Positions 1 through 64,000 of a DNA stretch of 64,000 bases are shown one piece after another. The stretch is from assembly GCA_964016885.1 (NCBI GenBank), contig OZ024750.1, positions 26,040,001-26,104,000 of the forward strand, read 5' to 3'. The notes under the pieces were generated by a model. The model was not told where the DNA came from, did not search any database, and saw only the letters and a program-made list of their open reading frames with translations. The stretch is from Eledone cirrhosa. Taxonomy: Eukaryota. Each line of letters opens with the position of its first letter. Positions within the stretch are counted from its first letter, which is position 1. Position numbers and translations under genes: made by a program.

Positions 1-1258
<1,258 letters not shown>

Positions 1259-1460
1259 GTATATATATATATATATATATAACGTAGGAGGTGTGGTACG
1301 GAATCAGATGGACCATAATGCACCAGATTACTCAATACTTGGGTAGTAGAGTGGGTAATAGGAAAATGTTTAATCCGTTTCGACGGCTGTTTCTGGACTC
1401 CAGAAATAGCCGTCGAAACGGCTTGAGCACTGCCGTCGGGGTTAAACATTTTCCTATATA

Positions 1461-1517
<57 letters not shown>

Positions 1518-1579
1518 GAAGAGAGAATGTGGGTAGGACAGAGAGAGAGTAAGAAATGTGTTAGTGTGTTTGCTACCCG

Positions 1580-1614
<35 letters not shown>

Positions 1615-1713
1615 CTCAAACAGGGGGCTGAATCACACGGCCCCGCAAACTACTTTTCTATGGCCCTTGGTAGAACCAATATTTCAGATTCCATTATAAC
1701 TGGTGAAAATAAG

Positions 1714-1930
1714 GCGGTGAGCTGGTGGAATCGTTAGCACATCTGGCGAAATACTTAGCGGTACTTCTTCCGTGTTAACGTTGTTAGTTCATATTCCGCC
1801 GATCTCAACTTTGCTTTTTATCCTTTTGGAGTCGATAATCTAAGTACCAGTTGTGAACTGGGATCGATGTAATCGACTGGACCGTAAACCCCAAATTTCC
1901 TGCCTTGTGTCTATAGTAGAAATAATTGTA
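1714..1930 (+). mobile_element. SINE (octopus-type); other copies about 21735-21950, 61395-61610, and minus strand about 4670-4840 and 6145-6335
   Basis: ggcggtgagctggtggaatcgttagc head, B-box-like gagttcaaattcc in the 21.8 kb copy, shared 3' part; five copies in window. Confidence 0.8.
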
Positions 1931-2556
1931 ACTGGTGAAAATCATCACCCACCACAACATTTGGCCCACTGTGCCTCTCCTCCAGGACGTAATGGCCGTT
2001 TTATGACCTTGAGTTTGAGAGTCCTCTTCTACACACACACACTCATATATATGCATCCACTTTACTTTTTTTCTGTCTCTGGACTACGCCCATGCTGTAG
2101 CATCACCTTGGTAAGTTATGGGGACGTCAACAAACCAACAAGCATTCGTGGGAGGGCAAACACAAACGCAAAGACAGACACAGGCATATATATATATATA
2201 CGACGAGCTTCTGTTAGTTTCGCTCTATCAAATCTTCCCACAGGGTTTGGTCGGCCCGGGCAGTGTGACTGAACCCGGAAACATGTGTATATCGTATTAA
2301 ATTAACAATGAAAATAAAAACAACAAAGTCAAGTAACTTTATAACTTCGTTGTTTTTAATTTGTTGTTTTTATTTTCATTGTTAATTTAATAAATAATAT
2401 CTGACTCTGTATCTAAAGAATTAACTCAGCGAAACACAGAACTTCACTATGGATTTTACGGGATTAGATTGAGTTTTATCTACGGTAGGGACCCTACTAC
2501 CAGAGGTAGACCACACTGAAGAGGAAAAAAAAATTATATATATATGTGTGTGTGTG

Positions 2557-2611
<55 letters not shown>

Positions 2612-2959
2612 TACATACATATGTACATACATTTACCTATGTGTATAACTATACATTTATATATTTGTATGTATGCATGCATTTATGTTTAAGTGTGTGT
2701 ATATGTGAGTTGATTTAAATAGTTTTGGGTAAGGAGAAAATTTTGACTCCAGATTTTATTACCTAGGGAGATTAACACAACAGTTGTTCCTCCTCATCAA
2801 ACACCAACGCCGGCCTGTATCTAGTATGCATGTGTATGTATGTATGTATGTATGTATGTATGTATGTATGTATGTATGTATGTATGTATGTATGTATGTA
2901 TGTATGTATGTATGTATGTATGTATGTATGCGTGTGTATGTTCGTATGTATGTATAAGT

Positions 2960-3360
2960 ATTTACCCAAAGCTTTCATCACCATTGCTTCTTATTCTTGC
3001 CATTTCTGTTGGTGTTGTTCTTGTAACTGTTGTCATAGTTGTGTAGCCCTTATTTTCATTTTGTTTGATTTCTTTCGTTTTCTTTTTCTTTTATCTCGCT
3101 AAGGAATTCGTTGACAATCTTCTTTCATTTACTTTCTTCATTTTCTTCATTCAAATGCATCCACACTGGCTGTCTCAGAGACGTACAAATATGGCTTATA
3201 AATTTACCAAATTAAAGAGCCTTCCAGCGCTCCAAAAGCTTCAAACGCCCCCTAACGACCCTTGCTCCCTAACGACCCCTTGCTCCCAAACGCCCCTCTA
3301 AGACCTCCGAATCGCCCCCGGGAGTTCATATGCCTCCCGTTGAGAACCTTTTGGTTTAGA
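2960..3360 (-). mobile_element. Non-autonomous hAT-like DNA element; related copies about 10172-10545 (+) and 62580-62975 (-), fragments at 18584 and 23575
   Basis: aaaggttctcaac terminus resembling hAT MITE ends; dispersed copies in both orientations. Confidence 0.5.
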
Positions 3361-5085
3361 CAGATAGCATATTAGATTGTAAAATAAAAATCATCGATTT
3401 GGCTGAATACCAAACAATTCCAATGGGGATGTAATTGTTTAAATCTAACGCAGGATAAACACATAATTTGAGCACAATTCAAGGACACATATTTTAGGGT
3501 GAGCTAGATGTAAATATATCAAGTCACTACTCATTGAAAGTTTGTCAGAGACGAAAGAATGGAAGTCAAGTTTCTACTGAATGAGATATAAACTGTGTAT
3601 GTGAAAGGATATATGTCATTACAACATGTCATTAAGAAAAGCGCGCTACCGCCTCTTCTAACCAAAACCTTTCGGAAATTAAATAATATCCTAATTATGT
3701 AGAAACCAAATGTAATATTTTATTATAGCTTTTCACTACTACATTAGTCCATCTCAAACCCCTCTGGAGATAATTTCCTGTTTAATAACTGTATAATTTA
3801 CTGGAGTTGGGGTTTACTAATTGTATCCCTTTTCTGTTGTTGTTTAGCGTGAGGCCAGTCATAACTAAGGACACCTATCATCAAGAACATTTCAGTCATC
3901 ACCATACTAACATTTAGGTGCCTTACGAACAACATTATTTGTTTTTGACTGCTTTCTTTAGCAGTTCGAGCGGCTATAAAGAAAGTGTCCTCCCCACAAG
4001 TAACTTTCTAACAAATAAATACGCAGAACCAATTAGATATACCCAGATCTCAGACATTTGTATCTGTCAGGTTTTGACTCATACAAGACACTCAAATACA
4101 TTTACCTCATGCATTATCCTTATTCAATAGATCATGTTATAGACATTATCTCAATAACTATATATTTCCCAAACCCAGTTAAAATAAAATTTAAAATATG
4201 GGATAACACTCAATCTGATGAAGTCTCAGCCAAGTAACATCAAATATATTATCCAGAAATTAAATTATAAAAGAATATTAACAATTTTTTAAACAGTTAC
4301 CAATTTGCACCAGCACTGATGCAAAGGCATATTGCGTAAGGCATATTGCCTATAAGAAATATGACTTACATGGCCACGATAATATAAACTGGCAAGACAT
4401 ATGTATTGAGAAACCGAACCGATTTGCAATACAAGACTGTTACTTATTCTATCGACTAATCAGTAGCGGTGAAAATCACATTCGTATCAGAACATAAATA
4501 AGTGAAAATAAATGACACAAGAACATATTTTATATTGGTTAAAATAATTATCTTACCTAGGTTAATTGTTTCAATTATATAAGAATGGACGAATTAGATT
4601 GTTCGATGAGAATATCTCTCTGGAAATTATTAATGATACGAGAATTTGTCTTCTGTTAGAAATAAATAATTGTTTCTACCTTTGGCACAAGGCCAGCAAT
4701 TACCTAGTGCATTACTGGTACTTTATTTTATCGACTCCGTAAGGATGAAAGGCAAAGTTAACCCCAGCGGGATTTGAACTCAGATCATAAAGGTCCGTAA
4801 CTCTTTGCTGCAAAGCATGGGGTCCGACCCTCTACCGATAATGTGTTATAAATATGACTGAATATGAGATTGTGATCAAGTCGTCATTCCCTCATCAATT
4901 ATTTTTATTTTGTTAAGTACAATGTTATTTAATAATTTTTAAATTTCCTTTTGCTGTAATAAAATTAATAATTAATTTGTAGTTTAAATGTAACATGTTT
5001 TTTTTTTTTGTCTTAATCTGAAAAACATAGTTCTCAACACTATATTCTAGTTCTCACTTTTACCACTCACTTGTTGAAAATATAG

Positions 5086-5515
5086 CTACTCTCGCAGGCA
5101 TAAACAGGACAAAAAAGCCTTAGGTAACGACAGCGGAAAAGCCAGTGGAAAAGACAGCGGAAAAGACAGTGGAAAAGACAGTGGAAAAGACAGTGGAAAA
5201 GTCAGCGGAAAAGACAGTGGAAAAGACAGTGGAAAAGACAGTGGAAAAGACAGTGGAAAAGACAGTGGAAAAGACAGCGGAAAAGACAGTGGAAAAGTCA
5301 GTGGAAAAGACAGTGGAAAAGACAGTGGAAAAGTCAGCGGAAAAGACAGTGGAAAAGACAGCGGAAAAGACAGTGGAAAAGTCAGCGGAAAAGACAGTGG
5401 AAAAGACAGTGGAAAAGACAGTGGAAAAGTCAGCGGAAAAGACAGTGGAAAAGACAGTGGAAAAGACAGCGGAAAAGACAGTGGAAAAGACAAAGGAAAA
5501 GACAAAGGAAAATAA
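5086..5515 (+). CDS. Probable last exon (cytoplasmic tail with about 30 DSGK repeats) of the upstream paralog of the EGF-repeat receptor
   Basis: Acceptor ...aaaatatag|C; joined to a phase-2 TM exon reads [23 protein letters not shown](DSGK/VSGK)n [11 protein letters not shown] at 5513-5515; AATAAA at about 5672; position is colinear with the region downstream of the TM exon in the duplicated copy. Confidence 0.6.
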
Positions 5516-5545
5516 AAAAGAAAAGACAAAGGAAAAGACAAAGGA
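5129..5545 (+). repeat. 12-bp minisatellite (GACAGYGGAAAA)n
   Basis: About 32 tandem units visible directly, with frame preserved. Confidence 0.95.
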
Positions 5546-5822
5546 AAAGAGAGCGGAAATAACAGAGGAGAAAAATCTGGAGAGATGGGAAATTAGACCA
5601 CATAAAAGATATTTCTAAAGATACGGGTGAGTTGGTTGTTTTATTAACTGTTGAATGTCTATACTTAGTTTAATAAAACTGTAATATTCTCGAAAACCAA
5701 AGAAATTTTATACATACATATATATAAAAAAGAGTCAGGACCCCGACGGCTGAGCTCCTGACGTTTCGACAGCTAAATCCGAACTAAGCCACCAGTATTA
5801 GAACGTGTCTGTGTGTGTGTGC

Positions 5823-5873
<51 letters not shown>

Positions 5874-6413
5874 CGTGTGTGTGTCTGCGTGTCTGTGTGT
5901 GTGCGTGTATGTTTATTTATACATTTATACAAACTAACACATTTAAAAATATTAATAAGAAAATATATGATCACGTGACAACCTGGTTGAGCTTGTTTTG
6001 TTTGGGAAGTCTGAATTTCATAATGGGTGCATTTCGATATATTGGGTCCTACATCTATCTACCACACACTGTTGACATGAAATATCCATCTGCACAGTCT
6101 TATAGCTCAGCTATATTTATATGTATCTATATCTCTTCAAATAATTGTTTCTACTTTTGGCACAAGGCCAGCAAATAACCAGTACACTACTGGTACTTTA
6201 TTTTATCGACCTCGTAAGGATGAAAGGCAAAGTTAACCTAGGCGGGATTTGAACTCAGATCATAAAGAGCCGTAACTCTTTGCTGCAAAGCATGGTATCC
6301 CACCATCTACTGATACTGCCAATCCACCGCCCTATATCTCTTCAAATAATAAATGCAACATATATAACTCGGTTTATCTATTTAGCTGCAGTTCATTTAT
6401 CCATTTTCTAACT

Positions 6414-6866
6414 ATCTATCTTTCCTTAAAAGGTCGAGCGGAGGTGGCGAACACTTACATAGCGAATTTCTGTTTTCCTCTGTATAGTGGCTATGGTAAA
6501 AGAGGTTATAAGGTGGACAAGATGGAGAGGGCTGAAGACAGATGCCTTTCACTCCGGACAACTCATTCCCTTCTTTAGGTACCACTTTAGAAGGAAAATC
6601 AGAGTGGAGAGAAAGGCACTGCACCCCAGTAAATTTACTGGAATGTGGGTGAATGTAGCAAAAGTGGCCCGAGAGATTGGGCCTTCTCTGTATATAAATC
6701 TGTAGGTTGAAGAAGAGAGCAAAAGAAAGAATGGAGCACTTGCACAACACGCTCGTGGAGTTGAGGGTTGTTCAATCTACGGGGTATAAAACAATCCATT
6801 TGTAGCCCCCCCCCCACCTCCTTGTATTGTCCCCTTTTCTTGTGCACCCTTGTGGCAAATAAAGAA

Positions 6867-6910
<44 letters not shown>
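6414..6910 (+). mobile_element. Truncated, internally deleted Tx1-clade LINE fragment with (ATCT)n tail
   Basis: LKGRAEVANTYIA joined to AMVKEVIRWTRWRG...LYINL*, 3' UTR, aataaagaaatctatct. Confidence 0.85.
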
Positions 6911-6912
<2 letters not shown>

Positions 6913-8188
6913 TGGAGATTTCGATTGTTGAAATTGTTTGTCGTGCCTTGTCCCCGTGAACACCTCGCCAAGATGGAACGCATGCCCTTCCAGTTTCTGT
7001 GGAAGAAGCAGGCTCCGCTGGTGAGGAGATCCGTCTGCTGTCAGCACCCTTCCAACGGAGGGCTGGGAATGCCGTGGCTGATGATGCGCAAACATGCGCT
7101 GAGGCTGCGGCATCTCCAGGTATTCCTCACCGACCCCCAACCGGTGTGGGCACCGTTTGTGAGACAGGCTTTCCCACAGCTCGTCTCGCTAACGGAGCTG
7201 CAGTCCTGGGTGAAGAAAAGACCGAAAACGATGGGCGCCAGGCACATTGAATGCGCTCAGGCGCTCACAGTCCTCTGGCAAGCGGGCGCAGCAATCAGTG
7301 GAGACTCCACTTCGACATTCTATAGAGGGATTGTAAGTTACAAGGGCGACGACGTGCTCGGAGAGACTCTGGGCGTCGAAGACGATGAGCTCACCAGTAT
7401 GTTTGGTAGGACTTTCCGCCCGGGACCTATGGACAACTTCCAGAGGTCCCTGGCCTGGCAGTGCTACCGAGGAGCTCTACCGGTTCGTGACAAGATCTAC
7501 AGGCACGGACGCCCTGGCAGGGATCCTTCCAAGAGGACGTGTCCAAGATGTGCGCAGGACATTGAAACAGTTCTGCACGCAATTGTACACTGCCCGGGCG
7601 TAAGCGACCTGTGGAACTATGCAGAACAACTGCTGTCGCGTATGGGACAAATCCAGTTGACTGCCGAGTCCATAGTAAGGATCAAACCGCCAGCCTCTTT
7701 CAAAAACGAAAGAGAGACGGTTTTCCTCTGTACGGTGGCTATGGTGAAAGAAGTTATATGGTGGACGAGGTTGAGAGGACTGAGGACAGATGCCCTTCTC
7801 TCCGGACAACAATTGATTCCATTCTTTAAGTATCACTTTAGAAGGAGAATCAGGGTGGAGAGAGAGGCACTGCACCCCAGTAAATTTACTGAAAGGTGGG
7901 TGAATGAAGCGAAAATGGCCCGAGTGATTGGGCCTTCTCTGTTTATAAGCCTGTAGTTTGAGGAAGAGAGCAAAAGGAAGAAAAAGCACTTGCACAACAC
8001 GCTCCTTGAGTTGAGGGTTGTTCTATCGACGGGGTATTAAACAACCCATTTGTGGCGCCTCCCCCCTATTGGGGATTTCGATTGTTGAAATTGTTTGTTT
8101 TTATATTTTTTACACGACTGTATGTAAAATCCCCGGCATGTCTTTGTATTGTCCCCTTTCTTGTTGCGCCCTTGTGGCTAATAAAGAA

Positions 8189-8244
<56 letters not shown>

Positions 8245-8245
8245 C
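6911..8245 (+). mobile_element. 5'-truncated Tx1-clade LINE (ORF2 C-terminal part, 3' UTR, (ATCT)n tail)
   Basis: ORF to 7956 homologous to the C-terminus of 55177-58614, including CPRC...HAIVHC zinc knuckle. Confidence 0.9.
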
Positions 8246-10589
8246 TTTACCTATCTATCTACCTATCTACCTATCTATCTATATGTCTGTCTTGTTAGTC
8301 CGTACGTCCTTCCCTCCATTCGTCCGTCCATCCTTCCCGGCTTTTTAGTGTATTGTTTATTGTCAATTACGTGCGTTGACGCTGTTAAATTAAATTTACG
8401 TAAATTCAAAAAAATTGCAAGGCACACAATGGACCGATTAATCTTATGTCCACTAATAAATGCCGAAATATCTTACATCTTTACTGTATTTTAAAAAGTA
8501 GGAAATATTGATCGATAGACTACAATAGGCACGCCTAGCTAAAACAACATTATTTTATAATCTTCTCTACGTACGCTCACTTCTCAATTTCATTTCCTTC
8601 TCTACATTTCTTTTGACTCTCACTTTTCCTCTTTCTTTTTTTCTGACCCATCACGCCTTTCTTAACATCACGCCCTCTCTTAGATTTTGAGTGACTACTT
8701 CATTGGTTGTCTTGCAAACGTGTAACTAACTACTTAGAATAAGCATGATATCTTCAGCTACATCTGTATATATCTGTTACTAAATCACATAAGAGAGACG
8801 AAATGTGAACTGTTATTAGTGAGATAAAATCTCTTGTGGTACTACCATTTTAAATAGTATAACTGTTTATACATTTTTGTGGGTTGCTCAGATGTCTAGC
8901 CACCCTATATAAAGACCCGAATGTTATTGAACATGATTGTTCATTTTTGGACAAAGGTTTCAGTGTGAGAATAACATGATAGCTTGCCGTGTTCGTTTCA
9001 GGATCATCTTCTAATTCCACTGACTTCATAGTTCCAATGACTTTCAAGGAGGGCAAAGATAAAATATCTCCCATTGGAATCTTTTAGCTAGACAAAGCAG
9101 AACTATAGAATGTACGTCAACTTTTGGAAGACTACATTTTCTATTAGGGCTTACTTTTGACTCATGTTTTCTTTTAATCATTACAGGTTTTCGATAAACG
9201 ACTACAGTTTTCCGGCTGGATGAGCTACAGATATCAAAGGAAGAGTTACTTGCAACTTTAATGTGTCGCATTTCTCTTTCTATGTTTATAATATTAATAA
9301 TTGAAACTATCAATATTTTAAATCCATTAAACAATAAAAAAAAGTTGAGGATCAGATTCTCACATTTTTTTTTTTTCCTTAAATGATTGTCAAAATCAAA
9401 GCGAAATTCCCACATGACACTCTCGTCTGAATTTCTTGTTTGATGTTCAAGTTGAACATCTGTAAATCATTGTTAAAAACATGAGCCGGGTATAAAACTA
9501 GGTGGGCATTGTTCTGGACAGGAGACATTATGGGGAAAGAACAATATTAAGAAGAAAAAATATGAGAGTTGGCTAGGATACGATGAATACGCATGAGGTG
9601 AAAAAGTTATGCAAATATCTAGAGCAGAACAACAGATCATTATACTAGTGATGTAAATAGAAAGAAGAATAACAGACGGCAAGTCTATGAATGTCCTTTC
9701 TGATTTGTTTAATAATGATTGTGTGTATCAGTAGCATTGTTGTGGAGATTTGAGCTGAAGTATAATGTGGCTTTAAGTTGAACCTAGTAGAGTGTTAGAA
9801 ATTGAGTGGGATTGATGTATTTTCTGGCTCTATATATGGAATTTAATGTGTGTGAAACAATTTATTCCTGTGTTATTTCTTAGGTTTCATCAGATGTTCC
9901 AATATTTGTATCAATGTTGAAAGTCTTAAGTGTATGTTAATCATAATTAGAGAGTACAAGGTACGACATTATGTAACAGATGTATGTAGTGACAGAATTG
10001 TTTTTTTTGGGGGAGAACGTTATCCTCTTCATATTGACAGATGTTCCCAAAACCATGGATTCACTTTATGTTGGTGTTGGGTACAAGTGACACATGTATG
10101 TGACAATCTAAGCAGAAGTAAAGTGTAGCAAATTTTGAGTTGCATTGTGCCTCATTAGAGGCAATAACAATGTAGAGCAAAGGTTCTCAACGGGGGGCAT
10201 ATGACCCCGGGGGCGTTTCGTAGCTCCAGGGGGGGGGGGGCGTTTTGGAGCAAGGGGCGTGGGGAGAGGTGTATGAAGATTTGGGGGCGCTAGGCTATTT
10301 ACTTAGGTAGATTTTATAAGCCATATTTTTACGGCTCTGAGACAGCCAATCAGAATGCATTTGAATAAAGAAAACTAAGAAAATAAATAAAAGAAGCTTG
10401 TCAACCAATTCCCGAGGGAGATAAATGAAAAACGAAAGAAATCAAAGAAAATGAATATAAGGACAACGACAACTTTTACAACAGTTACAAGAACAACAGA
10501 ATCGACAAGAAAAAGAAGCAATGGTGATGAAAGGTTTGGGTGTATACATATACATACATAGAATCATACAAACACATGCATACATACAT

Positions 10590-11183
10590 CGTTTTCGAGT
10601 ACGGCCACTACTTTATATCCATGTAGAAGAACCCCTAGCGATGCGCTGAACAAGTGTGACTTTTTAGACCAGCCGGCGACTTGAAAACTCTGGTACAAAC
10701 ACTACATCTGTGACATTTATTGACACATATTGCTGGGCCCATGGTGCCATGTGGCGACAAGGGCAGAGATATCTCTAGATATAAAGCAATGCCTGTGCCG
10801 TGAAGCCTTTATAGTGAGCAAAGGCACTGCACAAAGCCAGTCCCACTCTCTTAACCATGATGATATTTACCAAAAAGAAGAACAAGTCAACATCATTGGA
10901 TACCATCAGGGTTGCAGGTGTTATATCAGAGTTTTCCTTCTCCTAGAATTCTGCCTTGACAAAGGCTAAGGGGTCATCTCTCCCAGTGATTTTGGATGGC
11001 CATTGACTCTTAAGAGCTCCGTTGCCCTTTGACAGGTTTTGTTTTTAGTCCTGCAGGATGTCCAAAGTCACCCTCCTCACCAAGAAACCTTGGTGGGGTT
11101 GCCAGTTTAGTCGCCAACGACCCGACCATGAGACAGGCTGTACTGGAATACATGTTACCAGTAGCACGAACTGGTGACCTGAC
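10590..11183 (-). mobile_element. Short non-autonomous RTE-derived-like element (5' head fused to 3' zinc-finger end); second copy about 22599-23170 (+)
   Basis: Two oppositely oriented similar copies flanked by (CATA)n; 3' end encodes CSVCTRVF..AGLKSH...HR. Confidence 0.6.
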
Positions 11184-11885
11184 ATACATACATACATACA
11201 TACATACATACATACATACATACATACATACATACATACATACATACATACATACATACATACATACATACATACATACATACATACGATGGCGACCGTT
11301 GTGGTCAGTGTCTGATAATCGGACGTGTGTAATTACGGCTTACATGAAGGCAACATACTATATATTGGAAAAAGTTGAGCTACATTACGCGGTAAGATTA
11401 CATACAATAATTCTACATAAGTGTTTGAACTGTAAGTGTGTTGTAAAACACCTATTTATATGAACGATACATACACTTTAACATATAAATGCAACGTTGT
11501 TATATTACATTTATAAAGAAATATACAAGTAACGTTTTCGATTCAGAAACAAAACATAGGTGTTTGAAATGTGAATATGTTGTGAATAAGTTGTAGAACA
11601 CCTATTTATATGAATGATACATAAACATTAACATATAAATACAGCGTTGTTATATTATATTACATTCATAAAGAAATATACTAAGTAACGGTTCTTTTTG
11701 TTCTCGATTCAAGAACAACGTTTAAAACACAGTTGTAGAATTAAAAACTAACTGAAAAGAAATATTACCCAAGCTGTGAAAATCTTTAAATTTGATTCTG
11801 ATAGAACTTTGTCGAAACTTTTAAAGAAGATCATCGACTATTTTGAAAAATAAATACGAAATATTAGTGAATAGACGAACTCATC

Positions 11886-14230
11886 ATGGTAAAATGTACA
11901 AGTCTCCTTCGACCAAATCGCAACTACAACCGTTGTATACAGTGAAGGCACGAGCTTAACCAAGAATTATATGAAGCATACAAACAATCTGAACCCCAAA
12001 AGTTCGGTTTTATGCAAAGGCTAAAAACTTTGTGGAACTCCAAACACCCAGAATTAGACTTTTCTCCAAAGCATTTAAATGAACAGGCAAAACGTATCAT
12101 TAGATGTAAATTGATACATCTAACGGAATTGAGTGATACTACAAATACAGCCCTTGCAGACAACCACCCCACCTCCACTGACAGACAAAGAGAATGGCCA
12201 GCTAAATCTAACAGTGAACAGCTCACCAACAATTTTGCTGAAATCCATCCCACTTCCACTGAAGAACAGCGAGAAAGGTCAGCTAACTCTAGTAGTAATT
12301 GTCACCACATCAACAACGAGGCTGAAATTCATGACTCTACTGTACAAACAGAAGACCAAAAACTAGTGGACACCTTACAAGTGAAATGGGACGATATGTT
12401 TCAAGAGATACACAGCGTTAATGTGAGTGACAGACCATACAAGACCAGAACCAGTAAAGAACCCACTAAATTGGAATTGGAAGCGGTGAACGAAATAGCT
12501 GGCAATTATCTGAAGGTTATACGATCTAAAGGTGTAGAAACGACATTTGAAACGCTTAATATTTTGTTATGTTTCAGCTGTCACATTGCTATCATATAAC
12601 ACACATCTAAAACTACGTAATCAAGATACAAACAAAAAGCCTGAACCAGCGTGCATGCGAAATTTAAAAAGCAAAATTTTGTCCCTAAGACGAAGTATCT
12701 CACACATCGCAGTCGTTATGAAATGCAACATAGAGAGCAACTTCACACGACACCAGGAAGACCTAAAAAAAAAGTTAGAGAGACGATTTGGAGATACAAA
12801 ATTTAAAACTTTGAACTCCAAATTACACCAGTTGAAACAACAACTCACAGCTACAACAGAAAGACTAAAATATAAGTCAACAGCACATAAACGACAAGTA
12901 CTAAATAGATTGTTTGCCAGAGATCCTAAATCAGTTTATCGCAGCTTCGGTGGCAAAAGCGCAATCCCTGTAAATGACACCCCTTCAAAAGAACAGGTTG
13001 AGAGCTACTGGAGATCTGTATGGGAAACGGATGACGGATTCAACCGACAAACTAATTGGCTAAAAGAACTGGAACAGGACTACTGCCAACATGTCCAGAC
13101 AAAACAATATGACATAGATGGGTCAATACTGGAAACAGCTCTACAGAAAATGTCGAATAGGAAATCACCAGGCCGAGACCTCATTACAGGATACTGGTTG
13201 AAGAATTTCACTTTCTATCGGCAAGATCTCATACGGCTGTTTACAGAAACCATTAAAGGCACACAAGAACTGCCCAGATGATTATCAACTGCCACTACTC
13301 TCCTCATTCCCCAAAATAGCCAAACCACCCTTGCTAAAAATTACCGCCCAATAGCCTGCCAAAACATCATGTATAAATTATATACTGGGTGCCTTAACCT
13401 GTTCTTACAGGATCACTGTGATACCAACAACATCATAACACCTGAGCAAGCTGGTAGAAAGAGGGAGGTGTGGGGTTGCATAGATCACCTACTAACTAAT
13501 AAAATGATTCAGGAAAAAACAACAAAGAATCGCAGAAACATGACTGTGGTGTGGCTGGACTATCAAAAAGCATTTGATAGTGTACCTCATGGGTGGATTA
13601 TTAAGGCTTTACAGTTAGCCAAAGTCCCACAAACATTGGTAGCTGCTGTTGAACGCATGACCAAGAACTGGTACACCGATTTGATCCTTAGAGGTGAGAA
13701 GGAGCAAGTTAAGACTGATAAGATACATTACCAGAAGGGCATCTTTCAGGGTGATAGCTTGTCAGTGCTACTCTTCGTTCTCTCACTAAATCCACTATCT
13801 TACCTACTCAGAAAACAAGGTGGACAAAGAAGTGGGTCCAGAAGTATCTCCCATCTTTTCTTTGTTGATTACCTGAAGTTGTATGGGCCAAATACCAATG
13901 ACACCAAGAAACAATTGGACCTCATTACACAATTTTAAACACAGGAGTTTACAAATCCAGTATCCAAGATACACCTTTACCTTCATACCCATCATTATTG
14001 GAGCTACGGGTTATATACTAACCCGCTTGAACCAAAGTATGACTGAACTTGGATTTGCGGACAAAGAGCGCAGCTCCCTCATTTATAGTCTACAAATGGA
14101 TGCGATAGCCGGTACCTTCAACATTTTCAAAACATTCTTGCGATTCAAGGGATGGCAATTTCTTTTCTTTTACAACCTTGCCACCAGTCAACGCAATCAG
14201 TCGCATATTTTGGCGTGGGAGGCTATTTAT
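11886..14230 (+). pseudogene. Degraded R4/Dong-like non-LTR retrotransposon ORF (RT with remnant restriction-like endonuclease end)
   Basis: KSPGRD, NYRPIACQNIMYKLYTG, WLDYQKAFDSVPH, GIFQGDSLS, SHLFFVDY (mutated catalytic DD), FIPIIIGATG; frameshifts, stops and an internal deletion. Confidence 0.85.
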
Positions 14231-14396
14231 TAAATTTAAGATGAATACTATCTCCGACAGTAATGCCACAACTACAGTCATGTTGAATAATTGGTTATTC
14301 TTCTAACTATATCTTCTGAAGACACCTTTTATTCGAATTCGTATAGATATCCGGATAATTACATAATTCATTTTACAAGGATTTGCTACAAACAGC

Positions 14397-15377
14397 ATGG
14401 CTGAACACAACATCAACAAAAAAATTAAGGAAGTACCGAAGACAAATAACAAGGAAGGTAAACAAACTTTATTCAGTTGTAGCTACAGAAGAAACCTAAA
14501 TTATAAATCGCATTTCTCTTGGAGTTGCGAACTTAATAATGATTTATTTAATTGTTATAAAATGTCAAAAACCAATCCCTCCATTGGCTATATGAACAGA
14601 ATGAAGCTACACTGGGACGAAATACACCCAGAGCTAAATTATTTCCCAGCGAAACAATTACGCCAACAAGCGACGTTTGTTGAACGTAAAAATAAGATAA
14701 ATATTATTAATTGTAAGTCCCCCACAACAAACATGTTATCAACAGCACGTGCTACAGGTCGCCATGCTACTAGACTTCCTAGCAGCCAGGTCGAACAGCG
14801 CCTTGAAACAACTATGCCTGTAAGAAACTTGACACCACCTGTACCATCTAAGTCTACCTCGAATGGTGGGGAAAACACCATCGATAATAATAATAATCGA
14901 AGAAATAATAATAATAATCGAAGAAATTTGACACCACGTGTACCATCCGAGTCTACCTCGACTGTTGTGGAAAATACTATCGATAATGATAATAATCAAA
15001 AGTATAAACAATTGAAATATTCCCTCAACGAAATCTTCCAGTGAGAAATTAATTCATGTATAAATATCTCTCTTGCTGAACGTATTAAAACGACAATGTT
15101 TCATAAAAAAACAAATAATGAAATATTACGTGTTGACGAAATAGGGGATGAATATTTACGACGGATAAAAACCCCAACATTTTGGCAAATCAACGCCTGT
15201 TTATATGCCTTAGCAACGACAGTGAAGCATTATCAAACACACAGCATTATCAAACACACAAAAAACCTCATTCCTCACCAACAAAGAGTGAAAAATAAAA
15301 TAGAGACGATGTTTGGTAACAGTAGAACCAGAACTCTCCAATATAAGCTGATCACCATTAAACAAGAATTGAAGTGA
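14397..15377 (+). pseudogene. N-terminal fragment of a second R4/Dong-like element
   Basis: ELNNDLFNCYKMSKTNPSIGYMNRMKLHWDEIHPEL parallels ELNQELYEAYKQSEPQKFGFMQRLKTLWNSKHPEL near 11950-12050. Confidence 0.7.
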
Positions 15378-16485
15378 GGCCAGCATCAAGCGTTTTCGAT
15401 ACCGCGTAAATACTAAACTAATCATGGGTGATGTCTCGGCCGCAGTCAGAGTGGTTGCCTCAGAGGACACTGTACTGCAATGCATCGAGGAGGTCATGGC
15501 TGCCCTGCGACTCAAGCTCCCTGAGCCACCTGTTGACCTACCCCCACTCGATCCCCAGCTGCTCCTTGTGGCTTCCATGTCTCATCAAGTCCTTCCCAGC
15601 TAGCAGCAGCGGAGGTGCTGATGGGCTCCGACCTGGCCACCTCAAGGAGTTGCTCTCCCCTCTCTCCGCTGAGGTCGGCGGCCGCCTTCTGTGTGCATTT
15701 GTGTCACCAATAGGCGCCCTGGATGCTCACGCCTGAGGTTTCTTTTTTTCGGCTTGCCTGACCGCTCTCAGGAAGAAAGAGGGTTGCATACGCCCCATCG
15801 CTGTGGGTAATTTCTTCCGGAGGTTGGCTGCTAAGGTGGTCTCCAGGTCCATAACACCTGAACTGGATGAGGAGTTCAGTCCGGTGCATCAGGGTGTCGC
15901 CGTGTTCGTGGATGTGAGAGGGCGCACATGCAACCAGGCAGTCTTCAACCGGAACCGGCATCCAGGGACTCCAGGCACCTCATTGTCAAGCTTGACAAGA
16001 GGGACCATCTGCTTGATGCCTGTCTCAGCCGAACCCTCTCCGGCTACCCGCTGGCCTACCTGTCATATGGATCCCCGAGCATGCTCCTTGCTGCTGATAC
16101 GTTATCTTCGGCCACTGGGGCCTACAGGGTGACCCTTTGATCCCCCTCCTGTTTGCGCTTGGTATAAACCACATTGCCCGTAGTATCACGGCCCCTCTCA
16201 ATGTTTGGTACCTGGATGATGCTACCCTCGAAGAGCCCGTGGAGACTGTCTGCCACGACCTTCAATCGGTCTCCAGGTCAACTCGCCCTCCGACAAAAGA
16301 AACTTCGGTGTCCTTGGCTCTAGTGCTACCTCTCTATTCACCACCATAGGCGGTATGTGCCTCTCGAGTTGGAATGGCTCTTCCAGCACATCTGCGTTAC
16401 CATCCTCCAGGGAAACGCCTTCTCCATTTTGTCCGTCGGGTCTGTGGAGGGCCAGCACTTGGGACCTCATTTGCTCACCATACGG
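15378..16485 (+). pseudogene. Degraded CRE-clade-like retrotransposon RT fragment
   Basis: SFPASSSGGADGLRPGHLK, IRPIAVGNFFRRLAAK, QGDPL, WYLDD, C-terminal ICVTILQGNA; abrupt GC increase. Confidence 0.75.
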
Positions 16486-16758
16486 ATTAAGACATATAAC
16501 CTCTCTTTTTCTTTTATTTACTCTTTTTCAATTAAGGGGTTAGTCTTACATAATACTGAAGTAAAAAAAAACGAAAGCAAATTATATAGTGAAATAGAAC
16601 ATGTGTAATCTACTGAAGTTTAGCACAAAGAGTGCACACGTCGTCTCGAGACACTGAACGCTAACGATAATTCCGTTAGCATCGTCGTGAAGAACGCCAC
16701 TAAGACAAAATTTTCGGAGTTTTCCTCACTTTCGATTTATAATTTAACCCGGCTTGCA

Positions 16759-16822
16759 ATGTCCTCCCTTTCTATTGCTGGATTTATTATATTATTAACA
16801 TGGCAGGTCACTTTAGCAGCTG
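16759..16822 (+). CDS. Exon 1 (signal peptide) of EGF-repeat type I membrane receptor
   Basis: gcaATG; MSSLSIAGFIILLTWQVTLAA; strong phase-1 donor G|gtaaga matching the phase-1 EGF exons. Confidence 0.75.
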
Positions 16823-17239
16823 GTAAGATAAGTGATTTGTTATTCTATTCACTTATTGAATACTTTGATTTCTTGTCTACGTCAAATATTTTTCTCATTT
16901 TCATTAATACTGTCATGTTGTCACCTGATCCTCCAACCTAACAGTATTGTTATACTTTGGGAGGGTCATGTTGCCAATAAGAAACACACGCACCAGTTGT
17001 TTCACTCCATTTTATTATAAATTAAATTTATAAATTTAAGAATTTATAAATTTCGGTTGGTTGGTTGTACAGTGTGACTGGGGATTCTTCTCTTTGTTTG
17101 TGCCTCTCTATATATATATGTTTGTGCCTCTTCTATATATATATGTCTCTTACTCCACTATATATATATATATATATATATTTGTGTCTGTGTGTGTGTG
17201 TGTGTATGTGTGAGCATGTGTATGTACACATGTGTATAT

Positions 17240-18580
17240 GTCATCATTATCATCATCATTTCACGTCCGCTTTCATCTGTAAGCAAGTTTTGCGTGAGTT
17301 ACATAGAACAAATTAGTACTGAAGCGTGTCTTCTGACCAATCAGTCAGGCCAAGGTCACATCGAGTTGTTTTTGACACAAACTGAAGGGTCCTACTCACC
17401 CTTTGTTTAGTAAGCTTTCTACGGCCGTATCCCTTTCTTACTACCAACTGCTTTGCAGCCTGTACTGATTGATTTTATTGTGTAGATCAGCAGGACTAAG
17501 GAGATGGTGTTTTTAAACAACTAAAGGTTTATCTTAATTCTTTTATGTATGGGATCTACAGCGGGTGAACTTCCACTCACCAACCATTCTGGAGAGGTTG
17601 ACCATAAATCAAACTGCAGAACCCTTCAAATGTGGAGAAGGGACAATAAGGGAGGGAGATAAGTATGAAGTTATAATTATGTGTGGGGGTTTGTTTGGCA
17701 AGACAATGAGTAAGGGGTAGCAGTTACTGATTAGTGTATGGGGTGTATTGGTGTGAGGGATGTGGTCAACATGGTGGGGGTTGTGGCGTGATGGAGAGAT
17801 AAGAAGCGGGTTTAGGGATGAGTAAGAGTTAGGGATAGCGGATTAGTGTACTGGGAGTGGGGCATGTAGTGAAGGATGTGGTCGATAGAGAGATGTGGTC
17901 GTGTTAGAGAGATGGGTAAGGAATTGTGAGAGATAAGGTTTGCTAATAGTGGTGGAGTGAACAATGGGGAGAGAAAGCAGCTACTATTGGCCAATGGTGA
18001 GGATATCTAAGGTGTCGAGTGTTTGAGTGGTTATCGAGTGTATATGTGTAGTGGATGCCGCATTGGGGAGAACAGATTGGGAAAGTAATCATAGGAGGGA
18101 GGGTGTACTTCATGGATGGGTCAGGTCATATTTTATGATTCTGGTCGGGTCTTCATTAACACAGCATAGCGCCAGCCACATCTGCCACATCTCTTGTGAG
18201 TCCATCGATTTCACTTTGTGCACCTTATAGAACTCCTGCCCAGCCTTTTCTGGCATATCGAACACAGCCATCTCCCTGATTGTATCCCCTTCTTGTCCTC
18301 TTTCGTGCTTAACCCTTTTGCCTCTGATGCGATTAGTTTTAGGCTTTTCAACTCTAAGTTCTTGCATGTTTGAAGTTTTGTCCTTTACTATCCTACGGAT
18401 TCAGTTGAGGTACTCAGTACAGTTTTGAAATACTCAGTGAAAAGAACAGTGAAGAACAGTGATAAATAGGAGTGGAATAAGGACTGAGCCCTGGTGGACA
18501 TCGAACTGCACTTCATCACTCTACTGGCATTCAGCTATTTTATACATGGCCCAAACTGCTTTCACAAGTCATTCATCTAC
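17240..18580 (-). mobile_element. Highly degraded RTE-like LINE
   Basis: Minus-strand DVHQGSVLIPL near 18470-18503; (CAT)n tail and 3' UTR resembling 43170-43330. Confidence 0.6.
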
Positions 18581-19185
18581 ATGAAAGGTTCTCAACCCAT
18601 TTCAGCCAAACGCCCCTTTTGCCCCTCGAAATCACGAAACGCCCCCTACCCTATTTTTCCATTTGTCAATATACTACTGATTTTGATATCAGTAGATTAC
18701 TGGGGCAAATCAAGTTATGTTAGAATCTTTAAAATATACTCGTACGAATTAAATACAAAAAGTTTCAGTCCAAAATAAAAGCAAACTATTTTAAATTATA
18801 TATTTTAGAAAAACAGACGTGAATGTTCCCAAAGATTTGATCTCAGTCGAAAAAACCTTTTTTGAAAAATTCTATATTTTACTGTTAGCTGTTGTAATAT
18901 TTTGAATGGATAGACAATTCTACAATTCAAACTGCAAAGTCAAAATACAAAAGATGCAAATTATGAAGAATTTCCTACCTTTCTCTGAAATCACAAACTC
19001 AGGGGGAAAATAGACCTTGCAAAATAAAATACCTCGTATCAAAATAAAATACTTAGTAGCAACTAATGAATTGAGAAGCTTCGTGACAGTGAGAAAGAAA
19101 TATCTGTATTCCTTACATATATATACATAGATAGATACACACCTACCCATATAAACGCACGCACACACACACAGACACACACACA

Positions 19186-19265
<80 letters not shown>

Positions 19266-19834
19266 TACACATACACAAACTTCAGTGTGCGTGTGTGTGC
19301 CTTGGTTTTGGTACAGAAAGAATTTTGACTCCAGTTTTTATTGCCAGGTCAAACGCCACTGCTCTTTTTAACGACGCCAAATAACAAGGCCATATATATA
19401 TTAATTTTTAATTTTTAAAATTTTCTTATTTTACGTCTTTCATATAATTGTTCTGCATCCCCCTGCATTGAACCACCTAGGTACTTTGACATAACTTATA
19501 TATTTACTAGTATTAGTGTACATCTGTACGCATATGTTGGTAGATGTATTAATTCTCTATATTTATCTCCAAATTATTTGTTGAGCAAACTTGCCAAATC
19601 TACTGCTAATTCATTGTAGTAGTAGTAGGCTCTTGTCATAATACCACCCCACTCCTAATTGACTAACCTCAGTGTCACGTGATTGATACTTTAGAATCCA
19701 CCACTGACCAGAGATAGTGAACTTTTTCAGTGCTATGGAATTTTGTCCCCGCTAGCTTATTACATCAACTGAATAATTATTTTTATATGGGTTCCTAGTG
19801 TCCGCGCATTGCCTGGGAACTTAGCTGAGAATAG

Positions 19835-19913
19835 ACTCCCTGACGACGTAATGAATTCTCTATAGTTATATATAACTATATTTATCCCATTACAGAAACT
19901 AATTAGTTGGAGT
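19835..19913 (+). ncRNA. Type I HHR
   Basis: actcc-CTGACGA-cgtaatg...cattac-a-GAAA-ctaattag-TT-ggagt; stems I and II pair, stem III palindromic. Confidence 0.8.
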
Positions 19914-19965
19914 GAAAGTTTTAGTATGTTAATTCTTAATTTTTAAAATTTTCTTATTTTACGTC

Positions 19966-20005
<40 letters not shown>

Positions 20006-20094
20006 GAAGAGAGAAAGATGGAGGGACAGAGAGAGTAAGAAATGTGTATGTGTCTGTGTTTCGTACACGTCTATCTATCTATCTATCTATTTAT

Positions 20095-21640
20095 CTAGAA
20101 TTTACTGAAAGGTGGGTGAATGAAGTGAATATGGCCCGAGTGATTGGGCCTTCTCTGTTTATAAGCCTGTAGGTTAAAGAAGAGAACAAAAGGAAGAAAG
20201 GAGGACTTGCAGAATACGCTCCTGGAGTAGAGGGTTGTTCTATCGACGGGTATTAAACAACCCATTTGTGGCGCCTCCCCCCCTATTGGGGATTTCGATT
20301 GTTGTAATTATTTGTTTTATATTTTTTACACGACTGTATGTAAAATCCCCGGTATGTTTTTGTATTGTCCCCTTTTCTTGTGCGCCCTTGTGGCAAATAT
20401 AGAAATCTATCTATCTATCTATCTGTGGAAGAAGCAGGCTCCGCTGGTGAGGACATCCGCCTGCTGTCAGCACCCTTCCAACGGAGGCTGGGAATGCCGC
20501 GGCTGATGATGCGCAAACATGCTCAGAGGCTGCGGCATCTCCAGGTATTCCTCACCGACCCCCAACCGGTGTGGGCACCATTTGTGAGCAGGCTTTCCCA
20601 CAGCTCGTCTCGCTGACGAAGCTGCAGTCCTGGGTGAAGAAAAGACCGAAAACGATGGGCGCCTGGCACATTAAATGCGCTCAGGCGCTCACAGTCCTCT
20701 GGCAAGCGGGCGCAGCAATCAGTGGCGACACCACTTCGACATTCTATAGAGGGATTGTACGTTACAAGGGCGACGGCGTGCTCGGAGAGACTCTGGGCGT
20801 CGAAGAAGATGAGCTCGCCAGTCTGTTTGGTAGGACTTTCCGCCCGTGACCTATGGACAACGTCCAGAGGTCCCTGGCCTGGCAGTGCTACCGAGGAGGT
20901 CTACTGGTTCCTGACAAGTCCTACAGGTACGGACGCCCCGGCAGGGATCCTTCCAAGAGGACGTGTCCAAGATGCGCACAGGACATTGAAACAGTCCTGC
21001 ACGCAATTGTACACTGCCCGAGCCCAACCGACCTGTGGAACTATGCAGAACAACTGCTGTCGCGTATGGGACAAATCCAGTTGACTGCCGAGTCCATAGT
21101 ATGGATCAAACCGCCAGCCTCTTTCAAAAACGAAAGAGAGACGGTTTTCCTCTGTACGGTGACTATGGTCAAAGAAGTTATATGGTGGACGAGGTTGAGA
21201 GGACTCAGGACAGATGCCTTTCTCTCCGGACAACAATTGATTCCGTTCTTTAAGTATCACTTTAGAAGGAGAATCAGGGTGGAGAGAGAGGCACTGCACC
21301 ACAGTCATTTTACTGAAAGGTGGGTGAATGAAGCGAAAATGGCCCGAGTGATTGGGCCTTCTCTGTTTATAAGCCTGTAGGTTGAAGAAGAGAGCAAAAG
21401 GAAGAAAGGAGAACTTGCACAACACGCTACTGGAGTTGAGGGTTGTTCTATCGACGGGGTATTAAATAACCCATTTGTGGCCCCTCGCCCTTATTGGGGA
21501 TTTCGATTGTTGTAATTGTTTGTTTTTATATTTTTTACACGACTGTATGTAAAATCCCGGGCATGTCTTTGTATTGTCCCCTTTTCTTGTGCGCCCTTGT
21601 GGCTAATAAAAAAAAATCTATCTATCTATCTGTCTATCTC
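20095..21640 (+). mobile_element. Two stacked 5'-truncated Tx1 copies (20095-20424 and 20425-21640) in (ATCT)n
   Basis: ORF2 C-terminal homology with frameshift and stop; 3' UTRs with ATCT tails. Confidence 0.9.
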
Positions 21641-22331
21641 CAACAGGGGGCTCAAACATTCGGCCCACGAACTAATTTTCTGTGGCCGGTGGTAGAACCA
21701 ATATTTCATATTGCATTATAACTGGTGAAAATAAGGCGGTGAGCTGGTGGAATCGTTAGCACATCTGCCGAAATGCTTAACGGTACTTCATCCGTTTTTA
21801 CGTTCTGAGTTCAAATTCCGCCGATCTCAACTTTGCTTTTCATCCTTTTGGGATCAATGAATTAAGTACCAGTTGTGAACTAGGATCGATGTAATCGACT
21901 GAACCCTAAACGCCAAATTTCATGCCTTGTTCCCATAGTAGAAATGATTATAACAGGTGAAAATCTTCACCCACCACCAAGTTTGGCCTACTGTGCCCCC
22001 CCCCCCCCAGGACGTAATGGCCCTTTTGTGTCCTTGAGTTTGAGACCCCTCTTCTACACACACATATACATACTTTACTTTTGTTCTGTCTCTGAACTAC
22101 ACCCGTGCTGGAGCATCACCTTGGTAAGTTATTGGGACATCAAGAAACCAACAAGCATTGGTGGGAGGGCAAACACAAACGCAAAGACACACACAGACAT
22201 ATATACATATATACGACGGGCTTCTTTTAGTTTCGGTTTATCAAATCCACCCACAGGGTTTCGGTCGGGCCGGGCAGTGGGACTGAACCTGGAAATATGT
22301 GGCCGGAAGCAAGCCTCTTGTCACACTTCGC

Positions 22332-22412
<81 letters not shown>

Positions 22413-22469
22413 CATATATATATATGTGTGTGTGTGTAAAATATATATTATACACACACACACACACAC

Positions 22470-22516
<47 letters not shown>

Positions 22517-23213
22517 CCTTACACACATAAATATAAATGCATGTATGCATAGCTATATACATACGTAAATGTATGTATGTATATATGTATGTATGTATGT
22601 CAGATCACCAGTTCGTGCTACTGGTAACATGTATCCCAGTACAACCTGTCTCATGGTCGGGTCATTGGCGACTAAACTGGCAACCCCACCAAGGTTTCTT
22701 GGTGAGGAGAGTGACTTTGGACATCCTGCAGGACTAAAAACAAAACCTGTCAAAGGGCAATGGAGCTCTTAAGAGTCAATGGCCATCCAAAATCACCGGG
22801 AGAGATGACCCCTTAGCCTTTGTCAAGGCAGAATTCTAGGAGAAGGAAAACTCTGATATAACACCGGCAACTCTGATGGTATCCAATGATGTTGATTGTT
22901 CTTCTTTTTGATAAATATCATCTTGGTTAAGAGAGTGGGACTGGCTTTGTGCAGTGCCTTTGCTCACTATAAAAGCTTCACGGCACAGGCATTGCTTTAT
23001 ATCTGGAGAACTCTCTGCACTTGTCGTCACATGGTAGCATGGGCCCAGCACTATGTGACAATAATTGTCAAGTGTAGTGTTTGTACCAGAGTTTTCATGT
23101 CGTTGGCTGGACTAAAAAGTCACACTCGTTCAGCGCATCGGTAGGGGTTCTCCTACGTGGATATAAAGTATATACATGTATGTATGTAGATTTATATATA
23201 TCTATATATGTAG

Positions 23214-23284
<71 letters not shown>

Positions 23285-23408
23285 TAACAGATTAAAGTTT
23301 AAGCAAAGAATCGCTGCTTTCCCCCTTAACGGGATCTTGGTTCTTATATATTTGATATATATCTTCCTTATCGAGCCCTCTTTGGATTTTAGTCTTCAAT
23401 ATTATTAT

Positions 23409-23463
<55 letters not shown>

Positions 23464-23861
23464 TATATATATATAAATCTACATACATACATATATATCA
23501 ATGTATGTAGATTTATATATATATAAACGCTTCCCTAATGTTCCCTTGCTCCGTAGATCCAAAACACCCCAGGGGTGCATATGCCCACCTTTGAGAACCT
23601 TTGATCTACACCTAGCTCCCTAAGTGTCCACCATACAACGGAGAATGGGACCCTGTCAAAGGGTTCTCCTTGTCTACAAAATCTAGATACAATGGCTTAC
23701 ACTTCGCTAAGTACCTCTCAAGCGTTCGTCGCACTATAAAAGGGGAATCAATGGCACTCTTCTTCTTCTTCTTCTTCTTCTTCTTCTTCTTCTTCTTCTC
23801 CTTCTTCTTGCTAAAATGGTAGTGGATGGGGGAAGAGTCTTCAACATTTCCTTCCAGTGGG

Positions 23862-24296
23862 TTATTATATATTTATAAATTTATAAATTTACAAATCTAC
23901 AAACTTATAAATTTCTGGTTGGTTGGTTGGTTCCACAACCAGATAGTTGTTTATATATAGTCATAGTCCTTTCGTCACACACTCTGTGACCTCTTCAGTG
24001 ACTGGGGATTCCTTTCTGTGTTTCTGTGCCTTTCCTTTCTTCTGTCCTACGCCATTTTGTTTCTGTGTGTGTGTTGTGTGCTCAGTTTGCCACAGAAACA
24101 AAATGGCGTAGGACAGAAGAAAGGAAAGGCACAGAAACAAAGAAAGGAATCCCAAGTCACTGAAGAGGTCACAGAGTGTGTGACTAAAGGACTATGACTA
24201 TATATAAACAATTATCTGGTTGTGGAACCAACCAACCAACCAGAAATTTATAAGTTTGCAGATTTGTAAATTTATAAATTTATAAATATATAATAA
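23862..24296. repeat. About 435-bp near-perfect palindrome with an HHR in each arm
   Basis: Arms 23862-24068 and 24091-24296; minus-strand HHR agtca-CTGAAGA-ggtcac..gtgac-GAAA-ggac-TA-tgact at 23959-24003; plus copy at 24155-24199 has TAAA. Confidence 0.9.
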
Positions 24297-24419
24297 ATTA
24301 AAGTGAAAGCAACTGGTGCGTGTGTTTCTTATTGGCAACATGACCCTCCCAAAGTATAACAATATTGGTTTCAACACACGATTTCAGATAAAGAATCTTG
24401 CTAAACAAATTCAGAAACG

Positions 24420-24495
<76 letters not shown>

Positions 24496-24886
24496 ACTAG
24501 AAATTGATTAACATGAATAATCACAGGAGATAATTTTTACAAGTGTGTAACCACACATAGTTAGGTGGGTAACTAAATAAAGTTGACCAGAACTTCAAAA
24601 ATAGATACCTTATAATATGATTAATCTTCCCTGTATATATTCCATTAAAGAAATAGATTTCACCAATTAATCGGATGGTAAACCACGGAAGTGGAGACTT
24701 GGATTTTCAACAAGGAAGAAATCCCAGCGATCCGTGTTTACACTTCAAGTTCAAATCAGCGACTGGCCAGCAACACGTGGTATATCTACTAGACATACAC
24801 ACATCATACTAGCTTCGTCCCAGTGGCGTGGATAGGGTTATCGACAATTAGAAACAGCAGTCGAGTCCTTTGATTTATCTTAATTT

Positions 24887-24925
<39 letters not shown>

Positions 24926-24927
24926 TC

Positions 24928-25006
<79 letters not shown>

Positions 25007-25220
25007 AAAGAATAGAGGTGTAACACACAAGTTATTATATATTGGTAAACGGAATAGAAAATGCTGACAAATTGTGTGCATGTGTTTGTGTGTGTGGAAA
25101 TATGATGTTTAATATAGAAATCGCTACTACAGGAATACTTTTGAATGAAATAGTTCTAATAGTTCTAAATGTATATATATATACGTATGTATATATACGT
25201 ACATATATATATATACATGT

Positions 25221-25738
25221 TACTGTACGTCTGTATACATATATGCATGTACGTATACATACTTATATTTAAGTATCAGCCGTACTAAGAGTGAGAAATG
25301 AAATTTCATTATTTCCATTTATTGTTTTCGGTACGCCCGGCCGACTAACTCACTCGATATGCAAATTAGGTTGCTCAGTCGTTAATATGCATAAGGAAAC
25401 TATATACTTTCAAAGGTTCAATCAACTGACAGGAAGGTATACCGTGCTGATGACAGCTAATAAGCTAGAAACTAGTTCATCGTTCCTTTGTCAGTGTTGA
25501 ACAAAATGGCACAATGGTTGCCGAATACTGTACGGCTAATAATTCTGGCTGTTTGTTTACAAACAAACCGAGCATTATAATAAATATTCGGTAAACCCAT
25601 ACGTACATATATTTATGTGTGTGCATGTATGTATATAGATACTACTGTACGTCTGTATACATATATGTATGTACGTATGCATACTTATATTTAAGTATTA
25701 GCCGTACAAAGAGTGAGAAATGAAATTTCCTTTTTTCC

Positions 25739-25740
<2 letters not shown>
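25221..25740 (+). repeat. About 430-bp HHR-bearing repeat (retrozyme-like), one unit plus partial; HHR at 25442-25482
   Basis: gtg-CTGATGA-cagct-aata-agct-a-GAAA-ctag-TT-catcg; unit restarts at about 25642. Confidence 0.8.
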
Positions 25741-25794
<54 letters not shown>

Positions 25795-25925
25795 GTAATC
25801 TGAGTTTTTCGAATATTAATAATAACATTCGATTCGGATGCAATTATGCAAACCCGCTTGAACTTTATAGCCTTGTCAGTAGAATGAACACTTCATTCTT
25901 GCTCCTGTGTTGGCATGCCGACAGA

Positions 25926-25971
25926 ACTGCAAACACTAATGTTTCTGGGTATCACCCTTCGTCAGTACAGC
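25926..25971 (-). ncRNA. HHR, antisense, before EGF pair 1
   Basis: gctgta-CTGACGA-agggt-gat-accc-a-GAAA-cattagtg-TT-tgcagt. Confidence 0.8.
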
Positions 25972-26123
25972 CCGCTTTTCTCCTGGAACACCGCTATCTC
26001 TTTCTCTCTATCTCGTGTGTGTGGGTGTGTGGTGTGTGCAGGTGTGTGTGTGCTGGTGTGTGCGTTCATGTGTGTGTGTGTGTAAATATGATGTTTAATA
26101 TAGACATTTTATATATATTTCAG

Positions 26124-26258
26124 AATGCGCAATAGGAAGATTTGGATTTAATTGTAGAAAGACATGCCATTGTATCGACAACAAAAACTGTGACAATCGA
26201 AATGGAAGTTGTTCAGATGGATGTACTGCAGGTTATGTTGGTGACAATTGCCAAGAAG
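26124..26258 (+). CDS. EGF-repeat exon 1 (MEGF10/SCARF-type, 8 Cys)
   Basis: tttcag|...|gtatat, 135 nt, phase 1-1: ECAIGRFGFNCRKTCHCIDNKNCDNRNGSCSDGCTAGYVGDNCQE. Confidence 0.9.
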
Positions 26259-26448
26259 GTATATCATAAACTTGTTACATAATTACTATAATTCCTATAT
26301 ACACACACACACAGATATATATGTTTATGTGTGTGTGTGTGTGTGCGTGTTTGTGTGTGTGAGTTGGGGGGTGGGGGTGAATCTGCATGTGTGTGTATGT
26401 GTGTGTGTAAATATGATGTTTAATATAGAAATCTTATATATATTTCAG

Positions 26449-26604
26449 AATGCCTGATAGGACAGTTTGGTATTGATTGTAAAGGGGTATGCCATTGTAT
26501 CTACGTCTTTAACTGCGACTACCGTTCTGGAATATGTACAGATGGATGTACTGCAGGTTATGTTGGTTATCCTTCAAGTTATGTTGGTTACATTTGCCAA
26601 GAAG
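26449..26604 (+). CDS. EGF-repeat exon 2 (21-nt in-frame insertion)
   Basis: 156 nt, AG/GT: ECLIGQFGIDCKGVCHCIYVFNCDYRSGICTDGCTAGYVGYPSSYVGYICQE. Confidence 0.85.
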
Positions 26605-27140
26605 GTATATCATAAACTTGTTACGTATTTACTATAATTACTACACACACACACACACACACACTCACACTCACACAATACACACACATACACACACATA
26701 CACACACACACGCACACACTCACATACTCACACACTTTCACACATATATATATATATATGTGTTTCCGTGTGTATGTGTGTGTTTATGTGTGTGTGCATG
26801 TATTTGTGTGTGTGTGCATGAGTTTGTGTGTGTGTGCATGTGTTTGTGTGCATGTGTTTAATATAGAAATCGCTTCTACAGGACTACTTTTGAATGAAAT
26901 AGTTCTAATAGTTCTAAATGTATATATATATATATATATATTTCAATTTAGTAGTCAGTTACAAATATCAAGCTCTAAGAAAATATTTCTGAGCATTACA
27001 TTATAATTTAAAAAAATATATGATCAACACTACTGTGTTTTTTTTTTTTGAAAAAAAAAAAAAAAAAAAAATTATTGTCATTTTGCAAAAAAAAAAACAC
27101 AGTAGTGTTGATCTTATATTTTTTAAAATTATATATATAT

Positions 27141-28370
27141 ATATAGTAGAATAATCGAGTATCGAAAAATCGGCGCACGAGTTCACGATAAACAAAATTC
27201 GATATGAGCGGAAGAGGGCTCAATAATTCAGATAAATCAGAGCTATAACTATCGTTAAAATACCGTCACACACAGAACAAGTCTATAATCAACCGTACGA
27301 CCGAAAGATTGCGATATGGAAGTTTCGGGACATTCAGAAAAAAAAATCCAAAAATCAATAAATCAAATGAATGTAAAAAGCATAACCGGACCCGCTAGAA
27401 AGATGGTAAATCTAGCTTCTTGGGTTTCTGTAAATCCTTAAACTGCCCTCTATCAGCTCACATAAAAATATATGAGACTTCTAGAAGCCAGCGGACAGGA
27501 AAATTTACTTCCTCAACGAGCCTTTGTCCGAACGAATGAAAAGGCATAACCCAGGCTGAAGGAACGCACGTGTAATTCAGCAAGGGAGATAACCTCTACA
27601 TCCGCAAAAAATATTCGGGAAAATGTGGAAATACACATATCGAATAAGAGTGCTCAATAGACATGTTAAAATAAACAGGAGCTATTCATCATTTAATAGA
27701 ATCGACAAAAAATGAACAATAAAATTAACTGGTCAATAGCTAGGTCTAGTGCTAAATATAGTAGAATAATCGAGTATCGAAAAATCGGCGCACGAGTTCA
27801 CGATGAAAAAAAATTCGATATGAGCGGCAGATGGCTCAATAATTCAGATAAATCAGAGCTATAACTATCGTTAAAATACCGTCACACACAGAACAAGTCT
27901 ATAATCAACCGTACGACCGAAAGATTGCGATCTGGAAGATTCGGGACATTCAGAAAAAAAAAATCCAAAAATCAATAAATCAAATGAATGTAAAAAGCAT
28001 AACCGGACCCGCTAGAAAGATGGTAAATCTAGCTTCTTGGGTTTCTGTAAATCCTTAAACTGCCCTCTATCAGCTCACATAAAAATATATGAGACTTCTA
28101 GAAGCCAGCGGACAGGAAAATTTACTTCCTCAACGAGCCTTTGTCCGAACGAATGAAAAGGCATAACCCAGACTGAAGGAACGCACGTGTAATTCAGCAA
28201 GGGAGATAACCTCTACATCCGCAAAAAATATTCGGGAAAACGTGGAAATACACATATCGAATAAGAGTGCTCAATAGACATGTTAAAATAAACAGGAGCT
28301 ATTCATCATTTAATAGAATCGACAAAAATTGAACAATAAAATTAACTGGTCAATAGCTAGGTCTAGAGCT
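27141..28370. repeat. Head-to-tail dimer of an unclassified 615-bp unit between (TA)n
   Basis: atatagtagaataatcgag at 27141 and 27756; units nearly identical. Confidence 0.9.
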
Positions 28371-28446
28371 ATATATATATATATATATATATAAGGAACC
28401 AGATGGACCATATCGCACCAAAGTACTCAATACTTAGGGTAGTATG

Positions 28447-28524
<78 letters not shown>

Positions 28525-28617
28525 ATTTATATATATATATACATATAACATACTACCCTAAGTATTGAGTACTTTGGTGCGATATGGTCCATCTGGTTCC
28601 TTACCACATTTCCTTCG

Positions 28618-28673
<56 letters not shown>

Positions 28674-28759
28674 TATATATATATATGTATATATTTATAT
28701 ATATATATATGCATATATTTATATATATATATATGTATATATTTATATATATATATATA

Positions 28760-28791
<32 letters not shown>

Positions 28792-28799
28792 CTATCTAT

Positions 28800-29170
28800 C
28801 TAGGGCGGGTAAAATTCCCGAGATCCATGGACGAGTTCTCTCCTTCGGTCTCTGACCCTCATTATCGCAGCAATGTCCTGCGTCTCCAACAGACCAGTGT
28901 CTGTCTTTAGGGCATCAACATACGTTAACCTTGGTCTTCCTCTTCCAGTGTGTCCATGTAGCGGCTCCGATAGGAGCTCTGAGTGCAATGTCAACTCTGG
29001 ATGTCGGTGAGCATGTCCAGCTAACCTCAGTCTCTTCTGTGTCACTTTTGAGCTGACTTTTGGGATGCTCCCATACAGCTCTGAGTTTTTCACCTTCAGT
29101 GTATACTGATTAATGTTCAGAGCCATCCTCAGCATTCTCGTGTAGCACCCATGCACCATCTGAGTGAGTT
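28800..29170 (-). mobile_element. 3' fragment of RTE-clade LINE
   Basis: GCYTRMLRMALNI, RLRLAGHAHRH, GRGRPRLTYVDALK. Confidence 0.8.
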
Positions 29171-29172
29171 TT

Positions 29173-29222
<50 letters not shown>

Positions 29223-29339
29223 GAGAGAGAGCAAGAATGAAGTGTTCATTCTACTGACATGGCTATAAAATTGAGGCTTGTTTGCATAATTGCAAACGAA
29301 TCGAATGTTGTTATTAATATTCGAACAACTCAGATTACA

Positions 29340-29366
29340 TTTATATATATACATATATATATATAC

Positions 29367-29445
<79 letters not shown>

Positions 29446-29462
29446 TATATACATATATATAT

Positions 29463-29551
<89 letters not shown>

Positions 29552-29583
29552 TATATACATATATATATGTATATATATATATG

Positions 29584-29648
<65 letters not shown>
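29340..29648. repeat. Long (TA)n/(TACA) microsatellite, representative of dozens of (TA)n, (CA)n, (TATG)n, (ATCT)n, (CT)n, (TTC)n and (TAG)n tracts
   Basis: Directly visible. Confidence 0.95.
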
Positions 29649-29824
29649 TAGGAAGTGGTTTTTTTTTTACAAAATGATAAATAACCGAGGTGTCCTACAC
29701 AAGTGAAAGTATAAAGAAAAAAAGATGAAATCGAAAATGCAACTGGAGTCTTATTTAAAAAAACATATATATATTTATTTGGTTCCTTTGCGCGTTTCGC
29801 AGTTCTTCTGCTTTTCAAAAGTAC

Positions 29825-31660
<1,836 letters not shown>

Positions 31661-32546
31661 AATGTAATCTGAGTTTTTCGAACATTAATAATAACATTCG
31701 ATTTGTTTGCAATTATGCAAACAAGCGTGAATTTTATAACCATGTCAGTGGAATGAACACTTCATTCTTGCTCCTGTGATGGCATGCGAACAGAACTGCA
31801 GACACTAATGTTTCTGGGTATCACCCTTCATCCTTCATATCCATGTTTGTGTATTTTTAGCTGTAATAATCTTCCGGTCTTCTTGCTTCTATTTCTATTT
31901 TCTTTTTTCCTTTCTCTTTCTCCTTCTTCATCTTTCTCTGCCTCTTTTTCTGTTTCCTTCTTCATCTTTCTTTCCTTTCTCTACCTTCACTATTTCTATC
32001 TCGCCTCTTTTATTTCTATCTGTACCTCTATTATTACTACTCTTTTGGTGTGATAGTTTGAACTCGTAAATTTGCCGGTTACGAATTTATTTGTATGTTC
32101 TTTCTCTCTTTCTTCTTTCCCCCTCCCTTCCTTTCCATCTGTACTCCTTCTTCTGTTTCTCTTTATATCTTTATTATTAATATTAATATTGATGTGGTAA
32201 TTTAAAATTGTAAATTTACCGTTATGCATATTTCTTTTATTTTCTCTTGGTCTCTGACGAAATGATAGAGATAACATGTGTTTTAAATTGAGCGACACTG
32301 CTTTCTGTGTTTAGCAATTTTTAGATAACTCTATCATAGAATAAGTAAGACTGTAAGTAAATTTCCTTGTTTGTATGTCGACCATGTTATTCAATTTTTC
32401 AATTTTATTATTCAAAGATATACTTACACAGGAATACAAGTGAAGTAATAAACTCGTCATCAACGTAAACCTCTTGTTCAGTCTTTCAACGCCGTACGCT
32501 TAAACTATTCACGATAAGAAGTTTTCACAACCTCTAATCGGATTAC

Positions 32547-32602
<56 letters not shown>

Positions 32603-32697
32603 TTTTATATCAGTTATAAAATATTTACTCGTTAAATAAAACTTTTGCATATATTTTGCTCCAATACCGTTGAGCGCTTTATATTATAACTGAAAAA

Positions 32698-34927
32698 ATG
32701 GAATTCTTTAAGATCTCTTCTTCTCTAAAAGACATACCTCTACCTAGAAACAAGGACTTTATTAAACAACTAATAGATAAATCAGACTCCTTTATAAGGA
32801 GAATCAGGTGGCGTGCATTCCACTTTGATAAATCTAAATCTAACGTAAACGAAAATGTCTCAGACCTAGACAGAGTCTTCAAATCTAAAAAAAATCCACC
32901 CCCCAACAAACTTTTGAATGATTTTGAAAACGATATTATTTCTATCATACAAGGAGTCAGATTCAAGAGAAACTTCAATGGCCAGGAATATCTGAAAGGC
33001 ATTAGGGATAACATTGCGAGCTTAGAGAGAAAAGAGAAGATCTTGGTGAAATCGGACAAAACCAACAACCTCTATGGAGTGGAAAAAGACATGTATAATG
33101 GCCTCATACTGAAAGAACTAAGGAAAAAGTACAAGGTAGCAGATAAGGCTGAACTTGAGAAAATGAATGTTGAGGCATCATGTATAATGCATGAGTTGGA
33201 AATTGAGAACAAAACACAACCTTTCGTGCCTAGGAAACCCAAGATCAATATGAAAGATCACAAGAGAAATTTTGAAAATGACTTGCCAGTCAGGTTGATT
33301 GCACTATCAAAATCTGACCTGGGTAAACTTAGCAAGAACATTCTAGACAGAGTGATACAGCAAATTAAGGACTTGAATTGTTTACCTGGCTTGACCTTGT
33401 GGAAGGGAACTGGGGAGGTCATTGAGTGGTTTAATGAAATTAAATATAACAATAATAATAAATTTATTCAACTAGATATTGCTAACTACTATTCATCCAT
33501 TACCCCTAATCTACTTAATAAGGCACTAAATTACGCATTCAAGCATACAGACCTAACTAGCAATGAAATGCACATTATATTATCGGCAAGGAAAACTTTG
33601 ATAGAATTTAATAACCAACTATGGACTAGGGCAGATAGAGATAATAATTTTGACATTACTATGGGATCATCAGACTCAGCTCAGGTAACGGACCTTGTGG
33701 GCCTATTTATAATTAATTCGCTGCATAGGAAAATACCCGGTGTTACCGGTGGTTTATATAGAGATGACATGCTTTTACTTATTGAAAATAATAACTCTGA
33801 ACTAAATAAGAAAAGAAAATAAATTATACAATTTTTTAATTACCTTAATCTTAAAATAGAAATTGAGAATAACCATAGAATAGTCAATTTCCTAGACGTA
33901 ACATTTAATCTCAACACATGTCTTCACTATCCATTTCACAAGTTAAATGAAAACTTGAATTATGTCAATTTTAGCTCCAATCACCCCAGATCTGTCAAAA
34001 ATACTATAGTGAACTCTGTTCAAAAACGTATCTCTAGAATCTCTTCCAATAAAAATATTTTTGACGAAAAAGCCCAGTATTATAATGAAGCTTTAGCTAG
34101 AGCAGGATATAGTGATAAAATTATGTACATCGATAATAGACAAACTAACCAAAATAACAACAATCTTAATTACAGTAACAACTTTAACAACTATAATAGA
34201 AAGCACTACAATAATTTCAAAAACCAGAAAAGAAATAGAACTAGAAATATAATATGGTTTGCCCCCCCCCCCTTTCTCACTAAACATTAAAACCCACATC
34301 GCTAAACTATTTTTTAATGCTCTTGACAAACGCTTCCCTAGAACACATAAGTATCACTCAATTTTTAATAGACATACTATAAAATTAACGTACTCGTCCA
34401 CCAAAAATTTAGCACAAAATATTAATAGAATAAATAATAGGAATCTAAAACCTAGCCAAAATACCGAAAATAGCCTAAACAATATTCAACTAAAAAACTG
34501 TAACTGTAGAGATAGATCTAAATGTCCGCTAAATAACAATTGCTTAGTTAAAAATATAATATACAACTGTAATGTTAGAACTGATTTAAATTCTTTTAAT
34601 TATGTTGGTTCCACCTCGACAGAATTTAAACTTCGCTATAATAATCACAAAAATTCTTTCACGGATCCAAATAAAAAATCCTCAACATCGCTGTCAGGGT
34701 TACTCTGTCAACTTAAGCATGATAAAGTTGGCTATTCGATGGTTTGGAATATAGTCTCAAAAGGGATTCCTTTTAATTCCTCTTCTGAGACATGTGACCT
34801 CTGCGCGGAGGAGATATTCTTTATACTAAAATCTAAAAATTCCCTTAATTTACGAACCAATTTATTCAGTTGTTGCAGACATAGATTGAACTCAACATTT
34901 AAATATAAATATAAATTTAAAATGTAG
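32698..34927 (+). pseudogene. Nearly intact Penelope-like (possibly Naiad-like) RT + GIY-YIG ORF with one TAA and one frameshift
   Basis: LDIANYYSSI, MGSSDSAQVTDLVG, GLYRDD, NFLDV, CNCRDRSKCPL, IYNC...YVG, RYNNH, CDLC, CRH; in-frame TAA at 33820-33822; frameshift at poly-C 34262-34272. Confidence 0.9.
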
Positions 34928-36159
34928 TATAAAATGTAGTATATTTACTTAAGGTATTTGACTATTTATGAAACTTGGCGATAAATCTTTCGATTCCTTC
35001 AATTTTTAAAACCTTTCTGCATGAATATATAATTAATGAGATTAAATAAACTACCCTAAAATTGGCGTTGTTCCCAATCTTTTGAATAAATTTTTTAAGC
35101 TTGATAAACTTCTATAATAAATATAAGAGCATTTGTAGAATAAGTTTTGAATGATTTCTGCTAAATAAGGCTTGGTGAACAATTTTGGTTTGTTTGCTTT
35201 TGATTCTGATTCTATGTGACCGATATGCGTGGCATACTATGTTCTCTTGCGTCCCTAGATACTCTGTGGAGTGACGAAGATATTCTTGGCGTTTTTAATT
35301 TTAATTTTAATATTGATATCTGTTGTCTACTCTATGCTTGATCGATGATCATGCAAGTGAGGCTGAAATGTTATTTTAGATGTTAATGTAAATCTTATAT
35401 ATTTTATGTCTATATATATGTATATATGTATGTAAATGTATGTAGGGTGGAATCTTTTGTAACGCATTGAAGTTTTTCATGAAATATAAGAATATGTGCA
35501 GCGTATCACGTAGGTTCACATGTGCGTCTATATTTATCAACTTGAATTTGAGATAACCTTCTCTTTTCTCTTTTTTTTTTCACGAGAATGCATATATACT
35601 TATGTTTGAAGTTTTATCTCAAATTTTGCTTATAGACCTAAGAATTTTTAAACTGAGCATGTGGTCATTTTTTCACACTTTATGGATATGTGTCTCATTC
35701 ATGAATACTGATATTTACATTATAACACCTAATTCATAAAAATTGATAATTCAAATGGATGAGACATAATATATTTTTAATATATTTTAAATATATCATC
35801 TTTCTTTCTTTTTCTCCTTTACACTAGTTTAACTGTATCCCTTCCCTTAACCTCTCACATATACGATGATCATCTGTCCAAAGGCAGCCTACTATATATA
35901 TTTTTTCACCTCCTCAATGTATTTCTCTCTATCATATCTCCTTGTCTCTCTATCTCGCTCCGTTGTTTTTCTTTACATACATCTCTTCATCTTCTTCTTT
36001 TTTATTTACATACATCTCTTCATCTTCTTCTTCTCATCTTCGTTTTTCTTTCTATATAACTGTCATAACAGTTTCACTACCAAATCAACTTTTTAAATGG
36101 AAGTTGCATTATTACAAGGTATGTCACTAATTATTTATAAAACAGCTTATGTATTGTAT

Positions 36160-36219
36160 TTTGTCTGAGGAAGGCATAACATATTTTTAATATGATATCC
36201 CAGAAATATATATAACGAA
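36160..36219 (+). ncRNA. HHR near the 3' end of the Penelope-like element
   Basis: tttgt-CTGAGGA-aggcataacatat..atatgatatccc-a-GAAA-tatata-TA-acgaa. Confidence 0.7.
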
Positions 36220-36380
36220 ATAAATATGGTTTTATAAATATAGTTTCCATTTGTTTAATATCGTATATATATATATATATATATTGAAGTGTTCATTCTA
36301 CTGTCATGGCTATAAAATTGAGGCTTGTTTGCATAATTGCAAGCGAATCGAATGTTACTAATATTCGAAAAACTGTTATC

Positions 36381-36444
<64 letters not shown>

Positions 36445-36571
36445 ATATTATATATATAGGATAACAGTTTATCGAATATTAATAACATTCGATTCGCTTG
36501 CAATTATGCAAACAATACTCAATTTTATAGCCATGACAGTAGAATGAAGACTTCAAACTTGCTCCTGTGTT

Positions 36572-36614
36572 AGCAGACACTAATGTTTCTGGGTATCACC
36601 CTTCATCAGTGCAG
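36572..36614 (-). ncRNA. HHR, antisense, before EGF pair 2
   Basis: gca-CTGATGA-agggt-gat-accc-a-GAAA-cattagtg-TC-tgc. Confidence 0.75.
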
Positions 36615-37021
36615 TCTACTGTTCTTCTACAAAACCGTCAGAGCCAGTGAAAATATATACTATTTTCAAAAATACAGAGTGACTCATTGGCCTCATTTGC
36701 ATATCAGTAGACTGGCCAGTCAGTTTCCTGTATACGAGTGATAAATGGCCGACTTTGCCAAATTTAAATAAAAGAGACAATTTATATATACAAATATATA
36801 CACAACAAAGCCTGCAGCTCCATTCTCCTTCGCTGTCTCCTCTCCCTTTCTCTATGTCCCTCTTTCAATCTACTCTCTTACAACCACTATCTCTCTCTCT
36901 CTATCTTTCACTCTCTGTCGTGTGTGTTGGTGTGTGGTGGGTGCAGGTGTGTGCGTGCATGTGTGTGTATGTGTGTGTGTGAAATATGATGTTTAATATA
37001 GAAATCTTATATATATTTCAG

Positions 37022-37156
37022 AATGCCGAATAGGAAAGTTTGGTGTTGATTGTAAAGAGACATGCCATTGTATCAACAACACAAACTGTGACCATCGAAA
37101 TGGAAGTTGTTCAGATGGATGTACTGCAGGTCATACTGGTGACAATTGCCAAGAAA
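37022..37156 (+). CDS. EGF-repeat exon 3
   Basis: 135 nt, AG/GT: ECRIGKFGVDCKETCHCINNTNCDHRNGSCSDGCTAGHTGDNCQE. Confidence 0.9.
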
Positions 37157-37316
37157 GTATATCATAAACTTGTTACATAATTACAATAATTACTATATAC
37201 ACACACACATATATATGTGTATGTGTGTGTGTGGGGGGGGGGGTACAGGTGTGTATGTGCATGTGTTTGTGTGTGTAAATATGATGTTTAATATAGAAAT
37301 CTTATATATATTTCAG

Positions 37317-37451
37317 ATTGCCCAGTAGGATGGTTTGGTGTTAATTGTAAAGGGACATGCCATTGTAACGACAATATTAACTGTGACATCCTTAATGGAA
37401 GTTGTTCAGATGGATGTACTACAGGTTATGTTGGTGACAATTGCCAAGAAG
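37317..37451 (+). CDS. EGF-repeat exon 4
   Basis: 135 nt, AG/GT: CPVGWFGVNCKGTCHCNDNINCDILNGSCSDGCTTGYVGDNCQE. Confidence 0.9.
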
Positions 37452-38066
37452 GTATCTCATAAACTTGTTACGTATTTGCTACACACACACACACACACAT
37501 ACACACACACATACACACACACATACACCCACACACACACACACACTCACTTCAATCTAGATTCTCACTTGTACATTTTTGAATTTTTAATTTTTGATTC
37601 CTGACTTTTGATTTTTAATTTTTAGTTTTAATTTCCAACTCTCATTCATAATTTCCACTGTGAAACCATAATACCTAGAATTAAGTATATTTTCTCTTAG
37701 AGGTTGATGGTCAATTCTACTGTCCATCCTTAATGTAGGGTAGTATTGAGACCTATTGATACTCACACTCTCCCAACCCCACTAGCTTTCGGCTGACTGC
37801 CACTGACCGGGTGGCTAACAGTAAACCATATATTACAGGCCTGAATAGGTCAGTGTTTGTTTGAGAGGGGGAACTGCCTAGGCGAATTTCGTTGAATTCT
37901 GTGGTAGCTGATGGTCAATCCTTCGGACCTGCGCCTGCGCAGACCGGTGGGGGTGAATTGGTACTCACAAGGGAAACGGACGAAGAACCCTAGAACACAC
38001 ACTTCGTCCGTTCCCATGTCGATTCAATTTGGATGGCCTCGGAAACATAACCTTATTATGCAACAA

Positions 38067-38140
38067 GCTGTCTGACGATGTCGCGGCACTGGCGCACGGA
38101 ATAGTCTGTCCACTGTCACCATTGAAATATGTATCACAGC
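38067..38140 (+). ncRNA. HHR in a roughly 0.7-kb intronic insert (about 37555-38260)
   Basis: gctgt-CTGACGA-long stem II-GAAA-tatgta-TC-acagc. Confidence 0.7.
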
Positions 38141-38256
38141 ATTAATATTAAAGAATTTTAACATCTGAAACTACTTATTCGATATTTACTCCGTCACTCC
38201 TATGTGGAATAAGTACGTTGAGTGCTACAATTGAATTACATCAATATTTACCTTAA

Positions 38257-38311
<55 letters not shown>

Positions 38312-38443
38312 AATGTAATTTGAGTTTTTTCGAATATTAATACCATTCGATTCGCTTGCAATTATGCAAACAAGCCTGAATTTTATAGCCATGTCAGTAG
38401 AATGAACACTTCATTCTTGCTCCTGTGTTGGCATGCGAAGAGA

Positions 38444-38489
38444 ACTGCAGACACTGATGTTTCTGGGTAGCACCCTTCATCAGTACAGC
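38444..38489 (-). ncRNA. HHR, antisense, before EGF pair 3
   Basis: ctgta-CTGATGA-agggt-gct-accc-a-GAAA-catcagtg-TC-tgcag. Confidence 0.8.
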
Positions 38490-38955
38490 CCACTGTTCTC
38501 CTGTAACACCGTCACAGCCTGTGAAAATATATGCTATTTTCAAAAATACACAGTGACTCATCGGCCTAATTTGCATATCAGCAGACTGGCTGATCAGTCA
38601 GATCTGCATATTAGCCAGATTTGCATTTTAGCAGACTGGCCTGTCAGTTTCCTGTATATGAGAGATAAATGGCCAACTTTGCCAAATTTAAATAAAAGAG
38701 ACAATTTATATATACAAATATATACACAACAAAGCCTGCAGCTCCATTCACCTTCGCTGTCTCTTCTCCCTCTCTCTGTGGTCCTCTTTGAATCTACTCT
38801 CTTACCACCACAATCTCTCTCTCTCTATCTTTCACTCTCTCTCTTGTGTGTGTGTGGATGTGTGGTGGATGTGTGGTGGATGCAGGTGTGTATGTGCATG
38901 TGTGTGTGTGTGTGTAAATATGATGTTTAATATAGAAATCTTATATATATTTCAG

Positions 38956-39090
38956 AATGCCGAATAGGAAAGTTCGGTGTTAATTGTACAGGGACATGCC
39001 ATTGTATCAACAACAAAAACTGTGACCATCGAATTGGAAGTTGTTCAGATGGATGTTTTGCAGGTCATACTGGTGACAATTGCCAAGAAG
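38956..39090 (+). CDS. EGF-repeat exon 5
   Basis: 135 nt, AG/GT: ECRIGKFGVNCTGTCHCINNKNCDHRIGSCSDGCFAGHTGDNCQE. Confidence 0.9.
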
Positions 39091-39267
39091 GTATATCATA
39101 AACTTGTTACATAATTACTATAATTACTATATACACACACACACACACACACACATATGTGTATGTGTGTGTTTGTGTGCGTGGGTGTGTGGGAGGTACG
39201 GGTGTGTACGTGCATGAGTTTGTGTGTAAATATGATGTTTAATATAGAAATCTTATATATATTTCAG

Positions 39268-39402
39268 AATGCCCAGTAGGATGGTTTGGTGTTAATTGTA
39301 AAGGGGTATGCCATTGTAACGACAACAATAACTGTGACATGGTTTATGGAAGATGTTTAGATGGATGTACTGCAGGTTATGTTGGTGACAATTGCCAAGA
39401 AG
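39268..39402 (+). CDS. EGF-repeat exon 6
   Basis: 135 nt, AG/GT: ECPVGWFGVNCKGVCHCNDNNNCDMVYGRCLDGCTAGYVGDNCQE. Confidence 0.9.
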
Positions 39403-39675
39403 GTATATCATAAATTCGTTACGTATTTACTATACACACACACACACACACAACACACACACACGCTTTACACACACACACTCACACATATACATGTATA
39501 TGTTTGCGTGTGTATGTGTGTGTTTGTGCATGTGTTTGTGTGTGTGTGTGTGTGTGGAAATATGATGTTTAATATAGAAATCGCTTCTACAGGACTCGAA
39601 TAGATCCATCCAAAGAAATCATCAGGAAACGGCTTTCCTGGTGATTACTTTTGAATGAAATAGTTCTAATAGTTC

Positions 39676-39791
<116 letters not shown>

Positions 39792-39991
39792 TATATATAT
39801 AAATATATATATAACCTACGGTTAGCTATACTTTTTGTTGTTCTCCTGTCTCACTCGCTTTACGCGTTTCAATTGTCCTAATAACTTATTTTGGTTATTA
39901 TTGCACCGACGTGAGGTATATGATTTTTAATGCAATGAAATATCTATGATCGTCGGCAAATCACTGATGAGGGACTCATTTTATTACATGT

Positions 39992-40099
<108 letters not shown>

Positions 40100-40234
40100 T
40101 TTTGAGTTTATGTTGGTTGTATACTCCAGTTCCCCAGTGAATTAACAACCCAACAAGGAACTGGGCATATCAGAGTATTGACAATATCATACACCTAAAC
40201 AACATATGTACTTGTCTATACCATACTAATTCAA

Positions 40235-40289
40235 ACTGCCTGAAGAGGTCACAGCGAAGGATGGCTGTCACTGAAATATATATAGCAGT
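40235..40289 (+). ncRNA. HHR
   Basis: actgc-CTGAAGA-ggtcacagc..gctgtcact-GAAA-tatata-TA-gcagt. Confidence 0.8.
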
Positions 40290-40333
40290 AATAAACGAAG
40301 CTAAATTTTAATCATTTGACTTTTATTTAACTT

Positions 40334-40387
<54 letters not shown>

Positions 40388-40460
40388 GTTATTCCGGGTT
40401 GAATCGGAGGCAACCACAGTAAGTAAGGTACTCAATACATTGCAGAGTATAAAAGTTTTA

Positions 40461-40789
40461 ATATAGATGAGATTCTCCAGGACTAGAACTGTTTCATTCT
40501 TTAGAAATCATCAGGAATCTGGGTATCAAAAATTAAGTAGGGTATTTATAGGTCTCTTCAAGTGGTAGTAGAGGGATGGGTGTAGGTCATTGGTTGATAT
40601 ATAGCTTTGTAGAATTAGCTTTTAATGAATTCCCTTTTCTATCAACCAATAACCTACACCCATCCCACTCCCTACCCTCTCCTACCACTTGAAGAGACCT
40701 ATAAATACCAAACTTATTTTTTGATACCCAGATTCCTGATGATTTCTAAAGAATGAAACAGTTCAAGTCCTGTAGAATCTCATCTATAT
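40461..40789. repeat. Imperfect palindrome with HHR-like cores in both arms
   Basis: CTGATGA-tttc-taaa-gaat-GAAA at 40736 and its reverse complement at about 40492-40514. Confidence 0.75.
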
Positions 40790-40795
40790 CAAAAC

Positions 40796-40828
<33 letters not shown>

Positions 40829-40981
40829 ATATATATGTGTGTGTATGTAGGAGTTGTATTTAATTTGTTGGAATTCCGACAAACATATATGTTTATAACT
40901 GATATAGAGCACTCAACGATTTACTGGAGTAAATATTCCAAGATATTAATAAATGGAAACTATATTTATAAAACCATATTT

Positions 40982-41044
40982 ACTTTATTATATAAATTTC
41001 AAGAGCGACCAAGCAATTCTTTGTGCGCTTTCATCAGATAAAAT
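40982..41044 (-). ncRNA. HHR
   Basis: attttat-CTGATGA-aagcg...cgctctt-GAAA-tttata-TA-ataaagt. Confidence 0.6.
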
Positions 41045-41429
41045 ACAAAATTAGTTTTATAAATAATGACATACCCATGGAAATCACACCTTATCGGTCC
41101 GAAATTCACTGGATAGTGGAAACTTATTAGGGGTAATTCAAAGTTATGTGTAAATATGCAAATGAATGTATGAAAAAGTGAAAAAACAACCGTTTATTTC
41201 AATTACGCTGGGGGAGGATGAGAAGAAAGAGAGAGCGAAAAAATTACTGTTATGAGATATATAGAGAAATAGAGAGAAGAGAGAAATTTAACAGAGGATG
41301 AACTTATATAACGTAAATAAGTCTTAAGTTTATATTAAAGTTACATATATTTGGTAATTATTTTGTTGTTAGAATTCTAATATAATACAATATAATATTA
41401 AGTTTTATAGGTATAAAGGAAAATAGATA

Positions 41430-42302
41430 TAGCTCTGTTTCTTGACCGCTGTATCACGTGATTGACTCTCCCTCCGCATTTTCGAGATTCTATTTCGCGC
41501 ATTGCAGACGTGTTTTGAAATCCTTAATGAGGTTTCCTCTTGATAAGTCGGCAGAACCTCACAAAGACTCTATATCTCTATGATCTAGTGTTTTTGCATA
41601 ATATGCCAAGAAACTACGTAGTCGGGGACTATAGAAACAGCTAGGTATGATATATCTTATTACTAATTATATCTAATGTTTCTTCTCTCTTCATAATGTA
41701 CTTAATAGCTCTGATACTGAATCAGTCTAATCCATTCGGATTGTTTTGTCCCAGTTATTTATAGAGCAACATCGGTTGAGGTTGGCACCACTAACTCAGG
41801 GATATGTGTGGATATATTCATGTATATGTATGTGTCCGCATGTATCTGTGTGTTTCTCTCTATATATTGTTTATAACTCCCAACTCCCTTTGGTCGAGTA
41901 ACCTTTGAAGTGTAGTGACTGCTGGATAGCTAAAATTACTCATACTTCTCGCTTCCTCAAACCACCTCTTCTACGGCTTTGATTTGAATACGCCCTACGC
42001 CTCCGTGGTATTTTTTTCAGGGTTATAAAGGGCTTAGCTCTGTTTCTTGACCGCTGTATCACGTGATTGACTCTCCCTCCGCCTTTTCGAGATTCTATCT
42101 CGCGCATTGCAGACGTGTTTTGAAATCCTTAATGCGGTATCCCTTTGATAAGTCGGCAGAACCTCACAAAGACTCTATATCTCTATGATGTAGTGTTTTT
42201 GCATAATATGTCACGAAACTACGTAGTCGGGGACTATAGAAACAGCTAGGTATGATATATCTTATTACTAATTATATCTAATGTTTCTTCTCTCTACATA
42301 AT

Positions 42303-42310
<8 letters not shown>
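41430..42310 (+). mobile_element. Non-coding element with about 275-bp direct terminal repeats, each with a variant HHR (41535-41628, 42140-42233)
   Basis: tagctctgtttcttgaccgctg at 41430 and 42035; TTGATAA...GAAA-ctacgtag-TC-gggga in both repeats. Confidence 0.8.
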
Positions 42311-42373
<63 letters not shown>

Positions 42374-42487
42374 CAAGAATGAAGTGATCATTCTAGTGAC
42401 ATGGCTATAAAATTGAGGGCTGTTTGCATAATTGCAAACGAATCGAATGTTATTATTAATATTCGAAAACCTCAGATTACATTTATA

Positions 42488-42533
<46 letters not shown>

Positions 42534-42662
42534 TATAAATGTAATCTGAGGTTTTTCGAATATTAATAACATTCGATTCGCTTGCAAATATGCAAACAAG
42601 CATGAAATTTATAGCCATGTCAGTAGAATGAACACTTCATTCTTGCTCTCTCGCTCTCTCTC

Positions 42663-42781
<119 letters not shown>

Positions 42782-43118
42782 AAAGGATAATAAGGCCGAT
42801 TGAATATTCCTTCATTGCATTTATTGATAGGTTACGCGCGTTTCGCCACTGATCAGCTCAAGGTTCGATCTATATCGATCCTACCCGACTCAATGATCGG
42901 CAGCTCGACAGACCCTATTAATATGCTATGAGAAAATGTAATACATACTATGTGGTAAAGTCAGAGTTTCAAGAGTTTGACAAAATGAGTCGTTTTGATT
43001 GGTGGGAAGGATCAAGGCGATGTACTGGCCTGTAGTGTATATGGGGGTGGATGTGATGGTGAGATGTTGGTGACGGTCGGTGGATGAGATGGGCTGTGGT
43101 GTGGTGGTGGTGGGTTGG

Positions 43119-43167
<49 letters not shown>

Positions 43168-43170
<3 letters not shown>

Positions 43171-46100
43171 TCATCATCATCATCATCATCACCGTTTTCC
43201 GTCCGTTCTTCCACGCTAGCATGGGTTAGACGGGTTGTCCTGTTGTGGTCAGTATCTGGTCGGTTGATCATGCCTTGCTCATACAGGAACTGATTTGGCT
43301 TGATTTCTACAGCTGGATGCCCTTCCTAACACCAACCTCATTTACAGTGAGTGCTGTTTGCTTTTTCGTGGAACCTACACGTCCACTTTACAGTGTGGGC
43401 TGGGTGCTTTTTTGCCGTGGCACCTTGCAGTGGGGAGTGTGGGGGCATATTGTCTATATGCTTCAGCTTGTACCCATGGGAGGTCGGGTACTCTGTATTA
43501 CTGCGTGACGCCAGAGGCCACGGTCGTGTGTCATTGCCTTTGAGAGGTGTAATTGGGTAAGGTCGGCTTTTATCACCTCATCCCAGGTCACCTAGGTAGC
43601 AGAAGCTGTCTACTGTTTCTACAGAGCCCTCCCAGAGATTGGTGGTACTTATTTCCTGTGTCTGTTTGCTGCTTGCTGTCCCAGCACAGCTGCTGCATGT
43701 GAAGCCTACATTCTTAATTAAGCTTCCTGAGATCCCGCTACATCTCTTGTGTACCCATTGTTTGCATTTGAGGCAGAGAATGTAGTTCCTACCTACACCT
43801 TTCCTACATACTGAGCAAGGCCATTTCCCAGAGGGGATCTGGGTTCTGTTTTCTCGTCTACTTCCAAGGACCTTAGTCTTTGTCATGTTGACTTTGAGAC
43901 CCTTTCTTTCTAGTCCCTGCTTCCAAGTTTAGCATTTATTCTCTAGTTCTACCATAGATTCAGCTATAAGTGCGAGGTCATCAGCATACAGGAGTTCCCA
44001 TGGGCATCCGGTCTTAAACTCCGCCGTTATTGCCTGCAGGACTATGATGAACAGGAGAGGGGCTAAGAACAGAGCCCTAATGGACCCCAACCTGTACGCT
44101 AAATTCCTCGCTATACTCATTGCTAATCCTAACTTTGCTGACTGCTCCCCTATACATGGCTTGTACCGCTTTCACAAGCCATTCATCTACTCTTAGTTTT
44201 CTAAGAGCCCACCAGATTACAGCACGTGGAACTCTGTCAAAGGCTTTCTCAAGGTCGACAAATGCCAAGTAGAGTGGCTTACTTTTAGCTAGGTACTTTT
44301 CCTGTAACTGCCTCACAAGGAAGAGGGCATCAGTGGTGCCTCTTCCTGGTACAAACCCAAATTGCATCTCGTCTATTTTCACCCGGTCCCTAATCAACTG
44401 TGCTATAACTCTTTCTGTTACTTTCATGACCTGGTCCATCAGCTTTATACCTCTATAGTTTCCTCTATCTAGTGCATCACCTTTACCTTTGTAGCAGTTG
44501 ACAATGATGCTAGTGCACCAATCTTTTGGTATGACACCTTCTAGTATTACCTGGTTAACAATACGTGTGGTTATAGTGTGACCTACAGACCCAGATGCCT
44601 TCAGCATCTCGGCAGCTATATCCGATGGACCGGTTGCTTTCCCCATCTTCATATCTTTGATTGCCTTACTTACTACGTTGCTGCTGACTTGTACTGCTGG
44701 CCCCTCTATAGGGTCTACTTGGGGTAGGGTCTCTTCTTCCCATGCATTCTCCTCATTTAGTAATCTATCATAATGACTCTTCCATGCATCTTTCTTCTCA
44801 GCACTTGTGAGGGCAAGCTCACCTTTATCATTCCGGATACACTTCTCTCCAATGACATCACAACTCTCTCTGACACACTGCCTCGCAATCTTGAACACCT
44901 CCTGTTTCTGGTCCTCACGTTGCAAAACATGATGAATGTTCTATCCTCTGCTTCCCTCCTAGCTAAGTATACTTGTCGTCTAGCTTCCCTCTTGGTCTCT
45001 ATCTAATGTACCCTGCTCCCCCCGTTCTTCCATTCTTTCCATGCCTGTCTCTTGGCCTTAACTACCTCATCTACCTTATTGTTCCACCACCAAGTCACTC
45101 TTCTCCTGCTTGAGGTCTTACTCCAGTCACAGACCTCATCCGTCGCCTCCAGTAAGTTATTCTTTAGGAACTCCCAGTTCTCTTCTACATTGAATGTCTC
45201 TATCTGTTCTTCTTTACTGTCGTAGGCGTTGAGTAAAATATCTTTAAAACTGTTACTGGTTGAGGGGTCTTTCAGCTTCCAGATCTTTCTTCTCCAGGTT
45301 GGCCTCTGTTTCCAGGTTCGTCTAGTTCTGACTGTGAGGTCGCTGACAACTAAGCTATGTTGGGATGTACATTCCTCACTAGGGAAAGCTTTTGTGTTTA
45401 CGACCGTCCATCTGTCACGTCCTCTGATGAGGATAAAATCTATCTAACTAGAGTGCTCCCCTGATCTATAGGTGATCAGGTGGTTGTTGGATTTTTAAAA
45501 GTTTGTGTTACATATTGACATGTCATTGGCGTCGCAGAATTCTAGAAGTCTGAATCCGTCCTCATTTCTTGTGCCAACCCCATGGCCTCCATGTACTCTA
45601 TTGAAGCCGTCGCAGTGTTTACCTACGTGTCCGTTAAAATCTCCTGCGATGATTAGCAAGTCATTGTCGTCTGTTAGAGCAGTAGTGTGCATTAGGGACT
45701 CGTAAAACCTATCCTGAAGTTCGTCTGGCAGCCCCGATTGGGGTGCGTAAGCTGATATTATTGTGGTAATTGTTTTATTCAGGACTAGTCTGAGTTTAAT
45801 GATTCTTGCATTTACCCTGTACACTGAGATTACTTTATCTACCCACTTGTCAGCTAGTAGTATACCTACACCACCCATCCCATCGTCATTTCCCACCCAG
45901 AAAAAATTGTAGCACCGACTTTTTCCTACAAGGACTCTAGCAGACTCTCCTCTCCATCTAGTCTCTTGCACACAGCATACATCAATTTCCTTTCCCTCTA
46001 GCCTTTCTACGATTTCTCCTGCTCTTCCTTTCATTGAGCCTACATTGATGGTACCAACTCGGAGTTTTGGGCATTTGTCGACAGTCGTAGGGAAGGGTCT

Positions 46101-46280
46101 CTGGATTGGCGCTTCACATGGGTGCTTGGTAGCTCGCAGATTCATATTTCATCTATTGATTCAGAGTTGCTCAAATTTATTCTCAGCTCATCCATCCATA
46201 ACGGTAGGAAAATTGAGGGCTAGAAGAACAGTGGTGGTGGGATAATGGCAGGGTGTATTGGGCTGGGACAGGGGAGGAGA
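43168..46280 (-). mobile_element. RTE/RTEX-like LINE, degraded and internally deleted (APE endonuclease, RT, PHD-like finger, (ATG)n tail)
   Basis: VGTINVGS, QETRW, AYAPQ, GDFNGHVG; FVDLEKAFDRVPR, GVHQG, LLYADD; CSVC...CLKCKQWVHKRC. Confidence 0.9.
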
Positions 46281-46299
46281 GAGTTAGTTAGGTAGTAGC

Positions 46300-46352
<53 letters not shown>

Positions 46353-46459
46353 CAGCAGAAGAAATGGCATGCTGAGGTTTGATTGGTCGAATAGGCTATG
46401 GTGGTGTGAGGGGGTGGGCGTGAGGGAAATTGGGAGGTAGGGAGAGAGGGTCGCCGTCA

Positions 46460-47050
46460 AGATGGGTGACTGGATCGAAGCCAAATCAACTCTAGTGATT
46501 CATGGGCGAAGAGGGAACGGGAGGTAATGGGTGGCTTAGAGATAGATAGAGAGAGGGTAGCCATCATAGAGAGATAGATAGAGAGGGGGTAGCCATCATA
46601 GAGAGAGAGGGTCGCCGCATGGCAAAATAGCCGATAGAATACATCAACAATAATATTAATAATAATAGCGTCATGGCCTGAAGCCTTCAAGATGGAAAAA
46701 TAGACAGAGACGAGGAAAAATAGACAGAGTCAGCATGGTAGTAGAATAACAAATTGGCTGTGAGGTAGGTAGCTAAAAACCTTCGTAAAATTTGTATGGA
46801 TGGATGACTGGAACGAAGCCAAATCAACTCTAGTGATTCATTTTAGCCTTTCAGAATAGAGTGTCTTATCTCTTCAATAGCTTCAAGATGAGTGAGGTGG
46901 AATGGGCGAAGAGGGAACGGGAGGTAATGGGTGGCTTAGAGATAGATAGAGAGAGGATAGCCATCATAGAGATAGAGATAGAGAGAGGGTAGCCATCATA
47001 GAGAGAGAGATAGAGAGGGGGTAGCCATCATAGAGAGAGAGGGTCGCCGC
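46460..47050. repeat. Local direct repeat (about 46460-46620 and 46800-47050) with AG-rich subrepeats
   Basis: gactgga.cgaagccaaatcaactctagtgattcat and gggcgaagagggaacgggagg each occur twice. Confidence 0.8.
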
Positions 47051-47098
<48 letters not shown>

Positions 47099-47110
47099 AT
47101 AATAATAAAT

Positions 47111-47154
47111 CTGCAGACCCTAATGTTTCCGGGTATAACCCTTCATCAGTACAG
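47111..47154 (-). ncRNA. HHR, antisense, before EGF pair 4
   Basis: ctgta-CTGATGA-agggt-tat-accc-g-GAAA-cattaggg-TC-tgcag. Confidence 0.75.
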
Positions 47155-47486
47155 CCCACTATTCTCCTGCAAAACCGTCAGAGCCAGTGAAAAGATATGC
47201 TATTTTCAAAAATACAGTGACTCATCGGCTGATTTTTTGCATATTAGCAGACTGGCTGACATATACCAATATATACACAACAAAGCCTGCAGCTCCATAC
47301 TCCTTCGCTGTCTCCTCTCCCTCTCTCTATGTCCCTCTTTCCATCTCCTTTCTTACAACTACTATCTCTTTCTCTCTATCTTTCACTCTCTTTTGTGTGT
47401 GGGGGTGCGGGTGTGTATGTGCATGTGTGTGTGTGTGTGTGTTTGTAAATATGATGTTTAATATAGAAATCTCATATATATTTCAG

Positions 47487-47621
47487 AATGCCGAATAGGA
47501 ATGTTTGGTGTTCATTGTACAGGAACATGCCATTGTATCAAGAACATTAACTGTGACCATCGAAATGGAAGATGTTCAGATGGATGTTCTGCAGGTTATA
47601 CTGGTGACATATGCCAAGAAG
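47487..47621 (+). CDS. EGF-repeat exon 7
   Basis: 135 nt, AG/GT: ECRIGMFGVHCTGTCHCIKNINCDHRNGRCSDGCSAGYTGDICQE. Confidence 0.9.
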
Positions 47622-47800
47622 GTATATCATAAAGTTGTTACATAATTACGATAATTACAAACACACACATATATATATATATGTGTGTTTGTGTGTGTTT
47701 GTGTGTGTGGAGGGTGTTGCAGATGCGGGTGTGTATGTGCATGTGTTTGTGTGTGTGTGTAAATATGATGTTTAATATAGAAATCTTATATATATTTCAG

Positions 47801-47917
47801 AATGCCGAATAGGAAAGTTTGGTCTCAATTGTCATAGGACATGCCAGTGTATCAACAACACAAACTGTGACCATCGAAATGGAACATGTTCAGATGAAGC
47901 TACTAAAAGTGGTATTG
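47801..47917 (+). CDS. EGF-repeat exon 8 (shortened, 6 Cys plus stalk; probable shifted donor)
   Basis: ECRIGKFGLNCHRTCQCINNTNCDHRNGTCSDEATKSGI; ancestral donor position 47936 is GG; phase-1 G|gtaaca at 47917/47918. Confidence 0.65.
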
Positions 47918-47962
47918 GTAACAATTGCCTAGAAGGGATATCATAAACTTGTTACGTATTTA

Positions 47963-48022
<60 letters not shown>

Positions 48023-48113
48023 ACACACATACATACACTCACACATACACAAGCATACACTCAGACACGCACAAACGCACACACATATATATTTTTTGGG
48101 GCCTGTCTACGTG

Positions 48114-48145
<32 letters not shown>

Positions 48146-48309
48146 CATGTGTTTGTGTGTTTGATGTTTAATATAGAAATCAATTCTACTGGACTAGAAT
48201 AGTTTTATCCAAAGAAAACATCACGAAATGGCTTTCCTGATGATTACGTTTGAATGAAATAGTTCTAATAGTTTTAAATGTATATATATATATATATTCT
48301 ATATATATA

Positions 48310-50250
48310 TAGAACTGGTCATTCCGTATGGTCCACCTCGATGTAATATTATGGTGAGCACTCAACGTAATGCAACTCAACTGTCTTCGTTTGTGTTGTT
48401 GGTGGTGCGAGTACGGAGTTAATTATTATAGAATAACAGGAGGCTGGACTGGTGTAATTCCTTGAAAGGTTTATTATACTATGATCATTTCAATGACAGG
48501 GTTCAGTATGAATCCGGTGACATCATCAGGTATTCAGAATATAACAAAGGAATATAATAGACAAAATCCATGGGGCTGAAAATCAGAGACATGAGGACGA
48601 CCGAACATTCAGGAGCTTCTACCTCGGTCGACCGCCCCCAATTGTTTCTATACAGATGAGAGACGTGTATTTACGCTTAAACAATGAATCAATCTGTTAC
48701 AATTAATAATTTATGTCCAGTGTTACTACGTTAGCATAGCAAATTGCATTACTAATGATTTAGAATAGTGATACTTTTACTATCATGAGTGTGAATTGCC
48801 GCTGTTGAAAGATGTAGTGAACAATTAAGTTGATATAATAGACTTAAACATGCTTACGTTCAATTATATCATACCATATATAAACGCAAGCCTCTCCGAG
48901 ATATTACCATACCAAGCAAGTTAGAGGTGTAATATCTTAGACGGTTATCATAAGACCATACGTTAGGAAGTACGTCTGTAGACGCATAGCGTAAAAAATA
49001 CGCACGGGTGGGTATATTCATATATAAACATACGTACGCACGTGTTTGTACATCCTCCAATGCATATACTCGTAAATATACGCAGATACATAGAATAAGT
49101 GTACATGCACACATGGTAATACGAGGTACCTAATTTAGTTAGTACCAGTTATAAGACACAAACCCGTATTCACACGCCGTAGTGCATTTTGATAGAATTC
49201 TTTACATTTCCGGAAATATTCGTTGTTCGACCATATCTTAAAGAAGTGGAAAATTGTGAATTTTCCCTTCCTGCATGATGCGAAGTGTTCACTGCATGTG
49301 GTGTTTCTGACAGAGGGATCTCTAATTTATTTTTTATGGACCCGAACCCTATCATGTAGACCCGTTCTCAAATGTAGTATTCTTCAAGTTGTGGGCAGGT
49401 CACACAATAAATTAAGGTTTTTGTTTTGCAATTCACGCTTGCCTTAAATTTGAAAATGTCATTGTTTTAAAAGGAGATTTTCCCTCTCTTCAATGAATGA
49501 ACAAGTTCCGTATCAAGGGTTCCCGCATTTCTTAACTTGCATTGATTCATTGTCAGACGTAAATTTCGCCTCAATAAACAGTATTTTTAAAGTTAGGTGC
49601 TTGGCGTCTACTATATAGTATTTGTGAGTCTTTTATGAGTGCTTTCATTTTGGAGGACTGCTTGAGAATCGGGAGATATTGTTTAGAGTCTTTCATGATG
49701 TTGAAGTTCTGGGCTATTCTGGGCCTTGGAGATGGCCGTATTGATGAAGTTCACCGGATAGTATATTAAGGAGCTCTTTTAGTTCATATAATCTTTTTTC
49801 CTATAGTGTGGTTTGTGTTTCTATGGTGCAAATGCGTTTTGTCATATAAAAGGGAATGTTCCTTTTGGTATGTGAGTGGTGTGCCTACCGGAAATTCAAG
49901 TACTGGTGTGTGTCTGTTCGTTTGTAAAATAGGTCTGTTTTTATATTTTCCCCTTCTTTAATGATAGTGATATCCCAAAACGGTCGTCCCTTTTTGTTTC
50001 AATCCATGGTAAAATGTCTTGCTTCGTGAAGCCTGTTTATGATGAAATGGAATCTTTGTAGGTCTCCTTGGCTTCTATTAAAGAAGATGAAGCAGTCGTC
50101 TAGGTAACATTTCCAGTTGTTATTAATGTAGGTGGCAAAGTCGTGACTGAAAGCGTCTTGCAGCTGGGAATATAATTTTACCTCTAGGTGACCCAAGACG
50201 AGTGTTACATATCTTGGGGCTACTTTGGTGCCCATGGCTGTTTCTTTTGT
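48310..50250 (-). mobile_element. Degraded Penelope-like element (RT C-terminal part and long 3' region) with HHR at 48476-48533
   Basis: MGTKVAPRY..L.LG..E, YLDDCFI, YKRTDTHQYLNF; HHR atac-CTGATGA-tgtcaccggattc..gaaccctgtcatt-GAAA-tgatca-TA-gtat. Confidence 0.8.
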
Positions 50251-50356
50251 GTATGTATGTATATATATATTCCTGCGATTGTCTGTTTTTTCTTTTTTCT
50301 TTTCTGTTATTCCGAACTATATATATATATATACATAATATTTTACCTTTGAACAG

Positions 50357-50447
50357 AAATACACGGACTACCTGCCGGTTATATAGCGATACTTTTGTTG
50401 GTCCCATTTATGTTACTTGTACTTGTGATTGCAGCGGTCATGTTCAG
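50357..50447 (+). CDS. Transmembrane exon of EGF-repeat receptor
   Basis: ttttacctttgaacag|...AG|gtatgt, phase 1-2: EIHGLPAGYIAILLLVPFMLLVLVIAAVMF. Confidence 0.85.
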
Positions 50448-51658
50448 GTATGTGATTTCTTGTATCAATACAATTGTTAGAAGTAATTGGTGAATTTCAA
50501 TCTGTCTGATGTTTAGATTTAGAATCAATAAAATTGTATTTTTCTTTTATATTTCTATATTGTGTAATTGATCTCCATATGTTTCAGCGATGAGTTTTCA
50601 ATATGAACACTTATTCTCCCAGTTAGGTTGTTCGGTGAATATTAATGACCACGTATAATATTAAATGTACTAATTGCAGTCGTTTGACTAATTATTGCCT
50701 CATAATTTGAGCAGGACATTTAAAAAATTTCTTTTTCACACAAAGATAGTAATTGTGTTTGATAGGCTAAAACAAGAGCTTTGCCTTGATGTTATTTCAA
50801 CAGAGATACATCAGGCATAAAGTTGGAAACTGTAAAGTATTACATCATGTTCTCAATATTGTGAATTTCCTATATATTTCATATTAGTATTTTATTGTTT
50901 TGACTAGAAATATTTTGATTAGCTAATTACATTTTCTATAGCCCAAGCAATATCAAGTTTATTTTTTATACCGTTACAATTACAAAATGTCACGAGTCAT
51001 AGGCATACTTATTGAAACAGTTTATAATTGAGTCTAATATGTTAGAATCTTTTTAAAATATCCTTTAAAAAATACTCGTACGAATTAAATACAAAATTTT
51101 CAGTCGAAAACAAAAGCAAATTACTTCAAATTATATAATTTTGAAAAATAGATGTGAATGTTCTCAAAGACTTGATCTCAGTCAAATAATCCTTTTTTAA
51201 TTTTTATTCTATATTTTACTGTTAGCTGTTGCCATATTTTGAGTGGATAGACAATTCTACAATTCAAACTGTAAAGTCAAAATATAAAAGATACAAAATG
51301 TGAAGGATTTCTTACCTTTCTCTGGAATCTCAAACTCAAGGGAAAAATAGTACCTTGCAAAATAGAGTGCTTCGATCACAAACTTAGTTGCAAAGAATAA
51401 ATTGAGATGCTTGGTGACAGTGAGCAAGAAAAATCTGTATCCCTTATATATATACATAGATAGATAGACACGCACACACATGCACGCACACACGCACACA
51501 CACATACACGCACACACACACTTGTGTGTGTGTGCGTGTGTGTGTGTGTGCCTTGTTTTTGGTACAGAAAGAATTTTTGTCTCCAGTTTATATTTCCGTA
51601 TTGTCGGGTCAAAGGCCACTGTTCTGTTCAACAACGTAAAATAACGCCATACAGACAC

Positions 51659-51713
<55 letters not shown>

Positions 51714-51718
51714 CACGT

Positions 51719-51744
<26 letters not shown>

Positions 51745-51750
<6 letters not shown>

Positions 51751-53999
51751 ATAGAACACTGGAAGGTAATATCCGTAGTGGTTGAGCACTCTGTCCATGG
51801 GACAAGTTAGGTAGAAGTGGTTACACAACAGTTAATTCACCATACCGAGAACAATTGTCACACCATAGCGGATCCTCAGCTCGTAATGAATATCGTTATA
51901 CGTAACAGGAAGTACAACCGTACGAACGCGCATGCGCAGAAACGATCACTTCACACAGGCAATACTAAATTGCGTGTGAGAGGTGTGAGGGAGATAACTG
52001 CGAAACACCCTAGCACCTTTCAAACTCAACTTAGAAATGAAAGTAAGAAATTTAGGTCTTCTAATATCATTTTCGTTTTTTCCGACAAAACTAATAATAT
52101 TTACGAAGTCGACAACACCACTTTCCGCCACTTGGCCCATAACACTATTACTTCCAACAGCTAACCCTATGGCCTACCACGACATTAATACAGAAACCAA
52201 AGAACTTGCCGCCGCCCTTAACGTAGATAAGAAGCTACAATCTCTAGCTAAGCGGGAAGCGTTCCTCACCCTGAAAGATCACAAGGTAGACTTTACTTCT
52301 AACCCCACAATAAACCTGGCACGCACAGATATGGGACTAGTCAGTAAGGCCATACTTAGAAACATAGTTAAGACCATTTGGACCAAGTCCAACCTGTCCC
52401 AATGGGAGAACAACGACTCCGTAATTAAGTGGTTTAACTCCTTCAAATACAAAAAAGCGAAGTTCACACAGTTTGACATTGTTTATTTTTACCCGTCGAT
52501 CTGAGAGACCCTGTTAAACAAAGCGTTGGACTTTGCTACTACTTACACTACCGTCGATGTTTTCGACAGGGAAATCATCGCTCACTGCCGGAAAACCCTC
52601 CTCTTCAACAACGGATTAGCCTGGTCAAAGAAGTCAACAACTTCAGACCTATTCGACGTCTCAATGGGATCATTTAACAGTGCTGACGTATGCGACTTGG
52701 TTGTCCTATTTATTTAAGACATATTACACGGGAATATACCGCGACGATGGACTGACCGGTTTAAAAAAGACTTAGCTTCTAACTTCAATGAGCTAGGACT
52801 TAGGATAACAGTAGCTACCAACCTCTCTAGCGTAGATTTCTTAGACATTAATTTAGACCTTCGCACACACACCTACAGACTCTTCCATAAACTAAACGAA
52901 AAACTCAATTACATACACAAGGACTCACGCCACCCTCCCACTGTTTTTAGAAACTTTGTAAATAATATCAGTACTAGAATCTCAAACCTCTCCTCTACTA
53001 AGGCTATCCTTGACAGGGCGGCACGCTATTATAACACGGCGTTATCTAACAGCGGCTTCTCGCAACCTATCACTTACTCTCCCACTAACAACAACAGCAA
53101 TAAGAAAAGAAAGCGTAATAATAGACAAACTATCTGGTTCTCTCCTCCCTTCTCACTCAACGTTGAAACCAATGTAGGCAAAAAATGTCTAGCCCTCTTA
53201 GATAGACATTTTCCCATAGGTCATAAATACTGCTCCATCTTTAACCGACACAAAGTAAAACTAGGATACTCCTGCGCTAAGAACAACAAGGCCCACATCA
53301 CCAACAGCCCTAAGAGAAACACCCTACCAGGGTGCTCTTGCCGTAAACCCGAAGCTTGTCCCCTTCAACAACAATGCAACACACCCGCTGTGGTTACTTC
53401 CAACCGACCAAATTAACCACGGGAGGTCAAATGCTATGTGGGTATGGCGGAGGGCCGATTTAAGGAACGCTTCCTGAACCACAAGTCGACCTTCACGTAC
53501 CTGGCTAGACGTTCATCCACGAAACTCGCGATCCACGTATGGTCCCTCAAGGACTCAAGTATAGACCACTCCATTCAATGGAAATCCATCACTAAGTCCA
53601 AGCCATACGCAAGGGGCAATCCGTCGTGTGGATTATGTATTGATGGACGAATAAATATTCTAAAGAGATTACGCAATAGTGATTGCCTAAACACGAGGAA
53701 TGAATTCTTCACACATTGTCCACACGTCTGGAAACACCTCTTCCATAACTACAAATCTCCGGATTGAATTCCAACAGCATCCTAATTTTCTTATCAACTA
53801 CAAAATTTCGTACTTTCGCACTTATCTCCCTTACACCTCTCGCACGCAATTTAGTATTGCCTGTGAAGTGATCGTTTCTGTGTATGAGCGTTCGAACGGT
53901 TGTCCTTCCTGTTCCGTATAACAAGCCCATTACGAGCTGAGGATCCGTTAAGGTGAAACAATTGTTCACAGTATGGTGAACTAACTGTTGTGTAACCAC

Positions 54000-54001
<2 letters not shown>
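51745..54001 (+). mobile_element. Degraded Penelope-like element with inverted terminal pseudo-LTR copies, inserted in (TA)n
   Basis: DKTNNIY, LKDHK, QFDIVYFYPSI, MGSFNSADVCDLV, GIY-YIG ORF to 53767; 51814-52003 is the reverse complement of about 53815-54001. Confidence 0.9.
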
Positions 54002-54051
<50 letters not shown>

Positions 54052-54249
54052 GTATATATATATATATATAACGTAGGAGGTGTGGTACGGAACCAGATGG
54101 ATCATAATGCACCAGATTACTCAATACTTGGGTAGTAGAGTGGGTAATAGGAACATGTTTAAGCCGTTTCGACGGCTGTTTCTGGACTCCAGAAATAACC
54201 GTCGAAACGGCTTGAGCACTGCCGTCGGGGTTAAACATTTTCCTATATA

Positions 54250-54283
<34 letters not shown>

Positions 54284-54348
54284 AATGAAGAGAGAATGTG
54301 GGTAGGACAGAGAGAGAGTAAGAAATGTGTCTGTGTGTTTGGTACCCG

Positions 54349-54380
<32 letters not shown>

Positions 54381-55176
54381 CCCATTTGTGGCGCCTCCCC
54401 CCTATTGGGGATTTCGATTGTTGAAATTGTTTCTTTTTATATTTTTTACACGACTGTATGTAAAATCCCCGGCATGTCTTTGTATTGTCCCCTTTCTTGT
54501 TGCGCCCTTGTGGCTAATAAAGAAATCTATCTATCTATCTATCTATCACTACCAGAAAACATACCCCTCCCACCCAACAAGGAAGACGAACCTCTTTCGT
54601 CGCAAGACGAAAAAGATCCCTTCCAACAAGTAAAAAGAAAGAAGAGGAGACGCACCACAGACACACATGTTAACTTTAACCCCCCCCCCCAAGAGAACAC
54701 AAACTACACACAAACCACCCCTCCCTGTCACACAACACTAACTGCTACACAAAAAAGACCTTACAATACACATACATGAACACAGACAACAAAGAATTAC
54801 GGAAAACAATTTCAGCAAACCCTTCGGTCCAAACTGAAGGGCCAAACTTTATAACTGCTGTGGGACTACCTCATTTGAAAATGATAAAAGTCCCAGTGCA
54901 CTTGTACAAAACATTGAAAATAAATTTCACGGAGGACGTGGGCCCCCCCCCCCCCTGCGCCAAACCAATCAACCGCGTCCTCCTAAAAAATTTCACCCCC
55001 CACCCCACCCAGACACCCACTCAACGACAAACACCCCAACCCCACAACACACCGATGCCTCTTCACTTCCACAAACCACCACCCCACCCAACAACCCATC
55101 CCCAACCAGCATGGAAATTGAGCGGCCCGTTTCCCGGGACGCAGAGAGGTAAGTGCCTTTTCTCTTTACCACCAAC

Positions 55177-58100
55177 ATGGCTGTGCTAAGAGTAGGGTGT
55201 CTAAATGCGCGTGGCCTGGGCTCGTCTTGGAAGCAAGCAATGCTTCTAAATGACCTCAGGTCACAATCTATAAATGTGATGGTTATCTGCGAGGCCCGGA
55301 TCAGCAGCATGCGACAGCTAGCCCCCACCTTTGACGACTTTGAGATGCACGCATCTCTCTGTCAGCCCGGAGGTGGGGGTGGGGTTGTCGTTCTGCTACA
55401 AAAACATATGGGCCTTGCAACACAGATAGTTCACTTGGACCCAGGGGGTCGACTGGTGGTGCTGGACCTTGGCAGTGGTGAAGGTAGAGCCTTTAGGCTG
55501 ATAGCCGCATATGCCCCTTTTGGGACAGAGCGGCCCGACTTTTTCCAGCGTCTGGAGTCTTTTCTAGGGACGTCCCGTTCCCTGCTTTTAGTGGGGGATT
55601 GGAATGGTATCCTGGATGCACGTTGGGACTATGCAGGGGCATGTCCCGATAGAGAGGGGTGCAACAGCCTCAAGGGGTTACTCGGCCGATTTGACCTGGC
55701 CGATAGATTTCGACTAGATTTTCCGACGGTGCTAACCTGGTCTTGGTCAAATCGCAGCGGATCATCTAGATCGTACCTAGATAGATTTTTAGTTAGAAAT
55801 AAGGACAGGGACTTTTTAAGCTGTCCAGAAATGCTCATGGTTGGCTATTCAGACCACAAGTTGGTGACCTGCATGGTCAACCTTGATAGAACGCATAGAC
55901 AGGGCCCCGGTTACTGGAAGCTCAACTTGTCCTTGCCGGCAAGTAGAGCCTACAGGAATCGGATTAGTACGTTAGTTAAGGAACGGTTGACTGGAGCGAT
56001 CGTCAACAGCAGGTGGTGGGTATCTCTAAAGAGAGAGATTAGAGTAGTCTCGATTGAATTTAGTAAGGTTCTAGCTGCGGATAGGAATAGGAAGGAAAGG
56101 GAGCTAATAGATAGAGTAGAAGAGGCAATTAGAAGCGGCGACGTGGCCAGAGTGCTAGCGTCGAGAACGGCTTTGAGCCAGTTTTTCGACGCGAAGCACG
56201 AAGGTTGCGTTGTCCGAAGTAAAATACGTGCTCTAGGGAACGAGGGGACCAAAGCTGTTAGCTGGGCCCGCGTGACAGAGGCCAACAGTGGAACTAAATC
56301 CACCATCCGGTCTTTGCGAGACCTGGATGGACGGGCGATTCTTGAGCCTAAGCAGATGTGTGAGGCCTTTCAAAGGCACTTTGCCCGACTGTTCGGGAGG
56401 GGCGGGGAGCCGGTTGGGAACGTGGACTTCGGTCCATACCTCGACGGCCTGCCGCGCCTCTCGGACAGGGAGGCGAAGTCCTGCAAGGAGCCGATTTCGG
56501 CCGCTGAGATAGAGGACGTGCTGAGCCAATGCGGCAAACGCAAATCCCCGGGTCTCGATGGTCTTCCTTACGAATTATATCTAGCTATGCCGGACTTGTT
56601 CCCCGATCTCCTCGAGGCGGTCTACTGCAACTGGCAACAGAACGGGAGAATTCCCTGTACTGTGACCAAGGGCGTAGTCACGCTAGTGAGGAAGGACGAG
56701 AACAAGGGGGACGAAATAAGTAACTTCAGGCCCATAACTCTGCTAAATACAGAGTTACAGATTTTGGCCAAGGTGCTAGCAAAGAGGTTGGCGCTTGTCG
56801 TGGGCAACCTGGTGGGAGATGCGCAGACATGCGCTATCCCGTCCAGGTCCATCCATGACAACCTCCACCTCATGCGATACATCATAGAGAGGGTTGGGAA
56901 CGAACCCGGCTTTGGTGGGGCTCTGATCAACTTGGATCAATCTAAGGCGTTCGATAGGGTCGACCATGGTTACCTGGATGCGGTGCTAGCGGCGGCAGGC
57001 TTCGGACCCGTTTTCAGGGGCTGGATCACTGCTATGCACAGCAGCCGGATCTGCTCTAGGGTCAAGGTGAACGGCTACCTCTCGGAGCCGTTCAAAATCG
57101 CGCGGTCCATCCGACAAGGGTGCCCTCTCTCCTCCCTTCTGTATGTGTTGACTCTCGAGCCACTACTGCGGAAGTTGGAGTTGTTGCAGGGCATCCCTTT
57201 GGAACCGGGATTGCGGAAAGCGGTGTCAGCCTACGCCGATGACGTGACAGTAATGGTGTCGACGGCCTCCGAAATCGAGGCGGTCGGCACCTTACTGGAG
57301 GAGTACGAAAAGTTCACAGGGGCTAAGCTGAACCGGGACAAGTCGATCGGTTTGCAACTCGGCACGTGGAGGGGCAGACCGATGCCCTCCGATGGCGTCG
57401 TCGGACGCTGGACGGAGGGCCCGGTGAAGTTGCTCGGGGTCTGGTTCGGACCGGACCTCCAGGTGGAGAAAAACTGGGCGGAGGTTACGAACAGGGTGTT
57501 TGCACTGACCCAGAAGTGGGCCAGTTGCAAACTATCCCTAAAAGGTCGGGCGGAGGTGGCGAACACTTATATAGCGTCCGTCATCTACTACCGCCTGACC
57601 GTAGTGCCCTGCCCAAGGGAAACCCTCACCAAGATGGAGCGCGCGCTCTTCCAATTCCTTTGGAAGAGGCGGGCTCCTATGGTGAGGAGATCCATCTGCT
57701 GTCAACACCCTTCGAAAGGAGGGCTGGGGATGCCGTGGCTAATGATGCGTAAACACGCATTAAGGCTACGGCACCTCTACGTATTCCTCACCGGACAACC
57801 GGTGTGGGCCTCGTTTGTGAGACGAACCTTTCCCAGACTCGTCTCACTCACCGAGCTGCAATCCTGGGTCAAGCAAAGACCGAGAAAACTGGGCGCCTGG
57901 CACACTGAGTGTGCCCAGGCGCTCACCGCCCTCTGGCAGGCGGATCCGGTTATCAGTGGAGACTCCACCGCAACATTCTATAGAGGGCTGGTACGCAGCA
58001 GGTGCGACGACGCCCTCGGAGAAGCCCTAGACATGGAGGAGGACGAACTGGCCAGCCTGTTCGGTAGGACATTCAGCCCGGGACCTATGGACAACTTCCA

Positions 58101-58614
58101 GAAGTCCCTGGCCTGGCAGTGCTACCGAGGGGCTTTACCCGTTCGAGAAAGGCTCTACAGACACGGGCGCCCGGGTAGGGACCCCGCCAAAAAGATCTGT
58201 CCCAGATGCGTGTGCGACGAGGAAACCGTTGCACACGCATTGGTACACTGCTCGGGCGTAGCCGATCTGTGGGGCTATGTCGAACAACTGCTGTCAAGGG
58301 TGGGACCGATCCGGTTGACCACCGAGTCTATTGTAATGATCAAGCCGCCTCCCCCCTTCAAAGATGAAGCAGAGGCGGTGTTTCTGTGCGTAATAGCCAT
58401 GGCGAAAGAGGTTGTATGGTGGACGCGTCTGAAAGGAATGAGGTCAGGCACCTTTCTCTCTGGCCAACAACTGGTCCGTTTCTTCCGATATCATTTCGGA
58501 AGAAGGATCAGGATGGAGAGAGAGGTGCTGCACCCCAGTCGTTTTTATGAAAGGTGGGTGAAAGTGGCGAGAATGGCCCGTGTGAATGGGCCTTCTCTTT
58601 ACATAAGCCTGTAG
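55177..58614 (+). CDS. Intact Tx1/L1-clade ORF2 (APE endonuclease, reverse transcriptase, C-terminal CCHC)
   Basis: aacATG; CLNARGL, GDWN, YLDR, YSDH, KSPGLDG, NFRPITLLN, LDQSKAFDRV, IRQGCPLS, YADD, CPRC...H.L.HC; uninterrupted. Confidence 0.95.
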   Translation: MAVLRVGCLNARGLGSSWKQAMLLNDLRSQSINVMVICEARISSMRQLAPTFDDFEMHASLCQPGGGGGVVVLLQKHMGLATQIVHLDPGGRLVVLDLGSGEGRAFRLIAAYAPFGTERPDFFQRLESFLGTSRSLLLVGDWNGILDARWDYAGACPDREGCNSLKGLLGRFDLADRFRLDFPTVLTWSWSNRSGSSRSYLDRFLVRNKDRDFLSCPEMLMVGYSDHKLVTCMVNLDRTHRQGPGYWKLNLSLPASRAYRNRISTLVKERLTGAIVNSRWWVSLKREIRVVSIEFSKVLAADRNRKERELIDRVEEAIRSGDVARVLASRTALSQFFDAKHEGCVVRSKIRALGNEGTKAVSWARVTEANSGTKSTIRSLRDLDGRAILEPKQMCEAFQRHFARLFGRGGEPVGNVDFGPYLDGLPRLSDREAKSCKEPISAAEIEDVLSQCGKRKSPGLDGLPYELYLAMPDLFPDLLEAVYCNWQQNGRIPCTVTKGVVTLVRKDENKGDEISNFRPITLLNTELQILAKVLAKRLALVVGNLVGDAQTCAIPSRSIHDNLHLMRYIIERVGNEPGFGGALINLDQSKAFDRVDHGYLDAVLAAAGFGPVFRGWITAMHSSRICSRVKVNGYLSEPFKIARSIRQGCPLSSLLYVLTLEPLLRKLELLQGIPLEPGLRKAVSAYADDVTVMVSTASEIEAVGTLLEEYEKFTGAKLNRDKSIGLQLGTWRGRPMPSDGVVGRWTEGPVKLLGVWFGPDLQVEKNWAEVTNRVFALTQKWASCKLSLKGRAEVANTYIASVIYYRLTVVPCPRETLTKMERALFQFLWKRRAPMVRRSICCQHPSKGGLGMPWLMMRKHALRLRHLYVFLTGQPVWASFVRRTFPRLVSLTELQSWVKQRPRKLGAWHTECAQALTALWQADPVISGDSTATFYRGLVRSRCDDALGEALDMEEDELASLFGRTFSPGPMDNFQKSLAWQCYRGALPVRERLYRHGRPGRDPAKKICPRCVCDEETVAHALVHCSGVADLWGYVEQLLSRVGPIRLTTESIVMIKPPPPFKDEAEAVFLCVIAMAKEVVWWTRLKGMRSGTFLSGQQLVRFFRYHFGRRIRMEREVLHPSRFYERWVKVARMARVNGPSLYISL

Positions 58615-59249
58615 GTGGAGAAGAGGAAGGAACGAGGGAGCACCCCCTCTCTGTGCTCCTGAGGAAAAGGGTTGCACACTTTTTTCGGGGGTGTGTGCGA
58701 CCCCCCCCAAGGCGCCTCCTCTCTATTGAGGATTTTGTTAAAAATTTTATTTTTTGTTATATCTTATTTTATTTTTATATTTTGTTATTGCCTCCTCCTT
58801 ATTGAGGACGCCTTTTTGTGTAAACTCCCCCATTGTACTTGTCCCACTTCTGATGCCCTAGTGGCAAATAAAAGAAACATATCTATTGGAGATTTCGATT
58901 GTTGAAATTGTTTGTTTTTATATTTTTTACACGACTGTATCTAGAATTTACTGAAAGGTGGGCGAATGAAGTGAAAATGGCCCGAGTGATTGGGCCTTCT
59001 CTGTTTATAAGCCTGTAGGTTAAAGAAGAGAACAAAAGGAAGAAAGGAGAAATTGCACAATACGCTCCTGGAGTAGAGGGTTGTTCTATCGACGGGTATT
59101 AAACAACCCATTCGTGGCGCCTCCCCCCTATTGGGGATTTCGATTGTTGTAATTATTTGTTTTATATTTTTTACACGACTGTATGTAAAATCCCCGGTAT
59201 GTCTTTGTATTGTCTCCTTTTCTTGTGCGCCCTTGTGGCAAATATAGAA

Positions 59250-59286
<37 letters not shown>

Positions 59287-59310
59287 ACTACCTGGACTTG
59301 GAGAAACCAC

Positions 59311-60868
59311 AGTGGTCAAGGTGAACGGCTACCTCTCGGAGCCGTTCCATATTACGCGATCCATTCGACAGGGATGCCCTCTCTCCTCCCTTCTGTACGT
59401 ACTGACTTTCGAGCCACTACTGCGGAAGCTGGAGCTATTGCAGGGCATCCTTCTGGAACCGGGACTGCGGAAAGCGGCGTCGGCCTACGCCGACGACGTG
59501 ACAGTAATGGTGTTGAGCGCCTCACAAATCGAGGAAGTCGGCACCTTACTAAAGGAATACGAAAGTCTCACAGGAGCGAAGCTGAACCGGGACAAGTCCA
59601 TCGGTTTGCAACTCGGATCGTGGAGAGGCAGACCGATGCCTTCCGATGGCGTCGTCGGACGCTGGACGGAAGGACCGGTAAAGCTGCTCGGGGTCTGGTT
59701 TGGTCCGGACCTCCAGGTGGAGAAGAACTGGAACGAAGTGACGGCCAAGGTGTTTGCACTCACCCAGAAGTGGGCCGAGTGCAAACTATCCTTGAAAGGT
59801 CGAGCGGAGGTGGCGAACACTTTTATAGCGTCCGCCATCTACTACCGCTTGACCGTCGTGCCTTGTCCAGCCAAAACGCTCGCCAAAATGGAGCGCGCGC
59901 TGTTCCGATTCCTTTGGAAGAGGCGGGATCCTTTGGTGAGAAGATCCATCTGCTGCCAACACCCTTCTAACGGAGGGCTGGGGATGCCGTGGTTGACGAT
60001 GCGCAAACACGCGCTCAGGCTGCAGCATCTCTACGTATTCCTCACCGGACAACCGGTGTGGGCCCCGTTCGTGAGGCGAGCCTTCCCACGACTCGTCTCG
60101 CTGACCGAGCTGCAGTCCTGGGTCAAGCAGAGACCGAGGAAAATGGGCGACTGGCACATCGAATGTGCTCAGGTGCTCACAGCCCTCTGGCAGGCGGACC
60201 CGGCGATCAGTGGAGACTCCACTTCATCATTCTATAGAGGGTTGGTCTGCAGCAAGTGCGACGACGCGCTCGGTGAAACTCTAGACGTAGAGGAAGATGA
60301 ACTGGCCAGTCTGTTCGGTAGGACCTTCCGCCCGGGACCGATGGACAACTTCCAAAAGTCCCTGGCCTGGCAGTGCTACCGAGGAGCTCTACCAGTTCGA
60401 GACAAGCTCTACAGACATGGGCGCCCGGGCAGGGACCCTGCAAAAAAGATCTGTCCGAGGTGCGTGCGAGACGAAGAAACCGTCGCGCACGCATTCATAC
60501 ACTGCCCGGGCGTCACTGACCTGTGGGGCTATGTAGAACGACTATTGTCGCGGGTGGGACCGATCCAGTTGACCACCGAGTCCATTGTCATGATCAAACC
60601 GCCACCCTCCTTCAAAAACGAAGGAGAGGCGGTTTTCCTTTGTGTGATAGCTATGGCGAAAGAGGTTGTATGGTGGACAAGGTTGAAAGGGCTGAGGTCA
60701 GACACCTTTCTCTCCGGCCAACAACTGATTCTTTTTTTCAAATACCACTTTGGAAGAAGAATCAGGATGGAGAGAGAGGTGCTGTACCCCAGCAAGTTTT
60801 ATGAAAGGTGGGTGAAAGTGGCGAGAATGGCCCGAGTGAATGGGCCTTCTCTCTATATCAGCCTGTAG
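59311..60868 (+). pseudogene. 5'-truncated Tx1 ORF2 (RT C-terminal half to end), open frame
   Basis: 518-aa ORF with IRQGCPLS and YADD; diverged from the 55177 copy and has a different 3' UTR. Confidence 0.9.
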
Positions 60869-61237
60869 GTTGAGGAAAAGGAGGAGGAGAGGAAAGGAGT
60901 ACAAGCTCTTCGTACTCCTGGAGATGAGGGTTGCACATTTTTTTCGGGGGTATGTGTTACCCATATAAACTGTCTCCCTCTATTGGGGAAAATCGACTAA
61001 CTTTTAAATTCCATCTGTGATAACATTTTACACGTTTTTATTGTATGTAAACTTCCCCCTTTGTATTTGTCCCCTTCTTTTGTGCCCCTGTAGCTAATAA
61101 AGAAATATATCTATCTATTGGAGATTTCGATTGTTGAAATTGTTTGTTTTTATATTTTTTACACGACTGTATGTAAAATCCCTGGCATGTCTTTGTATTG
61201 TCCCCTTTCTTGTTGCGCCCTTGTGGCTAATAAAGAA

Positions 61238-61297
<60 letters not shown>

Positions 61298-62478
61298 CTC
61301 CAACAGGGGGCTGAAACATACGGCCCGCAAACTACTTTTCTATGGCTCGTGGTAGAACCAATATTTCAGATTCCATTATAACTGGTGAAAATAAGGCGGT
61401 GAGCTGGTGGAATCGTTAGCACATCTGGCGAAATCCTTAGCGGTACTTCTTCCGTGTTTACGTTGTTAGTTCATATTCCGCCGATCTCAACTTTGCTTTT
61501 CATCCTTTTGGAGTCGATAATCTAAGTACCAGTTGTGAACTGGGATCGATGTAATCGACTGAACCCTAAACCCCAAATTTCCTGCCTTGTGTCTATAGTA
61601 GAAATAATTGTAACTGGTGAAAATCATCACCCACCACAACGTTTGGCCCACTGTGCCTCTCCTACAGGACGTAATGGCCGTTTTATGACCTTGAGTTTGA
61701 GAGTCCTCTTCTACACACACACACTCATATATATGCATCCACTTTACTTTTTTTCTGTATCTGGACTACGCCCATGCTGTAGCATCACCTTGGTAAGTTA
61801 TGGGGACGTCAACAAACCAACAAGCATTCGTGGGAGGGCAAACACAAACGCAAAGACAGACACAGGCATATATATATATATACGACGAGCTTCTGTTAGT
61901 TTTGCTCTATCAAATCTCCCCACAGGGTTTGGTCGGCCCGGGCAGTGTGACTGAACCCGGAAACATGTGTATATCGTATTAAATTAACAATGAAAATAAA
62001 AACAACAAAGTCAAGTTACTTTATAACTTCGTTGTTTTTAATTTGTTGTTTTTATTTTCATTGTTAATTTAATAAATAATATCTGACTCTGTATCTAAAG
62101 AATTAACTCAGCGAGACACAGAACTTCACTATGGATTTTACGGAATTAGATTGAGTTTTATCTACGGTAGGGACCCTACTACCAGAGGTAGACCACACTG
62201 AAAAGGAAAAAAAATTATATATGTGTGTGTGTGTATTATATATATATATATATATAAAACTACATACATATGTACATACATTTACCTATGTGTATAACTA
62301 TACATTTATATATTTGTATGTATGCATGCATTTATGTTTAAGTGCGTGTATATGTGAGATGATTTAAATAGTTTTGGGTAAGGAGAAAATTTTGACTCCA
62401 GATTTTATTACCTAGGGAGATTAACACAACAGTTGTTCCTCCTCATCAAACACCAACGCCGGCCTGTATCTAGTATAC

Positions 62479-62509
<31 letters not shown>

Positions 62510-64000
62510 TGTATGTATGTATGTATGTATGTATGTATGTATGTATGTATGTATGTATGCGTGTGTATGTTCGTATGTATAAGTATTTACCCAAACCTTT
62601 CATCACCATTGCTTCTTATTCTTGCCATTTCTGTTGGTGTTGTTCTTGTAACTGTTGTCATAGTTGTGTAGCCCTTATTTTCATTTTGTTTAATTTCTTT
62701 CGTTTTCTTTTTCTTTTATGTCGCTAAGGAATTCGTTGACAATCTTCTTTCATTTATTTTCTTCATTCAAATGCATCCACACTGGCTGTCTCAGAGACGT
62801 ACAAATATGGCTTATAAATTTACCAAATTAAAGAGCCTTCCAGCGCTCCAAAAGCTTCAAACGCCCCTAACGACCCTTGCTCCCTAACGACCCCTTGCTC
62901 CCAAACGCCCCTCTAAGAGCTCCGAATCACCCCGGGAGTTCATATGCCTCCCGTTGAGAACCTTTTGGTTTAGACAGATAGCATATTAGATTGTAAAATA
63001 AAAATCATCGATTTGGCTGAATACCAAACAATTCCAATGGGGATGTAATTGTTTAAATCTAACGCAGGATAAACACATAATTTGAGCACAATTCAAGGAC
63101 ACATATTTTAGGGTGAGCTAGATGTAAATATATCAAGTCACTACTCATAGAAAGTTTGTCAGGGACGAAAGAATGGAAGTCAAGTTTCTACTGAATGAGA
63201 TATAAACTGTGTATGTGAAAGGATATATGTCATTACAACATGTCATTAAGAAAAGCGCGCTACCGCCTCTTCTAACCAAAACCTTTCGGAAATTAAATAA
63301 TATCCTAATTATGAAGAAACCAAATGTAATATTTTATTATAGCTTTTCACTACTACATTAGTCCATCTCAAACCCCTCTGGAGATAATTTCCTGTTTAAT
63401 AACTGTATAATTTACTGGAGTTGGGGTTTACTAATTGTATCCCTTTTCTGTTGTTGTTTAGGGTGAGGTCAGTCATAACTAAGGACACCTATCATCAAAA
63501 ACATTTCAGTCATCACCATACTAACATTTAGATGCCTTACGAACAACATTATTTGTTTTTGACTGCTTTCTTTAGCAGTTCGAGCGGCTATAAAGAAAGT
63601 GTCCGTCCCCACTCAAGTAACTTTCTAACAAATAAATACGCAGAACCAATTAGATATACCCAGATGTCAGACATTTGTATCTGTCAGGTTTTGACTCATA
63701 CAAGACACTCAAATACATTTACCTCATGCATTATCCTTATTCAATAGATCATGTTATAGACATTATCTCAATAACTATATATTTCCCAAACCCAGTTAAA
63801 ATAAAATTTAAAATATGGGATAACACTCAATCTGATGAAGTCTCAGCCAAGTAACATCAAATATATTATCCAGAAATTAAATTATAAAAGAATATTAACA
63901 ATTTTTTAAACAGTTACCAATTTGCACCAGCACTGATGCAAAGGCATATTGCGTAAGGCATATTGCCTATAAGAAATATGACTTACATGGCCACGATAAT

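Follow-up and report, generated by a model that had tools for sequence, protein, structure and literature searches.

The most plausible reading of this locus, to which we assign a probability of about 0.5, is that a young 12-bp minisatellite lies, in all likelihood, in the final coding exon of an EGF-repeat surface receptor gene that is tandemly duplicated and apparently devoid of a phosphatase, and that it would encode a cytoplasmic tail of about 30 xSGK units, predicted to be disordered and probably without any repeat-specific signalling. The window, i.e., the whole stretch of 64,000 nucleotides that was analysed, is animal DNA of 39% G+C which contains many microsatellites and retroelements. 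Two copies of a predicted EGF-repeat surface receptor gene lie in tandem in this 64-kb window, copy 1 being only partly within it.

The gene model of copy 2, on the + strand, runs from a signal-peptide exon through eight EGF-like exons to a transmembrane (TM) exon. The first coding exon (16759-16822, +, phase 1) is signal-peptide-like, with 21 hydrophobic codons and a good donor. The EGF-like exons, all on the + strand and all phase 1-1, are found at 26124-26258, 26449-26604, 37022-37156, and 37317-37451 (exons 1-4) and at 38956-39090, 39268-39402, 47487-47621, and 47801-47935 (exons 5-8); they measure 135 bases in all but one case (156), and the Pfam EGF matches of the single exons are all below the cut-off. 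The TM exon (50357-50447, +) enters in phase 1, leaves in phase 2, and reaches a 19-residue mean hydropathy of 3.24. The nearest relatives of the EGF exons are Octopus sinensis proteins with 61-68% identity, two of which are receptor phosphatases that contain both an F5/8 and a PTP domain; the copy 2 TM aligns with the TM of two of these proteins, P0001 and P0008. A tblastn search with 11 relatives found no PTP or F5/8 exon in the window, the matches being to EGF exons only, and the receptor seems from these comparisons to have lost its phosphatase.

Some further features of copy 2 concern its exon history. The EGF exons are paired inside duplicated blocks of 1-2 kb with 77-85% identity (26000-26900, 36400-39700, and 47100-48300), and this pairing is an internal exon-pair duplication. 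The second EGF exon (26449-26604) contains an in-frame internal duplication of 21 bases. The eighth (47801-47935) has GG in place of GT at its donor and has lost cysteines; it is likely skipped in splicing. At 36070-36125, a strong donor (36118) follows an ATG and seven phase-1 codons, and this segment is possibly an alternative first exon that would encode no signal peptide; it may equally be a product of chance.

The link between the array and the receptor comes from paralogy. Positions 1-1185 of the window are 97% identical to 52884-54070, and the copy-1 intron (1580-4383, +) is 96% identical to 61263-64000. The initial annotation had attached the array to a TM exon by this route, and the link holds, as the copy 2 TM exon ends in phase 2 and its downstream intron matches at 96-97%. 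By this identity, the DNA upstream of 5086 is the predicted post-TM intron of the upstream gene copy, and the receptor-tail reading is sound because the post-TM intron of copy 2 matches the DNA that precedes 5086. The TM exon of copy 1 and the tail exon of copy 2 both fall outside the window, so that the TM of copy 1 is known by paralogy only; on the evidence of the paralogous intron, it would splice to 5086. A hydrophobic frame at about 2950-3080 was considered as the TM exon and rejected, since it is part of an element repeated at 10179-10589.

Several mobile elements can be recognized in the window. A LINE cluster of about 6.8 kb is present in the copy 2 intron and absent from the copy 1 intron. 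An open LINE frame of 1153 codons with endonuclease, RT, and zf-RVT domains is found at 55153-58614, and 3′ fragments of related LINEs occur at 6430-8230, 20099-21640, and 58940-61260. Disrupted elements of the LINE type, in which remnants of RT or endonuclease are left, are located at 44077-46148 (-), 11946-14233, and 15422-16540. The elements at 1-884, 52000-53767, and 32674-34927 presumably resemble the Penelope-like RT/GIY-YIG type; a Pfam search at E≤0.001 gave no match in these three candidates, and the first two are paralogous copies of each other. An interspersed repeat at 4664-4843 is taken by us to be a SINE and, together with the O. sinensis relatives of the EGF exons, points to an octopus as the probable source of the gene. 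A 615-base head-to-tail duplication with 98% identity is present at 27138-28377.

The array itself (5129-5559, +) consists of 35.9 copies of a 12-bp unit with 90% matches and 0% indels according to TRF; it is real and above chance. Among the 23 TRF rows with a period of 9-60 and at least 3 copies, it is the only one that is long, purine-rich, and free of indels, with a period divisible by 3, and not a dinucleotide run; its first unit begins 43 bases into the exon. It was earlier described as about 30 (D/V/A)SGK repeats followed by a TAA, and this description proved correct: the units before the stop comprise 30 xSGK (24 DSGK, 5 VSGK, and 1 ASGK) and 2 DKGK, and the TAA of the DSGK frame lies within unit 33 (5513-5515, +). 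S, G, and K are invariant across units 1-30, a point that could be raised in favor of a function, and the V units of the second half recur every 3-4 units. The commonest unit variant, found in 9 units, is synonymous in the DSGK frame only; among the unit variant types before the stop, one of four is synonymous, a proportion that shows no selection. The array continues for 3-4 units beyond the TAA, followed by a degenerate period-12 continuation (5560-5596, +), and past the TAA the DSGK frame stays open for 27 further codons, up to a TAG at 5594-5596. The AATAAA that had been placed after the TAA was retained in part: the one at 5511 overlaps the stop, and a usable candidate polyadenylation signal is present at 5672-5677 (+), a motif with a chance of about 32% of occurring in 200 bases of local intron.

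Openness alone picks no frame, because the array is open in all three + frames, i.e., DSGK, VEKT, and RQWK. Its reading is instead derived from the exon start. The intron end and 3′ splice acceptor (5040-5085, +) have their AG at 5084-5085, and a further acceptor in the same frame is found at 5098; when entered from a phase-2 donor, exons starting at 5086 or at 5098 are both read in the DSGK frame. The pyrimidine content before 5086 is 11/20, against 12/20 at the EGF and TM acceptors of the gene. The unique exon start (5086-5128, +) encodes a basic juxtamembrane stretch of 14 residues ahead of the xSGK units. The initial annotation had read RRHKQDKK from this phase-2 acceptor, and both the AG and the basic stretch are confirmed and support an exon start. 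Indeed, 127 YAG acceptors can be read in phase 2 within 1-16758, and only six of them are followed by 12 codons of which at least 4 encode basic residues; of these six, all but 5086 lie inside LINEs or other repeats. KQDKK can be aligned with the KRDQK/KRDEK that follows the TM of O. sinensis relatives; the alignment is weak (score 18), with a nearly equal distance from the TM. Use of the VEKT frame had been named beforehand as a finding that would overturn the reading. When this was checked, the VEKT-frame acceptors (5051 and 5108) were found to hit a stop ahead of the array, and the frame was rejected; the RQWK frame was likewise rejected as a reading of the array. The predicted tail from 5086 to the TAA has 143 residues.

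Whether the array is exonic throughout depends on a donor-like site with an exon end at 5123, five bases ahead of the array, and a GT at 5124-5125 (5121-5129, +), a site that the initial annotation had overlooked. An exon that reads through the array is somewhat favored, and it would run, on the signals described, from 5086 to the AATAAA at 5672. The best of the alternatives, although unlikely overall, is that a juxtamembrane exon of 38 bases (5086-5123), entered in phase 2 and left in phase 1, is joined to an exon further downstream, that the array is intronic, and that DSGK is read only on retention or never. The 5123 donor reaches 2.0 bits, which is on a par with the 2.2 bits of the commonest EGF donor of the gene, and a donor this good has a chance of about 8-9% of arising in 43 bases; however, the underlying matrix is a general metazoan one and not octopus-specific. 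Other repeats in the introns of the gene begin 30-75 bases from exon ends, which suits an intronic array, as does the fact that the array runs on past the stop at 5513. Its period, its purine content, and its lack of indels nevertheless look coding. Read-through is further favored by the commonest unit variant and, weakly, by the AATAAA at 5672, whereas the stop within the array and the low share of synonymous variant types count against it. Downstream phase-1 acceptors with short frames do exist, and, should the 38-base exon be the one in use, those at 9002 and 10041 could open the last exon. Against this, no downstream match to the juxtamembrane region of the relatives rises above the shuffled control (best scores of 39-40, against a median of 36-38 for the null), and an ITIM-like motif such as the SLYVGV downstream of 10041 is expected by chance (4/57 frames). 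If used, the 5123 donor might conceivably lead to common cytoplasmic exons outside the window, an arrangement known from clustered protocadherins.

A less probable alternative, and a distinctly doubtful one, is that copy 1 is silent or decaying, as a pseudogene or a duplicated fragment, and that the frame is untranslated. The contigs compared over 3400-5170 bear on this point, X1, X2, and X4 covering intron DNA. The acceptor region occurs in three versions in contigs of one DNA sample (X1 and X2), with 2 differences over 4958-5170, 10 over 4969-5170, and 12 plus 7 gaps over 4964-5097, and two of the three extend into the array; since three versions exceed two alleles, paralogs of the acceptor region exist. 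The region is also partly present in a second organism, in contigs X5 whose cover includes the acceptor but not 5140-5170, a gap to which no weight can be given. This recurrence speaks against a silent fragment, whereas in the second version both of the exon differences among those listed alter residues, as might be expected of decay. Copy 2 has one broken EGF donor and many retroelement insertions, and copy 1 is visible in the window only in part; on the other hand, the other nine modelled exons of copy 2 preserve frame and phase.

Searches with the tail gave matches that are compositional only. Atlas matches were at 0.82 or lower, exact-pattern scans of metagenome contigs returned 0 matches, and a Pfam candidate, Yae1_N, was rejected as it fell below the cut-off with no stretch of the tail assigned. 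EGF repeats combined with a DSGK tail were found in 0 of the best 150 of 1175 matches at E≤0.001 and in 0/74 of a second set. At least 3 DSGxxS are contained in 22 of the 74 tail matches, among which are an HflX of bacterial origin, a protein from a myxobacterium, and the largemouth bass protein P0178. The DSGxxS text thus arises repeatedly where beta-TrCP cannot act, being found in bacterial and extracellular arrays. No literature on the tail of this EGF-receptor family or on tandem DSGxxS arrays was found in the sources covered, which include few subscription journals.

These matches weigh on the functional proposal of the initial annotation, a signalling or turnover ladder. Spelled out, CK2 would prime the last serine, GSK3 would relay phosphorylation toward the membrane, and 23 DSGxxS would recruit beta-TrCP, with repeat number tuning turnover. 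The motif text is literally there, with 24 SxxD, 29 SxxxS, and 23 DSGxxS, and the exact DSGKDS, said to satisfy all three motifs in most units, is present 17 times in 30 units. The serine spacing, which is that of a GSK3 relay, is unbroken over 30 units, and three residues after the final serine there is a D. Units with DSG are also rare beforehand, corresponding to 80 of 160,000 tetrapeptides and, when one frame is read, to 0.03-0.04% of random 12-mers. However, all 80 of these 80 DSG tetrapeptides satisfy the three motifs when placed in tandem, so that the three motifs amount to a single match, recognized in hindsight and multiplied 30 times, and every serine-bearing tetrapeptide unit (29,679/160,000) satisfies SxxxS.

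The kinase context is unfavorable as well. The 24 CK2 matches have the acid at +3 but not the acidic context free of basic residues: K occurs at +2 and -2 of every serine, and the net charge of the tail is +12. Basic residues are described as detrimental to CK2 sites and nearly absent from them (PMC5832243), and a DSGxxS motif that CK2 can phosphorylate stands in an acidic context (PMC5574712). According to PMC13097077, beta-TrCP needs phosphorylation of the degron and tolerates a fourth residue that is basic, as in PDCD4 (Ki 6 nM), as well as a fifth that is acidic, as in IkB-alpha; because of the former tolerance, binding of beta-TrCP to the tail is still conceivable. The 23 DSGxxS matches are not accompanied by conservation, since DSGxxS follows the TM in 0/11 TM-bearing relatives (0/17 in all, direct orthologs not being among them). 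Like arrays are present in bacteria and extracellularly, as seen above, and this one is known from DNA alone, its translation being only predicted. The degron look is, from the pattern of the units, most likely a by-product of repetition, and the ladder was not upheld. In its fullest form, it would mean that the phosphatase was swapped for a ladder of 23 overlapping degrons with in-register lysines, whose repeat number sets surface half-life per paralog or allele; this would be a natural multivalent degron that grows stronger or weaker with the number of repeats, and it would allow a clean study of the relation between degron valency and receptor turnover, but we consider both the ladder and this extension of it very improbable.

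For the preferred reading, that of a repeat-built tail without repeat-specific signalling, the following course may be proposed. Slippage or unequal crossing-over would have amplified one unit and then blocks of about four units. The array, once translated, would give a cytoplasmic tail that is predicted to be disordered and may be tolerated as filler; AlphaFold on the single tail sequence gave a mean pLDDT of 52.7 and no secondary structure, a weak sign of disorder. The 32 serines and 37 lysines of the tail might undergo incidental phosphorylation or ubiquitination. No match to NPxY, YxxPhi, or ITIM/ITAM was found in the 143-residue tail. Because the tail is without YxxPhi, NPxY, and ITIM, the receptor would function in binding or adhesion, or as a decoy, and not via tyrosine motifs or a phosphatase. 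If so, it would be a small case of a tandem receptor family that loses a catalytic tail and gains a repeat-built one, useful for the annotation of cephalopod EGF-repeat clusters.

Among known systems, the closest are the EGF-repeat receptor tyrosine phosphatases of O. sinensis (P0001, i.e., XP_036365020.1; P0008, named MEGF6-like; and P0009, named draper). They share with the present gene EGF-like repeats of 43-45 residues, a similar TM, and a short basic juxtamembrane stretch; the homologous tandem repeats are found in the exons of copy 2, and a single TM after the repeats in copy 2 and, by paralogy, in copy 1. Unlike it, they have an F5/8 domain, P0001 and P0008 also have PTP, and none has a DSGxxS tail. 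MEGF10, Draper, and CED-1, whose names are those of the molluscan database matches, are scavenger receptors and likewise single-pass proteins with tandem EGF-like repeats. They carry an N-terminal EMI domain and cytoplasmic NPxY/YxxPhi/ITAM motifs, whereas the DSGK tail is without NPxY, YxxPhi, or ITIM. On inspection, no exon resembling EMI was noticed at the N-terminus of the gene model. Among receptors, beta-TrCP degrons are found in IFNAR1 and the growth-hormone receptor. With the degrons of IkB-alpha, claspin, PDCD4, and beta-catenin (PMC13097077), the tail has in common the DSGxxS text and a predicted cytosolic disordered region; the known degrons are, however, single and kinase-gated, whereas here the copies are in tandem, unconserved, and known from sequence only. 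A parallel to the array itself, among tails and linkers built from coding minisatellites, is offered by the largemouth bass Ig receptor P0178, a single-pass receptor with a period-4 DSGK/DSGE array and 10 DSGxxS. Its array lies between the signal peptide and the Ig domains and TM, and is thus extracellular, and the resemblance is convergent, with no homology. Ser-Gly in an acidic context, as in the array of P0178, may serve as a glycosaminoglycan attachment site.
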